Assembly (NCBI GenBank): GCA_021209525.1 | Contig: JAJOIF010000001.1 | Coordinates: 10,708-74,707, forward strand | Length of the DNA: 64,000 bases | Direction of reading: 5' to 3' | DNA from: Minisyncoccota bacterium | GTDB lineage: Bacteria; Patescibacteriota; Minisyncoccia; Phycocordibacterales; UBA1006 | In this document: positions 1 through 64,000 of the stretch, piece by piece | Position numbering within the stretch: the first letter of the stretch is position 1 | Layout of the letters: every line of letters starts with the position of its first letter | Translations under genes and position numbers: made by a program | Notes under the pieces: model-generated | Told to the model about the DNA's origin: nothing | Database searches by the model: none | What the model saw: the letters and a program-made list of their open reading frames with translations, nothing else

Positions 1-108
1 TGTATATACCAAGAAACCAATAATACTGAGCGAGAGTATAATGAGAGTAATAGGTAATGCTTTGTGGGAGAAAAAACGCTGTATCATAGAAAGTGCTTGT
101 GAATTTCA

Positions 109-2022
109 TTAAGGAATAATGACATAATCAATAAAACCTTTTTTGAGGTCGGTCGCATGTACTTTGATTTGTACATGATCGCCGATGCGGTATTCTTTTT
201 TCTTTTTCTTGCCACGGAGGACATAATTTTTTTCATCAAATTCAAAGAAATCACCAGGGACATCTTTGAGACGCACCATGCCGGTCGCCTGTGTTTCTTG
301 TTCAGTGACATACATATTGCGAGAATTCATACCAGAAATAGTGCCGGTGAAAATTTCTCCAATATGACGACTCATATACTCTACTTGCTTGTATGCAATA
401 GAATCCCATTCTGCATACTGTGCGTCTTTTTCGCGCTCTGAAGAACGACGCACCATGCGTTCATAGTGTTCAAAATCTGCGCGTGAGACCTCAGTGCCTT
501 CAAGGCACATTGTCAGGAGTCTGTGCACCATAACATCCGGGTAGCGTCTAATAGGTGAGGTAAAGTGTGTGTAGTATGCAAAACCAAGTCCATAGTGACC
601 AATGTTTTGTGTAGAATAAATAGCCTTTGCCATAGAGCGCACCACCGCTGTTTGAATTGCTGATTGTGTATCAGAGTCATCAACAACACGCAGGAGGGCA
701 TTGATTTCAGAAGAAGGGATGACGCCATTTTTGATAGGGAGGACATATCCGAGACCTTTCAAGAATGTGCGTAATTCTTGAGTTTTCTCCATGTCTGGTT
801 TATCGTGAATGCGGTATACAAAAATACTTTTTTGAGTACGCGCTGACATGAATTCTGCAACACGCTTGTTCGCAAGAAGCATAAATTCCTCGATAAGTTT
901 ATTCGTATCAATGCGCACCTTTTTTTGTACACGCAATGGCACACCATCATCATCAAGGATAAATTTAATTTCAGTACTTTCCATGCTGAGTGCACCTTCG
1001 CTCATTCTCTTGTCAGTCAAAATTTTTGCAAGGGTATTGAGTGTTACCAGTGCTTCAACATGCTCGCCTGCGCCCTTGTCGATAATTTCTTGAGCTTCTT
1101 CGTAGGTAAAGCGCTTGTCAGAATTAATGAGGGTGCGGCCAAACCAGTCACTTACCACATTGCCTTGGGGATCCATTTCAAAAACAGCGCTGTATGCAAG
1201 CTTTTCTTCGTGCGGGCGCAATGAACACAAATCATTTGAAATGATTTCAGGGAGCATTGGAATAGTGCGGTCAACGAGATATACCGACGTGGTACGATGT
1301 TGTGCTTCTTGCTCAAGAGCGGTTCCGGGACGTACATAGTATGAAACATCTGCAATGTGAATACCTATTTCATAATTACCATTGGGTAATACTTGAAAAG
1401 AGAGTGCATCGTCAAAGTCTTTGGCATCAGCTGGGTCAATAGTAAAAGTGAGAATGTCGCGAAAATCTCTACGTGCATCGCGCTCTGATTGGGGAATACC
1501 GCGTTCTTTCAAAAGCTCTGCTTCACGATCTGCTTCTGGCGAAAAACGATCGTCAAAGCCACGCTCGAGCGCGAGTGCAACCATTTCTGTTGCATTGTCG
1601 CCAAGAGGTCCCAAGATGCGATCAATATGACCGAGAGGTCCTTCTATTGACCAGCGATCAATAACCGCAATGATTTTTACATCAGGAGCGGGCACATCAG
1701 TCACTTCGGTGAAAGGAATAATAATTTCAGGATCGCGATTATCCGAAGGCTTGAGTTGATAATACGCGTCTTTTTTGTCGAGTGTTCCTGCAAAACCCAT
1801 TTTTGCACGACGAATAACTTCTTCGACGACACCGGTATTATCAGTGCGATTTTCAATGCGTACGCGTACTATGTCTTTGTTCAGGGCAGTATTGTGTTTG
1901 TGGAGAGGGACTTCTACAACGAGATCATATTCCTTGCTACGCACATACCCAATGCCATTCTTGCCCAGAGAAAATATACCTTCAAAGACGTCTGGGGTGG
2001 GTTGTTTTTGTGATGTATTCAT
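109..2022 (-). CDS. rnr: Ribonuclease R (RNB-family 3'-5' exoribonuclease)
   Basis: 637 aa with an N-terminal cold-shock/OB region, a central RNB catalytic domain (HIADVSYYV and DRTIPMLP-like motifs) and a C-terminal S1-like basic tail. Confidence 0.85.
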   Translation of the reverse strand: MNTSQKQPTPDVFEGIFSLGKNGIGYVRSKEYDLVVEVPLHKHNTALNKDIVRVRIENRTDNTGVVEEVIRRAKMGFAGTLDKKDAYYQLKPSDNRDPEIIIPFTEVTDVPAPDVKIIAVIDRWSIEGPLGHIDRILGPLGDNATEMVALALERGFDDRFSPEADREAELLKERGIPQSERDARRDFRDILTFTIDPADAKDFDDALSFQVLPNGNYEIGIHIADVSYYVRPGTALEQEAQHRTTSVYLVDRTIPMLPEIISNDLCSLRPHEEKLAYSAVFEMDPQGNVVSDWFGRTLINSDKRFTYEEAQEIIDKGAGEHVEALVTLNTLAKILTDKRMSEGALSMESTEIKFILDDDGVPLRVQKKVRIDTNKLIEEFMLLANKRVAEFMSARTQKSIFVYRIHDKPDMEKTQELRTFLKGLGYVLPIKNGVIPSSEINALLRVVDDSDTQSAIQTAVVRSMAKAIYSTQNIGHYGLGFAYYTHFTSPIRRYPDVMVHRLLTMCLEGTEVSRADFEHYERMVRRSSEREKDAQYAEWDSIAYKQVEYMSRHIGEIFTGTISGMNSRNMYVTEQETQATGMVRLKDVPGDFFEFDEKNYVLRGKKKKKEYRIGDHVQIKVHATDLKKGFIDYVIIP

Positions 2023-2064
2023 AGTATGTGCAGTATAGCATAAATATCAAAAAATGCTTTATTT

Positions 2065-4086
2065 TCAAGCGTCTGCTCGTTTTTGAGGAAAACGAATAGT
2101 AAAAGTCGTGCCAACATTCATTTCGCTGGCGACGGTTATCGTCCCATTGTGTTTTTTGATAGTATTTATGGCAATATAGAGACCTAATCCCGTTCCTTGT
2201 CCATGCTTGCTCGCGCGTTCTGATCGATAGAGTTTTTCAAAGATATTGTCTTGATCTGCCGGACTAATACCAATACCAGTATCGCTGATGCGTATACGAA
2301 TATCATCGCCATATGTGTCTAATGAGATTCGAATAGTGTTTTCTTGGTGGGGTTTTCCGTATTTGAGTGCATTATTTATGACATTAGCAATCGCTTCTTC
2401 TATTTCTTGAGGAGATCCATGAATACCTAGGCGGGGAGTAATGTCTTGGTGTATATGTGCGCGATATTCCGGTGCAATTTTTTTGAATTCACGAATGAGA
2501 TGGTCCATCATAATACTCAGATTGATTGCTTCATTGCGATGGTTTCGCGCCTGTGTATCTGCTTGTGTTGAGCGCAAGAGACGGTACATAAATGAAGATA
2601 TATTTTCAAGAGCTTGCTCGAAACTATGTATCCATGGCTGAGCACCCATGCGCTGCTTGATAAGCGCCACTTCCGTGCGTGCAATAGTGAGCGGTGTTTG
2701 CAAGTTGTGCGCAATATCAGTCATCACTTTGTTTTGTTGTTTATGTACAGATCGCACATAGGATCTGCGGTCGGTATGATATTTTTCTATACGACCCTCA
2801 AGGTGTTTGTTTTCTTGGGTAAGGGCATATTCGCGCATGAGGATACTCAAGTAATGCGCCGTAAAAGCAAAGTGGCGTAATTCAGCTTCGGTGTACAATC
2901 TGCGACCCTCTTTTGGTCCAATGAGTATATAGGTGATTTGTTCACCGTGCTCGCTATTGTAGAGCGGGTACATGTATGTATGTAGATGTTGTGTAAGATC
3001 GCGCTCTTCGACGATGCGAATAAATGATGCCTCAGTTTCTTGTTCAAGTAAATTGAGGATACGCGCTGTGATTTCTTGGGGATGTGCATGCTCTCGTCGC
3101 ATACTATCTACTTCTTCAAAAATATATGACAAAGAAAAATTACCTTGATTCAAGAAAGGAGAGAGACGCTTGCGCCACAAGCTTTCTGTATATCCAACAA
3201 TGAGTATACTTACGAGTATGAGTGTGCTCAGATGTATGATTTCATGAGTATTGCGCAATGTCTCGGGCGCAATATATACGAGTAGCGTATATATCAAAAT
3301 ACCTCCAGCGCTTCCATAGGATACAAAGCTTGCAATATACATACCTGCGCGCCTTTTTGTTTCTGCGATTTCGATAATATGATTACGGAGTATAAAATAC
3401 ACAATACCCACAACAAGAACACCTGATATGACTGGAATACTGATCCAAAAATAAGCAAGCGATGTGTGCATAAATGCATAGGTGAGTATGCCATGCATTA
3501 CTGTGTATGTAATCATAAAGAAGGTAAAAAAAGTTAGTCTTCGTTGCTTGATATGTTCTTTGTTGTTTTTGTAGATGAGTATCTTGTGTATAAAAAAATA
3601 ACATCCACCACCAGTACCAACTACAAAAAGTATGCTATGCACCAAAATTGTTTGAAGCAGGGTAAGGATGTTTTGAGTATGTAAGATTAGGGTAAGAATG
3701 CTTGCACATGTGTACAGTATGAGGAATATTTGAGTAGACATGCTATCTCTGTATGATTTTTCAAATGCCGCTGCTACATAGATACATGCAATGAGCATGC
3801 TCGCAGTACCTACATACATATACGTACCCCCAAGGCCGCTCTTGCCAAAGATTTGATATTCAAGTACCCCCATAAGGAATATAATATTTCCTAAAAAGAG
3901 CAAAGACAGGCTCTGGTTTTTTGCATTGCGTATACGATGCGCCCACAAAGAAGCGCTCAGTACCATAGAGGCAATGATCATTACCCAAAATATGCTATGG
4001 ATAATAATGATATTGTGCATATGTATAGTATACATTATTAAAAATAAAGAAAAAATAAAAATATTTTGATCAAAAAAGCCTCTCAC
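2065..4086 (-). CDS. Membrane sensor histidine kinase
   Basis: About 10 N-terminal TM helices, an H-box region (HNLQTPLT) and a C-terminal HATPase_c (GTGLGLYIAINTIKKHNGTITVASEMNVGTTFTIRFP). The true start may be an internal Met. Confidence 0.8.
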   Translation of the reverse strand: MRGFFDQNIFIFSLFLIMYTIHMHNIIIIHSIFWVMIIASMVLSASLWAHRIRNAKNQSLSLLFLGNIIFLMGVLEYQIFGKSGLGGTYMYVGTASMLIACIYVAAAFEKSYRDSMSTQIFLILYTCASILTLILHTQNILTLLQTILVHSILFVVGTGGGCYFFIHKILIYKNNKEHIKQRRLTFFTFFMITYTVMHGILTYAFMHTSLAYFWISIPVISGVLVVGIVYFILRNHIIEIAETKRRAGMYIASFVSYGSAGGILIYTLLVYIAPETLRNTHEIIHLSTLILVSILIVGYTESLWRKRLSPFLNQGNFSLSYIFEEVDSMRREHAHPQEITARILNLLEQETEASFIRIVEERDLTQHLHTYMYPLYNSEHGEQITYILIGPKEGRRLYTEAELRHFAFTAHYLSILMREYALTQENKHLEGRIEKYHTDRRSYVRSVHKQQNKVMTDIAHNLQTPLTIARTEVALIKQRMGAQPWIHSFEQALENISSFMYRLLRSTQADTQARNHRNEAINLSIMMDHLIREFKKIAPEYRAHIHQDITPRLGIHGSPQEIEEAIANVINNALKYGKPHQENTIRISLDTYGDDIRIRISDTGIGISPADQDNIFEKLYRSERASKHGQGTGLGLYIAINTIKKHNGTITVASEMNVGTTFTIRFPQKRADA

Positions 4087-4404
4087 TGAGCAAAATCGCT
4101 ATGGGCTTTGTAGCAAAAGCTATCAGGGAAGGTGAGATAATAAGGGAGTTGACAAATCCGCAGATAATATGTAAAACGCTTGACAAATTATATAAAAAAT
4201 GCTAACATAGACGAAGTCCTTGCAATAAGGGCATTTTTATTTGGATTGAAGATGTTGCGGTCATCTCCGTATGGAACGACCATCACAACGCTTTGATTCA
4301 AGAGGGGGTTCGCTTATTATGGTGTGATCATCGACCACATCTAAAGAATTCCTTATTTGTCTCAGTATTTTTATTTCCGTGACAGGCTGAGAAAAATAGT
4401 TATC

Positions 4405-4995
4405 ATGAAATCAATACAACTTATACTCAAGTCTGTACTTATGAGTACCTCATTTGTCATCTTTTTGACTACAATGAGCCTGATGAGCTACAGCATCACG
4501 ACGCGTGCATATGCTCCTGATATGGATATCATCGAAGTCATTGATCCTTATGGAAAAATGGTTGATGGCATGACTCAGCGAGAACGTGCTGCAAAGATCG
4601 ACGCCTATTTTGCGCAATGGAATCTTCCGCTTGCAGGGTATGGTATGACCTTTGTGCAAGCCGCAGACCAATATGAACATATTGACTGGCGCTTGCTCGC
4701 GGCGATTGGTATGCGCGAATCTACAGGATGTAAATTTGCCTTTGCTCAGAACAATTGTTTTGGATGGGGGCGCCGCGTAACCTTTTCATCAAAAGAAGAA
4801 GCTATTTATCGTATCACGGCTCACCTTGCAGGAGAAATCCCTTCAACAGCCTATTACTATGCAGGCAAAGATACTCAAGGTATTTTACGTCGATACAATT
4901 CTGTGATCCCTACGTATACAAAAGAAATTTTTACGATTATGGATCGCATTGAAAATATGCCAGTAGAGCAATCTCGATTTTTGGCAGCCCAATAA
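4405..4995 (+). CDS. Secreted/membrane-anchored putative cell-wall hydrolase (glucosaminidase/FlgJ-like domain)
   Basis: N-terminal TM/signal segment. The motif AAIGMRESTG...NNCFGWG resembles the mannosyl-glycoprotein endo-beta-N-acetylglucosaminidase family. The start was moved to the ATG at 4405. Confidence 0.4.
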   Translation: MKSIQLILKSVLMSTSFVIFLTTMSLMSYSITTRAYAPDMDIIEVIDPYGKMVDGMTQRERAAKIDAYFAQWNLPLAGYGMTFVQAADQYEHIDWRLLAAIGMRESTGCKFAFAQNNCFGWGRRVTFSSKEEAIYRITAHLAGEIPSTAYYYAGKDTQGILRRYNSVIPTYTKEIFTIMDRIENMPVEQSRFLAAQ

Positions 4996-5056
4996 TAACT
5001 TTTTACAAAAACCGTGCCGTGCGCATGGTTTTTGTGTATGTGGTATACTCATTCAT

Positions 5057-6148
5057 ATGCATGATGAGCACGATATTATTCTCATAGATAAACCCAAGGG
5101 TATCACTTCGTTTGATGTTATTCGTCAATTACGCAAAAAATTACAGATACGCAAAATGGGGCATGCAGGCACCCTTGACCCGCTCGCAAGCGGGCTCATG
5201 ATTATTGGTGTAGAAAGTGGCACAAAAAAACTTGATACATATTTACAATTACCCAAGGTCTACTATGCAGAAATATTACTCGGCAAGAAAAGTGATTCAG
5301 GCGACCTTGATGGCACCATTATAGAGCGCACCCCTGTGCGAGAACCATTACATGACCGTGATATAGAACAGGCTCTTGATCAATTGCGTGGCACACATAC
5401 CTATAGCGTACCTGTGTATTCTGCAATCAAAGTAGACGGCAAGCCGCTCTACTGGTATGCACGCAAAGGCATAACACCGCCGCGTATTCCTGTCAAAGAG
5501 ATGACTGTGACCGAAGTGTCGCTTCTTGATAGTTATGCGTCAGATGCGTATTGGATAATCAAGGTGCGTTTTGCAGTTTCTCGTGGTACGTACATTCGTG
5601 TCCTTGCCGAAGCCGTAGGTGCAGCACTTGGTTATCCCGCACTCCTTGCAAATTTGCGCCGTACGCAGATTGGTCCGTATAATATTGCTCATGCTCAACA
5701 TATTGAAGAAATATGGTATACTCAAGATATTACTCGTATAAGCAATACACATCATATGATACATACACAATGGGAAAACTTGACCATCAATATCAAAGCA
5801 ACTGATATTGAATTGACCGACCCTATTCGCGACTATATTGAAAACAAAGTAACGCGTTTGGGTAAATTCTTGCAATCACAAGGAGGAGATATTTTTGTCT
5901 ATTTTGAAATTGCAGAAACAGCACATCGCAACAATGAAGAAACCTATCGCGCAGACTGCAAAGTCGTATTGCGCGGCAAGGATTTCTATGCGAGCGCTAC
6001 GGGACCTGATTACATGAAAGCAATTGACGAAGTAAAAGAAAAACTCTACCACACGATTCATCAATCAAAAGGCAAAGAAGCGTCACTCTTTTTGAAGGGA
6101 GCGCGTGCGCTTAAAAAATTATTCCGTTTCAATAATCAAGACTCATAA
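5057..6148 (+). CDS. truB: tRNA pseudouridine(55) synthase TruB catalytic domain fused in frame to a ribosome hibernation promoting factor (HPF/RaiA, short form)
   Basis: Residues 1-230 carry the TruB motifs LIDKPKGITSFDVI and GHAGTLDPLASGLMIIG and lack a PUA domain. Residues ~245-363 (LTINIKATDIELTDPIRDYIENKV...YRADCKVVLRGKDFYASATGPDYMKAIDEV) align with YfiA/HPF. There is no stop codon between the two parts. Confidence 0.75.
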   Translation: MHDEHDIILIDKPKGITSFDVIRQLRKKLQIRKMGHAGTLDPLASGLMIIGVESGTKKLDTYLQLPKVYYAEILLGKKSDSGDLDGTIIERTPVREPLHDRDIEQALDQLRGTHTYSVPVYSAIKVDGKPLYWYARKGITPPRIPVKEMTVTEVSLLDSYASDAYWIIKVRFAVSRGTYIRVLAEAVGAALGYPALLANLRRTQIGPYNIAHAQHIEEIWYTQDITRISNTHHMIHTQWENLTINIKATDIELTDPIRDYIENKVTRLGKFLQSQGGDIFVYFEIAETAHRNNEETYRADCKVVLRGKDFYASATGPDYMKAIDEVKEKLYHTIHQSKGKEASLFLKGARALKKLFRFNNQDS

Positions 6149-6149
6149 T

Positions 6150-6803
6150 ATGCACATGAATATGCGACAACTCGCGATGCGTGCACTCATCATTCTCGCT
6201 TTGGTGGGGCTCCTCTTGCTCCTTTCATGGGCAAGTAAACAAGAACGCGCACCGCGAAACACTACGAATCAACCATTAATTACCGATAGCTCATCATTTG
6301 ATCTCACCAATATGCATACACAAAAACTTACCCTACAAACTACTCTCGGACCTATTACCTTGGAACTCTTTTCTGAATTAGCACCTCAAACAGTGAATAA
6401 CTTTGTCACTCTCGCAGAGAGCGGTTTTTATGATGGTGTTGTCTTTCACCGTGTTATTGAAAATTTCATGATTCAATCAGGTGATCCTCAATCAAAAGAA
6501 GAATCATTGCGTATGCAATGGGGAACAGGGGGTCCAGGATATACATTTGAAGACGAAATTCATGCACAAAATCGCAATGTTGTAGGAACTATTGCTATGG
6601 CAAATGCTGGACCTAATACCAATGGTTCACAATTCTTTATCAATGTTGCGGATAATAGTTTCCTCGACACCAAGCACACTGTCTTTGGTCGTGTTATTGA
6701 AGGTATGGATGTTGTTATGGCGATTTCTCAAGTAGAAACACTTCCTAATGATCAGCCTATTGATTCTGTAGTCATTACTCAGATTACTGCTGTGGTGGAA
6801 TAA
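6150..6803 (+). CDS. Peptidyl-prolyl cis-trans isomerase, cyclophilin type, membrane-anchored
   Basis: N-terminal TM helix followed by the cyclophilin motifs FHRVIENFMIQSGDP, GGPGYTFEDE and NGSQFFI. The start was trimmed to the ATG at 6150 so that it no longer overlaps truB-hpf. Confidence 0.85.
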   Translation: MHMNMRQLAMRALIILALVGLLLLLSWASKQERAPRNTTNQPLITDSSSFDLTNMHTQKLTLQTTLGPITLELFSELAPQTVNNFVTLAESGFYDGVVFHRVIENFMIQSGDPQSKEESLRMQWGTGGPGYTFEDEIHAQNRNVVGTIAMANAGPNTNGSQFFINVADNSFLDTKHTVFGRVIEGMDVVMAISQVETLPNDQPIDSVVITQITAVVE

Positions 6804-6814
6804 TATCACCGTAC

Positions 6815-6841
6815 ACAAAAAACCGCTTGTGCGGTTTTTTG
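6815..6841. terminator. Bidirectional rho-independent terminator between the cyclophilin gene and ruvA
   Basis: AAAAAACCGC-TTGT-GCGGTTTTTT hairpin with A/T tracts on both sides. Confidence 0.6.
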
Positions 6842-6848
6842 TTGCTCA

Positions 6849-7421
6849 TTATGGGCGCATAGCACCGAGCGCTCTTTTGATGCGTTCTTGGGTGCTCGTA
6901 ATGTCTTGGGGGATATCTTTGAGTGCATCTCGTGATTGCTGGAGCGAATAGCCGAGTGCTTGGAGTGCTTCGACGACTTCATTGTCTTGGTGCATGGCGG
7001 CGCCATAGCGATCGTCTTTGAATGTCGTCATCTTGTCTCGTAATTCTACAATAATTTTTTCTGCAGTACGCTTGCCAATACCTGAGACTTTAGTGAGATA
7101 AGAAATATCATCATGCGCAATTGCTTTTTGAAGTGTTTCCAAAGATGCAATATCAATAATACCGAGAGCTGATCGTGGTCCAATACCTGACACACCGAGC
7201 AACATTTCAAAAAATACAAGGTACTGCATATCTTGAAAACCAAAGAGCTCCATAGAGGTTTCGCGTACCGCCAAATGAGTCCAGAGAGCAGCGTCTTGCC
7301 CTTCGGCGAGCGTCATGAGAATACCCTGAGGAACAAAGATTTCATAACCAGTACCATGTACATCAAGGATGACTGATTTGTCTGTGCGCGCATATATGGT
7401 TCCGCGGAGGTGTCGTATCAT
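6849..7421 (-). CDS. ruvA: Holliday junction DNA helicase subunit RuvA
   Basis: 190 aa. The N-terminal MIRHLRGTI...VILDVHGTGYEIFVP and the HhH motifs are typical of RuvA. Confidence 0.85.
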   Translation of the reverse strand: MIRHLRGTIYARTDKSVILDVHGTGYEIFVPQGILMTLAEGQDAALWTHLAVRETSMELFGFQDMQYLVFFEMLLGVSGIGPRSALGIIDIASLETLQKAIAHDDISYLTKVSGIGKRTAEKIIVELRDKMTTFKDDRYGAAMHQDNEVVEALQALGYSLQQSRDALKDIPQDITSTQERIKRALGAMRP

Positions 7422-7621
7422 AGGTCTTTAGTATACGGCAGGAAAGGGAACTATACAAGGTGTCATGTTATTATTCTCAATACTCTGACGCCTTGCATTG
7501 AGCGAGGACTGCACCCCGGGCAGGGTCCAGAGGTGGTTCATTGGGGTAAGGAATATACTGTAGATACTCTATGATGCAAAATACTTGCTTTTTTGTGATA
7601 TTTGCTATTATTACCCGTGTT

Positions 7622-7888
7622 ATGCCAAATATCAAAGCAGCAAAAAAATCAGTACGCTCTGACGAACGAAAACGAATCTTTAATGATCGTCGCCGTCGTG
7701 CTATGCGTCAAACCGTAAAGCGTTTTGTTGAGCTCGTTGCTCAAAAGAATGCAGCTGAAGCAAAGGCTATGGTTCCAGAACTCTATGCGAACATAGACAA
7801 AGCAGTCAAGCGCGGTGTGATCAAAGCAAACACTGGAGCACGCAAAAAATCACGACTTATTGCAACACTTAAAAAAGTAGAAGCATAA
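7622..7888 (+). CDS. rpsT: 30S ribosomal protein S20
   Basis: MPNIKAAKKSVRSDERKRIFNDRRR... matches the S20 N-terminus. The start was moved to the internal ATG at 7622. Confidence 0.85.
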   Translation: MPNIKAAKKSVRSDERKRIFNDRRRRAMRQTVKRFVELVAQKNAAEAKAMVPELYANIDKAVKRGVIKANTGARKKSRLIATLKKVEA

Positions 7889-7945
7889 GTATACACAGAC
7901 ACACCTTCTACGGTGTGTTTTTGTATGGTATACTGATATCTATCT

Positions 7946-8692
7946 ATGGAAGATATTCCAACACTTATGGATGCTGTAGGATTGCTCGGTCAATTGTCGT
8001 ATTGGGGTATTTTTGGACTGTCTCTTTTGGCGAATATCTTGATTCCTGTACCCGAAGAAGTATTCTTGCTCGCTCTTGGATATATTTCAGGAGGCGATGC
8101 ACCTGCAGTGAATCCATACCTGACGACCTTGATTGTGATTCCAGGACTTTTGATCAGCGACCTATTTCTCTATAGTCTTGCCCGTTCAGGGAACAAGTAT
8201 ATTGCGATTCTTGAAAAGAAACTGCAGAACTTTAAATTTACGCGCGATCGTGAATTTGTAGAAAAACATATCATCAAGATTATCGTCATCTCACGATTCA
8301 TTGTGCAATTTCGTTTTATGGGTCCTGTTCTTGCGGGGACGACCAATATTTCACGCGCCCGTTTTTTGGCGTGGGATGCATTCGCGCTCTTTATTTATGT
8401 GCCGATGATGATTGGTATTGGGAATTATTTCCATGCGCGTATATCTCAAGTAATTCAAGGTATTGCTTTGGTCAAGAATTACATTCTTATTGCTGTGAGT
8501 GTGATGATTTTTGTGTGGCTGGCACGAAAGATTCGCGCACTTTTCTTTGCGCGCTTTATTTTTGCATTGTCACAACCGCGCGGATATGTAGACACTATGA
8601 TTCCTGGACTCAAAAAACGAGTATATTCTGAATGGCAAGAAGTATGTCCTCCAGACCAAGATCAAGAGCTGTCTACAGACGAGATAAGGTAG
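7946..8692 (+). CDS. DedA/SNARE-associated family membrane protein
   Basis: Multi-TM protein with a DedA-like VPEEVFLLALGY motif. Confidence 0.55.
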   Translation: MEDIPTLMDAVGLLGQLSYWGIFGLSLLANILIPVPEEVFLLALGYISGGDAPAVNPYLTTLIVIPGLLISDLFLYSLARSGNKYIAILEKKLQNFKFTRDREFVEKHIIKIIVISRFIVQFRFMGPVLAGTTNISRARFLAWDAFALFIYVPMMIGIGNYFHARISQVIQGIALVKNYILIAVSVMIFVWLARKIRALFFARFIFALSQPRGYVDTMIPGLKKRVYSEWQEVCPPDQDQELSTDEIR

Positions 8693-8731
8693 ACCCTTGT
8701 TTTTATAAAAAATAGCTATTATATATACATC

Positions 8732-8806
8732 GATCCCGTAGTTTAATGGATAGAACATCAGCTTGCGGAGCTGACGATGCAAGTTCGATTCTTGCCGGGA
8801 TCACCA
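8732..8806 (+). tRNA. tRNA-Arg (anticodon GCG by hand folding), CCA encoded
   Basis: Cloverleaf GATCCCG/CGGGATC acceptor stem, TTCGATT T-loop and TTGCGGA anticodon loop. The anticodon assignment is less certain than the tRNA call itself. Confidence 0.7.
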
Positions 8807-8846
8807 AAGAGAGAGCTAGTTCGAGCACTCGAGAAGGGTCGAATAG

Positions 8847-8886
8847 CAACTAAAAAGCAGGTTAGTAATAACTTGCTTTTTAGTTG
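8847..8886. terminator. Strong hairpin immediately 3' of tRNA-Arg
   Basis: CAACTAAAAAGCAG / CTTGCTTTTTAGTTG forms a 13-bp stem. It lies at the left edge of the AT-rich island. Confidence 0.5.
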
Positions 8887-8906
8887 TAGTTTAATACAAC
8901 GATCTG

Positions 8907-8915
8907 TGCTATAAT
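8907..8915 (+). promoter_or_regulatory. Extended -10 element (TGCTATAAT) driving the HTH-hsdM operon, probably producing a leaderless transcript
   Basis: TGnTATAAT ends 6 nt before the GTG start codon at 8922. Confidence 0.4.
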
Positions 8916-8921
8916 ATATCT

Positions 8922-9128
8922 GTGAAAGACGAATCAAAAAAACTGGGTGAAAATCTCAGAAAAATCAGAACAAAAAAAGACATTACTCAAACAGGTCTTG
9001 CAGAGGCGTTGGGGGTTGATAAGTCTTTTATAAGTAATATAGAAAATGGAAAAACAAATCCAACTCTTTCAACCATTACTAGTATAGCCAAAGCTCTTGG
9101 TGTGTCATCTAATGAATTACTAAAATAA
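8922..9128 (+). CDS. XRE-family HTH transcriptional regulator (possible controller protein of the R-M operon)
   Basis: 68 aa containing TQTGLAEALGVDKSFISNIENGKTNPTLSTITSIAKALGV, a classic Cro/C1 HTH. Confidence 0.75.
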   Translation: MKDESKKLGENLRKIRTKKDITQTGLAEALGVDKSFISNIENGKTNPTLSTITSIAKALGVSSNELLK

Positions 9129-9132
9129 CTTT

Positions 9133-10716
9133 ATGAGTAAAGATAAAACAAATTTAAATACAACCAAAGAACAAGAGCGATCTGAGCTTCACCGTGCCAT
9201 TTGGCAAATTGCCAATGATCTTCGTGGCAGTGTTGACGGTTGGGATTTTAAACAATATGTTTTAGGAATACTTTTTTATAGATTTATCAGTGAAAACCTT
9301 ACAAATTACATCAACATAGACGAAAGACGATCTGGTAAAAAAGATTTTGATTACGCAACTCTATCAGATAAAGAGGCAGAATTTGGTCGTGCTGATACGG
9401 TAAAAGAAAAAGGTTTCTATATATTACCAAGTGAGCTTTTTGTAAATGTTCGTAAAAATGCCAGAAATGATGCAAACCTAAACGAAACATTATCATCTGT
9501 TTTTAATAATATTGAAAATTCTGCAAAAGGTTTTGACAGTGAAGATGATCTAAAGGGATTGTTTGATGACTTGGATGTGAACTCAAATAAGCTTGGTGGA
9601 TCGGTAGAAAAAAGAAATCAAAAACTTGTAAAGCTTCTTGAAGCAATTGGAGATCTTCGTCTTGGTGATTATGGAGACAATACTATCGATGCATTCGGTG
9701 ATGCGTATGAATTTCTAATGACCATGTATGCTTCAAATGCTGGTAAATCTGGAGGCGAATTTTTTACTCCTCAAGAAGTGAGTGAACTTTTGGCAGAAAT
9801 CACAACTGTTGGTAAAAAAGAAGTAAATAAAGTTTATGACCCATGTTGTGGTTCTGGTTCGCTTCTTCTTAAATTTGCAAAAGTACTTGGTAAAGAAAAC
9901 GTACGACAAGGTTTTTATGGTCAAGAAATAAACCTAACTACATACAATCTTTGTCGTATTAACATGTTCTTGCACGATATTAATTACAATAACTTTGATA
10001 TTGCTCACGGTGACACCCTTACAGACCCGAAGCATTGGGACGATGAACCATTTGACGCCATAGTTTCTAATCCTCCGTATTCAATCAAGTGGGATGGTGA
10101 CGCTAATCCTATTATGATTAATGATCCTCGTTTTTCTCCTGCTGGAGTTTTGGCTCCAAAAAGTAAAGCTGATTTGGCATTTACTATGCATATGCTTTCG
10201 TGGCTTTCTACCAGTGGAACGGCGGCGATTGTTGAATTCCCTGGAGTTCTTTATCGTGGCGGTGCTGAAGCAAAAATCCGTAAATATTTAATTGATAATA
10301 ACTATGTTGATGCAGTGATACAGCTCCCGCCCGATCTTTTCTTTGGTACTACAATTGCTACTTGTGTTGTTATCCTAAAGAAAAGCAAAAAAGATAATAA
10401 AACTTTGTTTATAGACGCTTCTGCTGAATTTGTGAGAGGTGGGAATAAAAACAAATTAAGTGGAGAAAATCGAAAGAAAATCCTTAATGCTTTTATTGAA
10501 AGAAAAGACATCGAACATTTTGCAAAAATCATAGACAACAAAGCTATCGCAGAAAATGATTACAATCTAGCAGTTTCTAGTTATGTGGAGCAGAAAGATA
10601 CGAGAGAGGTGGTGGATATAAAAGAGCTGAATAAAGAAATTGAGAGAATTGTAAAAAGACAAAGTGAGTTAAGGTCAGCAATTGATGAGATTGTTAATGA
10701 AATTGAAAATAAATAA
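9133..10716 (+). CDS. hsdM: Type I restriction-modification system DNA methyltransferase subunit HsdM
   Basis: 527 aa with the N-terminal HsdM_N region, the SAM motif DPCCGSGSLL and the N6-adenine motif IV VSNPPYS. Confidence 0.9.
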   Translation: MSKDKTNLNTTKEQERSELHRAIWQIANDLRGSVDGWDFKQYVLGILFYRFISENLTNYINIDERRSGKKDFDYATLSDKEAEFGRADTVKEKGFYILPSELFVNVRKNARNDANLNETLSSVFNNIENSAKGFDSEDDLKGLFDDLDVNSNKLGGSVEKRNQKLVKLLEAIGDLRLGDYGDNTIDAFGDAYEFLMTMYASNAGKSGGEFFTPQEVSELLAEITTVGKKEVNKVYDPCCGSGSLLLKFAKVLGKENVRQGFYGQEINLTTYNLCRINMFLHDINYNNFDIAHGDTLTDPKHWDDEPFDAIVSNPPYSIKWDGDANPIMINDPRFSPAGVLAPKSKADLAFTMHMLSWLSTSGTAAIVEFPGVLYRGGAEAKIRKYLIDNNYVDAVIQLPPDLFFGTTIATCVVILKKSKKDNKTLFIDASAEFVRGGNKNKLSGENRKKILNAFIERKDIEHFAKIIDNKAIAENDYNLAVSSYVEQKDTREVVDIKELNKEIERIVKRQSELRSAIDEIVNEIENK

Positions 10717-10717
10717 T

Positions 10718-11326
10718 ATGAAAAAAGGAATTATATATATAATGACAACTGCCGTTTCTGGTCTAATAAAAATCGGACAATCTGGAATAAATAATTTTCA
10801 AGAGAGAATGAGATTTCTTGAAGCCAATGGTTATTATAATGTTGTAGGATTAAAAAGATTTTTTGCAATTGAACTTGATGATTATGTAGATAAAGAAACT
10901 TTACTTCACGATATTTTTGAAAAACACAGAGTCGGTGAAAGTGAATTATTTGCTCTTGATCAAGAATTAGTCCGCCAACTACTCCTTTCGTTTGAAGGAA
11001 AAATCATTTACCCTGAAAATATTAACCAGGCGAAAGAATTTGATGAAGTTACAGAGATTAGAAAACAAGGAAAATTATTTAGTTTTTATAAAAAAGGATT
11101 AAAGAATGGAGATGAGATTCTCTTTATAAAAGACAAAAATATCAGTGCGAAAATTTGTGGAGAAAGAGAAGTAGAATATCAAGGTCAGATTTGGAAATTG
11201 TCACCGTTAGCATATAGGATCTTTGAACAACGTGGTGAGCTTAATACTAGTGGAGCTTATCAGGGTGCCAACTATTTTGAATACAATGGTAAAAAATTAA
11301 AAGATATTCCCGATAAAGTATTATGA
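10718..11326 (+). CDS. T5orf172-domain (GIY-YIG superfamily-like) protein embedded between hsdM and hsdS
   Basis: GIIYIMTT...GLIKIGQS...ERMRFLE...FAIELDD...LHDIFEKHRVGESELF follows the T5orf172 pattern. The start is 1 nt after the hsdM stop and the stop overlaps the hsdS start. Confidence 0.55.
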   Translation: MKKGIIYIMTTAVSGLIKIGQSGINNFQERMRFLEANGYYNVVGLKRFFAIELDDYVDKETLLHDIFEKHRVGESELFALDQELVRQLLLSFEGKIIYPENINQAKEFDEVTEIRKQGKLFSFYKKGLKNGDEILFIKDKNISAKICGEREVEYQGQIWKLSPLAYRIFEQRGELNTSGAYQGANYFEYNGKKLKDIPDKVL

Positions 11327-12528
11327 AAAAAAACCAATCCAAAATTGAAAAACTAATTTCAGAACTATGCCCTAATGGTGTGGAGTTTAAAATGCTTGGA
11401 GAACTAGAAGATGACAGTTTGATTAAACTTGGACGTGGAAATGTAATTTCAAAAAATGATATTTCTAATACTCCTGGTGATTTTCCTGTTTATTCCTCAT
11501 CAGCAAACGGAGAGGGAGAATTTGGAAGATATGGCAAGTTTATGTTTGATGACGAAAGAATAACATGGTCAATTGATGGTGGTGGTAGATTTTTCTATAG
11601 GTTCCCACACAAATATTCTGTAACAAATGTATCTGGGTGGTTAAAAGTAAATGATAATAATGTAATAAATACGCGTTATCTATATTTCGTTTTATCAAAT
11701 GCTTGGCTAACAAAAGTTTTTGATTATACAAAAAAAGCTCATCCTTCAGTAATTAGAGAGGAGTACAAAATCCCCATCCCACCCCTTGCAATACAAGAAG
11801 AAATTGTAAAAATTCTTAATAGTTTTACAGAGCTAGAAGCAGAGCTAGAAGCAGAGCTAGAAGCAAGAAAGAAGCAATATGAACATTATCGTGCACAACT
11901 CTTAACATTCCCAGAGGGGGGGGTACAATGGGTTAGGCTCAGTGATATTGGCACTATGATAAGAGGAAGTGGATTACAAAAAAAAGATTTTACAGAAACC
12001 GGAGTCGGATGCATTCATTATGGTCAAATTTATACATACTACGGGACTTTTGCAGATAAAACAAAATCATTTGTGTCTCCAGAATTGGCAAAGAAATTAA
12101 AGAAAGCTCAAAATGGTGACGTATTAATTGCTGGTGTCAGCGAAAATATTGAAGATGTATGCAAACCTTTGGGTTGGCTAGGTGGTGAAATTTGTATAAG
12201 TGGCGACATGTTTGCATTTCGTCATAATCAAAATACTAAATTTTTAACATACTTATTACAGACTCCGAATTTTCAAAAGTATAAAGAGAGATTTGCTCAC
12301 GGGACTAAAGTAATCCGAGTAAAAGTGGATAAAATTTTGGACTACAAAATTCCTGTGCCGTCACTTCAAGAGCAGGAACGCATCGTTTCAATCCTCGATA
12401 AATTTGATGCACTTGTGAATGATATTTCAATCGGTTTACCTGCCGAACTTAAGGCACGCAGGTCGCAATATGAGTATTATCGGGCAAAATTACTAACTTT
12501 TAAACCTGTAGAGCGTATGGCGATATAA
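11323..12528 (+). CDS. hsdS: Type I restriction-modification specificity subunit HsdS
   Basis: Two target recognition domains separated by a central conserved region (ELEAELEAELEARKKQYEHYRAQLLTF), plus the C-terminal conserved repeat (ELKARRSQYEYYRAKLLTF). Confidence 0.85.
   Translation: MKKNQSKIEKLISELCPNGVEFKMLGELEDDSLIKLGRGNVISKNDISNTPGDFPVYSSSANGEGEFGRYGKFMFDDERITWSIDGGGRFFYRFPHKYSVTNVSGWLKVNDNNVINTRYLYFVLSNAWLTKVFDYTKKAHPSVIREEYKIPIPPLAIQEEIVKILNSFTELEAELEAELEARKKQYEHYRAQLLTFPEGGVQWVRLSDIGTMIRGSGLQKKDFTETGVGCIHYGQIYTYYGTFADKTKSFVSPELAKKLKKAQNGDVLIAGVSENIEDVCKPLGWLGGEICISGDMFAFRHNQNTKFLTYLLQTPNFQKYKERFAHGTKVIRVKVDKILDYKIPVPSLQEQERIVSILDKFDALVNDISIGLPAELKARRSQYEYYRAKLLTFKPVERMAI
11830..11865 (+). 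repeat. Perfect 12-bp x3 tandem repeat (GAGCTAGAAGCA) inside hsdS encoding (ELEA)x3
   Basis: Read directly from the sequence. It is in frame within the hsdS central conserved spacer region. Confidence 0.9.
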
Positions 12529-12603
12529 ATACGCTCTACAGGGAAGTTAGTTTACATTGGTCTTGCTAATATAAACAAAATAGTATAAAATGTTTACATT
12601 GAT

Positions 12604-13782
12604 ATGAATAATATAAACCAATCAAAAATAGGACGATATATACAGCAAAAAGAAGGATATAAATCCTTTACGCCTTTTGAATTTCCACCAAAGGATGGTT
12701 TTGTTATTAGTACTAAACTTTACAAAAAACACGAGGAAGCTATTAGACTCGTTGGCAAATTAGATGGTATTACGCGCTTACTTCCAGATAAGGATTATTT
12801 TACTTTTATGTTCGTTGTAAAAGATGCAACATATTCAAGTCAAATTGAAGGGACAAAAGCAACCATGCAAGATGCAGTAGCCGCGCCGATAATTGAAGAA
12901 AAAAATCGCAAGGCTAGTGATGTGGATGATATTGAACATTATATCAAGGCAGCCAATTATGGGATTGAGAGAATCAAAGAATTTCCAATTTCACTTCGTT
13001 TTATTCGTGAATTGCATGAAAAACTCATGACTGACGCACGTTCTACTCATCATGCATATCCGGGACAATTTAGAACTTCTCAAAACTGGATCGGTGGTAA
13101 GACTCCTGCTGATGCTTCTTTTGTTCCACCAGCGCCAGATGATATGAAAAAATCTCTTGATGATCTGGAAAAATTCATTCACAAAAACGATGATTATCCC
13201 TCTTTGATTAAGGCGGGACTTTTGCATGCACAATTTGAAACTATTCACCCGTTTACTGATGGTAATGGACGCACTGGGCGTATACTTATCGCAATGTATA
13301 TACACTATGCAGGACTTTTGGAAGAGCCGGTGTTGTATCTTTCTAGTTATTTCAAAAAGTATCAAAAACTCTACTATCAAAAATTGCAAGGGTATCATGA
13401 TGATGAATCCGATATTGACGGTTGGCTCCTGTTTTTCCTTGAAGGAATAATTGAGATAGCAAACTCTAGTATTGAAACATGTACAAAGATCACAGAACTT
13501 CGCGATCGGGATTTTGCAAAGATGCAAAAGCTTGGTAAAAAGTCCGCCGAGTCAACACTTGAAATTGTTCGCAAGTTATATAGCCAGCCAATTGTAGGGG
13601 TAGCAGAAATAATGAAATGGACAGGATTTACTGCTCCTGGTGCATACAAGGTAATTGAAAGACTCAGAGATTTAAAAATTCTTGAGCCTCTTGGTGATGC
13701 AGATTATGATCAAAAATATGTCTATGCCGATTATTATGAATTATTTGATGAGGTGTTTAAAGAAGGTCGCAAAAAGAAATAA
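12604..13782 (+). CDS. Fic/DOC family protein (putative AMPylase-type effector) between hsdS and hsdR
   Basis: Canonical Fic motif HPFTDGNGRTGR within IHPFTDGNGRTGRILIAMYI, a Fic_N-like N-terminus and a C-terminal winged-helix-like tail. Confidence 0.85.
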   Translation: MNNINQSKIGRYIQQKEGYKSFTPFEFPPKDGFVISTKLYKKHEEAIRLVGKLDGITRLLPDKDYFTFMFVVKDATYSSQIEGTKATMQDAVAAPIIEEKNRKASDVDDIEHYIKAANYGIERIKEFPISLRFIRELHEKLMTDARSTHHAYPGQFRTSQNWIGGKTPADASFVPPAPDDMKKSLDDLEKFIHKNDDYPSLIKAGLLHAQFETIHPFTDGNGRTGRILIAMYIHYAGLLEEPVLYLSSYFKKYQKLYYQKLQGYHDDESDIDGWLLFFLEGIIEIANSSIETCTKITELRDRDFAKMQKLGKKSAESTLEIVRKLYSQPIVGVAEIMKWTGFTAPGAYKVIERLRDLKILEPLGDADYDQKYVYADYYELFDEVFKEGRKKK

Positions 13783-13784
13783 TT

Positions 13785-16700
13785 ATGACTAAAACCAACA
13801 AATACAATTTAGTTGCAGAAAATACACAAAGCACGGTTGTCGCCGAGTATGTTTCTGATGTCAAAAGAGTTTCGCAATATCAGAGCGAAGATGCTTTAGA
13901 AAAAGCTTTTATTCAGCAACTAGAATCTCAGGCATATGAATATTTAAATATTACTTCTGAAAATGATCTTATTCTTAATCTACGCAAACAACTAGAAAAA
14001 TTAAATAGTTATACTTTTTCTGATACAGAATGGGAAAGATTTTTTACAAGCGAGCTAGCAAATCCAAATCAAAGTATTGAAGAAAAAACCGCTACTATCC
14101 AAGAAGATAGCACCAAAATATTAAACAAAGATGACGGTACTTTTAAAAATATTGATTTAATAGACAAGAAAAATATTCATAACAATAGTCTGCAAGTTAT
14201 CAATCAATACACAACAGAAGACGGACAAAGATCTAATCGTTATGATGTGACGGTATTGGTAAATGGATTGCCACTTATTCATATTGAATTAAAACGCCGT
14301 GGAGTTGCTATTCAAGAAGCATTTAATCAGATAAATAGATATCAAAGAGAGAGTTTTTGGGCTTCAAGTGGTCTTTTTGAGTATGTGCAATTGTTTGTTA
14401 TCTCTAACGGCACACATACGAAATATTACAGTAATACAACCAGATCGCAGCACATTAAAGAAGCTCAAGAGGGTTCTAAAAATAAAGGCAAGAAAACAAG
14501 CAATAGCTTTGAATTTACGAGCTGGTGGGCAGATGCTACTAATCGCCCTATTACTGATCTAATGGATTTTGCAAAAACATTTTTTGCAAAACATGCGATT
14601 TTAAATATACTGACGAAGTATTGTGTATTTACGACTGATCGTCTATTGCTCGTGATGCGACCGTATCAAATTGTTGCAACTGAAAGAATTTTAAATCGCA
14701 TCGAAGTAAGTACAAATTATAAAAAGCTTGGCACTACTGAAGCAGGTGGCTATATTTGGCATACCACAGGATCTGGAAAGACTCTAACGAGTTTTAAAAC
14801 TGCACAATTGGCAAGTAAATTGTCATATGTCGATAAAGTGTTGTTTGTAGTTGATCGTAAGGATTTGGATTATCAGACAATGAAAGAGTATGACAAGTTT
14901 GAAAAAGGTGCGGCAAACAGTAATACCAGCACTTCAGTTTTAAAGAAACAGCTTGAAGACTCAAATTCTCGAATAATTATAACCACTATCCAGAAGCTTG
15001 ATAGATTTATTGCGAAAAACTCTGGGCATACTATTTTTGATGGTCATATCGTAATTATTTTTGATGAATGCCACCGATCACAATTTGGTGAAATGCATGC
15101 AGGAATTGTTAAGGCATTTAAAAATTATCATTTGTTTGGATTTACTGGAACTCCGATATTTTCTAAAAATGCTTCAGCTGGTGGTAGACCCGATTTTAAA
15201 ACCACAGAGCAGGCTTTTGGTGAGAAATTGCACACTTATACAATAGTTGATGCTATTTCTGACAAAAATGTTTTGCCGTTTAAGGTTGATTATGTTTCTA
15301 CGGTTCGTGAAGCGGAAAACATAGAAGATGCGAAAGTAAAAGATATTGATCGTGAGGCAGTTTTATCAGCACCCGAGCGTTTAGAAAATATTGTTCGCTA
15401 TATTCGTGAACACTTTGATCAAAAAACCAAACGAAATAGTTTTTATAAAATCCAAGACAGAAGGCTGGCAGGATTTAATTCTATATTTGCAGTTTCTTCC
15501 ATTGATGTAGCTAAAAAATACTATCTTGAATTTAAAAAACAGTTAGCGGATGAACCAAGTGATAAAAAGTTAAAGGTTGCCACAATATTTAGTTTTGGGG
15601 TAAATGATGAGGATGCAGATGGGATGATTGATGAGAATTCCGAAGATACCAGTGGTCTTGATGTAAGCTCTAGAGATTTTCTGGAAAGTGCAATTAAAGA
15701 CTACAACAAAATGTTTGGAACCTCTTATGATACGTCGTCTGATAAATTTCAAAATTACTATAAAGATGTAAGTGAGAAAGTGAAGAAAAGAGAAATTGAT
15801 ATTTTGATTGTGGTTAATATGTTTTTGACTGGGTTTGATGCAACTACACTTAACACGCTTTGGGTAGATAAAAATCTTCGTTTACATGGATTATTGCAAG
15901 CATATTCAAGAACGAATCGTATTTTAAATAGTGTTAAAACTTTTGGAAATATTGTTTGTTTTAGAAATTTAGAAAAAGCTACCAATGAAGCAATCGCACT
16001 CTTTGGAGACAAAGAAGCTGGTGGAATTGTATTACTTAAAGCATATGAGGATTATTACAATGGGTATAAAGATGGCGATAAAGAAATACGAGGATACAAG
16101 AGCCTTGTAGATGAATTGCTTGAAAAATTCCCCGTTGGAGAAAGAATTGTTGGAGAACAAAATCAAAAAGACTTTATAAAGTTATACGGAGCGATTTTGA
16201 GAGTGAAAAATATTTTGACTACTTTTGATGAATTTACTGGTAATGAAATATTATCTCCTCGTGATGTGCAGGATTATCACAGTATGTATATCGATCTATA
16301 CAATGAATTCCGCAAAACTGATGATTCTGAAAAAGAAAATATCAATGATGATATTGTCTTTGAAATGGAGCTTATTAAGCAAGTCGAGATTAATATTGAT
16401 TATGTACTAGGTCTTATTAAGAAATACCATGAGGATCATGTTTTGAACAAAGAGCTTCTCGTGGATATTAATAAAGCGATTGATTCGAGTGTGGAATTGC
16501 GTAATAAAAAAGATTTAATCAATCAGTTTATTACTTCTCTTGATGTTCATTCTATTGTTGATGAAGATTGGCAAAAATTTGTAGAAGAGAAAAAAGTCCA
16601 AGAATTAGAGCAAATTATTGAAACTGAAAATCTTGATCCTGAAGCTACATATAAATTTATACAAAATGCTTTCAGGGACGGAAATGTGCCAACAACAGGA

Positions 16701-16853
16701 ACGGCGATTAGTAAGGTTTTACCGCCAGTTTCTAGGTTTTCTCCTACTGGTGAAAGAAGTCAAAAAAGAGAAAGTGTATTGAATAAATTAACTAAATTTT
16801 TTGAAAGATTTTTTGATATTTCTGGAGGTAAATTTACATCTAATGAAAATTAA
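13785..16853 (+). CDS. hsdR: Type I restriction enzyme endonuclease/translocase subunit HsdR
   Basis: 1022 aa with an N-terminal nuclease region, SF2 helicase motifs (GSGKT Walker A and the DECH box IIFDECHRS) and a C-terminal HsdR domain. Confidence 0.9.
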   Translation: MTKTNKYNLVAENTQSTVVAEYVSDVKRVSQYQSEDALEKAFIQQLESQAYEYLNITSENDLILNLRKQLEKLNSYTFSDTEWERFFTSELANPNQSIEEKTATIQEDSTKILNKDDGTFKNIDLIDKKNIHNNSLQVINQYTTEDGQRSNRYDVTVLVNGLPLIHIELKRRGVAIQEAFNQINRYQRESFWASSGLFEYVQLFVISNGTHTKYYSNTTRSQHIKEAQEGSKNKGKKTSNSFEFTSWWADATNRPITDLMDFAKTFFAKHAILNILTKYCVFTTDRLLLVMRPYQIVATERILNRIEVSTNYKKLGTTEAGGYIWHTTGSGKTLTSFKTAQLASKLSYVDKVLFVVDRKDLDYQTMKEYDKFEKGAANSNTSTSVLKKQLEDSNSRIIITTIQKLDRFIAKNSGHTIFDGHIVIIFDECHRSQFGEMHAGIVKAFKNYHLFGFTGTPIFSKNASAGGRPDFKTTEQAFGEKLHTYTIVDAISDKNVLPFKVDYVSTVREAENIEDAKVKDIDREAVLSAPERLENIVRYIREHFDQKTKRNSFYKIQDRRLAGFNSIFAVSSIDVAKKYYLEFKKQLADEPSDKKLKVATIFSFGVNDEDADGMIDENSEDTSGLDVSSRDFLESAIKDYNKMFGTSYDTSSDKFQNYYKDVSEKVKKREIDILIVVNMFLTGFDATTLNTLWVDKNLRLHGLLQAYSRTNRILNSVKTFGNIVCFRNLEKATNEAIALFGDKEAGGIVLLKAYEDYYNGYKDGDKEIRGYKSLVDELLEKFPVGERIVGEQNQKDFIKLYGAILRVKNILTTFDEFTGNEILSPRDVQDYHSMYIDLYNEFRKTDDSEKENINDDIVFEMELIKQVEINIDYVLGLIKKYHEDHVLNKELLVDINKAIDSSVELRNKKDLINQFITSLDVHSIVDEDWQKFVEEKKVQELEQIIETENLDPEATYKFIQNAFRDGNVPTTGTAISKVLPPVSRFSPTGERSQKRESVLNKLTKFFERFFDISGGKFTSNEN

Positions 16854-16861
16854 AAAATTAT

Positions 16862-18328
16862 ATGAATACTGTTTGTATATTAAAAAATTTTCTAGAGTAC
16901 GAGCCATTACCTGAATTAATGCAAGGTGCAGGAATAGCAATTATTACACTGTTAATATCATTTGCTATTGGTATTTTGATACATCATTTAGGAGATAAAG
17001 AACGCAAGGGTGGTTTTCTAGATATTCATGTAGCGTTAGATTATGTTTGGCGTTTTAAACAATCCTTATTTCTAATAGTAATAGTCGTTGTATCACCATT
17101 TTTATTTGCATTTGAAAGCTTAAATATAAAAGCTTTGGTTTTCATAGTTTGGTCTATTTCTATTACTTTATTAATTTATATTAATATTCGATTATATTAC
17201 TGGGTTAAAGGAGATAAAGATGATTTTAGAAAAAAATATCTTTCAAATTTTCCAAAATCACCTAGAGATAAAATTGTTTCTTGGGGAGATTTTTGGAGTA
17301 CCGATATTAATAAGGGTAAAAGATTTACTGAGCCAGATTTTTTCTCAATTTTCTCTAAAGAAATTGATGCATTGTTAATCTCAAATAATAAAGAAGATTG
17401 GGAAACAGTGTTAAAGTTATTAGATGATTTTGTAGATAAAATTGAACTTAGAAATAAAACTTTTCTTGTAGTACTTGATGAATTCTTTCCGAAAATTCTT
17501 GAATGGCATTACTTTCTATGGGAGAAACAATTTACTCAGTATTCAATCGAATTAGGAAAAGAAAATCCTAAAATTGATACATATTTATTTCAAATAGATC
17601 AGCTTATAGATAAAATAATTAAATTTATTACCAATAGTGCGCTAACTACAGGTAATGCCTTTTCATATTTTGATAGACTAAAAAATCATATTGAAAAATA
17701 TGAAGACAAAAATATAGTAGGAGCTAAATTGACATATGAATATATACAACAAATTCCTATTTATGAAGATTGTTTAAATTTGACTTCAAAATCCCCAGAA
17801 GCTTATGATATCTGGAATCATTATTTCCCAGAATCATGGAAGATAACGATTAGTAATCTTGAGAAAAATAAAATATCATGGATTTGGTATGATAGATTTT
17901 TAAATTGGTCTCAATCTAGGATTTGGAATGAAAAAGAAGAATGGGATAAAGATTTAGATGAGGTCGCAAAATCACTTTTCCCAGAGGTTGATCCTATAAC
18001 GTGGGCAAAAATTTATACTTTCGTAATTAGACCGTTTTCAAACGACAGAATGAAATCAATTATAGAAAGTAAGGTAAATTTTGGTTATGTGGGACGCGTA
18101 TATTCTGGTTGGGGCGATGATATGGAAACTAGTTTTGCAAAAAAACAGCAAGAAGAACTTGAAAATACAATTAAGCTAGCTAAATATTTATTCGGTAAAG
18201 TTTTTACAAAGGAAAATATCGACAATTGGATAAAAGAACTTGAAAAATTAGAGTATCTTAAAGATTCAGATGAAAATAGAAAAAAGGAATACTGGAAAGC
18301 CTTACTGGGTAAACTAAAAAATAATTAA
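16862..18328 (+). CDS. Hypothetical membrane-anchored protein (3 N-terminal TM helices plus a ~380 aa cytoplasmic helical domain) immediately downstream of hsdR
   Basis: TM segments are predicted from hydrophobic stretches. No domain was recognised. It lies on the same strand, 9 nt after the hsdR stop. Confidence 0.5.
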   Translation: MNTVCILKNFLEYEPLPELMQGAGIAIITLLISFAIGILIHHLGDKERKGGFLDIHVALDYVWRFKQSLFLIVIVVVSPFLFAFESLNIKALVFIVWSISITLLIYINIRLYYWVKGDKDDFRKKYLSNFPKSPRDKIVSWGDFWSTDINKGKRFTEPDFFSIFSKEIDALLISNNKEDWETVLKLLDDFVDKIELRNKTFLVVLDEFFPKILEWHYFLWEKQFTQYSIELGKENPKIDTYLFQIDQLIDKIIKFITNSALTTGNAFSYFDRLKNHIEKYEDKNIVGAKLTYEYIQQIPIYEDCLNLTSKSPEAYDIWNHYFPESWKITISNLEKNKISWIWYDRFLNWSQSRIWNEKEEWDKDLDEVAKSLFPEVDPITWAKIYTFVIRPFSNDRMKSIIESKVNFGYVGRVYSGWGDDMETSFAKKQQEELENTIKLAKYLFGKVFTKENIDNWIKELEKLEYLKDSDENRKKEYWKALLGKLKNN

Positions 18329-18334
18329 TATAAT

Positions 18335-18622
18335 TTACCCCTTAATCTTAACTCTACTATTTATCAAGGATAGTTCACTACTAATACACTCTAGCACTGA
18401 TCTTTGCTCTAACGCTGAACCCTCTTTCAATACAAATTTAGCATAGTCTTTCAGGTCTATCGTTTCAATTTTTTCAGTTTTCTTTTTACCTAAAAACATC
18501 GCTTGTAATTTTTTAAATTTCTGAATTTCACTATTTAATTTAGAGGTAAGCTGTACTTTATTTAAACTTAAGGTATCAATCATTTTTAGAAGTGCTTCTA
18601 TAAGGTCTGGAAGGTACCCCAA
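18335..18622 (-). pseudogene. C-terminal fragment of a large serine recombinase (coiled-coil tail only)
   Basis: DLKDYAKFVLKEGSALEQRSVLECISSELSLINSRVKI aligns with the tail of the 31783-32262 recombinase fragment ([36 protein letters not shown]). The catalytic domain is missing. Confidence 0.5.
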
Positions 18623-18638
18623 AATTCAGACACCTTTT

Positions 18639-19693
18639 CTACGTACGTTCATCATATATCAGCACTTCTTTCTCTGCAAATTGTAGGGGCGCCATACCCA
18701 ACACAGAGTGTATCCTTCTTCGATTGTAATAGTTGATGGTCTTGTAGATTTCAGCTACAAGCTCACCAAGTGTTTCAAATCGATTAGGATCTCCAAGGTC
18801 TAGCTTGAACCCTTTGTAAAAGGATTCTTGATAGCCATTCTCCCAGGGACATCCAGGCCTACTCATGGATTGTTGTATACCTAGTTTCTGAACAAGAGCA
18901 GTGTAGTCTTTTGAGGTATACTCACTTCATTGGTCTGAGTGAATGATTCTCGGTGGTGCACGATGGAGTACAGCATTAAGTAATGCATTCATCACAAGCT
19001 GTGTAGCATGAGTGGTCAGAATAGCTACCCCTACAATCTCTCTGGTATATACATCAATGACCCTAGTAGGATAGATCCATTTCCCTTGAAACTTGAGGTA
19101 GGTGAAGTCAGATGCATAGATATCTCCCCTCCCACGAGGTGTCTCAAACAACAAGAGATTTGAGAAGATACTGTCTTTTGTCTTGTATACAAAGGGTTTC
19201 TTGGTGTATCTACGATATGGCTTGATACCAAAGATCTTCATGACTCTAAGTATTCGTTTCTTGTTGATTTTCAAGTGGAGTGCAAGACGCTTGTGGCCAT
19301 ATCCTGGATGTTCACGTAACACTTCTTCAATCATTTGCTTCGTCCTCCAGTCTTTAAGAGGTTGCTTGTGTTGATAGTACTGATGGGTTCGTTTGATACC
19401 TATGCGAGTACCATCTATACTTAGGCTCTTGAGGGCCCCTTTTTAGCCTCCATAGACATACGAATGGTAAGTTCTCCAATCAATCTCTTTAACTCTTCAT
19501 TCTCCTTCTTGAGCTTATTGTGAACTAATACACTCACTGAACCCTTGGCTTTGTTCCCAAGCCATGAGTAGATCGTAACAGTACTCACTCCAATATTCTG
19601 TGCTGCTTGGGCAACGCTGATACCTTGATGTTTGATACGGTTAATAGTTTCTTCTTTGATTTCTTTTGAGATTTTGAATTTCTTTTTGGACAT
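18639..19693 (-). mobile_element. Degenerate IS3-family insertion sequence. orfA (19421-19693) is intact, but orfB is N-terminally truncated and split by an in-frame TGA (18927-19334 plus 18639-18866)
   Basis: OrfA has an HTH plus a leucine zipper (IS3/IS911 type). The OrfB pieces carry DDE-integrase motifs (IIHSDQ, GCPWENGYQESF, YNxxRxH). The orfA/orfB overlap is lost. TGA is a genuine stop codon here because prfB is present. Confidence 0.7.
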
Positions 19694-19815
19694 ATATGTA
19701 TTCTATATTAATTAATAATTACATAGAATAGTTGTCTGAAGAAAGGGGTACCTTTCTCACCTAATAAAAACACCCCGCATGATGTATACGGGGTGTGGTT
19801 ATTAAGCAAATAACC

Positions 19816-20109
19816 CTATTTTTTCTTGCAATGACCGCTCAGTGTATCTTCTTCTGTTTCATATCCAAATGAGAAAAATGTGATCATGAAAAGAAGAATG
19901 ACATACATGAATCCCATAAGCATGGTCTGGGGATAGGTGTAAATACTTTCCATATGGTCAGTGAATTCATACCAAGCGAGTCCCATGAAGACAGAAATAC
20001 CAATGGCGCATATAATATATACGCATATGCGGATACTTCTGTTTTTATCAGCATACAAAAGAGGTGCGAGCATGCACCCGAATACTATTGTCAAATAAAT
20101 GAGTCCCAT
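19816..20109 (-). CDS. Hypothetical small membrane protein (3 TM)
   Basis: Call based on hydrophobicity alone. Confidence 0.35.
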   Translation of the reverse strand: MGLIYLTIVFGCMLAPLLYADKNRSIRICVYIICAIGISVFMGLAWYEFTDHMESIYTYPQTMLMGFMYVILLFMITFFSFGYETEEDTLSGHCKKK

Positions 20110-20132
20110 GGTTTATTTTTTTGGTGAGTAAT

Positions 20133-20609
20133 TTATTCCCAATCAAGCATTTCTAGATTTTCAAAAAGAAAATGCAATGAATGCTTGCCAACAAGAGACA
20201 TCACAGTTTTTTTATGTAGTGTCTCAGTGTCGTAGTTTTGTAATGCGTCAAATGCGTCCTGATTATCAAAACGCACCATTATTGCAGTGCAATCCTCGGT
20301 GCATCCCATTTTGATGTAGTCAGATTCGATGGTCATTTGTTTGGTTGCCCATTTTTCAGATGCGGGCATGCTTAACAATTTCATAATCTTGTCAAAAAAG
20401 CTATCCGGCTCATTTGCTTCAGAAATTTTTTCTCTGTAGATGAATGAAAAAGAAGTTATCTTTTTTTTGATAATCTCAGAAAAGGGTAGGGCTACCCCTT
20501 GTGAGTTTGTAAAGTACACCTCATCTTCTATGATAGTACGGTGCGTGTTACCTAAGCGGTTCAACGTTATATTCATAATGGTAAAGTTTTGTTTGTGATA
20601 TAGTAACAT
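20133..20609 (-). CDS. Hypothetical protein
   Basis: 158-aa ORF with no recognisable motif. Confidence 0.3.
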   Translation of the reverse strand: MLLYHKQNFTIMNITLNRLGNTHRTIIEDEVYFTNSQGVALPFSEIIKKKITSFSFIYREKISEANEPDSFFDKIMKLLSMPASEKWATKQMTIESDYIKMGCTEDCTAIMVRFDNQDAFDALQNYDTETLHKKTVMSLVGKHSLHFLFENLEMLDWE

Positions 20610-20705
20610 ATATAAATTATCTCGTCAATTTTTGTAACATTGCGGAGCTGAGAAACATGTTGCAGGTATACAAAAACCGCCACCATGTGACGGTTTCTGT
20701 GTATG

Positions 20706-21108
20706 TGGAGATGGGCGGAGTCGAACCGCCGTCCATGAACATCCCTGAGCAACATCTACGAGTGTAGATGTATTTTTTATATCTATGCAAATAGATAATC
20801 TCAACACCGCCACCTTTAAAATACTCGAAACAGTAGCAGTGTCTATCTTGATGATTTAAAAGATATGTTCAAGAGGCGCATATCTTCGAGTGTAGGTATA
20901 TGACATCACGATCCTCTCTCTACACACAAGAGGCGCGACGACATCGCATTATATTATGCGAATGCTGGCGTAAATCCAAATGCTGAAGCATAAGGGCTTA
21001 CTACTTTCTTTGCGTTTGCACTTAAAGAAGTGTGGTCGATTTACGAGTATACCACAACTCGACCCGCATTACTCAGGGGGATTGTACATGTCGAAGCCAG
21101 ACATCCCC
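20706..21108 (-). ncRNA. ssrA: tmRNA (SsrA)
   Basis: The 5' end GGGGATGTCTGGCTTCGACATG matches the tmRNA consensus GGGG.UG.UUCUGG.UUCGAC. The 3' end GGTTCGACTCCGCCCATCTCC-A forms a tRNA-like T-arm and acceptor with the 5' end. The internal reading frame GCA AAC GCA AAG ... GCA TTC GCA TAA gives the tag ANAKKVVSPYASAFGFTPAFA. smpB is adjacent. Confidence 0.75.
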
Positions 21109-21125
21109 AATGATATTGTTAAAGA

Positions 21126-21569
21126 TTATCGTTTCATCAGACGCTGCATATCGCGCTCGGCATCTTTTTGCTTGAGCTTTTCACGTTTGTCGTGTTTTTT
21201 AAGTCCACGAGCAAGCGCAATTTGTGCTTTGATCTGACGCCCTTTATTATACAATGATATGGGTATTAAAGTCAAACCTTGTGTATGCTTTGCTTTGATC
21301 ATGCGATCAATTTCTGATTTCTTGAGCAAGAGTTTTCGTCTGCGATACGGATCATATGTGGGCGGAGTATTATTTTGCTGATAGGGAGGAATATGTGCCT
21401 TTACCAAAAATACTTCATTATGAGAGTCAATAGTTGCATATGCTTCCTTGAGTGACCCTTGTTGGTTTTTAAGTGATTTTACTTCAAAACCATGAAGCAC
21501 AATACCTGCTTCAAAGGTATCTATAATTTCATATTGAGATCCTGCATATTTGTTCTGTAATAATGCCAT
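21126..21569 (-). CDS. smpB: SsrA-binding protein SmpB
   Basis: LLQNKYAGSQYEIIDTFEAGIVLHGFEVKSLK...YDPYRRRKLLLKKSEIDR and a basic C-terminal tail. The start was trimmed to the MALLQNK methionine. Confidence 0.85.
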   Translation of the reverse strand: MALLQNKYAGSQYEIIDTFEAGIVLHGFEVKSLKNQQGSLKEAYATIDSHNEVFLVKAHIPPYQQNNTPPTYDPYRRRKLLLKKSEIDRMIKAKHTQGLTLIPISLYNKGRQIKAQIALARGLKKHDKREKLKQKDAERDMQRLMKR

Positions 21570-21681
21570 AGATATAAGACTATTATACATATTCTGCAAA
21601 GAATAGCATGTAGTGGTAAAAATTCTCTTTTTTGGTATAATACACCTTACAAAATCATTTAATCGTAATTTATTTATATAC

Positions 21682-23598
21682 ATGACTACACCGAAAAAAC
21701 CAGAAAAGAACAACAAGAAAAATAAAAATACCGGCATTATGCGTTTTTTCCAAAAATTTGGTGGCGTCGTGCTTATTTTTGTAGGATTACTTGCCCTTTA
21801 TACATTACTGAGCGATCAAGAAAAAAGTCTCTTTTCTCGACCAGAACAAGCAACCATCTCAGAAGTAGCCCAAGCAGTCATTGATGGATCTGTGCAAAGT
21901 ATTGTGGTTCGTGGCGACAAACTTGAAATCATTCTCGATGACGAGAGCGTGCTCCAATCAAAAAAAGAAGTAGAAAGTTCGCTCTCTACAACACTTGCCA
22001 ATTATGGTGTAACACCTGAGCAATTGAGTGTCGTGAATATTGATGTGCGTAGCGAAAGTGGATTCTTGTATTGGTTTTTGAATATCTTGCCAATGCTCTT
22101 TCCGCTCCTCTTTATCTTGCTCTTCTTTTGGTTTATTTCAGGGCAGCTCAAAGGTGGAGGTATGAAAGCATTTAGTTTCGGTGATTCAAAGGCTCGTGTA
22201 ACAGACCCAGAAAAACAACGCATTACCTTTGATGATATTGCCGGCAACAAAGAAGCAAAACAAGAACTTCTTGAAGTAGTAGACTTCTTGCGCAATCCAA
22301 AGAAATTCTTGGCCATTGGTGCTGAAATTCCCAAGGGTGTACTCTTGATGGGGTCACCAGGAACAGGGAAGACACTTATGGCGCGCGCTGTTGCGGGAGA
22401 AGCAAAAGTACCGTTCTTTCACTTGTCAGGATCTGAATTTGTGGAAATGTTCGTAGGGGTTGGGGCAAGTCGTGTGCGCGATCTCTTTGATCAAGCAAAA
22501 AAAGCATCACCCGCTATTATCTTTATTGATGAAATTGATGCCGTAGGGCGTGCTCGTGGTACTGGTACCGGTGGAGGTAATGATGAGCGCGAACAAACTC
22601 TGAATCAAATTCTCGTTGAAATGGATGGTTTTGAAGCTAATGAAAAAGTTATTGTTATGGCGGCAACAAATCGCGGCGATGTATTGGATCCAGCGCTCTT
22701 GCGCCCAGGTCGTTTTGATAGACGCGTTATGCTTGATTTGCCTGACCGCAAAGACCGTCTTGCAATTCTTGAAATTCATGCACGCAAAAAACCTCTCCAC
22801 GACGATGTAGATCTCACTGTCATTGCTGAGCGGACACCTGGTTTTTCTGGGGCTGATTTGCAGTCGCTCATGAATGAATCTGCTATTTTGGCAGCACGCG
22901 AAGATAGAACTACGATCAGCCAGTGGGATCTCGTGCGCTCTATTGAAAAAGTAATGATTGGTCCTGAGCGACAATCACATTTGCATACTGATCATGAGCG
23001 TCGCGTTGTTGCGTATCACGAAGCAGGTCATGCTATCATTGCTTCAGTCTTGCCTCATGCAGATCCCGTGCACAAAGTCTCAATTGTTGCTCGTGGGCGC
23101 GCTGGGGGATACACTCTAAAACTTCCTCTTGAAGAAAAGAAACTCCAAACCAAAAAAGAATTCCTTGATGATATTGCAATGAGTCTCGGGGGATATGTTG
23201 CAGAAAAAATGATTTTTGATGATGTCACTACGGGGCCTTCTAATGACTTACAAGTATCGACACGCCTTGCGCGTAGTATGGTAACGAGATGGGGAATGAG
23301 TGATACAATTGGCCCCATTGCTCTTGAGGGCGATGAGGGTCGCGCACTCTTTGGATCTGGGGTGTATGGCAATGAACATTCTGACAAAGTCCAAGCCGAC
23401 ATCGATGCAGAAGTATCACGCATCATAAAAGACGCTCTCGCTCTTGCAGAGCAAACACTGGTAACACACAAAGACGCACTTGATGCTGTCGCGCAAGGTC
23501 TTCTTGATCAAGAAACACTTGAACAAGATGACTATGACACTATTATTCGCAAGTTCGGTATTATTCCCAAAAAGAAAACAGCAGAGTCTATTGCATAA
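21682..23598 (+). CDS. ftsH: ATP-dependent zinc metalloprotease FtsH
   Basis: Two TM helices, an AAA module (GPPGTGKT-like [17 protein letters not shown] and the SRH) and the HEAGH zinc motif (YHEAGHAI). Confidence 0.9.
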
Positions 23599-23599
23599 A

Positions 23600-23628
23600 A
23601 AAGAGCGCCATAGTGCGCTCTTTTGTTT
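23600..23628. terminator. Bidirectional terminator between ftsH and the OMP-like gene
   Basis: AAAAGAGCGC-CATAGT-GCGCTCTTTT hairpin. Confidence 0.55.
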
Positions 23629-23641
23629 TGTCTATAATCTT

Positions 23642-24334
23642 TTAGAAACTCGACCAGCGGTCGTTTTTATTTTCTGATCCGAATTTAAATCCGATACCTA
23701 TTTCAAAGGTGAATAATGCGCGAGGCATCATTACTGGATTTGGAAAAAATTCCCTACGCATGGTCCGCGTTGTGGTGCCACAGCATGTTTGTATAGTGGT
23801 CTGGTATTTTAATGAATTGGTGTTTTTCATTAAACCTCCTGCTGTGCTTTGGATTTTCAAACCCCAATTTGATTCTGAACCAAAAGGGATGAGTAACCCC
23901 AAGCGAGCCTGGAGTCCCAAGCCATGCCCTTTGATGTCTTGCAATCTGTACCATTCATTTTGGTACATGATGACATCTTGAGACGGCACATTACTGTGCA
24001 GGTATAAAAACTCGCCAGTTACGCTCAGTGTTGTATTACCTAAAAAGGCATACCCGCCAGCGCCAATACTTGTTTTTAATGTTTGCAATCCTGTGCGACT
24101 CAGCAGGTAATGTTCTATTCGTGGATTGTAATCATACCCAAGTCCCATAGAGACTATAGCATGATTTTTACCCGCAAATAGGTTTATGCTGCCGCCCCCG
24201 CCCATGGGTGCTTTTCTGGATTGGTATTGAGCTGACATGAGGCTCAATCCACCGGTTACCGAAAATTCACCATATTGAGCAGATGCTAATAGGGAAGCAT
24301 TAATCGTCAAGATTAATAAGATTATTTTTTTCAT
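23642..24334 (-). CDS. Outer-membrane-protein-like beta-barrel protein with a signal peptide
   Basis: Signal peptide MKKIILLILTINASLLASAQ, alternating amphipathic beta-strand pattern, and a C-terminal aromatic ending (...WSSF) typical of OMP beta-barrels. Confidence 0.45.
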   Translation of the reverse strand: MKKIILLILTINASLLASAQYGEFSVTGGLSLMSAQYQSRKAPMGGGGSINLFAGKNHAIVSMGLGYDYNPRIEHYLLSRTGLQTLKTSIGAGGYAFLGNTTLSVTGEFLYLHSNVPSQDVIMYQNEWYRLQDIKGHGLGLQARLGLLIPFGSESNWGLKIQSTAGGLMKNTNSLKYQTTIQTCCGTTTRTMRREFFPNPVMMPRALFTFEIGIGFKFGSENKNDRWSSF

Positions 24335-24499
24335 TTGTTAAAGTTTTGAGTGAAGAAATATTTAACTTTAAAATAGCATATTTTTAAAATATGTCAAATT
24401 CTGAAGCTTGAACCTTGTCCTAAAGTTAACCGTTCTTACTTTTTTTGTCACAGAGGTATATCTTTGATATTTTGACGGCATTCATATCACATATCCAAA

Positions 24500-24572
24500 G
24501 TCCGCCCACTAGGACTCGAACCTAGGACCACAGAGGTATAAGCTCTGCGCTCTACCAACTGAGCTATAGGCG
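24500..24572 (-). tRNA. tRNA-Ile with anticodon UAU (hand folded), no encoded CCA
   Basis: On the minus strand: CCGCCTA/TGGGCGG acceptor stem, GCTC/GAGC D-stem, CAGAG-CTTATAC-CTCTG anticodon arm, TTCGAGT T-loop. Confidence 0.7.
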
Positions 24573-24720
24573 GACTTTGTCTACGTGATATTCATTTGTC
24601 AAAATAAGCTCTGCGACATGCCGCACATAGCCCCATTTAACGGGGTTTGATGAGTATGCCTCGTTTGGCGAGGGGAAAAAGTAACTCAGTACGAACTGCG
24701 TTACTTTCAGAATTGTACCC

Positions 24721-26892
24721 TTATTCAAGGTGAATATCAAATTTTTGACTCTTTATTTTTTCTGCAAGTATTGGATAATTTTCAAGATCTCTGTCTTCGG
24801 TAATGATACGCAAAGCTTCTTCTCGCGCAGCGCTGACCATCTTGATATTCTTGAGAGCTTCCATACCCATATCTGTAATACCCCATTGTTTGCGTCCCGC
24901 CAAATCTCCTGCGCCGCGCAATGCAAAATCTTTTTCGGCGAGCGCAAAACCGTCTTCTGACGCAACGAGCGCATCAAGCCTCTCGAGTGTTTTCTTTGTT
25001 TTTACATCAGCAAAAAGATAGCAGTACGCCTGATAGGTGCCACGCAGCACGCGTCCTCGCAATTGATGGAGCTGAGCAAGTCCAAAACGTTCGGCTCCTT
25101 CGATAACAATTACAGTTGCATTAGGGACATTTACCCCTACTTCAACAACGCTCGTCGCAACTAAAATATCAATATCATGCGCATAAAACTTTTCCATGAC
25201 CTCGTCCTTCTTTTGTTTCGTCATTTTTGAATGGAGTATATCAATACGATATTCAGGAAATACATCACGACGTAATCGCCGGGCTTCTGCTTGTACAGAC
25301 TTGAGCTGTAATGCTTTTTCTTTGAGCGGATCAGGTTCATCAATGCGTGGACAAATAATATATACTTGTCGTCCTTGACGCAAAGCTGCGCGGACAGCAT
25401 CGTACGCCTGCGTACGCTTGTGCGGAGGTGTAATTTCTGTGATGACGTGTTTACGACCTGCGGGCATTTCATCTAATATGGTGAGATCAAGATCGCCATA
25501 CAAGGTGAGCGCCAGTGTGCGAGGAATAGGGGTCGCTGTCATCGAGAGGAGGTGAGGTGCATGTTGCTTGCGAGATAATTGCATACGCTGTTTCGTACCA
25601 AAGCGATGCTGTTCATCGATAATAACGAGTCCGAGCTCATGAAAAGAAACACTTTTCTGGATAAGTGCATGTGTTCCAATGAGTATGGAAATCTCGCCAC
25701 TGTGTGTCCATTTCAAGAGTTGTGCGCGCGATACAGATGTCCACCCAAAAGGATCTACTTTGCTTGGGAATTTACGACAACCGCTCCCCGTGATGAGACC
25801 AATAGAAATACCAGTATGGGCAAAATACTCAATAAATGATTCAAAATGTTGCTGTGCTAAAATTTCTGTAGGAGCCATATAGGCAACTTGTAGTCGTCCA
25901 AAACGATTATCGCGCGGCGCATTGGTAATGGTTGCATATGACGCGACAACGGCGACGGCCGTCTTACCCGAACCTACATCTCCTTCAAGGAGGCGAGACA
26001 TAGGATATGGCGAAGCCATGTCACGAACAATTTCATTGATGGCTCTCTCTTGGGCGCCAGTCAAAGGAAAAGGAAACGTATTCACAAATGCATGCATTTT
26101 GTCTGTATCTACATCAAGCATAAAAGATGCGAGATCTCTAAAATATGCACGGTCACGCTGCTTGTGTATTTGTATCATGAATATTTCTTCAAAAGCAAAA
26201 CGCTTACGTGCAGTATCTGCGTCTTTCTTGCGCTTGGGCATATGTACCCATACGAGCGCTGTGGCAAGAGTGGGGAGATTGTATTTCTGCAATATATCTA
26301 CAGGAATAGGATCAACGAGAGATGCGAGGAGTTCTTGGGTAAGAATAGTTTTGAGTGCATGGTAGATCCACTTTGACGTAATGCCTTTTGTTTCTGGGTA
26401 TACAGGAAATCCAAATGATGTTGCCTCATTTCTTTTTTCTCCAAAGAGTGAGGTATGCGTATCAATGGGTAGGTGAGGAATATTTTGCACTTCGGGATTA
26501 ACGAGCGATCGTGCGCCACGCGTAGAGATGGTTATTTTGCCGGTGAGCTGTACGAGCGATCCTTCATGTAATGTTTTCGCGAGAAATGCTTGGCGAAACC
26601 ACGTGAGTGACAATGTGTCTCCATGAATATCAGTGAGCATTGCTGTTGCCATAGGAATACCTCCCTTGAATGATTTTTTGGTTTTGAGATTATGGATGCG
26701 CCCATATACTGTCACTGTTTCATCGGCGTGTACTTCTTGGATGGTTTTGACTTCACTCATGTCACTGTAGCGTGTAGGGAAATGATAGAGGAGATCGTGT
26801 AGTGTTGTGATACCGAGTCTTTCAAGGGCTTTTTTTTGATCTGCTTTCAGTCTAGGGAATGCATGTATGACGAGCGTATCAAGAGATTTCAT
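24721..26892 (-). CDS. recG: ATP-dependent DNA helicase RecG
   Basis: 723 aa with an N-terminal wedge/OB region and SF2 helicase motifs (GDVGSGKT, the DEQHRFG DEQH box and a QLRGRVLRG-like arginine finger). Confidence 0.9.
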   Translation of the reverse strand: MKSLDTLVIHAFPRLKADQKKALERLGITTLHDLLYHFPTRYSDMSEVKTIQEVHADETVTVYGRIHNLKTKKSFKGGIPMATAMLTDIHGDTLSLTWFRQAFLAKTLHEGSLVQLTGKITISTRGARSLVNPEVQNIPHLPIDTHTSLFGEKRNEATSFGFPVYPETKGITSKWIYHALKTILTQELLASLVDPIPVDILQKYNLPTLATALVWVHMPKRKKDADTARKRFAFEEIFMIQIHKQRDRAYFRDLASFMLDVDTDKMHAFVNTFPFPLTGAQERAINEIVRDMASPYPMSRLLEGDVGSGKTAVAVVASYATITNAPRDNRFGRLQVAYMAPTEILAQQHFESFIEYFAHTGISIGLITGSGCRKFPSKVDPFGWTSVSRAQLLKWTHSGEISILIGTHALIQKSVSFHELGLVIIDEQHRFGTKQRMQLSRKQHAPHLLSMTATPIPRTLALTLYGDLDLTILDEMPAGRKHVITEITPPHKRTQAYDAVRAALRQGRQVYIICPRIDEPDPLKEKALQLKSVQAEARRLRRDVFPEYRIDILHSKMTKQKKDEVMEKFYAHDIDILVATSVVEVGVNVPNATVIVIEGAERFGLAQLHQLRGRVLRGTYQAYCYLFADVKTKKTLERLDALVASEDGFALAEKDFALRGAGDLAGRKQWGITDMGMEALKNIKMVSAAREEALRIITEDRDLENYPILAEKIKSQKFDIHLE

Positions 26893-27050
26893 AAGAGCAG
26901 TATATCACGAATGTGCGCAGGGGAGAACGTATCTCGTATGTGTTACCACAAATGGTGGAGTAAATGGTATGAATGTAATTGATGTTCGTACATATTTTCC
27001 CTAGCTCTAGAAAAACATTCTACAAAAAGACCTCATCTTGAGGTCTTTTC

Positions 27051-27431
27051 TTATGCAAGCATGCTTTGGATTTTTTCTACAAGTTCATCAAGGGTAAAGT
27101 TTGACTTGATCATATATTCGCTCGCGCCGAGCGCTTCTCCTTTTTGGATATCTTCTTCTTCTCCGAGATTTGAAAAAATAATCACTTTGAGGTCTCGCCA
27201 TGTGGCATCATTTCTGATAGCTTCAAGGATTTCAAATCCTCCTACTCCGGGCAACATGAGGTCGAGCAAGAGAATATCAGGCTTTTCTTGATTAATAAGA
27301 GCAAGAGCATCAGCGCCGTCGCCTTTTGTTGCAACTTCGAAACCGTTTTTTTGTAATTTGGTGACAACGAGACTGCGTAAGAAGTCGTCGTCTTCAATAA
27401 AGAGTACTTTGTGTGTGTCTGACATATACAT
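27051..27431 (-). CDS. Stand-alone response regulator receiver (CheY-like)
   Basis: 126 aa with the DD...D phospho-acceptor pattern (LFIEDDDF, LLLDLMLPGVGG). There is no output domain. Confidence 0.8.
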   Translation of the reverse strand: MYMSDTHKVLFIEDDDFLRSLVVTKLQKNGFEVATKGDGADALALINQEKPDILLLDLMLPGVGGFEILEAIRNDATWRDLKVIIFSNLGEEEDIQKGEALGASEYMIKSNFTLDELVEKIQSMLA

Positions 27432-27458
27432 AAGTATACCAAAATAAAAATAAAAATA

Positions 27459-28214
27459 CTATGCAGGCTGTGTACAAGGGAGAGTTATAGAAAATGTCGT
27501 ACCTTGCCCTTCGGTGCTCTCGCAGGTAATAGTACCGCCATGTTCACGAATAATCTTGTACGCCGTGAAAAGTCCGAGACCCGTTCCTTCTTTTTCGAGT
27601 ACATTATGCGCGCGAAAGAATTTTGCGCCGAGGTGCTCGAGTGCGTCCGCTGGGATACCTATACCGTCATCTGCGATATGAATGACAATATGGTCATTTT
27701 CTTTGTGTATGCTCACCTGTACATGACCTTGCTCTTTGCTATATTTGATTGCATTTTCAAGTAAGTTTTGTATGACAAAACGAATTTTTTGTTCATCAGC
27801 AATAATGAGCGTATCTGCTTCGTGCTCAGGTTCTTCAATAACTATTTCTACATCATGTACACGCGCATCTTGCTCAAAATGACATACCGCAGCATGCACC
27901 ACACTACTTATTGATGTGGGTGTATGTGTATACACGAGACCCCATGAATCATGCTTGTGTGCGTGAATAATATCTTGGAGCAAGAGAATCATTTCTTCGG
28001 TGGCGCGGAGTCCGCGTGTCAAAATAGTGCGCTGTTCGCTTGTGAGTGGTCCCACATCTTCGGCAAGGAGCATATTGAGTGCCCATTTATTTCCAGACAA
28101 AGGTGTGCGTAATTGATGTGTCATCATAGAAATGAACTCTGCTTTTTCTTGATGATGCGCTTGGCATGCTGCGAGCGCTTCTTCTAGTTCTTTGTGGGTG
28201 CGTGGCGTAGGCAT
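27459..28214 (-). CDS. Cytoplasmic histidine kinase (HisKA plus HATPase_c)
   Basis: H-box MTHQLRTPLS and G-boxes (GTGLGLFTAYKIIREHGG). No TM segment. Confidence 0.8.
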   Translation of the reverse strand: MPTPRTHKELEEALAACQAHHQEKAEFISMMTHQLRTPLSGNKWALNMLLAEDVGPLTSEQRTILTRGLRATEEMILLLQDIIHAHKHDSWGLVYTHTPTSISSVVHAAVCHFEQDARVHDVEIVIEEPEHEADTLIIADEQKIRFVIQNLLENAIKYSKEQGHVQVSIHKENDHIVIHIADDGIGIPADALEHLGAKFFRAHNVLEKEGTGLGLFTAYKIIREHGGTITCESTEGQGTTFSITLPCTQPA

Positions 28215-28216
28215 AA

Positions 28217-36874: not shown

Positions 36875-38419
36875 ATGAAGATAAGGCGCCATGAAACATT
36901 TTCTTGGAATCATGCATTGTGGACATGTCTCGCTCTGGGGGTGGGTGTTTTTCTTGCGTACGGTATTACATATACGCCATCACTCATAGCAACAGCTCGT
37001 GAGCAATCATACACATTACCTCCACTATCACTTGAAGATGTGCGCGGAGATATTGTATTAGGTGAGCCGCCAGCATTATTTGTTGAAACAGTACCTGATC
37101 TCATTGGGTATGTTTTTAGGCAAGAAAAAACACGAGGCTTGCTCACATTTCGTGGTAATGATACGCGTACATGGTATGGCACCGGTCCTGTGTCTCATGA
37201 TATGGCTCAGATATGGTCATATCCAGAGCGACCAATGTGTAGTTATTCAACAGCTCTTGGCGAAACCAAAGAATGGTGCGGTACGGGGTGGACAGGGCAG
37301 CCGCTCGTATGGGAGCGTCCTGACGGCATAACCGAAGTTATCTTTGGCGCATATGATGGCGCCGTACATTTTGTAAATGGTGCTACCGGCAAACCTCTGC
37401 GACATCCATTTCCAACCAGAGATATTATCAAAGGAACAGGCACTCTTGATCCTGATGGGTATCCGCTCTTGTATATTGGATCTCGCGATAATTATATGCG
37501 CATTCTGGCGCTCGATACTCAAGAGGTTCGAGAATTGTGGTCTGTTGATGCGCGCACCCTTGGCGGCATATGGAATGATGATTGGGACGCAAGTCCGCTC
37601 ATTCATGATGGCATCATGTATCAAGGAGGAGAGAATAGTCATTTCTATGCATTTGAACTACATCGCACCTATGATGCAGAGGGTTTCATTTCAGTTCATC
37701 CAAAAATGATTCTCGACATACCTACTTATGATGCAGAGTGGATTGCGCGCGCTGGAGACAGGAATTTTAGTATTGAAAATTCGCCAGTACGCTTTGAGGA
37801 TCGTGTGTATTTTGCAAATTCAGCAGGGCGTATTATGGGTATTGATATACGTCGTATACGCCAAGGTAGCGCACCGGTAGTTTTTGATTTTTGGGTAGGC
37901 GATGACATTGATGCAACGCTCATTGTGGATGATGAAGGTATGCTCTATGTTGCCCTTGAAAAAGAACGCTTTAATGAGCGATCGAGAGAAGTAGGACAAC
38001 TTATCAAAATAAATCCATATAGTGATAATGATCCGATACTTTGGCGCCACCATGTTCCTGGCCCCACACCATCTGCTATTGGTGGTATATGGGCAACACC
38101 AGCATTGCATCAAGGGTATGTGTATGTACCTACACACAAAGGAGAATTGTGGGTAATACATGCCAAAACAGGTGAACGTGTATTTACTGATACATTGACA
38201 CCACATGCATGGTCGTCACCTATTATTGTAGACCAAACATTATTAGTAGGTATGTGTAATGGATATATGCGTATGTACGATGTTCGCATACCGCACGCAC
38301 CACGTATGGTGCGTGATATACGTATTGGACGAGGTGGATGCATTGAATCAACACCTGCATGGTGGAATGGGCGTATGTATATTGGTAGTCGCGATGGTTT
38401 TGTCTACGGTTTTGAATAA
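36875..38419 (+). CDS. Membrane-anchored PQQ-like/BamB-like beta-propeller repeat protein
   Basis: N-terminal TM segment and repeated G..Y..D/W...P blades. The start was moved to 36875 so that it no longer overlaps the tRNA-Ser. Confidence 0.5.
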   Translation: MKIRRHETFSWNHALWTCLALGVGVFLAYGITYTPSLIATAREQSYTLPPLSLEDVRGDIVLGEPPALFVETVPDLIGYVFRQEKTRGLLTFRGNDTRTWYGTGPVSHDMAQIWSYPERPMCSYSTALGETKEWCGTGWTGQPLVWERPDGITEVIFGAYDGAVHFVNGATGKPLRHPFPTRDIIKGTGTLDPDGYPLLYIGSRDNYMRILALDTQEVRELWSVDARTLGGIWNDDWDASPLIHDGIMYQGGENSHFYAFELHRTYDAEGFISVHPKMILDIPTYDAEWIARAGDRNFSIENSPVRFEDRVYFANSAGRIMGIDIRRIRQGSAPVVFDFWVGDDIDATLIVDDEGMLYVALEKERFNERSREVGQLIKINPYSDNDPILWRHHVPGPTPSAIGGIWATPALHQGYVYVPTHKGELWVIHAKTGERVFTDTLTPHAWSSPIIVDQTLLVGMCNGYMRMYDVRIPHAPRMVRDIRIGRGGCIESTPAWWNGRMYIGSRDGFVYGFE

Positions 38420-38490
38420 GGTATACTCTATAGAGGGGTGTGCTTTGTCGCGGACACTCCCTTTATTACACACAATATCTTTCTATCTCT

Positions 38491-38841
38491 ATGGATATTA
38501 ATTACAAAACAACCACATTTATTTTAGCAATTCTTTTGGTGGTGAGTGCAGGTACTTCACTTATGCAAAAAAGAAACCATGATCATCATCACACTCATCA
38601 TGATATGCACAACATGATGATGGATATGAGTGATCGTATGCGCGCAGTTACAGGTACTGAAAGAGATCGCGTCTTTCTTGAAGATATGATTGTTCATCAT
38701 CAGGGTGCGCTTGATATGGCAGAAGTACTCCTTGAGACTACTACTAACCCTCAACTTATAGAACTCGCAAGTGGTATTATCACTGCTCAAGAGCGTGAAA
38801 TAAATATGATGCAAGCATGGCTCGCTGAATGGTTTCAATAA
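38491..38841 (+). CDS. DUF305-family protein with an N-terminal His/Met-rich motif (second paralog)
   Basis: HDHHHTHHDMHNMMMDMSD followed by RVFLEDMIVHHQGALDMAE. Confidence 0.65.
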   Translation: MDINYKTTTFILAILLVVSAGTSLMQKRNHDHHHTHHDMHNMMMDMSDRMRAVTGTERDRVFLEDMIVHHQGALDMAEVLLETTTNPQLIELASGIITAQEREINMMQAWLAEWFQ

Positions 38842-38847
38842 TATAAA

Positions 38848-38880
38848 TAAAAATCTCGCTTACAAGAGCGAGATTTTTTG
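38848..38880. terminator. Bidirectional terminator
   Basis: AAAAATCTCGCT-TACAA-GAGCGAGATTTTTT. Confidence 0.6.
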
Positions 38881-39396
38881 TTAGAAAAAGATTTCGTGAA
38901 AATTATCACCTACATACACCTGCATGAGTTGCTCTTTTTCTGTGCGCGCATCCCTGATCTTGCATGCAATATCAAAACGATCACATGCGCATGCATACTC
39001 TTCTAAAGAGAGCATGTGTTTAAGTGGCAATTTACGCACATATGTACGCACATATGAACCTCTTGAAAAATCATTATAGCGTCTGATAATTGTTTCTGGA
39101 ATAATACCAACAACAATATAATTACTCGCATCTAGATATCCGCTTGATATAATAACGATATCGTTATCATCACAAGTGGGTACTACATTAAAATCATCGA
39201 TACTCATACCTGGTCCTGTGCGTGAAATCAATAAAACAGATCTGTCGGTGTCATGTGTATTGTGAATAATATGTGTTTCTTTGTGTACGATATAAAATCC
39301 GTGATACAAGTATACATCCGCAGTATACATATATGCGTACTCATGTTGACCCATGTCGATAATGCGCGACAATGAGTGAGAAGATGTATTTTTCAT
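38881..39396 (-). CDS. Hypothetical protein co-oriented with and downstream of comFC
   Basis: The ORF was trimmed to an internal Met to avoid the comFC overlap. No motif recognised. Confidence 0.3.
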   Translation of the reverse strand: MKNTSSHSLSRIIDMGQHEYAYMYTADVYLYHGFYIVHKETHIIHNTHDTDRSVLLISRTGPGMSIDDFNVVPTCDDNDIVIISSGYLDASNYIVVGIIPETIIRRYNDFSRGSYVRTYVRKLPLKHMLSLEEYACACDRFDIACKIRDARTEKEQLMQVYVGDNFHEIFF

Positions 39397-39451
39397 AGAA
39401 CATATTTTTCTTTGTATGATAGTGCATATAAGACCCTTGTCAAGAGGTTCT

Positions 39452-40081
39452 TTAGTGGGCAAGAGTGCATGCAATAATGCGTTCATAACCTGATGACTGT
39501 AGTGCGCGCCTCGCTTCGCCCAATGTTGCACCTGTGGTGGTGACATCGTCAATAATGATACATAATCGCTGCATATTTTGTGGCGGTGATGATACAGCGG
39601 TAAATGCATGATCCATATTGCGAGAACGCATTGCGCGCGAAGTAATGCGCGCCTGTTTGCGCGTTGATTTTATCTTAGAAAGAAGAGGTGAGTAATAATA
39701 ACGACTATCTTGCTTCATGAGATATCGTATAAGTAATTCAGATTGATTATACCCACGTGCACGTTTTCTATCAGCGCTGAGGGGTATGGGTACCAACAGG
39801 TACTGTTCTTCGTCCGGAAATTCTTTAATGATGCGTGCATGTAAATGTTCTGCAAAAATAGTACACAGAGTACGAGACGGCATGCGTTTGATACGATAGA
39901 TACATTTTTTTATAAGAGGGCTTTTGTATGACGCAAGCGCAAAGAGCCATGGGTATGGCGTGCGTGGCGCTCGTGGAAATGTTCCTGATTCGTGACGTAT
40001 TCTCAGATCGCGCTCGTATTGTGTTTCAGGAAAAAATATTTGGGTAAGTAAGGTGATACCTTGCACAAAAAAATCAATCAT
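39452..40081 (-). CDS. comFC: ComF family phosphoribosyltransferase-domain competence protein (ComFC)
   Basis: PRTase motif IIIDDVTTTGATL at the C-terminus. Confidence 0.7.
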   Translation of the reverse strand: MIDFFVQGITLLTQIFFPETQYERDLRIRHESGTFPRAPRTPYPWLFALASYKSPLIKKCIYRIKRMPSRTLCTIFAEHLHARIIKEFPDEEQYLLVPIPLSADRKRARGYNQSELLIRYLMKQDSRYYYSPLLSKIKSTRKQARITSRAMRSRNMDHAFTAVSSPPQNMQRLCIIIDDVTTTGATLGEARRALQSSGYERIIACTLAH

Positions 40082-40153
40082 AGGAGACGAGTATCTGTCT
40101 GTGGAGAACTCGTACCTATAGTATTCACAAACAATATGATATAATAATCAAGT

Positions 40154-41260
40154 ATGGTAAATCCGCTCACCGATATTACTCAGCGTTTCCAATCTCTTCT
40201 CTCGGGTCTTGCGGCCAGTCCCGAGAGTGTTGTTGGTGTCGATATTGGTAAATCATCAATCAAAGTAGTACAACTCAAAAAAGAGAAGGGGATGATCGTG
40301 CTTCAAACATACGGTGAAATTGCAACAGGTCCTTATGCTGATATGAAGGCTGGCCAATTACCCACACTTACTGCAGAGCAATTGCAAATGGTTATTACCG
40401 ACCTTGTGCGCGAAGCAAATGTCACTGCGCGTACTGCTTCATTTTCTATTCAAGCTTCAGCGAGCTTGCTCTTCGTGCTTTCGCTTCCTAAAATCACTGA
40501 CAAGGAATTAGAGACAGTTGTTCCAACCGAGGCGCGCAAGTACATTCCTGTGCCGCTCAATGAAGTTGCTCTTGATTATTGGCCTATCCCCGAACAAGAA
40601 TACACTGATACGCCACTTCAACAAACAAAACGAGAAGTATTGGTCGTTGCTATACGCAAAGAGACGATCACTGAATACAGTAACCTCGTGCGCACTCTTG
40701 GGTTTACATCACCTATTCTTGAGGTTGAGGTATTTAGTGCTATTCGATCATGTTTTTATCATGAATTACAGCCTGTAGTGCTTATTGATTTTGGGGCATC
40801 GAGTACGCGCGTTGCTGTTGTTGAATATGGTGTAGTAAAAACATTCCATACGATTAATCGTGGGTCACATTATTTTTCACAAACACTTGCAACTTCGCTC
40901 GGTATCTCATTTGCAGAAGCAGAAGCACTCAAAAAGGAACAAGGGATGACCGAAGGTGCCAATGCTGAAGCGTATGCAATTATGAATACAGGTATGAACT
41001 ATATCTTTTCAGAAATAAATAATGTATTATTAGAATATGAGCGAACGTATCATCGCTCAATAGCCAAGATGGTACTCGTTGGTGGTGGTTCTCGTACCAA
41101 AGGATTTTATGAGCGAGCATCAACTGAGTTCCGTGTCGATGTGCAATTTGGTAATCCATTTGCCAAAGCGAATAGTCCCGAATTCTTGAAGGGGGTCCTT
41201 CAGGAAACAGGTCCAGAATTTGCTATTGCGCTCGGTCTCGCACTCAAGCAATTACAGTAA
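40154..41260 (+). CDS. pilM: Type IV pilus assembly protein PilM (actin-like ATPase fold)
   Basis: VVGVDIGKSSIKVVQL... with the two ASKHA repeats. Confidence 0.8.
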   Translation: MVNPLTDITQRFQSLLSGLAASPESVVGVDIGKSSIKVVQLKKEKGMIVLQTYGEIATGPYADMKAGQLPTLTAEQLQMVITDLVREANVTARTASFSIQASASLLFVLSLPKITDKELETVVPTEARKYIPVPLNEVALDYWPIPEQEYTDTPLQQTKREVLVVAIRKETITEYSNLVRTLGFTSPILEVEVFSAIRSCFYHELQPVVLIDFGASSTRVAVVEYGVVKTFHTINRGSHYFSQTLATSLGISFAEAEALKKEQGMTEGANAEAYAIMNTGMNYIFSEINNVLLEYERTYHRSIAKMVLVGGGSRTKGFYERASTEFRVDVQFGNPFAKANSPEFLKGVLQETGPEFAIALGLALKQLQ

Positions 41261-41290
41261 TCAAAAACATTATTCACTTCATTATATTTT

Positions 41291-42058
41291 ATGGATAAAG
41301 AATTTCAAACCACATTCATACCCAAGCAACCCTTGACGCCTCCGCCGACGTCTTCATTTGCGACAAATAAAGGTGTTGAACCTATAGGAATATTCTCGCT
41401 CATCGCAGGAATACTCTTTGTAGCAGGTCTCGCTATGACAGGAGGTGCATTTGCGTATGAGTATACACTCAAGAATCGCATTGCTACCATGGAAGAATCT
41501 CTGGCGCGCACCGAAAAAGCATTCGAGCCGTCGCTCATTGTTGAATTACAGCGACTCGATCGTCGTCTCTCTGTGGCGAATGATCTCTTGCGTGGACACA
41601 TTGCTGTATCTCCTGTATTTCGTGTCATTGAAGAATCAACACTCCGTCAAGTGAAATATGACACTTTTAATTTTGTATTTGAAAATAGCCAAGCATCAGT
41701 AACCATGAGTGGTATTGCCCAAGATTACCGCACCATCGCAGAGCAATCACTCATTTTTGGATCAAATCGATTCATTAATAATCACCTCTTTTCAAAATTT
41801 GCACTCAATACGCGTGGGCAAGTTACGTTTGATGTGGCGCTCAACCTGAGTTCAGATTTAGTACTTTTTGATCGTAGTCTTGGTCGTGTACCAGGAGGAA
41901 GTAGTGTAACGGCACCTACTTCAGCTCTCGACTTCCTCTCTGCATCTGCGCAAGCTATCGGAGAAGAACCTCTTGAAACATCTCAAGAAGTAGGTATTCC
42001 TGGTCTTGATCCTGTATCTCTGTCGACAGATACACCTATGAATATGCTCACCAACTAA
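41291..42058 (+). CDS. pilN: PilN-like bitopic pilus assembly protein
   Basis: Single TM segment plus a coiled coil. Positioned after pilM. Confidence 0.55.
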   Translation: MDKEFQTTFIPKQPLTPPPTSSFATNKGVEPIGIFSLIAGILFVAGLAMTGGAFAYEYTLKNRIATMEESLARTEKAFEPSLIVELQRLDRRLSVANDLLRGHIAVSPVFRVIEESTLRQVKYDTFNFVFENSQASVTMSGIAQDYRTIAEQSLIFGSNRFINNHLFSKFALNTRGQVTFDVALNLSSDLVLFDRSLGRVPGGSSVTAPTSALDFLSASAQAIGEEPLETSQEVGIPGLDPVSLSTDTPMNMLTN

Positions 42059-42060
42059 GT

Positions 42061-42600
42061 ATGAAAAATATTATCTCTGCCATTATGATACTTGCAGCGA
42101 TTCTGGGCGTTACCTTGTACGCATTACCGACGTATCAGTCAGCCCAAGAACTCAAAGCACAAGAACAAGAACTTGCAAGCGCGCTCACTAATGCTCGTGA
42201 ATTGCAGGCGGCGCGCGATGAGTTATTACAACGCTTCAATAGTTTCACTACGAATGATATTACCCGACTCGAAACATTACTTCCGAATAATATTGATAAT
42301 GTGAAATTGATTATTGAACTCGATGCGCTTGCTCGTCGCTATGGTTTGCGTATTGAAAATATTGATACGATTGAACAAAATTTGAGCCAAGAAGAAGAAC
42401 AAGCGCGCCAAGCGCTTCCGTACGAAAGTATTGACCTTGCTATTGGGGTAGAAGGAACATATGAACGTTTTGTTGAATTTATCGAACAAGTTGAACGCAG
42501 CTTGCGTCTCATTGATGTTCAAAATATTTCTTTCCGTGCGCTCGAAACGGGAAATAATTACAAGTATGACATGACAGTACGCACGTACTGGCTCAAGTAA
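42061..42600 (+). CDS. pilO: PilO-like pilus assembly protein
   Basis: TM segment plus a coiled coil (ELKAQEQELASALTNARELQAARDELL). Gene order supports the call. Confidence 0.55.
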   Translation: MKNIISAIMILAAILGVTLYALPTYQSAQELKAQEQELASALTNARELQAARDELLQRFNSFTTNDITRLETLLPNNIDNVKLIIELDALARRYGLRIENIDTIEQNLSQEEEQARQALPYESIDLAIGVEGTYERFVEFIEQVERSLRLIDVQNISFRALETGNNYKYDMTVRTYWLK

Positions 42601-42604
42601 TCAT

Positions 42605-43036
42605 ATGAAAGATATAGCTCTCAAAATCGGCGGTGGTATTATTGTAGTAGGATTGATTATTCTTGCGTACATTTTTTTGCGCCCTAATAATACAGCGCCT
42701 CAAGGAACATTGGTTTCATCTTCGGGTGCGCCCGTTAATACCACGGCATCAACTCAGTCTATGGCTGGGTCATCAAATAGCGAATTACTTCAACTCTTGA
42801 ATTCAATACGAGGAATTCGTCTTGATAATGCAGTACTCTTGAATCCTGCATTTGCAGAATTGCGCGATATTACTATACCGGTAAGTCGTGATGGCGCTAC
42901 AGGGCGTATCAACCCTTTTGCGCCTTTAGGGTCAGATCCTGCACCTGCTGCTGCATCAATTGGTCAAAATACTCTTCCAGAAACATCTCTTGAATCACCA
43001 GCTATTGGCAATCTTGATATTACTAACACTCAATAA
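42605..43036 (+). CDS. Hypothetical bitopic protein in the pilus operon
   Basis: TM anchor plus a Ser/Thr-rich linker. Confidence 0.35.
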   Translation: MKDIALKIGGGIIVVGLIILAYIFLRPNNTAPQGTLVSSSGAPVNTTASTQSMAGSSNSELLQLLNSIRGIRLDNAVLLNPAFAELRDITIPVSRDGATGRINPFAPLGSDPAPAAASIGQNTLPETSLESPAIGNLDITNTQ

Positions 43037-43053
43037 TTTGATTATTGCTCATT

Positions 43054-44784
43054 ATGAATATACTTGAAATACTTGTACAAAAGGGAATAATCAATCGCTA
43101 TCAAATTGATGATATTGCATTGCGTATGGATCAAAATGGCGAAGACATGGATGCGGCACTTGCTGCAATCGGTGTTTCTTCTGTGGTTCTTGCGCAAGTC
43201 AAAAGCGAGCTCTACGGTATACCTATGCGCCCTTTGAATGCGCAAAATATTTCATTTGAAGTACTTAAATATATTCCCGAAGATTCAGTCAAGTATTACA
43301 AGTTTATTCCTATTGGTGTCACCCCAGAGGGTGTGCTTGAGGTGGGGATGGTCCGACCAGAAGACATGGAGGCACGTAATGCGCTTCAATTTATCTCTTC
43401 AAAAAATAATATCCAATATGAAACATTTGTTATTTCTCAAGCTGATTTTGATGCGGCTATTGATAATTACAAAGGACTCGGGTCTGCAACTGATGATGCT
43501 CTAGAAGATCTTGAAAAAGACATGATTGATGTTGATGATCGCATGGTGCAAGGAATCCCAGCGACAGGCACCATTGCGCAAACAGGGGATAGTCAAAAAA
43601 TCGTTGAAGATGCGCCGGTCACAAAAATGGTTGCGGTTATGTTGCAGCATGCTGTTGAAGGGCGAGCGTCAGATATTCACATCGAGCATACTGGCGACAA
43701 GGTCAAGGTGCGTTTTCGTGTTGACGGAACACTGCATACAAGTCTCATGCTTCCCAAGACAGTACATAGCGCACTTGTGGCGCGCGTAAAAATTCTTGCG
43801 AAATTAAAATTGGATGAAAAACGAAAACCCCAAGACGGTCGTTTCCCGGCAAAAATTAATGGTCGCAAAATAGATTTTCGTGTCTCTACGATGCCGACAT
43901 TCTACGGCGAAAAAGTCGTGATGCGTATTCTCGATCCTGAGCGCGGACAAAAAACACTTGCCGAAGCTGGGATGCGTCCTGATCATTTGGCATTGATGGA
44001 GCGTATGCTCGCTCTTCCATATGGACTCATTTTGGTAACGGGGCCTACTGGTTCTGGTAAGACCACGAGTTTGTACGCTATGCTTAATAATATTGACCGC
44101 GATTCACGCAATGTTGTATCACTCGAAGACCCTATTGAATATTCTGTTCCGGGTATGAACCAGTCTCAAGTACATCCTGAAATCGGTTATACCTTTGCTT
44201 ATGGACTGCGCTCTATTTTGCGTCAAGACCCTGATGTTATCATGGTGGGAGAAATCCGCGACAAAGAAACTGCTCAGCTTGCCATTCAAGCTGCCCTGAC
44301 AGGGCACTTGGTATTTGCAACATTGCACACCAACAGTGCGGTGGGTGTGGTACCGCGTCTCGTTGACATGGGAGTAGATCCGTATTTGATTGCACCAACA
44401 CTCAAAATGGCAATGGGGCAACGCCTTGTGAAAAAAATTGCTGATAATGCCGGCAAACAAATACCTATTGAAGAGAGTGTGCGCGTACTCATCGATCGTC
44501 AATTTGAAGATTTGCCGCCACAATTCCATGACATGATTCCACCGCGGGAGTATCTCTACGAACCAACACCTACAGCTGATGCACCGTCTGGTCTGAGAGG
44601 ACGTCTTGCAGTATTTGAAATGCTTGAAATTGATCATGATATTCAACATGCTATTTTGACTGATCCTACAGAAAATACGATTTATGAAATTGCGCGCAAG
44701 AAAGGAATGCTCAGTATGAAAGAAGACGCCATGATCAAAGCACTTGAGGGCAAGATTCCATTTAGTGAAATTAATACATTGTAA
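43054..44784 (+). CDS. pilB: Type IV pilus assembly ATPase PilB (GspE family)
   Basis: Walker A GPTGSGKTT, Asp and His boxes, tetracysteine-less variant, and an N-terminal GSPII domain. Confidence 0.9.
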   Translation: MNILEILVQKGIINRYQIDDIALRMDQNGEDMDAALAAIGVSSVVLAQVKSELYGIPMRPLNAQNISFEVLKYIPEDSVKYYKFIPIGVTPEGVLEVGMVRPEDMEARNALQFISSKNNIQYETFVISQADFDAAIDNYKGLGSATDDALEDLEKDMIDVDDRMVQGIPATGTIAQTGDSQKIVEDAPVTKMVAVMLQHAVEGRASDIHIEHTGDKVKVRFRVDGTLHTSLMLPKTVHSALVARVKILAKLKLDEKRKPQDGRFPAKINGRKIDFRVSTMPTFYGEKVVMRILDPERGQKTLAEAGMRPDHLALMERMLALPYGLILVTGPTGSGKTTSLYAMLNNIDRDSRNVVSLEDPIEYSVPGMNQSQVHPEIGYTFAYGLRSILRQDPDVIMVGEIRDKETAQLAIQAALTGHLVFATLHTNSAVGVVPRLVDMGVDPYLIAPTLKMAMGQRLVKKIADNAGKQIPIEESVRVLIDRQFEDLPPQFHDMIPPREYLYEPTPTADAPSGLRGRLAVFEMLEIDHDIQHAILTDPTENTIYEIARKKGMLSMKEDAMIKALEGKIPFSEINTL

Positions 44785-44785
44785 T

Positions 44786-45287
44786 ATGGCAAGGTATCCT
44801 GATCGCATAAACGATGCATGTGTTTTTTGTGAGATTGTTGCAGGCGCTCTCGTAACGCCAGGTATTTTTTGGCAAGATGAAGAGTTCATAGCTTTTTAAT
44901 CTATTGATCCTAATACAGAAGTTTTTTTCTTGTGTCATTCCTAAAAAACATTATGGAAGCGACGTACTTAAAATGCCTGATGAGGTTCTTGCGCGTTTTA
45001 TGTGCGCAAGTAAAAAAGTTGCGCAGATACTCGAAAATGCTTTTGATGATGTTGGAAGAGTGGGTGTGCTTATGGAAGGAACAGGTATTGATCATGCGCA
45101 TATAAAACTCTTTCCTATGCACGGTACTGAACATCTTAAAAAAGGAATATGGAAACAACATTTTTCAGATAAAGAATTTTGGTTTGAAAAATATGAGGGG
45201 TGGATTTGTTCCGGAGGAGGATCTTTGGCTGATGAAAAAGAATTATCCATACTTGCAGAAAAAATAAAATCCTCGTATCAAAAATAA
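44786..45287 (+). pseudogene. HIT-family gene interrupted by an in-frame TAA and a frameshift
   Basis: Frame 0 (44786-44899) encodes MARYPDRINDACVFCEIVAGALVTPGIFWQDEEFIAF*, which is the HIT N-terminus. The remainder (CVIPKKHY...GIDHAHIKLFP, with the histidine triad) is in the +1 frame starting at TTG 44904. A T7 run sits at the junction. Confidence 0.5.
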
Positions 45288-45346
45288 TACTCTATGCACA
45301 TATTCAACATGCGTGCATTTTTTATTTTGTGATATACTAAAACTAT

Positions 45347-46417
45347 ATGGAACAGCAACATCGCGAATTATTACATACATTACTCATGACATTGATGCGT
45401 GAACAAGGATCTGACTTGCACTTGTCGCCAGGACGCAAACCTTTTATTCGTATTCACAATGAGCTTATCCCGCTCTCTACAATGAACACCCTAGAACCTA
45501 TGGATACCATTGGGGTGCTCACTGCAATGGTGGGTCCTGATCGCGTCAAACAACTCGGTGAACGCCAAGAGCTCGATTTCTCATATGATTTTCCCGAAGG
45601 TCATATGCGCTTGCGAGGTAATGCATTTGTTCGCCAAGAAGTAGTGAGTATTGCTCTTCGTTCTATTCAAAAAGTAAAAGATTTTAATGAGCTCGGATTA
45701 CCTGCTGAGCTCCTCATGGAATTTACCCGCAAACAACAAGGATTCTTTTTGGTGGTGGGTCCAGTAGGGGTAGGCAAGTCTACCACGATGTCAGCAATGG
45801 TTGATGTGATTAATCGCGAACGCAAAGAACATATCGTCACGATTGAGCATCCTATCGAGCATATCTTTGAAGAAAAAAATTCTATCATTGATCAGCGCGA
45901 AGTAGGTATTGATACCGAGAGTTTTCAATCAGCGCTCGGGGCAGTGTTTCGCCAAGATGCCGATGTTATTATGATTGGTGAAATGCGTACACCAGAAACC
46001 ATTGCAACTGCGGTGACTGCCGCAGAAACAGGACACTTGGTATTTTCAACATTACACACCAATAATGCCTCACAAACCATTGACCGTATTATTGATTCAT
46101 TTCCGGGTGATCAACAAAGTCAAATTCGCTCTCAGCTCGCGAATTCTTTGCTCGGTATTTTTTCACAGAGACTTGTGCCATCACTGCATGGTGGACTCGT
46201 GCCTGCATATGAATTTATGCGCAATACTAATGCTACAGCGAACCTTATCCGCGAAGGGCGTACTCATGAAATTGAAACGGTTATTGAAACAGGGTACGAG
46301 CAAGGCATGATGAGTATGAACCGATCGCTTGCTGAATTGGTTCGTCGTGGAGATGTTGCTGTCGAGGAAGCAATGCGTTATTCATTAAATCCGCGAGGGC
46401 TTGAACAATTATTATAA
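45347..46417 (+). CDS. pilT: Twitching motility/retraction ATPase PilT
   Basis: 356 aa with Walker A GPVGVGKST and the PilT-type motifs. Confidence 0.85.
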   Translation: MEQQHRELLHTLLMTLMREQGSDLHLSPGRKPFIRIHNELIPLSTMNTLEPMDTIGVLTAMVGPDRVKQLGERQELDFSYDFPEGHMRLRGNAFVRQEVVSIALRSIQKVKDFNELGLPAELLMEFTRKQQGFFLVVGPVGVGKSTTMSAMVDVINRERKEHIVTIEHPIEHIFEEKNSIIDQREVGIDTESFQSALGAVFRQDADVIMIGEMRTPETIATAVTAAETGHLVFSTLHTNNASQTIDRIIDSFPGDQQSQIRSQLANSLLGIFSQRLVPSLHGGLVPAYEFMRNTNATANLIREGRTHEIETVIETGYEQGMMSMNRSLAELVRRGDVAVEEAMRYSLNPRGLEQLL

Positions 46418-46437
46418 GGAAATAAGAACGAGAGATT

Positions 46438-47643
46438 ATGTTATTCAAATACGAAGTTATTGATCAAAGTGGACAAAAGAGAACTGGTGAAATTGATGCC
46501 TTGGGACCCGATCTCGCGACAAGCGCTCTGCAGAGTCGCGGATTTATTGTTATCAAAATTTCCGAAGTTGGCGAAGGGTCGCTCTTGAAAAAAAACATCC
46601 CATTTTTTGACGGAGTTAAAATGAAAGATATTGTGATTATGTCACGTCAATTATCTGCACTCTTTGATGCACAAGTGTCTGCAGTGAAAGCATTTTCTTT
46701 GATGGCAGAAAGTATGGGCAATCCTACCTTGCGTCGTACTTTGCAACAAGTAACCCAAGATATTCAGGGAGGTATTTCTATATCAGCGGCAATGAGAAAA
46801 TCACCAGCAGTATTTTCTGATTTTTATGTGAATATGGTGAATGCGGGAGAAGAATCAGGAAAACTTACGGAGACATTTATTTATCTCGCTGATTATCTTG
46901 AGCGGCAATACGAATTGTCTTCAAAAACACAAAATGCATTGATTTATCCTGCATTTGTTATCTTGACCTTTATTGTGGTTATGACACTTATGTTGGTTTT
47001 GGTAATTCCAAACTTGTCCGCGATTATCCTCGAAGCAGGACAACAAATTCCATTTTATACACAAGTAGTTATTAGCGTCAGTGATTTCTTTGTGAATTAT
47101 GGATTCATTGTGCTTATTCTTGCGATTATTGGTGGATTTTTTGTGTGGCGCATGAGTCAAAGTGAAAGCGGGCAATATCGTCTCGATATGCTCAAGGTGC
47201 GTGTGCCATATATTGGAGATCTCTTTTCTAAATTATATCTCTCACGCATTGCGGACAATATGAATACTATGCTCTCTGCAGGAATTCCTGTGGTGCGCAG
47301 TCTCGAAATTACAGGAAATGTCGTAGGGAACAAAGTATATCAAGCAGTTATGCATGATGCTCTCGAAGATGTAAAAGCAGGTACCGCTATTTCTGATTCT
47401 ATGAAAAAGCATCCAGAAATTCCAGCAATTATGGTGCAAATGATTCAAGTCGGCGAGGAAACAGGGTCTCTCGGATCTATTCTCGAGACACTTGCTCGTT
47501 TTTACAAGCGAGAAGTAGACGGCGCTGTAGATACATTGATTGGTCTCATTGAGCCAATTCTCATTGTATTCTTGGGGCTCGGTGTTGGATTCTTGCTTAC
47601 CTCTATTTTGGTGCCGATTTACAATATTGCATCATCTCTATAA
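46438..47643 (+). CDS. pilC: Type IV pilus platform protein PilC (GspF family)
   Basis: Two GspF repeats and 3 TM segments. Confidence 0.85.
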   Translation: MLFKYEVIDQSGQKRTGEIDALGPDLATSALQSRGFIVIKISEVGEGSLLKKNIPFFDGVKMKDIVIMSRQLSALFDAQVSAVKAFSLMAESMGNPTLRRTLQQVTQDIQGGISISAAMRKSPAVFSDFYVNMVNAGEESGKLTETFIYLADYLERQYELSSKTQNALIYPAFVILTFIVVMTLMLVLVIPNLSAIILEAGQQIPFYTQVVISVSDFFVNYGFIVLILAIIGGFFVWRMSQSESGQYRLDMLKVRVPYIGDLFSKLYLSRIADNMNTMLSAGIPVVRSLEITGNVVGNKVYQAVMHDALEDVKAGTAISDSMKKHPEIPAIMVQMIQVGEETGSLGSILETLARFYKREVDGAVDTLIGLIEPILIVFLGLGVGFLLTSILVPIYNIASSL

Positions 47644-47739
47644 GTTTAAAAGAGTGCACATATGTGCATAGATACTTGTGCTCTTTTCAATGGGTGTGGT
47701 ACAATATACATACCTTATTAGATATTTTTACATCATATT

Positions 47740-48156
47740 ATGAAACACAATCAACAATCAGGATTTACCCTCATCGAGCTTTTGGTGGTGGTTGCTATTA
47801 TTGGAATTCTCTCAAGTATTGTTCTTGCAGCTCTCGGTTCAGCGCGTCAGCGTGCGCGTATGACTGCAGCACAATCAACGCTTTCTCAAGTTCGCGCACA
47901 AGCAGAACTTGACGGTGACTTTTCTGCTGTTTGTTCAGGTAGTGAATCAGCGCAACTTATTCAAGACGCAATTCGTCAAGGGTGGGGAACAGGCTCTACT
48001 GTAACAGCTACTTGTCTCCCTTCGGCTTCTGGATATGCCGTATCTCTTCCTATTGAAATGCCTGGGCAAACAAGTTTCTGTGTAGACTCTTCTGGATTTG
48101 CAGGTCCTGGTACTGCGACCGCTGGCTCAGGAACCAATCCCCCATCTTGCCAATAA
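47740..48156 (+). CDS. pilA: Type IV major pilin (prepilin with class III signal)
   Basis: MKHNQQSGFTLIELLVVVAIIGIL with the G|FTLIE cleavage and methylation motif. Followed by a strong terminator. Confidence 0.85.
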   Translation: MKHNQQSGFTLIELLVVVAIIGILSSIVLAALGSARQRARMTAAQSTLSQVRAQAELDGDFSAVCSGSESAQLIQDAIRQGWGTGSTVTATCLPSASGYAVSLPIEMPGQTSFCVDSSGFAGPGTATAGSGTNPPSCQ

Positions 48157-48176
48157 TTATTTAATTATTCCTCCTC

Positions 48177-48208
48177 AAAAAAACCCATCACGGGTTTTTT
48201 TGTTTCTT
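48177..48208. terminator. Rho-independent terminator after the major pilin gene
   Basis: AAAAAAACCCATCACGGGTTTTTTTG. Confidence 0.65.
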
Positions 48209-48230
48209 GTATTTGTGATATACTAATTTT

Positions 48231-48743
48231 ATGCAATTTTCATCTCAAAAAGGTTTTACCGTTCTTGAATTTTTGGTCGTGCTTTTTATTATGACAATAC
48301 TCCTCAGTATTGTCCTCGTCAGTTTCAGCGCCGCGCGTAATAGAGCGCGTGATGACTTGCGTATTTCAGGTGTGCAGAATATTGCCCTTGCTCTCGAGCA
48401 ATATTATGCAGTATGTCGTAATTATCCTCCTCGTCTTCATTTACAAGATCTGCAACCATGTCGTACCAATTCTAATGGCCAACAATTAGGTGCTTTTTTG
48501 TCGATGTTGCCTCCACTTCCTGATGACGAGGAATATCGCTACGCTGCATTTTCATTAGATATGCCACCTGGGATTGTTTTGCATTGCACGCATTATCATC
48601 TTGGAGTGCGTCTTCAGAATGAAACACATCCTATTTTAGTAGAAAGAAGCGCTCGCAATTCAATGAGTAATCAATTGTGCCAGAACTCTCAGGCAGGATT
48701 TAATGGTGCAGATTCTGGTATGTATGATATGTACCGTCCATAA
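48231..48743 (+). CDS. Pilin-like protein (prepilin signal)
   Basis: MQFSSQKGFTVLEFLVVLFIMTILL. Confidence 0.75.
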   Translation: MQFSSQKGFTVLEFLVVLFIMTILLSIVLVSFSAARNRARDDLRISGVQNIALALEQYYAVCRNYPPRLHLQDLQPCRTNSNGQQLGAFLSMLPPLPDDEEYRYAAFSLDMPPGIVLHCTHYHLGVRLQNETHPILVERSARNSMSNQLCQNSQAGFNGADSGMYDMYRP

Positions 48744-48746
48744 TAT

Positions 48747-49580
48747 ATGATGATTTTTTTCTACAGCATGGCAGGGATATTAGGGCTTTTAGTGGGAAGC
48801 TTTTTGAATGTTGTTATTCTGCGCATGCGTACGAATCATTCACTCCTTGGACGATCCAAGTGTGTTCATTGCCATCAGCAATTGCATTGGTATATGCTCA
48901 TTCCAGTACTCAGTTATATGGCGCAGCGTGGGCGATGCTTCTTTTGCAAGAAATGTATCAGTACGCAGTATGTACTCGTTGAAATACTGACTGCCGTACT
49001 CTTTGTGGCGGTGACCTACCATTTTGCGCCGCTCGTCTATGGGGGTATAGCATATGCGCTTCTGAATATGGTGATATGGTATGTCATTACAGCTCTTTTT
49101 ATAGTGCTCTCTGTATATGATATCAAGCACATGATCGTACCTGATCGCGTAGTCATTCCTTTTGTAAGTATTGCATTTCTCTCGCTCTTTTTTGCGGTAC
49201 CTCATACATTGACATGGGGGACTGTGGCAACACTCCCGATATTTTCTCATGGTATTGCTGGGCCGATTTTGGCGCTCCCATTTTTGGCTATATGGTTTTT
49301 TTCTAAAGGGAGACTCTTTGGTTTTGGAGACATCAAGATTATTGTAGGTATAGGATGGCTCTTGGGGCTCGGGTGGGGACTCCTCGCACTCATGCTTTCG
49401 TTTTGGATTGCGGTATGTGTGATTCTCGGTATTTCTCTCATTCATATGATACGCTCACGATCATGGCGATCTTCTTTTTCTATGAAGCAGGCGATTCCAT
49501 TCGGTCCTTTTTTGGTGACTGGTGTATATACGACACTCTTTTTTGGAAATCGTATCGCATTAATTATTTTTGGGTTATAA
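48747..49580 (+). CDS. pilD: Prepilin peptidase PilD (A24 family)
   Basis: Cytoplasmic CxxC...CxxC zinc-binding motif (CVHCHQQL...CFFCKKC) and 6-8 TM segments. Confidence 0.85.
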   Translation: MMIFFYSMAGILGLLVGSFLNVVILRMRTNHSLLGRSKCVHCHQQLHWYMLIPVLSYMAQRGRCFFCKKCISTQYVLVEILTAVLFVAVTYHFAPLVYGGIAYALLNMVIWYVITALFIVLSVYDIKHMIVPDRVVIPFVSIAFLSLFFAVPHTLTWGTVATLPIFSHGIAGPILALPFLAIWFFSKGRLFGFGDIKIIVGIGWLLGLGWGLLALMLSFWIAVCVILGISLIHMIRSRSWRSSFSMKQAIPFGPFLVTGVYTTLFFGNRIALIIFGL

Positions 49581-49587
49581 TATCACT

Positions 49588-50196
49588 ATGCAAGAAAATA
49601 TTCATGACATGCATATATCAGAAACACATACCCAAGGATTTACCTTGATTGAGTTCATTGTGATTATGATTATTTTTTCTATTATGGCAAGTGTCACACT
49701 ATTTAATTTTACTGGGTTTCGTAATGAAATTGTGCTCAGTAATCTTGCTCATGATATTGCACTTACAATTCGTCAAACACAAGTAGGCGGAGCGTCTCTT
49801 TTTGATCAAACCAACAGTACCGCAGTGCTGCAAAATTATCGCGGTATACAATTCACGTGGGATCCAGCTAGTAATCAATTTAGTAATACCTTTACTATAT
49901 TTAATGACCTCAATAATAATAGAATCATTGATCCCGGAGAAATAGTTGATGAAATCACCATACAGTCTGATGACCGTATTGAAATATTTAATACAGCAGG
50001 AGGTGCATCTACGCCCATTATAAGTAGGAATGTCGGTATTTTCTTTCGTCGCCCTAATACTGAAGCGCTTATTGTGGTAGAAGGTCCACAGATGATTGTA
50101 GAAAGTATAGAGATTCGACTCACATCGCGCGCAGAATCAACTCGCTTTAAATCCATAGAAGTTCGTCGCTCTGGATATATTCATGTGGTAGAATAA
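49588..50196 (+). CDS. Pseudopilin/minor pilin
   Basis: Class III signal THTQGFTLIEFIVIMIIF. Confidence 0.7.
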   Translation: MQENIHDMHISETHTQGFTLIEFIVIMIIFSIMASVTLFNFTGFRNEIVLSNLAHDIALTIRQTQVGGASLFDQTNSTAVLQNYRGIQFTWDPASNQFSNTFTIFNDLNNNRIIDPGEIVDEITIQSDDRIEIFNTAGGASTPIISRNVGIFFRRPNTEALIVVEGPQMIVESIEIRLTSRAESTRFKSIEVRRSGYIHVVE

Positions 50197-50200
50197 ATAT

Positions 50201-50764
50201 ATGCATACTCATCGTCATCATACAGAATCAGGATTTACACTTATTGAGGTTATGGTCTCAGTGTCTATTTTTGCTATTATCGTAAGTGTGGGTATTGGCG
50301 CACTCTTTAATATGAATACATCATATACATACAGCAAGGCACAACAACGATTAATGGATCATATCAATTTTGCTATGGAGACTATGTCGCGTGAACTTCG
50401 TACAGGATTTGATTATGTGTGCGGTTCTGATGATATGACCTCATCAAGTCTTACTCCTACATCGTGTGGTGTTACAGGAAGTAATCGCATTGTATTTGCT
50501 GCCGACTTTGATCAAACAGGTTATGATATTATTGGATATCGTTTGAGTAATCAAAAACTCCAAAAAGCAAATGGTGCCGGTGCGTCTTTTTTTGATCTCT
50601 TACCCGAAGAGGTAGCCGTGGAAGAATTCATTGTGCGTGTATCAAGTGATATTGATACACAGCCTATTGTTATTGTTACTCTTGTGGGTACTACTACAGT
50701 TCGGCAGCGCACCGAAGAATTTGTATTACACACAGCCCTTACCCAGAGACAGCCTAATTTATAG
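50201..50764 (+). CDS. Pseudopilin/minor pilin
   Basis: ESGFTLIEVMVSVSIFAII. Confidence 0.7.
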   Translation: MHTHRHHTESGFTLIEVMVSVSIFAIIVSVGIGALFNMNTSYTYSKAQQRLMDHINFAMETMSRELRTGFDYVCGSDDMTSSSLTPTSCGVTGSNRIVFAADFDQTGYDIIGYRLSNQKLQKANGAGASFFDLLPEEVAVEEFIVRVSSDIDTQPIVIVTLVGTTTVRQRTEEFVLHTALTQRQPNL

Positions 50765-50772
50765 TATAGAGT

Positions 50773-51321
50773 ATGCATTATTCTCAATCACAATCAGGAT
50801 TCACGCTCATTGAAATGCTTGTCGCAGTACTCATTTTTTCATTGTCACTCGTGGCATTGATGACCATTGCGTCACGCACCATTGGAAGCAATCGCTCTGC
50901 TCAAAATGAAATTACAGCACAGTTTTTGGCTATGGAGGGCATCGAAGTTATGCGACATATTCGTGATACCAATTATGTGCGCGGGGATACTTGGGACGAG
51001 GTGCTTAATGATTGTGCTGGTCAAGATTGCTTCATCACCATAAGTAATAATCCTATTGGTTCTGGTTATTTTTATGATGTGCAGACATGTAATGGCATAT
51101 GTCCAAATATACTCTATGATCAAGTAAGTTATCGTATGAGTGCATCTTCTGGAGACATGACACCATTTATACGCACACTGTCAGTAGAATATGATAGTCG
51201 GACTGATTTTCAAGATGCGCTCATGCGTATCACCTCAGAAGTGCGCTGGCAACAAGGTCGTGTACCACGCGTCACTACTATGCACCTTATTCTTGCTGAT
51301 TGGCAAAATCCTCAACCATAA
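50773..51321 (+). CDS. Pseudopilin/minor pilin
   Basis: SQSGFTLIEMLVAVLIFSL. Confidence 0.7.
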   Translation: MHYSQSQSGFTLIEMLVAVLIFSLSLVALMTIASRTIGSNRSAQNEITAQFLAMEGIEVMRHIRDTNYVRGDTWDEVLNDCAGQDCFITISNNPIGSGYFYDVQTCNGICPNILYDQVSYRMSASSGDMTPFIRTLSVEYDSRTDFQDALMRITSEVRWQQGRVPRVTTMHLILADWQNPQP

Positions 51322-51325
51322 TTCT

Positions 51326-53883
<2,558 letters not shown>

Positions 53884-54162
53884 TCAAGAAAAAAGCACCT
53901 CATGAAATTACAGCCGAAATACGTACTTGCTCTCGTGGCATTATTCCATCTCATTGCACTTTTGTATTTTATGTTTGGATAAGAGCATGTGTTGCAATCA
54001 CCAAGTTTTCTCGATTGGTATACATACCACTAACTATGTAATACGAGAGAAGTGTCATCATATAGGGCGAATATATATGCACACACCAAGAATTATTCCA
54101 TGCAAAAACCCCTCTGCATATATACGCGAGGGGGTTTTTAATATAATCTGAGAAAAAGTGCA

Positions 54163-54435
54163 CTAAGCATCATCTGATGAATGTTCACCGAGACGCTCTC
54201 TTTTTTTAAGGAGCTTTCTTTGAAAACTAATCATTCTATGGAGATGATAGAGTGATGATTCTATGACTGGGCCTGCAAAAAATGCGGCAATACCCAAAAG
54301 GGTTTCTCCTTTATATATCACCACCCCTGCAAAAATTGAAGCAGTAATAATAAGTAGAGGAGACAATACAATATGCATATATCCAATACATATCTGGATT
54401 TTGAGCATAAAAAAGGATTTCATCATCTTGTTCAT
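54163..54435 (-). CDS. Hypothetical small membrane protein
   Basis: Two TM segments. Confidence 0.3.
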   Translation of the reverse strand: MNKMMKSFFMLKIQICIGYMHIVLSPLLIITASIFAGVVIYKGETLLGIAAFFAGPVIESSLYHLHRMISFQRKLLKKRERLGEHSSDDA

Positions 54436-54447
54436 AACTGTATGTTT

Positions 54448-54759
54448 TTAAAATGAGAGATATGCGTATATTCCAGACATCATGCCGATACCTACAATGA
54501 ATACACCTAATAGGAAGAGATCCTGTTTACGTTTTTTGCCATCAATCATAAGAGCAAAGAAAAAAGGAAGAATGCTGAGGCCTGCGCCAATAGCCGTAGG
54601 TATCAAAAATCCTCTTGCTGGACTAGCTTCACCAGCAATATGCTGGGAGGGTATGGTAATCATGAGTACGCACATGCACAAGATAACCAAGGCACCATTG
54701 GTGAGATTAAGAATAATATTACCGAAGTCAATGTTTATTTTTAACGGATTTGTTTTCAT
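54448..54759 (-). CDS. Hypothetical small membrane protein
   Basis: Three TM segments. Confidence 0.3.
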   Translation of the reverse strand: MKTNPLKINIDFGNIILNLTNGALVILCMCVLMITIPSQHIAGEASPARGFLIPTAIGAGLSILPFFFALMIDGKKRKQDLFLLGVFIVGIGMMSGIYAYLSF

Positions 54760-54864
54760 ATTGTTAAGATTTTAAAGTGAAAAGATTAAATACACTATAA
54801 TATATTTTCAATAAAAGTCAAGTTTTTTGCAAAAGATGCAAAAATCTATTATGATAGCAGTACC

Positions 54865-54940
54865 GCCGTTGTAGCTCAGTCGGTAGAGCGCATCCATGGT
54901 AAGGATGAGGTCTGCGGTTCAATCCCGCACAACGGCTCCA
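54865..54940 (+). tRNA. tRNA-Thr (anticodon GGU), CCA encoded
   Basis: GCCGTTG/CAACGGC acceptor stem, CATCC-ATGGTAA-GGATG anticodon arm, TTCAATC T-loop. Confidence 0.75.
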
Positions 54941-54949
54941 TATATACTC

Positions 54950-55022
54950 GCCACCGTAGCTCAGTTGGTAGAGCAATCCCTTCGTAAGGGAGAGGTCGGA
55001 AGTTCAAATCTTCTTGGTGGCT
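54950..55022 (+). tRNA. tRNA-Thr (anticodon CGU), no encoded CCA
   Basis: GCCACCG/TGGTGGC acceptor stem, TTCGTAA anticodon loop, TTCAAAT T-loop. It abuts the prfB start codon. Confidence 0.7.
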
Positions 55023-55023
55023 C

Positions 55024-55911
55024 ATGGACAAGGCACATATAGACCACGAAATACAATCAATAGAGACTTCTATGATGGAGCCAGATTTCTGGTCAGATAA
55101 AACGCGCGCCCAAGAAATGATTCACCGCCTCCAAGAACTCAAAGACATGAGAGACGGACTTGGAAAATATGACAAAGAATCAGCGGTGCTCAGTATTTTT
55201 GCTGGCGCTGGAGGTGATGATGCCGAAGATTTTGTGCATATGCTCATGATGATGTATACGCGCTATGCACATATGCGCAATTGGACTACTTCATGCATTA
55301 CCGCCCAAGGCACAGACCATGGAGGATATCGTTCATATGTTCTTCATATAGAGGGCAAGGGTGCCTATGGAACACTGAAAAGAGAATCAGGGGTGCATCG
55401 TCTCGTGCGTCAATCACCATTTAATGCTCAAGCAAAACGACAAACAAGTTTTGCAATGGTTGAAGTGATTCCTGATATTCCACAGCAATCATTTGCGCAT
55501 CTCGTCATTTCTCCAGATGATCTTGACATTACCTTTCAGAGGTCAGGTGGTCCTGGCGGTCAAAATGTGAACAAGAGAGAAACAGCAGTGCGTATGACGC
55601 ATATTCCTACAGGTATTTCAGTGCATGTAGATAATGAGCGCACCCAAGAGCGCAATCGCGATACAGCGCTCAGCATGATTCGGGGCAAGCTCATCAAGCT
55701 CCTCGAAGAATCTCAAAAAGAATCATTTGCAGAACTTTCCCAAATTGAAAACAAGAGTAATGAATGGGGAAGTCAGATTCGCTCATATGTACTGCATCCT
55801 TATCAAATGATCAAAGATCATCGCACTGACGTAGAAGTGCGCGATGTCAAAAAAGTGTTAGAGCATGGCGACATTCAGGAATTTATTGATATGTGGAAGG
55901 AGGGAGTGTAA
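55024..55911 (+). CDS. prfB: Peptide chain release factor 2 (short N-terminus, no programmed frameshift site)
   Basis: SPF tripeptide (VRQSPFNAQ) and GGQ motif ([11 protein letters not shown]). The protein aligns with E. coli RF2 starting near residue 45. Confidence 0.8.
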
Positions 55912-56000
55912 GATCAAGAAACAAGGCACAAACAAATCCCAAAACACAAATAACAAATTTAAAAAAATGACCATCCATATGTGATTGTTCTTTTGTATTT
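55912..56000. repeat. Partial copy of the CAAGAAACAA...ACAAATAACAA repeat family followed by a 19-bp inverted repeat
   Basis: CACAAATAACAAATTTAAAAA ... TTTTTAAATTTGTTATGTG. Confidence 0.45.
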
Positions 56001-56308
56001 TTAAATTTGTTATGTGCTTGTCCCGCTCACCCTGCTCAGCGGGGGTCAGTGGGCTGAGTGTGCTTGTATCTTGCCGCGTCAAATCACGTCTGACGTGATA
56101 AACGTGGCTAATCTTGCTTTGCCCTCCGCAGCTTCTTATCTCTCTTATTATTTACGATTTTAGGGCAAGATTGAGAATCGATAGATTATGTGAGGACTAG
56201 GATGGTATCTGAGAATGTAATTAAACTAAACCTTGCCATTCATTAATAATTATTTTCTAATCTATCCACACTGCGTATCTGTAAAAAATAAGGTATAATG
56301 TCTATTGT

Positions 56309-56992
56309 ATGATTTATTTTGATCACGTTTCAAAAGTTTTTGAAGACCGAGACATTTCTCTCGAAGATATTAATCTTTCTATATCTGCAGGAGAATTCGT
56401 TTCTATTATTGGTCCGTCAGGTGCCGGTAAAACCACATTGGTGCGCCTCATTTTGGCAGAGGTGCAACCGACCTCAGGTTCTGTGTCATTTGAATCTCAG
56501 GATTTGAGTTTACTCAGAGAATCTGATATCCCTGCACATCGTCAACGCATCGGTGTTGTTTTCCAGGATTTTCGTCTTTTGAAAATGAAGACTGTCTATG
56601 AAAATATTGCATTCGCTATGGAAGCGGCAGGCAAAACAGACGAAGAAATATTAGCCGATGTTCCTTATGTGCTCAGTCTTGTTAATCTTGACCACAAGAA
56701 AGACCGTTTTCCGCATCAATTGTCAGGCGGTGAGCGTCAGCGTCTCGCTATTGCGCGTGCCATTATCAATCAACCTGATGTGGTTATTGCTGATGAGCCA
56801 ACAGGAAATTTGGACCCAGAAAGCGCCTTTGAAGTTATTGAAATTTTGAAAAAGATTAATGATCTCGGCACCACTATCATCTTGACCACACACAATCCTG
56901 CTATTGTTGACGCACTTAAAAAGCGCGTAATCAAACTTGACCAAGGTCGCATTCAAAGCGATGAAGCACAAGGTAATTATCAGTCAGCATAA
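56309..56992 (+). CDS. ftsE: Cell division ATP-binding protein FtsE
   Basis: Walker A GPSGAGKTT, signature LSGGERQRLAIARA and Walker B VVIADEPTGNLD. Confidence 0.85.
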   Translation: MIYFDHVSKVFEDRDISLEDINLSISAGEFVSIIGPSGAGKTTLVRLILAEVQPTSGSVSFESQDLSLLRESDIPAHRQRIGVVFQDFRLLKMKTVYENIAFAMEAAGKTDEEILADVPYVLSLVNLDHKKDRFPHQLSGGERQRLAIARAIINQPDVVIADEPTGNLDPESAFEVIEILKKINDLGTTIILTTHNPAIVDALKKRVIKLDQGRIQSDEAQGNYQSA

Positions 56993-57004
56993 TTTGTATA
57001 TTAT

Positions 57005-57934
57005 ATGAGCCTAGAAACAGATTTTCGTAGAATTATTAATAATGGAATCAAAACATTCACACGCAACTCAGTAGTGTCTGCTGCGTCTATTTTGATTATG
57101 ACCGTGACACTCTTTGTTATCAGTACGGTCATTTTTTTGAATGCTATTTTGTCATTCTCTCTCAGTCAGATTCAAGACCGTGTTGATGTGAATGTATATT
57201 TCTATCCAGGAACATCAGTAGAACGTATTTTTGCATTTCAAGATGAGTTGGCACTCTTGCCAGAAATTGCATCTCTTGAATTTGTTTCCCAAGAAGACGT
57301 ACTCATTGCATTTCGCGAACGACACGCTGGCGATTTTTTGACTTTGCAAGCACTTGATGAGTTGAATACAAACCCTCTTGGTGCAGTGCTTAATATTCGC
57401 GCATTTAATGCAGGGCAATATGAAGCCATTGATGCATTTATTCAAAGTCAAACAAACTTGATTACAGGACCGCAGGCAATCATTGAAAAAGTGAACTTTA
57501 GACAAAATGAGCAAGTAATTAATCGCTTGAATACTTTGATCAGAACAACACAAAGCCTCGGTTTCTTTGTATCACTCTTCTTTATTATTATTTCAATATT
57601 GATTAGCTTTAATACGATTCGCCTCGCTATTTATAACTCACGCGAAGAAATTGGTATTATGCGTTTGGTGGGTGCTCAGAATCGCTACATTCGTGGACCT
57701 TTTGTTGTTGAGGGATTGTTGTATGGGGTTGTTTCAACAGTACTCACCGTCCTTATTTTGATTCCCGTTACCTTGTGGCTCAGTAAGGCAACAACAACAT
57801 TCTTTGGAGGACTTGATCTCTTTGCGTACTATATCAATAACCTGTTCCAAATTTTCTTGATTCTCTTGGTGGTGGGAATGCTCTTGGGTATGATTTCAAG
57901 CTTCATCGCAGTGCGCCGTTATTTGAAAGTCTAG
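57005..57934 (+). CDS. ftsX: Cell division permease FtsX
   Basis: 309 aa with 4 TM segments and a large first extracellular loop. Located directly after ftsE. Confidence 0.8.
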   Translation: MSLETDFRRIINNGIKTFTRNSVVSAASILIMTVTLFVISTVIFLNAILSFSLSQIQDRVDVNVYFYPGTSVERIFAFQDELALLPEIASLEFVSQEDVLIAFRERHAGDFLTLQALDELNTNPLGAVLNIRAFNAGQYEAIDAFIQSQTNLITGPQAIIEKVNFRQNEQVINRLNTLIRTTQSLGFFVSLFFIIISILISFNTIRLAIYNSREEIGIMRLVGAQNRYIRGPFVVEGLLYGVVSTVLTVLILIPVTLWLSKATTTFFGGLDLFAYYINNLFQIFLILLVVGMLLGMISSFIAVRRYLKV

Positions 57935-58112
57935 AGATGGTGTCATTTCTGAGTATGTAAATGAGAGACTAAAAAAGGTAAAAATATCTACATCTTCAAA
58001 AAAAGCAGCTAGTAATAAAAAACTGGCTGCTTTTTATTATCCCTATATCGTTTTTCTTACCTTTATGGTACAATACACCCATTATTTATTATTTAGTAAC
58101 ACGCACATCATT

Positions 58113-64000: not shown

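Follow-up and report, generated by a model that had tools for sequence, protein, structure and literature searches.

A horizontally acquired defence island behind a tRNA-Arg gene of a Minisyncoccota bacterium, a likely remnant of a large serine recombinase element

Genomic islands that carry defence genes are known from several integration systems. SCC-type cassettes carry type I restriction-modification (R-M) and other anti-phage systems among their cargo (PMC11470126, PMC6222049), and tmRNA genes are well-known integration sites (Islander, PMC4383910). Among the tycheposons of Prochlorococcus, tyrosine recombinases are present in 474 of 501, and replication modules also occur (bioRxiv 10.1101/2020.12.28.424599). 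Here, we describe a locus of a Minisyncoccota bacterium (GenBank assembly GCA_021209525.1) within a 64,000-nt stretch of contig JAJOIF010000001.1, hereafter the window. The first-pass annotation had noted a tRNA-Arg gene on the plus strand and a tmRNA gene (ssrA) on the minus strand, their 3' ends oriented toward each other across an AT-rich block, and ARAGORN, Rfam, and the GC profile bear this out (Table 1). We consider it likely that positions 8807-18607 are the immobilized remnant of an integrative element mobilized by a large serine recombinase (LSR) and inserted immediately 3' of the tRNA-Arg(GCG) discriminator base.

The GC content of the island core (8807-18334) is 0.329, against 0.402-0.448 in all 135 other 9.5-kb windows. 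In tetranucleotide composition it lies at an L1 distance of 0.369 from the remainder of the window, whereas 67 control windows reach no more than 0.153. Low GC is uneven across the block (IS3 copy, 0.40; 19774-20704, 0.37), and the AT-rich stretch proper spans about 9.5-9.8 kb rather than the 12 kb first assigned to it. Both island junctions recur where the strain was assembled independently, with one such assembly spanning window positions 1-10775 (L029) and another FtsH-ssrA-IS3-HsdR-HsdM (L035). In a related locus, L039, the flanks match those of the window (PGA_cap, TruB, PPIase, RuvA, S20, VTT, and tRNA-Arg, then ssrA, SmpB, and FtsH), and the same convergent RNA gene pair encloses only 2.6 kb of unrelated genes; homology to the window ends at ...GGGATCAC. 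Another locus, L080, has DNA that is 84% identical to window positions 8798-10391 (1.6 kb including hsdM) in a different context, and its HsdM is 92% identical at the amino acid level. Foreign composition, L039 synteny, and the L080 identity in another context together support a foreign, horizontally acquired island adjoining a tRNA gene.

That the block is a long-standing variable defence locus passed on vertically, with AT-richness as the usual R-M composition and the conserved 115 nt behind the tRNA as a lineage-wide tRNA trailer/terminator, appears highly improbable. AT-richness is indeed common in R-M and defence genes, the tRNA-Arg-ssrA interval of L039 is likewise AT-rich (0.30-0.38), and the island is present in every assembly of the strain. 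However, the trailer, including its 34-nt motif, is missing at the orthologous tRNA in L039 and L046, whereas trailer and the same HTH gene follow different tRNA species on many unrelated contigs. The DNA of L080 is similar across HTH-hsdM with another upstream context, and a recombinase remnant is found at the expected position.

Table 1. Features between and including the two convergent RNA genes (window positions)
Feature	Position	Strand	Evidence	Remark
tRNA-Arg(GCG)	8732-8806	+	ARAGORN + Rfam, 70 bits	Intact; likely integration target
Left-end junction AAGA + conserved 34-nt motif GAGAGCTAGTTCGAGCACTCGAGAAGGGTCGAAT	8807-8844	+		
Hairpin: A-tract, stem, T-tract	8847-8886	+	18-bp arms, 94% complementary	Element-borne terminator
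Palindromic operator GTTGTA-N6-TACAAC	8883-8900	+	Half-site conservation	
TATAAT	8910-8915	+		6 nt upstream of GTG start
68-aa Xre/C-protein-like HTH	8922-9128	+	Pfam HTH_3 7.6e-19; PADLOC Control_protein, HTH_VI	Backbone regulator
hsdM, type I R-M methyltransferase	9133-10716	+	TIGR00497 781 bits; Pfam N6_Mtase, HsdM_N	
GIY-YIG/T5orf172-like gene (PDC-S57)	10742-11326	+	PADLOC PDC-S57 2.4e-54; Pfam MUG113	Inside R-M operon
hsdS	11323-12528	+	Pfam Methylase_S in two stretches; PADLOC Specificity_I	Two target-recognition domains
Fic/SoFic-like protein	12604-13782	+	Pfam Fic, Fic_N; PADLOC SoFic 2e-105	Between hsdS and hsdR
hsdR	13785-16853	+	Pfam HSDR_N, ResIII/SWI2_SNF2, T1R_D3, EcoR124_C; PADLOC REase_I 1182 bits	Full length; EcoR124-type C-terminus
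488-aa all-alpha protein	16862-18328	+	Uncharacterised family	N-terminal hydrophobic helices; last cargo gene
LSR C-terminal remnant (95-aa ORF)	18335-18607	-	tblastn	Last ~86 codons
Decayed IS3-family copy	18608-19759	-	Pfam HTH_Tnp_1, rve, rve_3	
IS3 orfA	19421-19693	-		
IS3 rve	18927-19334 and 18639-18866	-		Split in two
Orphan ORFs (97 aa with predicted membrane helices; 158 aa) + terminator hairpin	19760-20704	-		GC 0.37
tmRNA (ssrA)	20703/5-21108	-	ARAGORN + Rfam, 142 bits	Ancestral neighbour

The first 115 nt 3' of the tRNA form a conserved module composed of the motif, the hairpin, the operator, and the small HTH gene, and the backbone at 8798-9160 aligns with more than 20 loci. The motif core GAGAGCTNGTTCGAGCACTCGAGA (24 nt) occurs without mismatch 71 times across 70 metagenome contigs; as the copies were gathered by this exact pattern, conservation within it reflects ascertainment. 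About 40 copies lie directly 3' of a full tRNA gene, a few nucleotides (usually 4) past ...CAC(CA), and the tRNA species concerned are tRNA-Glu(CTC/TTC) and tRNA-Arg(TCT/CCT); in L042 the motif follows tRNA-Arg(GCG), as in the window. Upstream of the remaining copies lie fragments of tRNA 3' ends, pseudo-tRNA units, or other sequence, and to explain the copies behind tRNA fragments or pseudo-tRNA units one has to assume more, for example tandem accretion. At several loci an ORF begins directly after the motif, and GAGAAGG then occupies the position expected of a ribosome-binding site. One host tRNA-Glu holds two different elements whose divergence begins exactly past GGGATCAC (L100 versus L052/L115), and the motif covaries with the LSR, diverged LSRs (75-76% identity) having motifs with 2-4 mismatches. 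We infer that the motif represents the recombinase-side half of an attachment site. The element is also probably the source of the CCA encoded at the window tRNA-Arg: CCA is present in only 2 of the window's 5 tRNA genes, and the tRNA-Arg of L039 ends in ...GGGATCAC followed by ATAG, without CCA.

The hairpin that the first-pass annotation placed directly after the tRNA is real, yet starts 40 nt past the tRNA 3' end. A hairpin folds at the same position in 38 of 59 unique family copies (-15 to -36 kcal/mol) with many different stem sequences; being AT-rich, it escapes a simple terminator scan. It is a terminator brought by the element, neither a tRNA feature nor an att site. The operator half-sites, compared by eye, are invariant in about 17 of 20 backbone-type loci, differ by one base in two (L091, L114), and are degenerate in L082, with a variable spacer, and the segment 8883-8915 is the predicted promoter of a leaderless HTH mRNA. 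Copies of the HTH protein, 67-90% identical, are encoded at +110 to +315 from the motif in 16 loci and farther off in 6 more.

Motif, hairpin, and pseudo-tRNA units could instead be RNA-level expression or processing signals, that is, tRNA-like punctuation combined with a common 5' leader that contains a ribosome-binding site, with the LSR acting elsewhere. As the motif lies upstream of the terminator, transcripts of the tRNA would include it, and in seven loci (L049, L054, L066, L071, L077, L079, L112) it ends 5-25 nt upstream of an ATG with GAGAAGG in Shine-Dalgarno position. Some members also form co-oriented cassette arrays spaced by a pseudo-tRNA unit of about 100-130 nt, which holds a TGnTATACT extended -10-like box and is always followed by a co-oriented ORF. 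We nevertheless regard this reading as unlikely, since the motif sequence shifts along with LSR divergence, a cargo-less element (L119) consists of motif, hairpin, and LSR only, behind tRNA-Glu, and the pseudo-tRNA unit, inspected by hand, retains acceptor-like pairing only poorly. Moreover, all four combinations of halves exist (tRNA with motif, pseudo-tRNA with motif, pseudo-tRNA with other sequence, and tRNA with other sequence), as expected for a crossover at the junction. A role in RNA and a role in recombination are compatible rather than mutually exclusive.

The gene content is as initially annotated, with R-M/defence cargo, the C-terminal remnant of a serine recombinase, a decayed IS3 copy, and two orphan ORFs. 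The type I R-M operon hsdM-hsdS-hsdR appears to be intact, and embedded in or appended to it are accessory genes for the PDC-S57-like protein, the SoFic-like protein, and the putative membrane-anchored 488-aa protein. The PDC-S57-like ORF is extendable to a TTG at 10682, and its homologue in element L113 is 77% identical. A central (AELE)x3 repeat in HsdS is encoded as 12 nt x3 at 11828-11865; in EcoR124I, the number of TAEL repeats determines the length of the recognition-site spacer. The 488-aa protein has no match in Pfam, PADLOC, NCBIfam, or PHROG, its relatives comprise 395 representative clusters at E<=1e-3, and no PDB fold matches its AF2 model (pLDDT 92) at an E-value below 0.17. Cargo of other members is likewise defensive, including an EcoRI-like MTase with GmrSD/HNH, reverse transcriptase, DUF4238, and type I R-M.

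At the far end of the core, the 95-aa ORF shares 74% identity (tblastn) with residues 338-423 of the LSR of L078, and intact homologues contain Resolvase, Recombinase, and Zn_ribbon_recom domains. Both ends of the island core thus have homologues in the family. Seven loci (L048, L072, L073, L078, L111, L114, and L117) have an intact LSR gene, encoded on the opposite strand at a distance of 4.4-10.5 kb from the motif. In the window, the LSR gene is truncated by the IS3 copy (inverted repeats TGGAAGGTACCCC.. and ..GGGGTACCTTTCTCA), and with it the right end of the element is lost, so that membership is based on the left-end module and the 86-residue recombinase fragment. Homology to the IS copies of L117 and L061 begins exactly at 18608, no target-site duplication flanks the copy (GTC versus CCT), and its broken ORFs are identical in independent assemblies. 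Independent IS3 insertions in or beside the LSR gene are seen in L060/L069 and L117/L061.

In Pfam, PADLOC, NCBIfam, and PHROG, the two orphan ORFs between the IS3 copy and ssrA match no family. Among 5.8 billion proteins, the 158-aa product matches only itself, and we see no evidence linking 19760-20704 to the element. These genes directly adjoin ssrA, itself a type of gene well known as a target (see above), and distant Paceibacteria loci that keep RecG-tRNA-Ile-FtsH-SmpB-ssrA never keep the region 3' of ssrA. All this would suit a classical tDNA island, in which a tyrosine-integrase element entered the ssrA 3' end, or first one RNA gene and then the other, before its integrase and att repeats degenerated. 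Such an origin, applicable at most to the 0.9 kb at 19760-20704, is very unlikely: no tyrosine integrase domain is found by Pfam among the island ORFs, the convergent pair is ancestral judging from L039, and the sole recombinase remnant is an LSR whose family's conserved end abuts tRNA-Arg. With up to 3 mismatches allowed, the window contains neither direct repeats of the tRNA-Arg or tmRNA 3' end nor fragments of either gene, and the only shared 12-mer, between 8763 and 20640, is within chance expectation. With an LSR rather than a classical tyrosine integrase, no att repeat is expected. The initial picture of two classical attB sites with att repeats bracketing one island is thus not upheld; what stands is a horizontally acquired island next to tRNA-Arg. 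On the sequence comparisons, the island is anchored to tRNA-Arg and not to ssrA, the latter being simply the next ancestral gene downstream.

In intact members of the LSR element family, the tRNA 3' end is followed by a few variable nucleotides (usually 4), the 34-nt motif, the terminator hairpin, the operator/promoter, and the small HTH gene, and then by variable defence cargo, the opposite-strand LSR gene, and a conserved right end that finishes like a tRNA 3' end. This architecture recurs at several tRNA species. We propose that the element, as a circle, enters at the tRNA terminus through recombination by the LSR. On the element, the enzyme would act at a pseudo-tRNA end joined to the motif, with a crossover presumably within a few nucleotides past ...CAC. 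Neither an excised circle nor, in the same species, an empty site was seen. Integration would leave the tRNA intact, in many cases supply CCA, and create no long direct repeat. As the element carries its own terminator, read-through from the tRNA would not enter it, and the C-protein-like HTH, autoregulated, may time cargo expression. Later, an IS3-family element would have landed in the LSR gene, and an adjacent deletion would have taken the first ~337 LSR codons and the element right end, fixing the island in place. No description of the family was found in the literature, and it is apparently both widespread and undescribed.

Among the closest known systems are SCCmec, SCC, and the Enterococcus cassette chromosome, which share LSRs, insertion at the extreme 3' end of a conserved host gene that is kept active, short site copies at the borders, tandem accretion including recombinase-less cassettes, and type I R-M cargo. 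In contrast to SCCmec, the present family targets a tRNA gene (Glu or Arg) instead of rlmH/orfX, resides in Patescibacteria, and has a single LSR of about 425 aa that is distant from known ones (<=28% identity to phage LSRs). Its borders consist of the ~100-130-nt pseudo-tRNA unit plus the 34-nt motif, and its backbone has a terminator and an autoregulated HTH. Phage large serine integrases (SPbeta SprA/YokA, TP901-1, phiFC1, A118, Bxb1) likewise combine Resolvase, Recombinase, and Zn ribbon domains with a coiled-coil C-terminus and use simple att sites without long identity. However, identity to them is 24-28% and the target here is a tRNA terminus. The family elements are not phages, as no structural or replication genes are seen in them, although five relatives occur in IMG/VR contigs.

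Islander-type tyrosine-integrase tDNA islands, including those at tmRNA genes, also start at a tRNA 3' end, leave the target functional, and show foreign composition and defence cargo, whereas here we observe no tyrosine integrase, displaced tRNA fragment, or direct repeat, and the junction lies after the discriminator, not inside the anticodon or T loop. Tycheposons resemble the family in their streamlined host genomes, growth at the tRNA-proximal end by repeated integration, partial tRNAs between tandem elements, and common degenerate remnants (bioRxiv 10.1101/2020.12.28.424599), yet the present family uses an LSR and shows no replication genes. As in integron cassette arrays, co-oriented ORFs are each followed by a conserved ~100-130-nt unit beside a fixed anchor site. 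Unlike integrons, the family lacks an IntI tyrosine recombinase and is anchored at a tRNA gene. Its unit corresponds to the 3' half of a pseudo-tRNA, with CTCGAGAAGG boxes in direct orientation, rather than to an attC-like imperfect palindrome, and some units are multi-gene with their own regulator and recombinase. Finally, the cargo resembles type IC R-M systems (EcoR124I family) in the EcoR124_C domain of HsdR and an HsdS central tetrapeptide repeat arising from a 12-nt tandem repeat, and those under C-protein control in a small upstream HTH, a palindromic operator, and a leaderless start; it differs in that the HTH is part of the element backbone, occurring with unrelated cargo, and in three extra interleaved genes, for the PDC-S57-like, SoFic-like, and 488-aa proteins.

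The interval between tRNA-Arg(GCG) and the tmRNA gene is compositionally foreign. ARAGORN and Rfam agree with the first-pass annotation that the 3' ends of the two RNA genes point inward at each other, and the core of the interval (8807-18334) has a GC content of 0.329, compared with 0.402 to 0.448 in all 135 other windows of 9.5 kb. Its tetranucleotide distance to the rest of the window is 0.369 (control maximum, 0.153). The AT-rich tract of about 12 kb proposed at first holds for this core, but the anomaly ends at about 18.6 kb, and the IS3-family copy (GC, 0.40) and the final 0.9 kb (GC, 0.37) lie near background. We consider it highly probable that the island is the immobilized remnant of a large serine recombinase (LSR) integrative element at tRNA-Arg(GCG); as an object it is ordinary in kind, a decayed integrative defense element. 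What stands of the original interpretation is an island at a tRNA, while its mechanism, its second anchor (ssrA), and its att repeat do not hold up.

The genes following the tRNA are, in order, a 68-aa Xre/C-protein-like helix-turn-helix (HTH) gene, hsdM, a GIY-YIG/T5orf172-like gene (PADLOC PDC-S57), hsdS, a SoFic-like Fic protein gene, hsdR with an EcoR124-type C terminus, a gene for a 488-aa protein without family match, a 95-aa ORF on the opposite strand, the broken IS3-family copy, and two orphan ORFs. These orphan genes (97 and 158 aa) may be native or remnants of another element, an ssrA-linked one included; used as a search anchor, the 158-aa ORF returned self matches only. The source organism belongs to a Patescibacteria/Paceibacteria MAG lineage. 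The same sequence is present in GenBank MAGs labeled “Candidatus Pacebacteria bacterium,” Logan assemblies of three runs are 99.9 to 100% identical to the window, and together these sources confirm both island junctions. Same-strain short-read contigs end at window positions 8813 (L032), 8942 (L033), 8958 (L031), 8964 (L030), 10775 (L029), and 19819 (L034), i.e., just past tRNA-Arg, at the element start, where hsdM meets the PDC-S57 gene, and next to the IS. These repeated breaks may reflect population heterogeneity or poor coverage of AT-rich DNA.

Table. Coordinates of the island, its ends, and other features observed in the window
Feature	Position	Strand	Remarks
TruB-S30AE/RaiA fusion	5057-6148		one 363-aa ORF
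tRNA-Arg(GCG)	8732-8806	+	ARAGORN, Rfam
Hairpin 3' of motif	8847-8886
Putative operator	8883-8900		-10 box 8910-8915; GTG 8922
hsdS tandem repeat	11828-11865		perfect 12-nt x3, CAGAGCTAGAAG
30-nt direct repeats (two)	12550-12621		GTTTACATTG..ATATAAAC
488-aa protein	16862-18328		directly 3' of hsdR
95-aa ORF, LSR C-terminal remnant	18335-18622	-	74% identity to LSR residues 338-423
IS3-family copy	18608-19759		inverted repeats TGGAAGGTACCCC.. and ..GGGGTACCTTTCTCA
Orphan genes (97 and 158 aa)	19760-20704
tmRNA	20703-21108	-	ARAGORN, Rfam
tRNA-Ile(UAU)	24500-24573
Second relic	31694-32262		context 28900-36767
Pseudo-tRNA unit, second relic	31694-31802	-	nhmmer E=7e-9; abuts truncated LSR
Truncated LSR, second relic	31807-32250	+	LSR residues 280-425, 37% identity; Zn_ribbon_recom domain
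csoR-copA pair	32348-34771		GC-rich
tRNA-Ser(GCT)	36680-36767	-

GTDB representatives retrieved through SmpB were too distant (at most 54% identity), with only RecG-tRNA-Ile-FtsH-SmpB-ssrA conserved, and closer relatives were located using TruB and a VTT/DedA protein as anchors. The closer relative L039 (L numbers denote comparison loci or contigs), whose VTT protein is 65% identical, shows the order PGA_cap, RNB, HATPase, TruB, S30AE, PPIase, RuvA, S20, VTT, tRNA-Arg(GCG), ssrA, SmpB, FtsH, and the 2.6 kb between its tRNA-Arg and ssrA hold five small genes, none related to genes of the window. In the alignment, L039-window homology stops at ...GGGATCAC, which comprises the acceptor stem, the discriminator, and one C; on the ssrA side it stops at the tmRNA 3' end. 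Yet other genes lie 3' of the same tRNA in L042 and L046. Shared genes between the two RNA genes, which the first-pass annotation had named as evidence against an island, were found in none of L039, L042, and L046; the tRNA-Arg/ssrA region is a variable locus. Judging from these gene orders, the tRNA-Arg/ssrA pairing is ancestral and the cargo in between is not. The only empty orthologous tRNA sites observed are those of L039 and L046, which are different species; the exact tRNA-Arg 3' half, used as a metagenome anchor, had no match in JGI contigs. Two further TruB relatives (L038, L040) differ in synteny downstream and tell nothing about the interval, and the contig of L041 stops short of the tRNA.

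Two observations concern the surroundings of this locus. TruB is fused in the window to an S30AE/RaiA-type ribosome hibernation domain; the fusion also occurs in L038, with two separate genes in L039, L040, and L041. In addition, a tRNA-Ile with anticodon UAU, an uncommon bacterial means of reading AUA, lies a few kilobases upstream of SmpB, past FtsH, and the same arrangement is seen in approximately 11 distant Paceibacteria loci (among L002 to L028).

Islander-type tDNA islands require a tyrosine integrase and a displaced tRNA fragment; we looked for both and found neither. Pfam, NCBIfam, and PADLOC detect no phage_integrase domain in island ORFs of at least 50 aa, and the att direct repeats anticipated by the first-pass annotation are absent from the window, both for the last 24 nt of the tRNA and for the last 27 nt of the tmRNA (up to 3 mismatches). 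The island is not an Islander-type tDNA island. It nevertheless begins at the 3' side of an intact tRNA-Arg, with foreign DNA starting past the acceptor stem, discriminator, and C. We also considered as an att relic, and rejected, the 12-mer TTGCGGAGCTGA shared between 8763 and 20640 (53 nt from the tmRNA end), for which about 0.25 chance matches are expected in the space searched and which lies in the anticodon arm; at 20640 its flanks do not extend the tRNA and there is no space for a tRNA 3' half. The negative repeat search is explained by the type of recombinase, since serine recombinases swap strands at a core of 2 bp, so that no long repeat arises. For annotation, missing att repeats are no argument against an island here.

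The left end of the element is marked by a conserved 34-nt motif just 3' of the tRNA. In the alignment, the window and the more distant L042 share approximately 36 nt right after the tRNA, whereas the closer L039 does not. Exact matching of the search string GAGAGCTNGTTCGAGCACTCGAGA against metagenome contigs and IMG/VR gave 71 matches in 70 metagenome contigs and none in IMG/VR. On about 40 contigs, the motif stands right after a full tRNA gene, a few nucleotides (usually 4) past ...CAC(CA). These tRNAs are mostly tRNA-Glu(CTC/TTC), with tRNA-Arg(TCT/CCT) in three cases. On the other contigs the motif is preceded by the 3' fragment of a tRNA, by a pseudo-tRNA unit, or by other sequence, or it lies too near the contig start for its context to be read. 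At one host tRNA-Glu with 90 identical nucleotides upstream, two elements diverge exactly past GGGATCAC (L100 versus L052/L115). An identical left end is found in over 40 independent tRNA contexts, the ends being defined and free of long direct repeats, and GAGAGCTNGTTCGAGCACTCGAGA offers a practical marker for islands of this family. Rfam contains no family matching the motif or the pseudo-tRNA unit. The motif was also inspected as a tRNA-like T-arm and as a tmRNA 3'-end fragment; neither idea was kept, with no consistent pairing or similarity seen. In a separate arrangement in L114 (2921-3207), a full tRNA-Glu has its 3' end repeated exactly over 19 nt (CGATTCTCCGTGGGATCAC) 187 nt farther on, directly before the motif, and an inverted copy, GTGATCCCACG, lies between the two; the arrangement looks like a trace left at this tRNA by another, different integration event.

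Behind the motif, 38 of 59 unique copies, the window's included, carry a strong hairpin (-15 to -36 kcal/mol) composed of A-tract, stem, and T-tract. Stem sequences vary widely among the copies, pointing to a terminator conserved in structure. A palindrome, GTTGTA-N6-TACAAC, was judged by eye in 20 backbone-type loci: the half-sites are invariant in approximately 17, one base off in 2, and degenerate in 1, and the spacer is variable. The palindrome lies about 9 nt ahead of a TATAAT or TATACT box, and the start codon, 6 to 9 nt past this -10 box, implies a leaderless HTH mRNA. The HTH gene itself is 67 to 90% identical and is located at +110 to +315 from the motif in 16 loci and farther away in 6 more. 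More than 20 loci can be aligned as DNA with the backbone (8798-9160), and in L080 the alignment carries on through hsdM at 84% identity.

Clustering of ORFs near the motif located the recombinase. In L048, L072, L073, L078, L111, L114, and L117, a protein of about 425 aa is encoded on the opposite strand, 4.4 to 10.5 kb from the motif, and its Resolvase, Recombinase, and Zn_ribbon_recom domains identify it as an LSR. This family is only 24 to 28% identical to phage LSRs, its nearest solved relatives being SPbeta SprA/YokA and TP901-1. The serine-recombinase C-terminal remnant reported earlier for the window proved correct: the 95-aa ORF belongs to this family, and the last 86 or so residues alone survive, while intact members hold all three domains. 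Past the LSR start, intact elements show the right end ..TTAATGACAGAACC..TGCATAGCTATGCAGAAC..CATACTCGCG, which in several elements finishes in ..GAAGGCTTAGCA and resembles the end of the pseudo-tRNA unit. This right end is conserved in 7 to 10 intact elements; none of its motifs occurs near the island in the window, which retains the left end only. Compared by eye for dyad symmetry, the left motif and the right end show weak similarity only.

Five contigs with LSR relatives were found in IMG/VR. The minimal element L119 consists of tRNA-Glu, AGAGTC, GAGTGCTAGTTCGAGCACTCGACAAGG, the hairpin, and the LSR, with no cargo, and in L120 a motif with 4 mismatches accompanies an LSR that is 75% identical. 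We take this covariation of motif and LSR as the chief reason to regard the motif as the site of the recombinase, and from it we lean toward the motif being a recombinase half-site. An action of the unit and the motif at the RNA level, as promoter, leader, or ribosome-binding site, is possible as well. With the motif as half-site, the circular form would join the right end ...GGCTTAGCA, or a pseudo-tRNA ...CACCA, to NNNN-GAGAGCTAG, and junctions of pseudo-tRNA and motif within contigs could be attP-like or tandem junctions.

The loss of most of the LSR gene coincides with the IS3-family copy, which is assigned to this family by orfA (HTH_Tnp_1), orfB (DDE rve), and terminal inverted repeats TG...CA. 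The copy is decayed, its orfB (rve) being broken into pieces of 135 and 75 aa, and the same split is present in independent assemblies. Homology to the IS copies of L117 and L061 begins exactly at 18608. The copy abuts LSR codon ~338, no LSR sequence lies to its right, and its flanks (..GGTC before and CCTA.. after the IS; GTC versus CCT) show no 3- to 4-bp target-site duplication. In the simplest reading, the LSR gene would have been hit by the IS3 element, and a deletion alongside the IS would then have taken away the first ~337 codons together with the right end. The missing target duplication is consistent with such a deletion, which would explain the loss of these codons. Related IS3 copies (about 71% amino acid identity, with the same GGTACCCC-containing ends) lie within or beside the LSR gene of at least three independent elements: the window's island, L060/L069 (about +2480 to +3200 from the motif), and L117/L061. 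Such inactivation therefore recurs, a pattern that suggests a preferred target or, alternatively, repeated selection for immobilizing these islands.

Several contigs carry before the motif, in place of the tRNA, a pseudo-tRNA unit of approximately 100 to 130 nt with the pattern TGTCACTTTTGTCAC..CTCGAGAAGGGTCG..TGATATACT..AGCCTTACAGGGCAA..GGTTCTATCTCGAGAAGGCTCACCA, the final 45 nt or so of which resemble a tRNA 3' half. A hidden Markov model of the unit finds more than 30 copies in the loci retrieved. These units occur in arrays of a single orientation (tRNA/motif-ORF-unit/motif-ORF-unit/ORF...), as in L042, L063, L068, L074, L079, L085, L086, L089, and L103. A tRNA or a unit can form the left half of a junction and the motif or another sequence the right half; each of the four pairings is found, and several junctions of unit and other sequence keep just the first 9 nt or so of the motif, as expected from crossover at or just past the ...CAC(CA)NNNN junction. 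Read by hand, the acceptor-like pairing in an RNA fold of the unit is poorly kept across copies, so no RNA structure is claimed.

Tentatively, and with some doubt on our part, the island can be read as a relic of an undescribed Patescibacteria gene-capture platform, a tRNA-anchored cassette array. In such a platform, a dedicated LSR would recombine sites whose left half is either a tRNA 3' end or a cassette-borne pseudo-tRNA mimic of 100 to 130 nt and whose right half is the 34-nt motif. Cassettes, many of them defensive and many without a recombinase of their own, would be stacked one way behind tRNA-Glu or tRNA-Arg and exchanged between hosts.

Positions 1364-2260 of L042 hold a single-gene cassette, with tRNA-Arg(GCG) and the motif ahead of a cyclodipeptide synthase (CDPS) gene and a pseudo-tRNA unit and another copy of the motif behind it, so cassettes are not made of defense genes alone. 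The orphan LOOT RNA (Rfam RF03000) lies 140 to 165 nt outside the LSR start, in divergent orientation, in 7 of 11 elements examined that have a full-length LSR near the L078 type (75 to 100% identity). It occurs in L049, L072 (two copies), L073, L078, L111, L118, and L120 and is absent from L048, L114, L117, L119, and the window; L122, whose LSR is 54% identical, has a copy at a distance of 2.9 kb. The RNA may belong to the element, be a cassette often located next to it, or be a native neighbor of tRNA-Glu, and it might be a component of the cassette platform. Finally, the window holds a second relic of this type of element, in which a pseudo-tRNA unit adjoins a truncated LSR; the two lie between tRNA-Ser(GCT) and an AT-rich stretch (29 to 31.6 kb; GC, 0.34 to 0.36) that encodes an ART-PolyVal-like protein and a methyltransferase. 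The csoR-copA pair lies beside it.

As cargo, the island carries a full-length type I restriction-modification (R-M) system: hsdM (TIGR00497, 781 bits), hsdS with two target recognition domains (TRDs; Methylase_S in two stretches), and hsdR with nuclease, motor, and C-terminal domains (HSDR_N, ResIII, T1R_D3, EcoR124_C; PADLOC REase_I, 1182 bits). The system is of the EcoR124 kind and looks intact. The tandem repeat in hsdS encodes (AELE)x3 in the central conserved region between the TRDs and is analogous to the TAEL repeats of EcoR124I, where repeat number sets the spacer length of the recognition site; it is a candidate for slippage-driven change of R-M specificity. The interleaved PDC-S57-like and SoFic-like genes are PADLOC defense candidates. 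Upstream of and overlapping the start of the Fic gene, we observe two direct repeats, 42 nt apart and 80% identical, which may be an internal promoter or operator for this gene. The 488-aa protein belongs to a family of 395 representative clusters (E<=1e-3) and has no match in Pfam, PADLOC, NCBIfam, PHROGs, PLSDB plasmids, or PDB. Its AlphaFold (AF2) model is of very high confidence (pLDDT 92) and all-alpha, with an N-terminal bundle of hydrophobic helices and an alpha-solenoid-like body, and it may be a new defense-associated membrane protein. Elsewhere in the family, cargo includes an EcoRI-like methyltransferase with GmrSD/HNH, a reverse transcriptase, DUF4238, and type I R-M. Since other members also carry defense cargo, the family is a vehicle for defense genes.

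To our knowledge, very few mobile elements have been defined in Patescibacteria (CPR), which have tiny genomes, and the acquisition and exchange of defense genes among them is largely uncharted. The family described here provides a concrete, sequence-defined vehicle, with conserved ends, a regulator, a recombinase, and, as its target, the final bases of tRNA-Glu or tRNA-Arg, and the system is open to direct testing in a heterologous host. Should the recombinase act on its compact sites in the way proposed here, the large serine integrases used in genome engineering would gain a new family specific for tRNA termini. Within a limited coverage of the literature, we found no paper that describes LSR elements at tRNA termini in CPR bacteria, or the motif or the unit, and with its tRNA-terminus target, modular left end, and cassette arrays the family appears new among LSR elements, in a poorly explored phylum.

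Functionally, the closest systems include SCCmec and ECC, which use LSRs, enter a conserved gene at its 3' end, and stack as tandem cassettes with defense cargo (PMC11470126, PMC6222049), features that the island family shares. The island is not an SCC-type cassette chromosome: its target is a tRNA rather than rlmH, and its LSR is near no characterized LSR. SCC borders carry ISS direct repeats, whereas the border repeats here are of a different kind, and the resemblance is functional only. Equally among the functionally closest are the tycheposons, tRNA-anchored islands of streamlined genomes that use tyrosine recombinases (bioRxiv 10.1101/2020.12.28.424599); the tRNA anchoring is alike, but the recombinase class differs. 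An integron was considered and set aside, as no tyrosine recombinase was seen and the unit, by inspection, has no attC-like palindrome. The cassette arrays resemble SCC-type tandem cassettes and, more loosely, integron arrays, and they would represent an LSR-based analogue of SCC elements and integrons in a major uncultured radiation.

Follow-up and report, generated by a model that had tools for sequence, protein, structure and literature searches.

The embedding of other genes in Type I restriction-modification (R-M) operons has been published in several forms. PrrC, an anticodon nuclease with an ABC-ATPase that is hardly ever seen outside Type I loci, is encoded between hsdS and hsdR in EcoprrI (hsdM-hsdS-prrC-hsdR), and the same junction of the EPEC RRDM island (RptR-hsdM-hsdS-DarTG2-hsdR) houses DarTG2 and was proposed to be a recombination hotspot for defence cargo (PMC12255303). 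TgvAB lies inside a Type I cluster on VPI-2 of V. cholerae and was proposed to complement it by attacking modified phage DNA (PMC11411939). The PADLOC candidates known as PDCs were defined through "guilt-by-embedding", starting with genes that lie inside BREX, DISARM and Type I R-M systems (Payne et al. 2024), and earlier literature points to GIY-YIG-RAMA fusions as candidate nucleases that sense m6A. SoFic is a published stand-alone, single-gene defence system (Millman et al. 2022); the S. oneidensis protein AMPylates EF-Tu and binds to the promoter of its own gene, and a 47-aa antitoxin, AS1, has been reported downstream of E. coli Sofic.

The locus described here occupies positions 8922-18328 of the window (the whole 64,000-nucleotide stretch that was analysed), in a Candidatus Pacebacteria (Patescibacteria) chromosome. 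The seven co-oriented genes listed by the initial annotation, in the order HTH, hsdM, T5orf172-like, hsdS, Fic, hsdR and membrane protein (ORF7), were all recovered at the same coordinates on the + strand (Table 1). Their description as overlapping or near-abutting fits the gaps of 1 to 8 nt and the one 4-nt overlap; it fails at the 75-nt hsdS-Fic gap, which holds a conserved promoter. The functions given below to all seven genes are assigned by homology or fold.

Table 1. Features of the locus and its flanks (positions in the window).
Feature	Position	Strand	Remarks
tRNA-Arg(GCG)	8732..8806	+	ARAGORN; Rfam tRNA 70 bits; left edge of low-GC island
Putative operon promoter	8883..8915	+	Read directly from sequence
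HTH_3 regulator, 68 aa, C-protein-like	8922-9128	+	First operon gene; GTG start; 4-nt gap to hsdM
hsdM, Type I m6A DNA methyltransferase subunit	9133-10716	+	1-nt gap to T5orf172-like gene
PDC-S57, 202 aa	10718-11326	+	Slot 1, between hsdM and hsdS; 4-nt overlap with hsdS
hsdS, specificity subunit, two target-recognition domains	11323-12528	+	75-nt gap to Fic
Perfect 14-bp inverted repeat, CCTGTAGAGCGTAT-N10-ATACGCTCTACAGG	12505..12542	+	Spans hsdS stop codon; left junction of Fic insertion
Predicted SoFic promoter and operators	12550..12603	+	Comparative conservation
SoFic-type class II Fic AMPylase, 392 aa	12604-13782	+	Slot 2, between hsdS and hsdR; 2-nt gap to hsdR
hsdR, restriction and translocase subunit, EcoR124 (type IC) family	13785-16853	+	8-nt gap to ORF7
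ORF7, 488 aa, membrane-anchored all-helical protein	16862-18328	+	Slot 3, 8 nt past hsdR
IS3-family insertion sequence, decayed	18592..19773	-	54-nt terminal inverted repeats, fragmented transposase
tmRNA gene (ssrA)	20705..21108	-	ARAGORN; Rfam RF00023 142 bits; right edge of variable region
smpB (putative, from reading ORF translation alone)	21126-21737	-	Directly after ssrA

The backbone of the locus is probably an intact EcoR124-type (type IC) operon. HsdM carries HsdM_N and N6_Mtase (3.8e-116) domains and an NPPY motif at residue 313 (TIGR00497 hsdM, 781 bits), and HsdR matches HSDR_N, SWI2_SNF2, T1R_D3-like and EcoR124_C, each at full profile length, with GSGKT at residue 329 and DECH at residue 427 (TIGR00348, 586 bits). 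HsdS was identified by two stretches of Methylase_S (3.4e-35) and by PADLOC Specificity_I (3.6e-95); its central conserved region contains three tandem 12-bp repeats (11828-11863) coding for LEAE three times over, and its identity to the HsdS of operons otherwise 80-93% identical is merely 41-49%. The regulator at the head of the operon (Pfam HTH_3, 7.6e-19; PADLOC HTH_VI, 4.6e-18, and Control_protein, 2.5e-15) has C.AhdI (1.2e-8) and C.BclI (2.3e-8) among its nearest solved structures and is kept in this position in the related loci L001 and L167. Ahead of it, a C-box-like GTTGTA-N6-TACAAC palindrome (8883-8900) is followed by an extended -10 TGCTATAAT (8907-8915), 6 nt from the start codon, and the 'TTTAATACAAC' core and -10 are partly conserved ahead of the homologous gene in L167; this stretch is the putative promoter of the operon. 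A small regulator in first place and a toxin-type defence between hsdS and hsdR are features shared with the EPEC RRDM island (PMC12255303). The regulator is RptR there and an HTH_3 C-protein-like protein here, the cargo of that island is DarTG2 instead of SoFic, and two further slots are filled in the present operon.

The seven-gene block is compositionally foreign, since the GC content of its genes is 0.28-0.37 against 0.42 in the flanks. GC falls straight after the tRNA-Arg(GCG) gene, and the low-GC island lies between this gene and the tmRNA gene. Pfam matches to rve, rve_3 and HTH_Tnp_1 are spread over three separate ORF fragments of the IS3-family element, and serine recombinases adjoin the module in L001 and L167. 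Based on the low GC, the tRNA and tmRNA flanks, the insertion sequence remnant and these recombinases, the island was most likely acquired horizontally.

Comparison with related operons revealed a stable backbone and changing cargo. In the closest copy, L001 (HsdM 90%, HsdR 93% and ORF7 89% identical), Fic is missing, hsdS overlaps hsdR, and an unrelated 192-aa gene takes the place of PDC-S57 between hsdM and hsdS. L167-169 (HTH 72%, HsdM 83%, HsdR 80% and PDC-S57 85%) have neither Fic nor ORF7, and these two are likewise absent from L174/175, where PDC-S57 fills slot 1, an IS200-like gene separates hsdS from hsdR, and hsdR is followed by an NmeDI_C protein. Among 179 loci examined, no second one combined Fic, PDC-S57 and ORF7; genes in these loci were called crudely as greedy longest ORFs and several of the loci duplicate one contig, the census counts being approximate. 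That this set had not been described as a unit, as initially stated, is true of the exact trio only in a trivial sense, the embedding of such genes in Type I operons having been published already (PrrC, DarTG2, TgvAB and "guilt-by-embedding").

The initial calls for the three cargo proteins, and the view that a Type I operon has here taken in known or candidate defence genes, were borne out. The Fic protein (Pfam Fic, 7.8e-21; Fic_N, 4.7e-17) has a Fic core preceded by an N-terminal inhibitory helix and followed by a C-terminal wHTH, and aligns with the PADLOC SoFic model along its entire length (residues 18-382; 2e-105). Its catalytic motif HPFTDGNGRTGR (residue 215) and inhibitory motif SSQIEG (residue 78) are intact. 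It shares with SoFic (Millman et al. 2022), including the S. oneidensis protein, the class II architecture of N-terminal inhibitory motif, canonical catalytic motif and C-terminal wHTH, but belongs to a distant clade, scoring 135 bits against an NCBIfam SoFic equivalog cut-off of 550 and aligning with solved PDB SoFic chains at merely ~1e-24; given this distance, EF-Tu would be its target by extrapolation. Unlike E. coli Sofic, it leaves no room for AS1 behind it, and no conserved small partner was found downstream of Fic in its clade.

The gap between hsdS and Fic appears to be no neutral spacer and to hold a conserved promoter travelling with Fic: about 65 bp 5' of the gene are conserved in ~50 of 60 loci, irrespective of the sequence further upstream. 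Within this region, two copies of the operator motif GTTTACAT (12550-12557 and 12592-12599) and an inverted copy, ATATAAAC (12569-12576), flank a -35 TTGCTA (12563-12568) and a -10 TATAAA (12584-12589). The three copies vary in concert across loci. In 47 of 47 loci, residue 345 in the recognition helix of Fic agrees with the operator type, although the class has switched ~10 times in the tree. Own-promoter binding, experimental in S. oneidensis, is suggested here by this comparative evidence. The 14-bp inverted repeat lies outside the region travelling with Fic, and HsdS departs from its L001 and L167 counterparts directly after '...LLTF'. An hsd gene was detectable within ~8 kb of 15 of 79 close Fic homologs and of none of the other 64 (~80%), and immediate neighbours were heterogeneous; L150 has the same M-S-Fic-R order, L128 and L140-142 an R-Fic-M order. 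Some enrichment of Fic near Type I genes is real, and a facultative functional link between Fic and Type I R-M is possible. Owing to the full-length SoFic match, the prevalence of homologs without hsd genes nearby, their heterogeneous neighbours, the travelling promoter and operators and the co-variation of residue 345, we nevertheless regard Fic as probably an autonomous, stand-alone-type defence cassette, a view in line with the published work on SoFic.

The slot 1 protein, whose start we place at the ATG at 10718 (an earlier TTG at 10682 appears in the ORF list), matches the PADLOC candidate model PDC-S57 (2.4e-54) and, barely over threshold, Pfam MUG113 (23 vs 22.3 bits), while its homologs match PF10544 T5orf172. 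Fold matches to SLX1, CcrM and MPND RAMA indicate, at the level of the fold, a GIY-YIG nuclease of the T5orf172 type fused to a C-terminal RAMA-like DNA-binding domain; a Pfam sequence search returned no RAMA match, so that the RAMA call is one of fold only. The catalytic residues of the family are invariant. Like TgvAB (PMC11411939), it would add a second nuclease system to a Type I cluster, with the same role proposed for the GIY-YIG-RAMA protein; TgvAB differs as a two-protein, GmrSD-like system of demonstrated activity, PDC-S57 being a single protein in the hsdM-hsdS slot known from sequence and fold. ORF7, the gene of lowest GC in the block (0.278), encodes three hydrophobic N-terminal segments that are helical in the AlphaFold model (AF2, pLDDT 90). 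Pfam, PADLOC and NCBIfam gave no match for it; a specific fold match and an enzymatic motif were likewise lacking, and the gene shows no evident promoter. Its family comprises 691 unannotated cluster representatives; 62 homologs were collected, the few with a source name being Patescibacteria. PDC-S57 is itself among the candidates put forward by "guilt-by-embedding" (Payne et al. 2024). ORF7 would belong with the unexplained genes that ride on defence operons, but it is absent from PADLOC 2.0 and is appended after the last gene instead of embedded.

The initial annotation took the three embedded genes for one R-M-coupled backup set arranged like PrrC, latent under HsdMSR and freed when phage anti-restriction disables the complex. 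The seven genes are indeed co-oriented and tightly packed, PrrC and, in EPEC, DarTG2 are likewise found at the hsdS-hsdR junction, the Fic clade lies inside or beside Type I loci more often than by chance, and in L095 Fic and PDC-S57 are adjacent, beside an hsdM-like gene. Against this coupling, which we consider very improbable, stand the absence of the trio from any other locus among the 179, the variable presence of its members in L001, L167-169 and L174/175, and the lack of Fic from every close copy of the operon; such absence or variability in orthologous loci is what the initial annotation itself had named as refuting it. PrrC is, moreover, scarcely found other than within Type I systems, while Fic comes with a promoter and operators of its own and occurs mostly outside R-M loci, and ORF7 homologs follow Type III, Type IIG, PifA-like, SIR2-like and other systems. 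None of Fic, PDC-S57 and ORF7 matched the PrrC model in the PADLOC scan, and we see no sign that the R-M complex holds the embedded proteins silent. Because the backbone is kept while the slots differ in L001, L167-169 and L174/175, we favour with fair confidence an EcoR124-type operon on an acquired island, whose three junctions are cargo slots filled independently in different relatives with parallel, co-inherited defences.

Two of the cargo genes might still owe their place to something other than defence. PDC-S57 could be a selfish, free-standing homing-endonuclease-like gene (cf. phage Seg proteins) spreading by cutting alleles that lack it. In favour of this, the ~200-aa protein joins a GIY-YIG-type domain at its N-terminus to a DNA-binding fold at its C-terminus, its gene is wedged exactly into the hsdM-hsdS junction, and only some alleles of the operon have it, another gene standing in its place in L001; the 73-92% identity of the best 120 among over 2,100 matches suggests recent horizontal spread. 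This origin is nonetheless unlikely, as members of the family also occur in front of an SNF2 helicase system and, elsewhere, with DUF6680 on one side and GmrSD on the other, unrelated contexts that are unexpected of a site-specific homing enzyme and are all defence islands. RAMA, by name 'restriction enzyme-adenine methylase-associated', is also no known homing-endonuclease module, and the PADLOC curators retained the family after removing mobilome functions. As a point against independent cargo, the hsdM-hsdS position of three of five sampled members could mean real dependence on HsdM/S instead of co-travel. Somewhat easier to entertain, though still doubtful, is that ORF7 is ordinary cargo, or serves a maintenance or membrane function of Patescibacteria mobile islands, and sits at island ends beside defence genes by chance: it adjoins large serine recombinases in L001, L006/7 and L065, lacks an enzymatic motif or fold match, follows no recognisable defence gene in about half of the loci, and meets RHS toxins or housekeeping genes in some. 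Yet its upstream neighbour is on the same strand in 57 of 65 loci, 35 of these at a gap of 50 nt or less, which suggests co-transcription with the restriction or abortive-infection systems, diverse in kind, whose final gene it abuts, and recognisable defence genes of many types make up ~27-31 of the 65 neighbours (~40-48%), far over any plausible small-genome background. As a rule, members of the family come directly behind the final gene of one defence system or another.

On the favoured reading, the cargo of the operon comprises one known defence gene (SoFic), one listed candidate (PDC-S57) and one unannotated membrane protein (ORF7), and not a single coupled system. Judging from their families, the C-protein-like regulator would control the operon promoter, HsdM2S would methylate host DNA and HsdR would cut unmethylated incoming DNA. 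PDC-S57 would most likely act as a second, DNA-acting nuclease and may sense modification in a Type IV-like manner, catching phages that escape Type I restriction. SoFic would be a self-contained cassette whose sigma-70-type promoter and three operators are probably bound by its own C-terminal wHTH; with hsdR only 2 nt behind, the two genes are probably co-transcribed. Auto-inhibited by homology, the AMPylase would, once active, modify EF-Tu and halt translation (abortive infection). ORF7 would be an accessory or independent defence-island protein riding behind the last defence gene. These layers would act in parallel as co-inherited defences, and the GIY-YIG-RAMA nuclease and the ORF7 family are the two leads worth keeping.

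The seven genes and the gene order named in the initial annotation (HTH, hsdM, PDC-S57, hsdS, the Fic gene, hsdR and ORF7) were confirmed by the ORF list and domain searches as a co-oriented block with successive intergenic gaps of 4, 1, -4, 75, 2 and 8 nt. Profile searches also bore out its domain calls, with Fic/Fic_N and MUG113/T5orf172-type assignments for two of the embedded proteins and no match to the third, ORF7 (488 aa), in Pfam, PADLOC or NCBIfam. Judging from domains and motifs, the backbone is a Type I restriction-modification (R-M) system of the EcoR124-like (type IC) family. HsdM matched N6_Mtase (3.8e-116) and TIGR00497 (781 bits) and displays an NPPY motif at residue 313; HsdS matched Methylase_S in two stretches, as expected of a subunit with two target-recognition domains; and HsdR, with Walker A (GSGKT) and DECH motifs, yielded full-length Pfam matches to HSDR_N (1-197 of 198), SWI2_SNF2, a T1R_D3-like domain and EcoR124_C (1-260 of 260). 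The central conserved region of hsdS harbors three perfect tandem 12-bp copies of CAGAGCTAGAAG, encoding LEAE three times over. Central HsdS repeats of four residues (12 bp) are a hallmark of the EcoR124 (type IC) family, and the number of copies determines how long the recognition-site spacer is in EcoR124I/II-type enzymes, so that slippage within this tract could switch specificity. Given the HsdM and HsdR motifs and the hsdS repeats, the R-M backbone looks intact.

The first gene of the operon encodes a 68-aa HTH_3 regulator, the size, fold family and operon-head position of which fit an R-M controller (C) protein, and the product is thus predicted to be C-protein-like. Its putative promoter displays a GTTGTA-N6-TACAAC palindrome beside the -10 element, partly conserved in L167, a relative of the same backbone (two sequences compared). 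Promoter-like sites were no more numerous in a consensus scan than in shuffled sequence, and the terminator consensus scan returned none on the + strand between genes; our promoter assignments are based on cross-locus conservation and not on the consensus scan. The stretch that separates tRNA-Arg from the operon promoter contains a near-perfect 18-bp inverted repeat. This repeat overlaps the beginning of the C-box-like palindrome, and may be a terminator for the tRNA or belong to the regulatory region.

The GC content of the block ranges from 0.28 to 0.37 versus 0.42 in its flanks. A search for att-type direct repeats around the island yielded none that were convincing. Outside the block, one 363-aa ORF reads, from its translation, as an apparent fusion in which an N-terminus like that of the pseudouridine synthase TruB precedes a C-terminal portion that appears to resemble a ribosome hibernation factor (HPF/RaiA). 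In L167 and in L001, the closest copy of the operon, a protein of about 500 aa with a weak Terminase_6C match adjoins the R-M module; the two proteins are 49% identical to each other and large serine recombinases are also found nearby. The terminase-like gene and the recombinases hint that a phage-like or satellite-like element carries the R-M module.

Features of the R-M locus and of related loci (coordinates of the window unless another locus is named)
Feature	Position	Strand	Remarks
TruB-like/HPF-like ORF	5057-6148		363 aa
tRNA-Arg	8732-8806		left of the block
18-bp inverted repeat	8847-8886		near-perfect
Seven-gene R-M block	8922-18328	+	
hsdS tandem repeats	11828-11863		three 12-bp copies
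14-bp inverted repeat	12505-12542		perfect; across the hsdS stop codon
Putative SoFic promoter and three operator copies	12550-12603		same region upstream of Fic in loci L088-L166
Decayed IS3-family element	18592-19773		54-nt imperfect terminal inverted repeats; transposase in three ORF fragments (HTH_Tnp_1, rve, rve_3)
tmRNA gene	20705-21108	-	right of the block
Terminase-like gene, L167	11947-13455	-	
Terminase-like gene, L001	10369-11838	-	
SoFic/PDC-S57 cluster, L095	2330-6646		Saccharibacteria contig

Comparison of five variants of the same backbone revealed variable content at each of its three junctions, namely between hsdM and hsdS (slot 1), between hsdS and hsdR (slot 2) and after hsdR (slot 3). 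In L001, whose HsdM and HsdR are 90% and 93% identical to those of the window, Fic is absent and hsdS overlaps hsdR; the window HsdS departs from its counterparts in L001 and L167 directly after '...LLTF', and the divergence of HsdR is confined to its first four codons. The 14-bp inverted repeat lies at this point of divergence from the Fic-less relatives, outside the conserved Fic cassette, and may represent either a hairpin of terminator type or the scar of a recombination event. In a census based on single-sequence tblastn and on Pfam/PADLOC scans of immediate neighbours only, with crude gene calls and a certain redundancy, some loci duplicating one contig, the complete set of three cargo genes appeared in no further locus of the 179 fetched; only L095 and L037 carried two of the three, in other arrangements. 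L095 is also the only place outside the window where two of the cargo genes are adjacent: an 83%-identical SoFic directly precedes a 72%-identical PDC-S57 there, after which come one further gene and a gene resembling hsdM. The best reading of the locus, the functions of all its genes being predicted ones, is that of a mobile R-M module of type IC with junctions that gather independent defence cargo.

Cargo of the three junctions in relatives of the type IC backbone
Locus	Slot 1 (hsdM-hsdS)	Slot 2 (hsdS-hsdR)	Slot 3 (after hsdR)
Window	PDC-S57	SoFic	ORF7
L001	unrelated 192-aa gene	empty	ORF7
L167-169	PDC-S57	empty	convergent terminase-like gene (L167)
L174/175	PDC-S57	IS200-like gene	NmeDI_C protein

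The initial annotation had instead taken the embedded genes for R-M-coupled effectors of a composite defence module, by analogy with PrrC, the anticodon nuclease encoded between hsdS and hsdR in the classical prr locus. The presence of defence-type cargo in a Type I operon stands; the coupled unit does not, because the cargo varies between orthologous operons, and since homologs of the cargo genes also occur in many other contexts, PrrC-like coupling was ruled out as the main reading. A Fic gene conserved between hsdS and hsdR was likewise not what we found: L150 alone repeats the M-S-Fic-R order, other loci being arranged R-Fic-M or M-Fic, and the order is absent from L001, L167-169 and L174/175. 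Whereas almost all PrrC genes lie inside Type I R-M operons, Type I genes were detectable near 15 of 79 Fic loci (HsdM/HsdS/HsdR similarity within ~8 kb), 8 of 85 ORF7 loci and 6 of 14 PDC-S57 loci. Neither, by PADLOC, is any of the seven proteins the ABC-ATPase plus anticodon nuclease that PrrC is: no PrrC model figures among the matches listed for them. Facultative functional links, of SoFic with hsdR, with which it is now probably co-transcribed, and of PDC-S57 with HsdM/S, may nevertheless exist. PrrC, DarTG2 with RptR, TgvAB and 'guilt-by-embedding' are published cases of defence cargo in Type I operons and describe the same pattern as the window locus, which, as a composite system, is of little importance: another case of defence genes stacked in a Type I R-M operon, a published principle.

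The gene in slot 2 is SoFic, a known stand-alone defence gene, in the form of a self-contained cassette. Its 392-aa Fic/Fic_N product (Fic_N, 4.7e-17 in Pfam) matched the PADLOC SoFic model at 2e-105, with model positions 5-359 of 361 aligned to residues 18-382; alignments with solved SoFic chains extend to residue 365, and the full SoFic architecture is present, including the C-terminal wHTH domain. A degenerate, inactive Fic was ruled out, as both the catalytic motif HxFx(D/E)GNGRxxR (HPFTDGNGRTGR at residue 215) and the class II inhibitory motif (S/T)xxxE(G/N) (SSQIEG at residue 78) are canonical. The score against NCBIfam NF046030, the S. oneidensis SoFic equivalog, was 135.5 bits for a cut-off of 550, which places the protein in a distant SoFic clade of the same architecture; anti-phage activity and EF-Tu AMPylation are known for other members of the family only. 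Homologs 49-86% identical to it were found at 79 loci (one genome per species scanned), spread over numerous lineages of Patescibacteria and a small number of other phyla, where Pfam scans of the immediate neighbours revealed scattered hsd genes, GmrSD, HNH, other methylases and housekeeping genes. SoFic being among the most common defence systems, its occurrence beside an R-M system is expected. For E. coli Sofic, a 47-aa antitoxin, AS1, has been reported downstream; an AS1-like partner was ruled out here, as only 2 nt separate Fic from hsdR and clustering of the ORFs downstream of Fic in the 79 loci yielded no conserved small protein.

Conservation across loci suggests that Fic brings its own putative promoter and operators. 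The ~65 bp preceding its start are conserved in ~50 of 60 loci irrespective of the sequence further upstream, and comprise a near-consensus -35/-10 pair together with an 8-bp motif, GTT[T/G]AYAT, that occurs three times, inverted in its central copy. The operators come in two variants, GTTTACAT and GTTGATAT, position 4 of the motif switching in concert at all three copies (T-type, 25 loci; G-type, 22 loci). Fic residue 345 is Pro in every T-type locus and Gln in every G-type locus (47/47), the window Fic having P345; the next-best covarying columns, 344, 343 and 349, all fall within the same 'TAPGAYK' stretch of the C-terminal domain. The two operator classes are interleaved in the tree (within-class distance 0.19-0.20, between-class 0.207), with ~10 parsimony switches, so that the association with residue 345 is not a clade artefact. 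According to a 2026 preprint, S. oneidensis SoFic is a dimer that binds its own promoter (first 100 bp) and AMPylates EF-Tu switch I, and the related protein CccR is an autoregulator. The covariation fits these findings, and autoregulation itself is thus not new; the putative operator and the residues predicted to read it are not described in either the E. coli Sofic/AS1 work or the S. oneidensis preprint.

The slot 1 gene encodes a 202-aa MUG113/T5orf172-type protein that matched PADLOC family PDC-S57 (PDLC05040, 2.4e-54; PDLC05041, 3.2e-34, residues 13-212), one of the candidates drawn by Payne et al. from genes lying within BREX, DISARM and Type I systems. The family is highly conserved, with > 2,100 matches, and a protein 100% identical to that of the window is on record from a Candidatus Pacebacteria MAG, so that the host probably belongs to the Patescibacteria. 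Tyr7, Lys-Ile-Gly18-20, Arg30 and Glu76 are invariant, and a GIY-YIG-superfamily nuclease domain with the conserved Tyr, Arg and Glu is present. By its predicted fold, PDC-S57 appears to be a GIY-YIG-RAMA fusion; no sequence-level assignment was obtained for the RAMA domain. Such fusions have been mentioned as uncharacterised candidate m6A-sensing Type IV nucleases, and the role of RAMA as an m6A reader is disputed. Of five family members sampled, three (L167-169, L174/175) occupy slot 1 of the same type IC backbone, one lies ahead of a SNF2/DUF4391/methylase system and one between DUF6680 and GmrSD; the 192-aa gene occupying slot 1 of L001 is without known domain. PDC-S57 may read the adenine methylation written by the genes flanking it, in which case it and the Type I methyltransferase would be true functional partners. 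Our literature search for T5orf172 and Type I R-M returned no paper linking the two.

ORF7, in slot 3, has 62 full-length homologs, none with a Pfam domain, and the few with a source name are all from Patescibacteria. A profile search expanded the family to 691 representatives at 50% clustering, nearly all of 470-530 aa, with a subset of ~320 aa missing the membrane part (e.g. proteins P0216 and P0233). The membrane part and the soluble helical domain are apparently encoded as separate ORFs, or the soluble domain stands alone, in many distant relatives of ORF7 (L033, L037, L043, L045 and ~20 other ORF7 loci). Among 87 loci, 65 had a callable upstream neighbour. This neighbour shared the strand of ORF7 in 57 of the 65 and lay within 50 nt of it in 35, and it was a recognisable defence gene in ~27-31, including Type III Res, HsdR of two families, Type IIG enzymes, Type II/III methylases, Cas4-like DUF2779, PifA/KAP, GmrSD, SIR2-like PDC-S65 and MvaI. 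Large serine recombinases adjoin ORF7 in several loci. A conserved two-gene partner was ruled out, all-against-all clustering of upstream and downstream neighbours producing clusters of five at most. From its position behind such varied defence genes, ORF7 appears to be a promoter-less rider on diverse defence operons that is not specific to Type I systems. Without a promoter of its own, it would plug in behind the last gene of unrelated restriction or Abi systems and add a membrane-level layer to them. On this tentative proposal, which we consider rather doubtful, the family would represent a new immune component of Patescibacteria, anchored in the membrane and acting either as a phage-entry sensor or as an abortive-infection effector.

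The locus is of value for its three cargo slots, the ORF7 family and PDC-S57, of which the last two deserve to be retained as leads. The covariation between operator and recognition helix is also a sequence-level readout of SoFic autoregulation, so far known only through promoter-DNA co-elution in one species. The predicted GIY-YIG-RAMA description gives PDC-S57, a PADLOC candidate without prior hypothesis, a concrete one, namely methylation-state sensing. The ORF7 family, sizeable (~690 sequence clusters) and unannotated, has neither a Pfam or PADLOC model nor any fold relative; consistently found behind defence operons, it is a reasonable candidate for functional screening. Finally, the immune repertoires of Patescibacteria are poorly known, and one conserved type IC backbone with three cargo slots offers a convenient natural framework in which further cargo can be sought in these bacteria.

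Follow-up and report, generated by a model that had tools for sequence, protein, structure and literature searches.

Type IC restriction–modification systems are marked by tetra-amino-acid repeats, of which TAEL, LEAT, SEAL and TSEL are characteristic (PMC10030836). Between EcoR124I and EcoR124II, one more 12-bp TAEL unit, arising by unequal crossing-over, changes the target from GAA N6 RTCG to GAA N7 RTCG, and three TAEL units have been reported in EcoprrI (PMC3874165). Strains of Neisseria gonorrhoeae whose NgoAV has one or two LEAT units methylate GACN6TGC or GACN7TGC; strains of this species carry from zero to three units, with methylomes to match, and NgoAV with a poly-G frameshift methylates GCAN8TGC (PMC6789123). 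In hsdS genes, SSRs are found between the recognition domains, directly following the TAEL coiled coil (PMC7383803). Here we describe a repeat of three ELEA units in an hsdS gene from the candidate phyla radiation (CPR), which we read, with a probability of about 0.8, as the type IC HsdS tetra-amino-acid repeat, whose copy number would set the spacer of the target and act as an evolvable, low-frequency toggle.

The window, by which we mean the whole 64,000-nucleotide stretch of DNA that was analysed, contains the following operon.

9133–10716, + strand: hsdM, type I methyltransferase subunit, 527 aa (Pfam, NCBIfam, PDB)
10742–11326, + strand: gene of 194 aa between hsdM and hsdS, candidate defence gene PDC-S57 (PADLOC, Pfam)
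11323–12528, + strand: hsdS, specificity subunit, 401 aa, with two target recognition domains and two conserved helical regions (Pfam, PDB match, AlphaFold)
12604–13782, + strand: Fic-domain gene, 392 aa, between hsdS and hsdR (Pfam Fic and Fic_N; PADLOC SoFic, E = 2e-105)
13785–16853, + strand: hsdR, restriction/translocase subunit of EcoR124 type, 1022 aa (Pfam, PDB)

The order hsdM–hsdS–hsdR is the type IC gene order, and here all three genes lie on the plus strand, in that order, with two genes inserted. HsdM has the Pfam domains N6_Mtase and HsdM_N and matches the NCBIfam hsdM equivalog (E = 3.8e-235); its best PDB match is EcoR124 HsdM (7bst_D, E = 1.6e-187), whereas the HsdM of EcoKI, a type IA enzyme, reaches only E = 4e-14. 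HsdR carries the Pfam domains EcoR124_C (E = 6e-69), T1R_D3-like, SWI2_SNF2 and HSDR_N, and residues 4–831 match EcoR124I HsdR (2w00_A, E = 2.6e-258). The EcoR124-type HsdR, the EcoR124-like HsdM, a two-domain HsdS, a tetrapeptide repeat and the gene order all agree with type IC membership and, judged by sequence, the locus is a type IC restriction–modification system of the EcoR124I/EcoDXXI/EcoprrI/NgoAV family. The operon sits on a low-GC island of a Candidatus Pacebacteria metagenome-assembled genome (MAG).

The two inserted genes interrupt the operon, which we count against our main explanation. The 194-aa protein matches PDC-S57 in PADLOC (E = 1.3e-48) and has a weak MUG113/T5orf172-like domain (Pfam MUG113, E = 1.2e-4); the stop codon of its gene overlaps the hsdS start (ATGA), and the gene is called at the same coordinates in L002. 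EcoprrI is a type IC locus with the anticodon nuclease gene prrC between hsdS and hsdR, and the window operon likewise has an unrelated defence-type gene at that place. In the window, however, this insert is a Fic-domain (SoFic-like) gene, and a second insert, PDC-S57, lies between hsdM and hsdS.

The repeat and the helices with which it is associated are as follows.

11785–11901, + strand: central conserved helix, residues 155–193 (DSSP helix in the model; ungapped alignment to the EcoR124 central region)
11830–11865, + strand: tetra-amino-acid tandem repeat (GAGCTAGAAGCA)x3 = (ELEA)x3 (read from the sequence; Tandem Repeats Finder)
12364–12492, + strand: C-terminal conserved helices, residues 348–390, predicted partner strand of the coiled coil (helices H348–366 and H371–390 in the model)

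All three copies of the 12-bp unit are perfect, and the perfect period-12 run extends over 38 nt (11828–11865); Tandem Repeats Finder reports a period of 12 with 4.2 copies and 92% matches at 11828–11876. The tract is in frame with the 401-aa hsdS open reading frame (ORF) and encodes ELEAELEAELEA, residues 170–181, which is followed by RKKQYEHYR. A perfect 36-nt tract of period 12 is expected by chance about 5e-10 times in 64 kb. Given the protein, the probability of identical codons in all three ELEA units is 0.0016 under the codon usage of the island, where Leu is coded by CTA in 13% of cases and Glu by GAG in 25%. The 36-nt repeat is not explicable by chance.

Pfam Methylase_S matches HsdS in two stretches, and the EcoR124 HsdS chain 7bst_A matches it with E = 3.4e-39. 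The AlphaFold model is confident (pLDDT 89.4), and its best structural superposition is again 7bst_A (TM 0.76/0.79), the EcoR124 structure being the only one to give a good match. The segment FTELEAELEAELEARKKQY of the window protein aligns without gaps to FTALTAELTAELNMRKKQY of 7bst_A, which is the TAEL region, and the ELEA repeat lies inside a continuous predicted helix (DSSP on the AlphaFold model) that in the model is the first strand of an antiparallel coiled coil parting the two recognition domains. Identity between the central and the C-terminal conserved region is 57%, with a four-residue gap exactly at the repeat: the F-to-R distance is 17 residues in the C-terminal region and 13 in the central one (F168 to R182).

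The resemblance to EcoR124I/II thus covers homologous HsdM, HsdS and HsdR, the gene order, a 12-bp, four-residue repeat in the equivalent position of the central helix, and the conserved flanks ILxxFT ... RKKQYxxYR. The window differs in its unit, which is ELEA rather than TAEL, in its two inserted genes, in a G8 tract after the helix and in its host, a CPR bacterium as opposed to an enterobacterial plasmid (R124). The recognition domains are also unrelated in detail (28% identity overall), and the half-sites of the window enzyme and of EcoR124 will therefore differ. [quoted passage not shown] The note had also drawn the analogy to EcoR124I/II, which stands for the type of repeat and the published N6/N7 targets but not for the copy numbers, since the three ELEA units of the window give exactly the helix length of EcoR124I with its two TAEL units and not that of EcoR124II with its three.

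The length of this helix segment is restricted among homologues. Across 84 homologous gene copies, the F-to-R distance takes just three values, 9, 13 and 17 residues; these classes, corresponding to two, three and four units, hold about 7, 42 and 35 copies, counts that include six mis-parsed rows set right by eye. Among 22 metagenome matches to one DNA pattern, two, three and four units are found in 2, 11 and 9 genes. The commonest class, with three units and 13 residues, is that of the window allele. Within genes, units with identical amino acids are also identical in DNA in 168 of 234 pairs (72%), whereas in comparisons between genes a given amino-acid unit has the same DNA just 12–21% of the time. 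Helix length is strictly quantised, and the units evolve in concert within each gene.

Three pairs of related genes differ by exactly one 12-bp unit. The window gene, with three units, and its closest relative (P0001/L001), with two, have the unit GAGCTAGAAGCA in common and recognition domains that are 73% and 87% identical; the second member of the P0001 protein cluster differs in its start codon only. Actinobacillus seminis (L023) and Histophilus somni (L024) have three and four units, although both recognition domains are 100% identical, and over 226 aligned columns around the repeat the sole indels are one 12-bp unit and a GGG in the poly-G tract. The third pair is Aggregatibacter kilianii (L019), with four units, and Haemophilus seminalis (L063), with three. 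In the stretches aligned around the repeat, the indels of related alleles are confined to two places, the 12-bp repeat and the poly-G tract or the positions directly beside it. From these sequences, gain and loss of units in this hsdS family is plainly recurrent.

These alleles also bear on whether the repeat could be neutral or inflexible, a low-complexity piece of coiled coil in which a change of copy number leaves specificity as it is or inactivates the enzyme. The prevalence of the three-unit state would fit such a repeat, and even for EcoR124 it is unclear how a one-sided change of four residues fits into the coiled coil (PMC3874165). We nevertheless hold this to be very improbable: intact, full-length genes exist with two, three and four units, some of them in pairs with identical or nearly identical recognition domains, and in EcoR124I/II, EcoDXXI hybrids and NgoAV the spacer changed in experiments exactly as predicted (PMC3874165, PMC6789123).

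Within the strain of the window, three assemblies cover the region (the window itself and the Logan assemblies SRR12390700 and SRR12390694), and all have three units. Copy-number variation was not seen across these three assemblies, which probably sample one population, so that their agreement carries little weight for or against variation. In JGI metagenomes, no match to the window allele turned up with variable gaps allowed at the repeat and at the G tract, and a looser pattern found 22 related genes, none near-identical to the window gene. Look-ups of the exact proteins (HsdS, HsdM, the 194-aa protein, Fic and HsdR) returned the same locus only in SRR12390700 and SRR12390694. Look-ups with two genes from the flank (SmpB; the 248-aa gene at 7946–8692) led to three MAGs at NCBI and to additional Logan contigs, all of the same strain; every one of these contigs ends before the hsdS repeat, at an insertion sequence (IS) element or within or before hsdM. 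The species-representative genome collection contained no hsdS more than 66% identical to that of the window, so that the Candidatus Pacebacteria host was recognised by its LigA; the window HsdS is absent from the clustered protein collection. The gain or loss of units anticipated in the earlier note, with 2x or 4x alleles as its sign, therefore has a counterpart in the gene family, where it recurs and where relatives differ by one unit, but not at the window locus, where all three assemblies have three units and neither allele was found in the strain.

High-frequency phase variation at the 12-bp repeat would make one population a mixture of 2x, 3x and 4x alleles with a mixed methylome, and the gene a contingency locus or phasevarion. 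Several observations point in that direction, namely the DNA identity of the units, the change in unit number even between genes with fully identical recognition domains, and the LEAT variation of N. gonorrhoeae with its matching methylomes (PMC6789123). Against it stand the uniform count of the same-strain assemblies, the presence of only three copies of a long unit (a weak substrate for slippage), the longer tracts of known high-rate loci (PMC7383803) and the fact that the differences lie between species or strains, as fits rare events. Because only 24 bp of homology can misalign and a rate of about 1e-6 is cited for three tetranucleotide units (PMC7383803), we judge switching at high frequency to be unlikely.

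Collapse or expansion of the tandem repeat during sequencing or assembly is scarcely credible. Many indels do distinguish the same-strain assemblies, but they are mostly 1-nt differences in short A/T runs or single-base ones, and none is of 12 nt. Any read is longer than the 36-nt tract, which does not differ among the three assemblies and keeps both the frame and the helix length typical of the family; the recovery of the same three units in two independent public assemblies, SRR12390700 and SRR12390694, makes an assembly artefact unlikely.

Three homopolymers in hsdS were noted in addition to the repeat.

11916–11923, + strand: G8 homopolymer, codons GAG GGG GGG GTA, residues E198–V201 (homopolymer scan)
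11326–11333, + strand: A8 tract right after the hsdS start codon (homopolymer scan)
11978–11985, + strand: A8 tract in the second recognition domain (LQKKDF) (homopolymer scan)

The tract at 11978–11985 is A9 in assembly L107, which splits hsdS there. We rejected this as a phase variant, because same-strain assemblies differ at many short A/T runs and have almost no substitutions; it is probably sequencing noise.

The G8 tract, 50 nt downstream of the 12-bp repeat, is the sole G/C run of at least 7 in the 64 kb and codes, in the model, within the loop (residues 194–201) that joins the central helix to the second recognition domain. The earlier note passed over this tract. The window shares with NgoAV a tetrapeptide repeat in the central helix and then a poly-G tract, in that order; it differs in that the FA1090 gene is truncated, whereas the window hsdS is full length with its tract at G8. 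A slip of one nucleotide is predicted to give products of 211 aa (G7) or 204 aa (G9), both ending just past the central helix, in a size range that includes the 208 aa of NgoAV HsdS1. Such a half-subunit, with the first recognition domain and the central helix, could dimerise and recognise a palindrome, as in NgoAV.

It is conceivable, at somewhat less than even odds, that G8 is the operative switch at this locus, with a homodimer of the G7 or G9 half-subunit methylating a palindrome by the NgoAV mechanism while the number of ELEA units is effectively fixed. Besides the uniqueness of the tract and the size of the products, the homologues speak for this: among 80 genes, 12 have a G7–G9 tract at this very junction, and these come from Patescibacteria, Pasteurellaceae, Spirosoma and Treponema; the tract is out of frame in L063, and is G8 in L024 against G5 in L023. 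The Gly-Gly of the junction is always coded GGGGGG, although GGG accounts for just 8% of Gly codons on the island, and a (GA)n repeat takes the position of the G tract in L085 (truncated) and L096 (full length). The loop position of the tract, just after the coiled coil, is also where hsdS SSRs lie elsewhere (PMC7383803). On the other side, the tract falls below the G[9] criterion of a published survey, although mononucleotide tracts shorter than this can vary too (PMC7383803). It is G8 in all three same-strain assemblies, in which homopolymer lengths are unreliable, and its conservation could come from a shared recombining cassette and not from selection. A switch at G8 would in any case complement our main explanation and not exclude it. 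Of the two repeats, the G8 tract is the likelier fast switch, by an NgoAV-type frameshift.

That survey, of REBASE by Atack et al. in 2020, likewise found SSRs between the recognition domains after a TAEL-type coiled coil, but it left out units divisible by three in length as well as mononucleotide tracts of less than 9 (PMC7383803), and therefore neither the 12-bp repeat nor the G8 of the window would count there.

Returning to the 12-bp repeat as a spacer-setting toggle, we propose the following mechanism. The three ELEA units would account for some three turns of the long central helix, and this helix and the C-terminal conserved ones would pair in an antiparallel coiled coil that keeps the two recognition domains at a distance. 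Copy number would thereby set the length of the helix, and this in turn how many unspecified base pairs separate the half-sites recognised by the methyltransferase and endonuclease; the three-unit allele of the window has the helix length of EcoR124I, which goes with N6. As the DNA of the units is identical, exactly 12 bp can be gained or lost through replication slippage or unequal crossing-over while the reading frame is kept. Units have been gained or lost time and again in the history of the family, in which only forms with two, three and four units exist. We infer that the window system is active, that its repeat affects the spacer and that its units change in this manner.

A more elaborate arrangement, which we consider doubtful, is a contingency locus with two dials in an ultra-small CPR bacterium, where the 12-bp copy number would set the spacer and G8 would choose between the full and the half subunit, giving several methylation specificities from a single operon (a phasevarion). 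It may also be that the junction coded by GGGGGG, following the type IC central helix, is a selected hypermutable site common to different phyla; if that is true, the hypermutable junction would include many G7–G8 tracts and 12-bp repeats that SSR surveys have omitted by design.

The repeat belongs to the well-known ‘ruler’ kind found in EcoR124/NgoAV-type specificity genes and is an ordinary new case of it, and the current understanding of type I enzymes is unchanged by these results. The survey of homologous genes gives the old spacer-length model some quantitative support, and shows the NgoAV-like hsdS architecture to be common in Patescibacteria, in which, to our knowledge, phase-variable restriction–modification has hardly been discussed. 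For annotators, the repeat copy number tells the spacer class to be expected, which for the window is the class of EcoR124I length. A 12-bp indel can alter specificity while the recognition domains stay unchanged, and this is relevant whenever the methylomes of related strains are compared.

Three mismatch-free copies of GAGCTAGAAGCA occupy positions 11830–11865 of the window, inside a perfect period-12 run of 38 nucleotides (nt; 11828–11865) that Tandem Repeats Finder extends as a degenerate array up to 11876 (period 12, 4.2 copies, 92% matches). The repeat is in frame with a 401-amino-acid (aa) open reading frame (ORF) on the forward strand (11323–12528), and its product, ELEAELEAELEA (residues 170–181), is followed by RKKQYEHYR. 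Such a perfect tract is expected by chance about 5 × 10−10 times per 64 kb, and the probability that the three ELEA units share the same codons, given the protein and the codon usage of the surrounding low-GC island, is 0.0016. The DNA repeat therefore reflects duplication and not merely a repetitive protein. The identical tract is present in two publicly available same-strain assemblies (SRR12390700 and SRR12390694). The threefold 12-bp repeat described in the earlier note is real.

The gene lies among restriction–modification genes on a low-GC stretch (about 8700–21100; 29–37% versus about 41–43% around it), with the following features:

8732–8803: tRNA gene, one border of the low-GC stretch
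9133–10716: hsdM; EcoR124 is the best solved-structure match (E = 1.6 × 10−187)
10742–11326: 194-aa gene lying between hsdM and hsdS; candidate defence gene PDC-S57 in PADLOC (E = 1 × 10−48)
11323–12528, forward strand: hsdS, specificity subunit of 401 aa with two Pfam Methylase_S matches
12604–13782: Fic-domain gene between hsdS and hsdR; SoFic-like in PADLOC (E = 2 × 10−105)
13785–16853: hsdR with an EcoR124_C domain; EcoR124 is the best solved-structure match (E = 2.6 × 10−258)
About 18640–19690: IS3-family transposase fragments adjoining the restriction–modification system
20703–21108: tmRNA gene, the other border of the low-GC stretch

The stop codon of the 194-aa gene and the start codon of hsdS overlap in an ATGA. 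The operon holds two unrelated inserted genes, the PDC-S57 candidate and the Fic-domain gene, a layout that resembles the EcoprrI locus with prrC. A 488-aa ORF at 16862–18328 had no family match in Pfam, NCBIfam or PADLOC. LigA encoded in the window is 100% identical to an NCBI protein labelled Candidatus Pacebacteria (the next relative shares 61% identity), which places the host genome in this group of Patescibacteria.

Among solved structures, HsdS also matches EcoR124 best (E = 3.4 × 10−39), and the PADLOC ‘Specificity_I’ profile of 207 positions matches its residues 6–196. An AlphaFold model (pLDDT 89.4) superposes best on EcoR124I HsdS (7bst_A; TM 0.76/0.79) and places the repeat inside one unbroken helix (residues 155–193) that partners with helices 348–366 and 371–390, which bears out the proposed location in the central region of hsdS. 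Identity between the central and C-terminal conserved regions is 57%; their alignment has a single gap, of 4 residues, located at the repeat. With EcoR124 as the best match for all three subunits and with this HsdS architecture, the locus is predicted to be type IC on every sequence-level criterion.

Tetrapeptide repeats such as TAEL, LEAT, SEAL and TSEL are characteristic of type IC HsdS (PMC10030836). EcoR124I, with two 12-bp TAEL units, targets GAA N6 RTCG and EcoR124II, with three, targets GAA N7 RTCG; engineered hybrids fit the prediction (PMC3874165). Strains of Neisseria gonorrhoeae carry 0–3 LEAT units, and PacBio methylomes link one unit to GACN6TGC, two units to GACN7TGC, and a protein truncated by a downstream poly-G frameshift to GCAN8TGC (PMC6789123). 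Given these published cases, the spacer-length reading is textbook for type IC enzymes, to which the window adds one member. The analogy with EcoR124I and EcoR124II drawn in the earlier note holds, but in a different register: HMMER aligned FTELEAELEAELEARKKQY gap-free to FTALTAELTAELNMRKKQY of 7bst_A, a 404-aa chain with two TAEL units, so the three ELEA units correspond to the helix length of EcoR124I (N6), the shorter of the two states. The unit counts differ (three versus two) because, in the window, the repeat pattern also takes in the residues equivalent to those flanking the two TAEL units of EcoR124I.

We compared unit number across 120 protein homologues, 80 loci from species-representative genomes and 22 metagenome loci. 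The distance from the F of ILxxF to the R of RKKQY was solely 9, 13 or 17 residues in 84 gene copies (about 7, 42 and 35 copies, respectively, with six mis-parsed rows corrected by eye), so the length of this helix segment is quantised in one-unit steps. In the metagenome set, picked by a DNA pattern spanning the repeat, two, three and four units were found in 2, 11 and 9 genes. Three units is the commonest state in the homologues sampled. When units within a gene were identical in amino acids, 168 of 234 pairs (72%) were also identical in DNA, versus just 12–21% of comparisons of matching units between genes; the homologues hold ten DNA variants for ELEA and eleven for ELTA. This within-gene likeness is concerted evolution, the signature that recurrent gain and loss of units would be expected to leave.

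Close relatives differ in unit number. The closest relative of the window protein (P0001; 79% overall identity, recognition domains 73% and 87%) has two copies of GAGCTAGAAGCA versus three. Between Actinobacillus seminis and Histophilus somni, in which both recognition domains are 100% identical, the only indels in 226 columns aligned around the repeat are one 12-bp unit and a GGG in the poly-G tract. The genes of Aggregatibacter kilianii and Haemophilus seminalis also show a one-unit difference, together with an indel of 1 nt at the G tract. Overall, unit number differs in about 10 of the 22 listed pairs with both recognition domains at least 60% identical, a count that leaves out the window against its own copy in SRR12390700.

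Three-domain HsdS proteins of about 600–640 aa are frequent among the homologues (P0002, P0011, P0013, P0020, P0046, P0054 and others); they have three conserved helical regions, with the tetrapeptide repeat in the first alone. PMC7383803 also notes extended HsdS proteins with three domains. The locus encoding P0001 (L001, Logan SRR27197509) carries a 506-aa reverse transcriptase (RVT_1; 8479–9999) between hsdM and hsdS, two other genes upstream of hsdR, one encoding a DUF4325 protein, and an hsdR that gene calling gives as a 740-aa and a 277-aa ORF (12607–15665).

Within the strain itself, no variant of the window allele was found in the three assemblies covering the region (the window, SRR12390700 and SRR12390694), which come from one study and probably one population and say little on variation. 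Each of them carries three units and a G8 tract, the latter being uninformative on tract variability because same-strain assemblies differ at many short A/T runs. Searches with every operon gene and both flanks returned no further copy of the locus, other metagenome-assembled genome (MAG) and Logan contigs end before reaching the hsdS repeat, and a metagenome scan specific for the window’s allele gave no match. Survey-cited rates are about 10−6 for three tetranucleotide units versus about 10−3 for G9 (PMC7383803), and three copies of a 12-mer are a weak substrate for unit change. True population-level phase variation at the 12-bp repeat is thus improbable, given this weak substrate and the three units in all three covering assemblies, and we see the repeat as an evolvable toggle of low frequency. 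The spacer switch predicted in the earlier note stands in kind, as a type IC spacer determinant that could change by in-frame gain or loss of units, although for this strain ‘switch’ is probably an overstatement; the twofold and fourfold alleles that it sought in related strains occur among homologues (two, three or four units), whereas the three assemblies of this strain that cover the region are all threefold.

Two of the window’s seven A8 tracts also lie in hsdS (11326–11333 and 11978–11985). In the SRR12390694 assembly (L107, about 1263–1271) the second reads A9, splitting the gene, and TTTT is reduced to TT at window positions 11275–11276, within the 194-aa gene. We rejected A9 as a phase variant: same-strain assemblies differ at many short A/T runs and almost nowhere by substitution, so both changes are probably errors. 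The same strain is represented by MAGs GCA_021208345.1, GCA_021208725.1 and GCA_021209085.1 and several Logan assemblies. Over window positions 1946–29817, contigs L115–L120 show 0–2 substitutions each and numerous single-nucleotide indels, for the most part in short A/T runs, that break up genes such as ftsH in L115, which points to error-prone reads.

About 50 nt downstream of the repeat, a G8 tract (11916–11923; GAG GGG GGG GTA) is the sole G or C run of at least 7 in the window (runs of at least 8 expected, about 0.3). It encodes part of the loop that, in the AlphaFold model, joins the central helix to the second recognition domain. By computation, G7 and G9 give HsdS proteins of 211 and 204 residues, comprising the first recognition domain and the central helix. 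A slip of one nucleotide either way would thus yield a half-subunit like the active truncated NgoAV subunit of 208 residues (PMC9577141). Natural half-size HsdS ORFs of 196–232 aa occur in several relatives (loci L009, L034 (second gene), L063 and L085) and stop 24–27 residues past the start of RKKQY.

Of 80 homologous hsdS genes, 12 have a G7–G9 tract at this junction; they come from Saccharibacteria, other Patescibacteria, Pasteurellaceae, Spirosoma and Treponema; in H. seminalis (L063) the tract is out of frame. This recurrence could also stem from common descent of a central cassette that recombines. Wherever the junction has Gly-Gly, it is encoded as GGGGGG, despite GGG making up just 8% of island glycine codons, so conservation falls on the tract, not the dipeptide. 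A (GA)n repeat replaces poly-G at the junction in metagenome loci L085 (about 2620–2640; truncated 24 residues past the start of RKKQY) and L096 (about 3620–3640; full length), and L001 has a short (GA)3 there. In a published survey, the simple sequence repeats of hsdS genes were invariably located between the recognition domains, immediately downstream of the TAEL coiled coil; the survey left out tracts below G9 and units in multiples of three (PMC7383803), so the hsdS described here would escape its count. With unit number and G-tract frame side by side, the gene could be a two-dial contingency locus in a Candidate Phyla Radiation (CPR) bacterium.

Follow-up and report, generated by a model that had tools for sequence, protein, structure and literature searches.

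Can a run of eight G residues inside the specificity gene of a type I restriction-modification system act as a slipped-strand switch in an uncultured bacterium of the Paceibacterota (CPR), and, if it does, would the switch silence the system or change the DNA target that it recognizes? The tract in question, GGGGGGGG, is located on the forward strand at positions 11916..11923 of the window, i.e., the whole 64-kb stretch of DNA analyzed here. A preliminary description of this DNA had drawn attention to the tract, and its reading of the letters was correct: the codons GAG GGG GGG GTA specify E198-G199-G200-V201 (protein ...FPEGGVQW), and G8 is in frame within the hsdS open reading frame (11323-12528).

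The hsdS gene (11323..12528, + strand) codes, in the G8 form, for a full-length type IC specificity subunit of 401 aa, which has two Pfam Methylase_S matches (E=3.4e-35) and matches the PADLOC family Specificity_I. On the same strand, hsdM (9133..10716; 527 aa; N6_Mtase, 3.8e-116, and HsdM_N) is located upstream, followed by a small MUG113-like gene (10682-11326) that PADLOC places in the candidate defence family PDC-S57 (2.4e-54). Downstream of hsdS are a Fic gene (12604-13782; PADLOC SoFic, 2e-105), hsdR (13785..16853, + strand; 1022 aa; EcoR124_C, 6.1e-69, T1R_D3-like, SWI2_SNF2, and HSDR_N), and an ORF of 488 aa (16862-18328) with no Pfam or PADLOC match. The locus thus combines HsdM with an HsdR that carries the family-specific C-terminal domain EcoR124_C. 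In a phmmer search of PDB, the best solved relative of HsdS was that of EcoR124II (7bst; E=3.4e-39), with an alignment that spans residues 116-397 of the query and takes in the central region. Because of this match and the EcoR124_C domain of HsdR, we assign the system to type IC. By exact sequence, HsdM, Fic, and HsdR, together with RecG and LigA, were traced to a metagenome-assembled genome named Candidatus Paceibacterota (Pacebacteria), which belongs to the Candidate Phyla Radiation.

The hsd genes form an island with a GC content of 33%, compared with 42% in the flanks. Its boundaries are marked by a tRNA-Arg gene (8732-8806) on one side and by fragmented transposase ORFs with rve and HTH_Tnp_1 domains (18335-19693) and a tmRNA gene (20705-21108) on the other. 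The island looks horizontally acquired, and because it is low in GC and seemingly foreign, G8 may merely have come in with the gene.

Where the tract lies within HsdS is important for what slippage would do. The two Methylase_S stretches and a structure model agree on two TRDs separated by a central conserved helix. The N-terminal conserved stretch and TRD1 occupy residues 1-154 in the model (11323..11784, + strand; the Pfam stretch spans 33-180), and the central conserved region (residues 155-193; 11785..11901, +) is a single long helix, assigned as such by DSSP in the model and delimited likewise by the EcoR124II alignment. This region contains a 12-bp tandem repeat (11828..11876, +; TRF, period 12, ~4.2 copies, 92% matches) that encodes ELEA three times and whose copy number varies between aligned homologues. 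An inter-domain loop, F194-V201 (11902..11925, +), follows; it has no secondary structure in the model and corresponds to a length-variable block of the alignment. TRD2 (residues 202-347) and a C-terminal conserved helix (348-390) complete the protein (11926..12492, +). In the AlphaFold model (mean pLDDT 81), the helix at 155-193 is succeeded by the loop at 194-201 and by the first TRD2 strand at 202-205. Since G8 codes for E198 to V201, it falls inside this loop, between the central helix and TRD2. The tract had been described as lying 3' of the central repeat, just past TRD1 and the central region, and both the model and the EcoR124II alignment bear this out.

The tract is therefore a simple repeat within the reading frame, with a unit length that is not a multiple of three, situated between the two TRDs and past the central conserved region, as is characteristic of SSR phase-variable hsdS genes. 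The frame is kept by G5, G8, and G11, and other lengths truncate HsdS. In the +1 state (G9; also G6), a TAG stop at 11934..11936 (+) ends a product of 204 (or 203) aa, ...PEGG(G)TMG*, and in the -1 state (G7; also G10), a TGA stop at 11957..11959 (+) ends a product of 211 (or 212) aa, ...GSVILAL*. The expectation that a shift of one base in either direction truncates HsdS after TRD1 was thus confirmed by translating the shifted frames. In the G7 and G9 states, the stops fall 3 to 13 codons past the tract, and TRD2 and the C-terminal helix are absent. TRD1 and the whole central helix are present in every truncated product (203-212 aa). In addition, a PADLOC model of natural specificity subunits of ~207 aa is covered end to end (2-195 of 207) by the N-terminal half of HsdS. 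An exact look-up of the predicted G6, G7, G9, and G10 products in a collection of 15 billion proteins returned no match.

In the TRD2 frame, the TGA at 11957-11959 overlaps an ATG (11956-11958, M212) as ATGA. The same overlap occurs at the junction of the PDC-S57 gene and hsdS, where TGA (11324-11326) lies over ATG (11323-11325). We asked whether the ATGA at M212 points to a coupled TRD2 half and rejected the idea, because the overlap is absent in the nearest tract-bearing relative (L106) and because the second specificity gene of the gonococcal NgoAV system, hsdS2, is reported to be inactive (PMC9577141). Coupling of the two halves through ATGA and M212 in the G7 state is therefore speculation. 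If it were true, the halves would be made separately and could yield up to three enzymes (TRD1-TRD1, TRD2-TRD2, and TRD1-TRD2).

G8 is the only G/C run of at least 7 in the window, the runner-up being one G6. From composition, 0.13 (Markov) to 0.21 (iid) runs of G8 or longer are expected per 64 kb, but these values understate the oddity of the tract, because the island has only 33% GC and GGG is rare. This codon accounts for 9% of Gly codons in hsd genes, compared with 13% in the other genes of the window, and of the 80 Gly-Gly pairs encoded by genes of the window, just 2 are GGG-GGG. Given E-G-G-V, codon usage predicts G8 with a probability of ~0.004. When the HsdS protein was held fixed and codons were resampled 20,000 times according to usage in the hsd island, a G/C run of at least 8 appeared in 1.4% of the resamplings (P ~0.014). 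The tract is unlikely to have arisen by chance. It is shorter than the 9-base minimum for mononucleotide tracts applied in the survey of Atack et al.; NgoAV, the founding member, has G7, so that 9 bases is a survey threshold rather than a biological definition. As G8 is the sole tract of its kind in 64 kb, there is no sign that the genome makes general use of poly-G contingency loci.

To place the tract among its relatives, we surveyed 160 related hsdS loci belonging to many phyla, half of them (80) taken from species representatives in GTDB and half (80) from metagenomes. Within these genes (186 kb), 23 G/C runs of at least 7 were found, and 19 of them were in the linker aligned to query residues ~197-200 (binomial P ~6e-24, even with a generous target of 15 codons). 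The density of such runs was 2.6 per kb in the linker and 0.0078 per kb in 773 kb of flanks, a ~340-fold difference. Approximately 12% of the type IC subfamily loci carry a G/C run of at least 7 (160 loci, of which the metagenome ones are perhaps partly redundant, as L125 and L137 look identical in the linker). The loci were ranked by tblastn match, which favoured intact genes, so the ratio of ON to OFF states among them is not meaningful. Carriers are phylogenetically scattered and include Histophilus somni, Campylobacter jejuni, Clostridia, Bacteroidales, Paludibacter, Coriobacteriia, Corynebacterium, Aeromicrobium, Solirubrobacterales, and Ca. Limimorpha. No such tract was present in the four other CPR/Patescibacteria hsdS loci retrieved.

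The linker site holds C runs (Pro-Pro) as well as G runs (Gly-Gly). Moreover, GGG-GGG encodes 17 of 21 Gly-Gly pairs in the linker (81%) but only 3 of 193 in the remainder of these genes (Fisher P ~1e-18). A simple preference for Gly-Gly as a linker is ruled out by these two observations, and selection therefore acts on the DNA homopolymer and not on the amino acids. A G/C homopolymer at this linker recurs among the related hsdS genes.

Over TRD2, the locus nearest to the query is L106 (87% identity), in which G8 occupies the matching E-G-G-V codons; the next closest (L001, 85% over the TRD2 half) has neither the tract nor the two glycines. Tracts have evidently been gained and lost between near relatives. 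Simple inheritance with the allele family was also considered and rejected, since the best full-length homologue (P0001, 79% identity) has FNE-RVRW at this site and no tract. Interrupted tracts occur in other relatives, i.e., NGWGL in P0038 and G6-T-GG in L111. Tract lengths of G7, G8, and G11 were seen in metagenome relatives, and in two loci from species representatives, L037 (G9) and L083 (C9), a frameshift is located at the tract itself.

Variation in length within a species could be followed in Campylobacter upsaliensis, whose type IC HsdS proteins (P0015, P0016, P0032, and related sequences; loci L002-L005) are 55-58% identical to the query over 96-98% of the length. The DNA of different isolates has G8 (L004 and L005) or G11 (L002 and L003), and both lengths yield full-length proteins. 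In addition, the predicted G9 product of one C. upsaliensis allele is identical to a 215-aa protein of an isolate (EFM2942304.1), which belongs to a cluster of 24 truncated proteins of 209-218 aa. The tails of the truncated proteins of 214 to 218 aa, NGGGS, NGGVLSL, and NGGGVLSL, are those expected for G9, G7, and G10, and from these tails we infer the G7, G9, and G10 states. Thus, the homologous tract is variable in length among C. upsaliensis isolates, with both in-frame and out-of-frame forms. A comparison of tract length among relatives had been suggested when the tract was described, and it reveals both this variation and the recurrence at the linker. As in the query, the poly-G is in the loop past the central region, but C. 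upsaliensis differs in its longer linker (FEELQRRTDMLNGGG-L), in the order of the genes (hsdM-hsdR-hsdS), and in having a genome rich in poly-G contingency loci; in L004, hsdM itself is split at G12.

Taken together, these data make G8 a well-supported candidate for a phase-variation site, and we consider it reasonably probable that it is a contingency site that switches the specificity of a type IC HsdS in the manner of NgoAV. In the G8 state, the full-length HsdS with two TRDs would give the M2S1 methyltransferase and the R2M2S1 endonuclease a target that is bipartite and asymmetric. If slipped-strand mispairing changed the tract to G7 or G9, translation would end shortly past it, and the resulting protein of 204 to 211 aa would still have TRD1 and all of the central conserved helix. 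Two half-subunits of this kind would be expected to pair via the central helix and to recognize a new, symmetric TRD1-TRD1 target. As the tracts cluster where truncation leaves a half-subunit able to dimerize, a specificity switch is favoured over a plain ON/OFF switch, and the most likely outcome of slippage is a change of specificity instead of only a loss of activity. The tract presumably slips at a useful rate in the Paceibacterota host. The predicted half-HsdS is likewise presumed to be active, and full-length and truncated HsdS would confer two methylation specificities, by analogy with NgoAV and with engineered half-S subunits.

The alternative that survives best is that G8 is an inert passenger, i.e., that selection acted on it in an earlier host, that it came in with the island, and that it now neither slips to a meaningful extent nor is under selection, being a relic that is still in frame by accident. 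The setting of the low-GC island beside tRNA-Arg with IS remnants, and the lack of a second G/C tract of at least 7 in 64 kb, are compatible with this possibility, as are data from the source organism. Logan look-ups through neighboring genes gave two contigs that span the tract. One (L006, from SRR12390700) is identical to the window across 10.8 kb, G8 included, and the other (L007, from SRR12390694) also has G8; among these consensus assemblies and the window, there was no heterogeneity in tract length. Scans of genomes and metagenome contigs for copies from the same species yielded at most 65% identity across the complete protein, and two partial matches (L103 and L106) reached 84-87% over TRD2.

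The second contig differs from the window elsewhere. An A8 tract in TRD2 (Q-K-K; 11978..11985, + strand), 55 bp downstream of G8, is A9 in L007, which reduces HsdS to 245 aa: TRD1 and the central region are followed by a small part of TRD2 and then by a tail read out of frame. The same contig has a 2-bp deletion in a T run (~11273-11276) within the upstream PDC-S57 gene. A population with truncated hsdS therefore exists, but the truncation arose at an ordinary A tract. The A8 tracts of hsdS (11326-11333 and 11978-11985) were themselves considered as designed switches and dismissed, because two A/T runs of at least 8 occur in 36% of the fixed-protein codon resamplings. The A8 frameshift and the deletion in the neighboring gene look more like decay than programmed switching, which, along with the constancy of G8 in two samples, agrees with an inert passenger. 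However, an unselected G8 should decay by point mutation, and interrupted tracts do occur, as in P0038 and L111, whereas G8 is intact and in frame and uses the rarest Gly codon twice. Furthermore, measurable slippage of G runs of 7-8 is on record for the bacteria examined to date, according to work cited in PMC7383803. For these reasons, we regard the passenger explanation as unlikely.

A plain ON/OFF switch, which the preliminary description had also listed, is a second alternative. Here, the half-product would be inactive or unstable, and both modification and restriction would be lost until the tract slipped back. The truncations are real, and the putative products end in the out-of-frame tails GTMG and YNGLGSVILAL; in addition, 47% of ngoAV loci in gonococcal genomes are predicted to encode no active enzyme (PMC9577141). 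However, a tract with a pure ON/OFF function would serve anywhere in the gene and, as described for hsdM (PMC7383803), is typically found close to the 5' end, whereas 19 of the 23 tracts in our survey occur at the single place that leaves TRD1 and an intact central helix. Half-HsdS subunits are also active in NgoAV (PMC9577141) and in S. aureus CC398-1, where an engineered 'half S' was used (PMC6158711). A plain ON/OFF role is thus decidedly unlikely. Finally, a coincidence of codon choice at a Gly-Gly linker, or a length error introduced by assembly or polishing, is highly improbable: although composition alone gives ~0.13-0.2 G8+ runs per 64 kb and assemblies can mis-call homopolymer lengths (PMC7383803), G8 is uncommon given the protein, is present in two independent Logan assemblies of different runs, and lies at a site with extreme enrichment of such tracts across relatives.

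With the specificity switch as the preferred reading, several consequences can be considered. Should slippage occur in vivo, a single cell line would give rise to subpopulations with different methylation and restriction specificities, which would be a hedge against phage that carry the current methylation pattern and might re-program gene expression in the manner of a phasevarion. SSR-based type I phase variation, which has so far been demonstrated experimentally in N. gonorrhoeae and predicted from REBASE, would then extend to the CPR. On a bolder and less likely reading, an organism with a tiny genome, probably attached to a host, would be varying the specificity of an acquired type IC restriction-modification system by poly-G slippage, and the system that it varies would carry embedded defence genes.

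The mechanism itself is known, and this locus is a fresh example of it; what is new is the CPR host and the survey of linker tracts of G/C7-8 that are below the usual threshold. In a literature search, we found no paper that combined CPR, restriction-modification, and phase-variable. The ~340-fold enrichment at the linker and the 81% use of GGG-GGG suggest that surveys and annotation pipelines with a 9-base threshold miss many switchable hsdS genes. The survey also suggests that 'hsdS pseudogenes' split at the linker are often phase variants. If so, linker switches of G/C7-8 would be more common than reported, at ~12% of the subfamily and across most bacterial phyla. The reading in which all parts hold jointly, i.e., a first contingency locus in CPR, halves that are separate and switchable, and sub-threshold linker switches commoner than reported, is doubtful as a whole.

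Among known systems, EcoR124II provides the closest structural reference. Its HsdS belongs to the same family and also has a 4-residue repeat in the central region, and the alignment with the query runs through the junction (...YYRDQLLSFKEGEVEW vs ...HYRAQLLTFPEGGVQW). At this point, EcoR124II has FKEGEVEW where the query has FPEGGVQW, and its junction, unlike that of the query, contains no homopolymer. In addition, the half-HsdS truncations of EcoR124 and S. aureus CC398-1 were made in the laboratory, unlike the slippage products predicted here.

The hsdS genes surveyed by Atack et al. (FASEB J 2020) offer a broader comparison. In that work, 7.8% of the hsdS genes in REBASE carried SSRs, invariably in the interval that separates the TRDs, and HsdS was proposed to alternate between a full-length and a truncated form; the carriers included pathogens as well as environmental bacteria (PMC7383803). 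By comparison, ~12% of the type IC subfamily loci in our survey have a G/C run of at least 7. The query resembles the published genes in the unit length of its SSR, which is not divisible by 3, in the location of the SSR between the TRDs, and in the predicted toggle between full-length and truncated forms. Mononucleotide tracts were called phase-variable by Atack et al. at 9 bases or more (PMC7383803), so the G8 of the query would have gone uncounted. The searched text of the paper contains no CPR/Patescibacteria example ('Candidatus' has 0 occurrences; PMC7383803).

The nearest functional precedent is NgoAV of N. gonorrhoeae FA1090 (PMC9577141). There, polyG at the 3' end of hsdS1 leads to a half-HsdS of 208 aa (full length, 410 aa). 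The truncated half-S recognizes GCAN8TGC; when one G is lost, hsdS1 and hsdS2 become fused and the target is GCAN7STCA instead. Across gonococcal strains, the tract ranges from G6 to G9 (PMC9577141). The reference state of NgoAV is truncated (G7), whereas that of the query is full-length (G8), and NgoAV belongs to a host-adapted pathogen, whereas the query comes from an uncultured Paceibacterota (CPR) MAG. The two systems are compared here on the basis of the published description of NgoAV. The half-HsdS product suggested in the preliminary description matches this precedent (PMC9577141). In both systems, poly-G ends the half that consists of TRD1 and the central region, truncation occurs at about half the length (208 of 410 aa in NgoAV and 204-211 of 401 aa in the query), and a change of one base fuses or splits the two halves.

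The hsd cluster (window positions of about 9000-19700) has a GC content of 33% versus 42% and thus forms a low-GC island. It is bordered on one side by a tRNA-Arg(GCG) gene (8732-8806) and on the other by fragmented transposase ORFs (18335-19693; rve, rve_2/rve_3 and HTH_Tnp_1), and is adjoined by a tmRNA gene (20705-21108). In exact-match look-ups, the HsdR protein was found under only one NCBI accession, compared with three for RecG and four for LigA, and therefore the island may be strain-variable. The window also encodes a tRNA-Ile with the anticodon TAT (24500-24573), an uncommon bacterial means of AUA decoding.

A Logan contig of SRR12390694 that covers hsdS (L007) carries the same G8 run as the window, together with two indels nearby. 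An A8 run in TRD2 (11978-11985) is replaced by A9 (L007 1255-1263), which breaks hsdS into ORFs of 245 and 151 aa, and a T run at about 11273-11276, inside the PDC-S57-like gene immediately upstream of hsdS, has a 2-bp deletion. These indels are either true population variants, i.e., signs of an island that is decaying or inactivated, or assembly errors resulting from low coverage.

The start codon of hsdS (ATG, 11323-11325) is overlapped by the stop codon of the upstream gene (TGA, 11324-11326), forming an ATGA motif. The same arrangement occurs within hsdS: the stop codon that would be reached in the G7 state (TGA, 11957-11959) overlaps the in-frame ATG of M212 (ATGA at 11956-11959), and this ATG would open a 190-aa ORF composed of TRD2 and the C-terminal helix.

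The hsd operon also contains two genes of defence type. Between hsdM and hsdS lies a MUG113/T5orf172-like gene (10682-11326; PADLOC PDC-S57, 2.4e-54), and between hsdS and hsdR a gene for a Fic protein (12604-13782; PADLOC SoFic, 2e-105). A comparable position is occupied by prrC in the EcoprrI locus, which is likewise of type IC. Where the GC content of the island is lowest (27-31%), a 488-aa ORF (16862-18328) starts 9 bp past hsdR; it had no matches in Pfam or PADLOC and is perhaps an accessory or defence gene of a kind not yet characterised. A further case of a type IC operon with inserted cargo genes is the one that encodes the closest full-length homologue of HsdS (79% identity; locus L001, positions 8479-9999 and 12607-15665). 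It has a 506-aa reverse transcriptase (RVT_1) between hsdM and hsdS, and its hsdS is separated from hsdR by two more ORFs, of which one contains DUF4325. The hsdR of this locus was predicted as two ORFs, 740 and 277 aa long.

In one Campylobacter upsaliensis isolate, a G12 tract (L004 1594-1605) divides hsdM of a homologous system into ORFs of 83 and 357 aa, and poly-G switches seem to be present in hsdM and hsdS alike in this system. Besides the proposed slippage at G8, the window hsdS contains a near-perfect tandem repeat with a 12-bp period (11828-11876; GAGCTAGAAGCA x3, approximately 4.2 copies by TRF), which encodes ELEA-ELEA-ELEA within the central conserved helix. Compared with the window gene, the homologue P0001 has one repeat unit fewer and another homologue, P0008, one more. 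By analogy, the copy number of this repeat would be a second, in-frame route to specificity change, because in EcoR124I/II the length of the target spacer is set by the number of 4-residue repeats.

Follow-up and report, generated by a model that had tools for sequence, protein, structure and literature searches.

A SoFic-type Fic gene with putative operators of its own lies between hsdS and hsdR of a type IC restriction-modification operon

The stretch of DNA that we analyzed (64,000 nucleotides, referred to as the window herein) comes from a Pacebacteria (CPR) genome and contains a low-GC island, in which a gene for a Fic protein is hosted by a complete restriction-modification (R-M) operon of type IC. 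The genes in and next to the operon, apart from the Fic gene itself, are as follows:

8922-9128, + strand: small HTH_3 protein resembling an R-M controller (C) protein (Pfam; PADLOC Control_protein)
9133-10716, + strand: hsdM (TIGR00497, 781 bits)
10718-11326, + strand: second embedded gene, in the hsdM-hsdS slot, encoding a MUG113/T5orf172 (GIY-YIG-like) protein (PADLOC candidate PDC-S57)
11323-12528, + strand: hsdS, with two target-recognition domains (Pfam Methylase_S; PADLOC Specificity_I)
13785-16853, + strand: hsdR of the type IC (EcoR124_C) family (HSDR_N, SWI2_SNF2, T1R_D3, EcoR124_C)
16862-18328, + strand: 488-aa ORF with a hydrophobic N-terminus, 8 nt past hsdR

The HTH_3 gene ends 4 nt ahead of the hsdM start, and its product matches C.AhdI and C.BclI in the PDB (E about 1e-8). 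The PDC-S57 candidate has relatives of 71-84% identity in the same hsdM-hsdS slot of two orthologous operons (L117 and L135); the low-GC island carries, along with the Fic copy, another embedded defense candidate. As had been claimed in the original prediction, the Fic gene lies between hsdS and hsdR, and the features in and around it are as follows:

12506-12544, + strand: perfect hairpin of 14 bp whose loop contains the hsdS stop codon (sequence, RNA fold)
12545-12603, + strand: conserved 5′ leader of the Fic cassette with a sigma-70-like promoter (DNA homology, promoter-like match)
12550-12576, + strand: putative operator O1, inverted repeat GTTTACAT-N11-ATATAAAC across the -35 element (sequence)
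12592-12618, + strand: putative operator O2, GTTTACAT-N11-ATATAAAC across the predicted transcription start, the ATG, and codons 3-5 (sequence)
12604-13782, + strand: Fic gene, 392 aa, from its ATG through its stop codon (ORF; Pfam; PADLOC; PDB sequence matches; AlphaFold2/Foldseek)
12835-12852, + strand: intramolecular inhibitory-helix motif S78-S-Q-I-E82-G83, which fits (S/T)xxxE(G/N) (regular expression, alignment)
13246-13281, + strand: Fic active-site motif HPFTDGNGRTGR, aa 215-226 (motif search)
13537-13725, + strand: C-terminal winged-helix region, aa 312-374 (secondary structure of the AlphaFold2 model)

The active-site motif bears out the canonical HPFx[DE]GNGR reported for this protein, and together with the Pfam matches to Fic (PF02661, E = 7.8e-21) and Fic_N (PF13784, E = 4.7e-17), both far beyond chance, and with fold matches to solved Fic proteins, it marks the product as a Fic/Fido nucleotidyl-transferase. 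Upon alignment of the window protein with 39 relatives, we found H215, P216, F217, D219, N221, R223, G225, and R226 to be invariant. Since the motif is canonical and unvarying among relatives, catalytic competence, which had also been proposed, is a fair prediction. Fic_N and Fic were the only domains that Pfam detected, with no ABC-ATPase or HEPN anticodon-nuclease domain. The gene encodes a real, intact Fic enzyme and is located between two restriction-enzyme genes; in our reading, it is an ordinary toxin or defense gene of the SoFic-type.

How such an enzyme might be held in check was addressed through its neighbors and its own sequence. The hsdS stop and the Fic ATG are 75 nt apart, and the Fic stop and the hsdR ATG are separated by 2 nt; as the ORF list shows, these gaps are too small for a separate small antitoxin ORF, consistent with the earlier claim that no antitoxin gene is adjacent. 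We could therefore set aside a class I Fic toxin-antitoxin pair (VbhT/VbhA, FicT/FicA), which needs a separate antitoxin gene, as well as a pair of the EcSofic-AS1 kind, whose downstream antitoxin gene of ∼47 aa is absent. An internal (S/T)xxxE(G/N) helix, named in the original prediction as something to check for but not reported there, is present inside Fic_N, N-terminal to the Fic core. The HMMER alignment pairs it with SSEIEN of Shewanella oneidensis SoFic, a stretch that includes the inhibitory Glu73, and S78, E82, and G83 are invariant across the same 40 sequences. The in-chain inhibitory helix therefore assigns the protein, by its sequence, to the class II Fic enzymes, of SoFic-type and with a C-terminal winged helix.

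PDLC03963, the SoFic model of PADLOC, matches at E = 2e-105 over model positions 5-359 of 361. The NCBIfam SoFic equivalog NF046030, on the other hand, scores 135.5 bits against a cut-off of 550, short of orthology to S. oneidensis SoFic; for this reason we use the label SoFic-type rather than SoFic, and the target and trigger may differ from those of SoFic. Our AlphaFold2 model is of moderate quality (pTM 0.78, pLDDT 72.8) and poor near the active-site loop, with pLDDT below 50 at residues 216-220, the region that bears on a contact between the inhibitory Glu and the motif Arg. In Foldseek searches, it aligns with SoFic (3eqx/3zcn) at TM 0.72-0.77, and the C-terminal part alone gives weak MarR-type matches (E = 0.24-0.8). 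Sequence matches in the PDB include SoFic (3eqx/3zcn/9tch) and 7cb8, a FIC-domain protein of Mycobacterium marinum that is both the best sequence match (E = 2e-32) and the best fold match (TM 0.76). While 7cb8 is of equal length and has the same domain order, it is only 26% identical to the window protein; this closest solved relative was crystallized with CDP, not ATP.

SoFic itself (SO_4266 of S. oneidensis) AMPylates EF-Tu and binds to the 100 bp immediately ahead of its own gene. [quoted passage not shown] It differs from SoFic in being ∼22-23% identical in the structure-based alignment and in being embedded in the type I operon of a CPR genome, and from EcSofic in lacking an AS1-like small downstream ORF.

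The leader contains a predicted sigma-70-like promoter at 12563-12591; its -35 element is TTGCTA (12563-12568), and its -10 is AT-rich (12584-12591). No Shine-Dalgarno sequence precedes the gene, and the predicted transcript is almost leaderless. O1 and O2 are both 8-N11-8 palindromes, 42 bp apart, and are the sole two matches to this repeat in the 64-kb window, where 0.23 would be expected. To compare the upstream sequences of relatives, we placed them side by side, registered on the ATG. At half-site position 5, the four half-sites within a locus agree at 0.92, against 0.49 ± 0.03 in shuffles. This base follows residue 345 of the recognition helix (aa 344-356 by model secondary structure, nt 13633-13671), which is Pro in 26 of 26 T-type loci and Gln in all 22 alignable G-type loci (mutual information 1.0 bit). 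Ranked by mutual information with operator type, the top three residues are 345, 344, and 343 (in the window T343, A344, and P345, nt 13630-13638, the putative specificity residues), and the remaining positions of the 392 all reach ≤0.51. We found the helix/half-site pairs TAPGAY/GTTTAYAT and SPQGAY/GTTGAYAT as well as TKPGAY/GTTTACCT and SKQGAY/GTTGCC, such that all four combinations occur.

Half-site bases therefore co-vary with recognition-helix residues 344/345. From these pairings, we predict a recognition code in which Pro345 or Gln345 pairs with T or G, respectively, at half-site position 5 and Lys344 with C-rich positions. Shared ancestry or linkage inside the 1.2-kb cassette could explain part of the co-variation. 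The case for binding of its own promoter is computational, made up of the palindromes that cover the -35 element and the start codon and of the match between position 5 and residue 345. The co-variation points to repression by the Fic protein through its own promoter palindromes, of the kind shown for CccR and suggested for SoFic.

CccR of Yersinia pseudotuberculosis (structure probably PDB 7xux) targets FtsZ as a T6SS effector; its dimer also represses the promoter of its own gene through a palindrome near -35/-10. Like the window protein, it is a class II Fic enzyme with a C-terminal HTH, combining toxin and regulator (the latter predicted here) in one chain, and both have inverted repeats near the -35 element, putative operators in our case. 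However, the CccR operator is a single 10-N26-10 site as compared to two 8-N11-8 sites in the window, and the fold match between the proteins is weaker (TM about 0.5).

We next consider how far this unit extends. More than 40 independent, unrelated loci show DNA homology to the window from 12543-12574 up to 13736-13796, which defines a sharply bounded mobile unit of ∼12545-13782, that is, the ORF plus a leader of ∼57 nt with the promoter and two palindromes. Beyond the Fic stop codon, the loci share no conserved DNA, and cassette homology stops there in all of them. Its edges showed neither a target-site duplication nor a recombinase nor any conserved target sequence. The 12506-12544 hairpin runs right up to the 5′ edge of the cassette, and the RNA fold of 12500-12660 has a free energy of -36.2 kcal/mol (z = -5.6). 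Without a T-run, the hairpin is not a canonical terminator, and it was not found at other junctions, the orthologous hsdS-hsdR junctions among them.

To ask whether the position is conserved, as an R-M-linked role would imply, we looked at it from both sides. On the operon side, hsdS and hsdR are direct neighbors in 46 of 67 orthologous operons, with varied cargo between them in the other 21: PrrC-type AAA_13 ATPases (two operons), RhuM, Bro-N, kinases, and other Fic genes. A Fic gene occupies the slot in three of the 67, and not one of 80 orthologous operons carries the window's own cassette. In this family of type IC operons, the gap between hsdS and hsdR is thus a variable cargo slot. This agrees with its description as a recombination hotspot carrying DarTG2 (RptR island of EPEC); embedded genes have also been described more generally, and Fic/Doc toxins are known from R-M neighborhoods. 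As in the DarTG2 island and TgvAB (VPI-2 of Vibrio cholerae), an independent defense or toxin module lies inside a type I operon, and the first ORF of the island is a small HTH regulator; the effector families are different, and the window cargo, unlike these, has a putative repressor domain of its own.

On the Fic side, the cassette is present in many phyla at 65-93% identity. Among close relatives (50-86% identical), 57 of 79 loci have no hsd gene in the available flank, and hsd genes are directly adjacent in 14 of 79. Scoring only the 44 loci with enough flank, we found seven (∼16%) embedded in an hsd operon. These embedded copies are all co-directional and lie 2-37 nt from the downstream hsd gene. 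Their slots vary (M-S, S-R, or R-M), as do their hosts, which are of both EcoR124 and EcoEI types and non-orthologous: HsdM is only 24-37% identical, while the Fic proteins are 56-84% identical to that of the window, and no Fic locus has an HsdM above 37% identity to the window HsdM. R-M genes are the commonest immediate neighbors, and the neighbors met most often are defense genes (type I/II methyltransferases, HsdR, GmrSD, and HNH). When we clustered four genes on each side at 75 loci, no recurrent partner gene emerged, and the biggest non-Fic cluster was an HsdM-like methylase (13 of 75 loci). Our literature searches turned up nothing specific on COG3177 with R-M or on Fic between hsdM and hsdS.

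The reading that we consider probable is that the locus carries an autonomous class II SoFic-type cassette, auto-inhibited and self-repressed, which was inserted at the hsdS-hsdR hotspot of a type IC operon. By analogy with CccR, a Fic dimer would bind both palindromes and repress its own promoter, a step that the binding of SoFic to its own promoter DNA would fit, and Glu82 would keep the enzyme further in check. Upon a trigger, probably phage infection, Fic may then AMPylate an essential protein and arrest growth (abortive infection). Its relation to the R-M system would be co-location in a defense island and shared horizontal transfer, not masking of the PrrC type. SoFic-type genes have been described as anti-phage systems of a single gene (Millman 2022; E. 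coli EcSofic), although protection has been demonstrated for one homologue, against T5. The window adds one more such gene in a defense island, here of a CPR bacterium, and confirms the hsdS-hsdR junction of type IC operons as a cargo slot. As a by-product, it yields a clear testable prediction of a widespread 1.2-kb self-regulating Fic unit with a simple recognition code, which should be useful for dissecting the coupling of DNA binding, dimerization, and AMPylation in wHTH-Fic enzymes.

The same unit might have no dedicated anti-phage role at all, being a selfish addiction or stabilization cassette, or else a physiological regulator (a reversible (de)AMPylase and transcription factor adjusting translation or growth), that hitch-hikes in tolerated R-M sites. 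We consider this unlikely. SoFic constitutively deAMPylates EF-Tu in addition to binding its promoter, and a growth-regulating role was suggested by its authors; EcSofic is toxic and behaves like the toxin of a toxin-antitoxin pair; protection by the Streptococcus thermophilus SoFic was minimal; and both the spread of the cassette across phyla and its phage homologues (phrog_5978, E = 8e-83) suit a selfish element. However, a class II SoFic homologue protected against T5 in experiment, the commonest neighbors are defense genes, and the window copy shares its low-GC island with the embedded PDC-S57 candidate.

Because hsd genes are the commonest neighbors and the embedded copies are co-directional and tightly packed, there is still room for some functional link with R-M. 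Transcription toward hsdR passes both putative Fic operators, and hsdR follows the Fic stop almost at once, so HsdR dosage could be gated by the Fic autorepressor; alternatively, Fic could be triggered when R-M is disabled. Such a two-way link between toxin and restriction strikes us as distinctly improbable. If it were true, toxin and endonuclease would rise together once repression is lost or an anti-restriction attack occurs, and the precise, co-directional packing into M-S, S-R, and R-M junctions of unrelated type I operons would reflect selection for coupling rather than tolerance. A cassette that gates hsdR or senses R-M inhibition would add to PrrC a second class of R-M guardian with a different mechanism.

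A PrrC-like guard, in which contact with the type IC R-M complex keeps Fic latent until a phage anti-restriction protein disables the complex and frees Fic to AMPylate a host target as a second layer of defense, we regard as very unlikely. The slot and the R-M family (type IC, EcoR124_C HsdR) are those of prrC in ecoprrI, the 2-nt spacing to hsdR is tight, the cassette recurs co-directionally within type I operons, and multi-layer strategies of R-M with DOC/Fic toxins were already proposed in the literature. The positional likeness to PrrC and RloC drawn in the original prediction holds for the slot, where the two orthologous operons carry PrrC-type AAA_13 proteins, and in either case a potentially toxic enzyme lies beside a first-line restriction system. 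The proteins differ: PrrC is embedded in, and masked by, type I R-M systems almost exclusively, whereas the window Fic clade is mostly stand-alone, self-inhibited, and self-promoted, and the two have no relation in fold or chemistry (ABC ATPase plus HEPN RNase versus Fic). We found both of the results that the original prediction had named as refuting a link to R-M, namely an internal inhibitory motif and a position that is not conserved, and the gene brings a predicted promoter and operators of its own; the suggestion that regulation comes from the R-M complex is thus not supported. A conserved contact between Fic and R-M proteins is implausible since the host systems are non-orthologous and the slots differ. 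The Fic gene in the S-R gap of Synechocystis pSYSX, which runs on the opposite strand, also argues against a guard.

Lastly, a hairpin between boxes 3 and 4 (the O2 half-sites) that hides the start codon and acts in translation rather than as an operator could draw on the complementarity of these boxes on either side of the ATG and on the missing Shine-Dalgarno sequence, but we rejected it as highly improbable given that boxes 1 and 2, upstream of the -10, co-vary equally, that the variable base follows recognition-helix residue 345, that the minimum-free-energy fold of 12500-12660 leaves boxes 3 and 4 unpaired with each other, and that CccR and SoFic bind promoter DNA.

Downstream of hsdR, the 488-aa ORF gave no family match in Pfam, PADLOC, and other profile searches. 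We found a 33% identical relative of it upstream of hsdM in another operon (L089).

The Fic gene lies in a co-directional gene string, whose R-M system was called type IC because its HsdR carries EcoR124_C.

Genes of the string (window coordinates)
8922-9128: C-protein-like HTH gene, co-directional string
9133-10716: hsdM, co-directional string
10718-11326: MUG113/T5orf172 (GIY-YIG-like) protein gene in the hsdM-hsdS slot, PADLOC candidate PDC-S57 (E = 2e-54)
11323-12528: hsdS, co-directional string
12604-13782, + strand: Fic, intact 392-aa ORF
13785-16853: hsdR, type IC
16862-18328: 488-aa ORF, starting 8 nt after hsdR

The original prediction had placed a Fic gene with an intact motif between hsdS and hsdR, and the ORF, its Pfam matches (Fic, E = 7.8e-21; Fic_N, E = 4.7e-17) and the active-site motif HPFTDGNGRTGR (aa 215-226, nt 13246-13281) all confirmed this. 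It had also reported no adjacent antitoxin gene; with only 75 nt free before Fic and 2 nt after it, neither a class I antitoxin gene nor a small downstream gene like the antitoxin AS1 adjoins Fic. What had been overlooked is an inhibitory-helix motif inside the protein. Within the Fic_N region, S78-S-Q-I-E82-G83 is a perfect (S/T)xxxE(G/N) match, and HMMER aligned it with SSEIEN of SoFic, the class II Fic protein of S. oneidensis, the motif that holds the inhibitory Glu73. S78, E82, G83 and the active-site residues were invariant in an alignment of the window protein with 39 relatives (40 sequences). The PADLOC SoFic model matched from end to end (E = 2e-105), and a Foldseek search with the predicted structure returned M. 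marinum Fic 7cb8 (TM 0.76) and SoFic (TM 0.72-0.77), followed by CbFic2 and 7xux. The same predicted structure contains the elements of a winged helix-turn-helix, namely helices H312-325, H333-340 and H344-356 and two wing strands. Fic is thus a class II protein of the SoFic type, a named defence family, and PADLOC would label the gene SoFic. An orthologue of SoFic itself is ruled out, because the NCBIfam equivalog score of 135 bits falls below the cut-off of 550.

When we compared the window with more than 40 independent loci, DNA similarity began at 12543-12574 in about 50, roughly 30-60 nt before the ATG, and ended at 13736-13796, at or just past the Fic stop codon. Judging from these boundaries, the Fic clade moves as a sharply bounded unit, or cassette, of leader and ORF. 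The conserved leader has a -35-like element, TTGCTA (TTGACA or TTGCAA in relatives), and an AT-rich -10 region (TATAAT in relatives); no Shine-Dalgarno sequence was found in it. An 8-mer occurs four times in the leader, forming two inverted repeats, GTTTACAT-N11-ATATAAAC (8-N11-8), spaced 42 bp apart.

Putative operators in the leader (window coordinates)
12550-12576: O1, covering the -35 element
12592-12618: O2, covering the predicted transcription start, the ATG and codons 3-5

The expected number of matches to this pattern in the 64-kb window is 0.23, and O1 and O2 were its only occurrences. From locus to locus the four half-sites vary in concert, with position 5 being either T or G; within-locus agreement at this position was 0.92, compared with 0.49 +/- 0.03 after shuffling and a maximum of 0.57 in 500 shuffles. 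Position 5 is tracked by residue 345 of the protein, which is Pro in 26/26 T-type loci and Gln in all 22 alignable G-type loci (1.0 bit). Residues 344 (0.92 bit) and 343 (0.61 bit) came next, all others reaching 0.51 bit or less, and residues 343-345 (nt 13630-13638) open the predicted recognition helix, H344-356. All four helix/half-site pairs were seen (TAPGAY/GTTTAYAT, SPQGAY/GTTGAYAT, TKPGAY/GTTTACCT and SKQGAY/GTTGCC or ACCT), and T and G types were interleaved when whole proteins were ordered by similarity. With the caveats that the sequences are related and that the cassette is one linkage block, we take this co-variation of the half-sites with residues 344/345 as direct evidence, at the sequence level, that Fic's own winged helix would recognize the palindromes and thus repress its own gene.

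The predicted self-repression agrees with published promoter binding. The class II Fic protein CccR, which has an HTH, acts through inverted repeats near the -35/-10 as a repressor of its own promoter, for which it must be dimeric, and a SoFic dimer binds the stretch of 100 bp that precedes its start codon; the activity of CbFic2 is modulated by DNA binding. We found no description of the operator/recognition-helix code or the sharply bounded cassette for this clade in the literature searched, and as far as that search goes, both extend CccR/SoFic behaviour and do not form a new category.

From these relatives, we propose that self-repression would keep Fic expression low and that Glu82 would keep its activity low, until a trigger, probably infection, lifts the restraint and an essential protein is AMPylated. 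In published work, SoFic targets switch I of EF-Tu and so blocks translation, and CccR targets FtsZ. We take the nucleotide to be ATP; 7cb8, the nearest relative with a solved structure, was crystallized with CDP. By analogy with a SoFic-type gene that protected against T5 and with the toxic E. coli protein EcSofic, AMPylation would cause growth arrest and hence abortive infection. Alternatively, the gene may have no role dedicated to defence and be selfish or encode a physiological (de)AMPylase-regulator, a reading that we consider unlikely.

The original prediction had suggested that Fic, whose position mirrors that of PrrC and RloC, could be regulated by the R-M complex itself, which amounts to PrrC-like masking. 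Its slot analogy is valid, since the system is type IC, prrC lies between hsdS and hsdR, and PrrC-type AAA_13 cargo occupies this slot in two orthologous operons. However, we give such masking a low probability: in addition to the self-contained regulation of Fic, its relatives are mostly free of R-M genes, whereas PrrC is almost always embedded in type I R-M systems. Among 79 genome loci of relatives (Fic 49-86% identical, up to 10 kb of flank), from many CPR phyla, Udaeobacter (Verrucomicrobiota), Gammaproteobacteria, Chloroflexia and Phycisphaerales, 57 had no hsd gene in the flank and 14 had one directly adjacent; hsd genes stood on both sides in only 7 of the 44 loci with at least 3 kb each side. 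Near-identical Fic proteins also occur in unrelated R-M hosts, which argues against a specific Fic-R-M contact. Embedded copies occupy varied slots of non-orthologous systems (HsdM 24-37% identical to that of the window): M-S-Fic-R with an EcoEI-type HsdR (L063), M-S-Fic-(small ORF)-R (L056), S-Fic-R (L060), M-Fic-S-R (L031) and R-Fic-M (L053-L055, L041). All run in the same direction as the operon. In these loci the downstream hsd gene begins 6-37 nt past the Fic stop codon, as against 2 nt in the window, and the upstream one mostly ends no more than ~20 nt from the edge of the leader. Synechocystis PCC 6803 plasmid pSYSX (record 85273-100331) carries a 40%-identical Fic between hsdS and hsdR, on the opposite strand, with a higBA pair beside it and a hypothetical gene between hsdM and hsdS.

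Nor is the position conserved. We collected 80 metagenome loci with orthologous operons (HsdR 64-86% identical; HsdM, where present, 54-90%, mostly 67-90%), and none carried the cassette, the nearest protein being a 36%-identical Fic in L143. Of the 67 scorable loci, 46 have nothing between hsdS and hsdR, which adjoin or overlap, and 21 have cargo of various kinds there, including Bro-N (5), Fic (3), IS200-type transposase (3), RhuM, 23S-IVP and protein kinase (2 each), Schlafen/AlbA_2 and DUF3800. The hsdM-hsdS slot is filled more often (36/54), with RhuM (10), AAA_15/21 (4), Shedu (SduA_C), SMODS+SLATT, reverse transcriptase, T5orf172 and DUF6119 among its cargo. Both slots of this type IC family are cargo sites.

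The commonest immediate neighbours of the relatives are nonetheless R-M genes (of 137: N6_Mtase 7, ResIII 6, GmrSD 5, HSDR_N 5, Methylase_S 4); this real association is one of defence islands or hotspots. The observation of the original prediction is confirmed and its interpretation partly supported. Fic/Doc toxins near R-M genes were noted in 2013, TgvAB is embedded in a V. cholerae type I operon, the hsdS-hsdR site is a known hotspot with DarTG2 under a small first-ORF repressor, and type I R-M systems have been the subject of a systematic 'guilt by embedding' approach. The gene string here is a low-GC island (0.27-0.36, versus ~0.40-0.45 in the upstream flank and 0.37-0.39 just downstream) that starts directly past tRNA-Arg(GCG) (8732-8806). 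On its 3' side are a decayed element of the IS3 family (18592-19773), with split rve ORFs and imperfect terminal inverted repeats of 54 nt, and a nearby tmRNA gene (20705-21108), a typical integration-hotspot setting. An identical Fic protein is on record from a Candidatus Pacebacteria metagenome-assembled genome.

That the leader boxes act as an RNA hairpin is very improbable. A separate, perfect 14-bp hairpin at 12506-12544, whose loop contains the hsdS stop codon, lies directly against the cassette edge; it lacks a T-run, is absent from the orthologous hsdS-hsdR junctions and may be a scar of the insertion, act as an attenuator or mark a site of RNA processing.

In several loci of relatives, a further Fic paralogue, distant in sequence (24-35% identical), lies within 10 kb of the cassette: L008 (10390-10977, just upstream of hsdR), L005 (10702-11031), L033 (9145-9624) and L067 (4635-5339). 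In the window, the 68-aa product of the gene at 8922-9128, which stops 4 nt short of hsdM, is an HTH_3 protein resembling the R-M controller proteins C.AhdI and C.BclI (E ~1e-8); its position is analogous to that of the RptR repressor in the EPEC type I/DarTG2 island. Relatives of the PDC-S57 protein (71-84% identical) also fill the hsdM-hsdS slot in L117 and L135; another follows hsdR in L120, and another directly follows the Fic gene in L008. The product of the 488-aa ORF, whose hydrophobic N-terminus has several probable membrane helices, matched nothing in Pfam, NCBIfam, PADLOC or PHROGs; since the orthologous operon L089 has a relative with 33% identity upstream of hsdM, it may be another accessory defence gene. 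Lastly, the 363-aa ORF at 5057-6148 encodes, in one chain, a TruB pseudouridine synthase (TruB_N, E = 5e-39) and a domain of a ribosome hibernation factor (Ribosomal_S30AE, aa 244-340, E = 7e-12).
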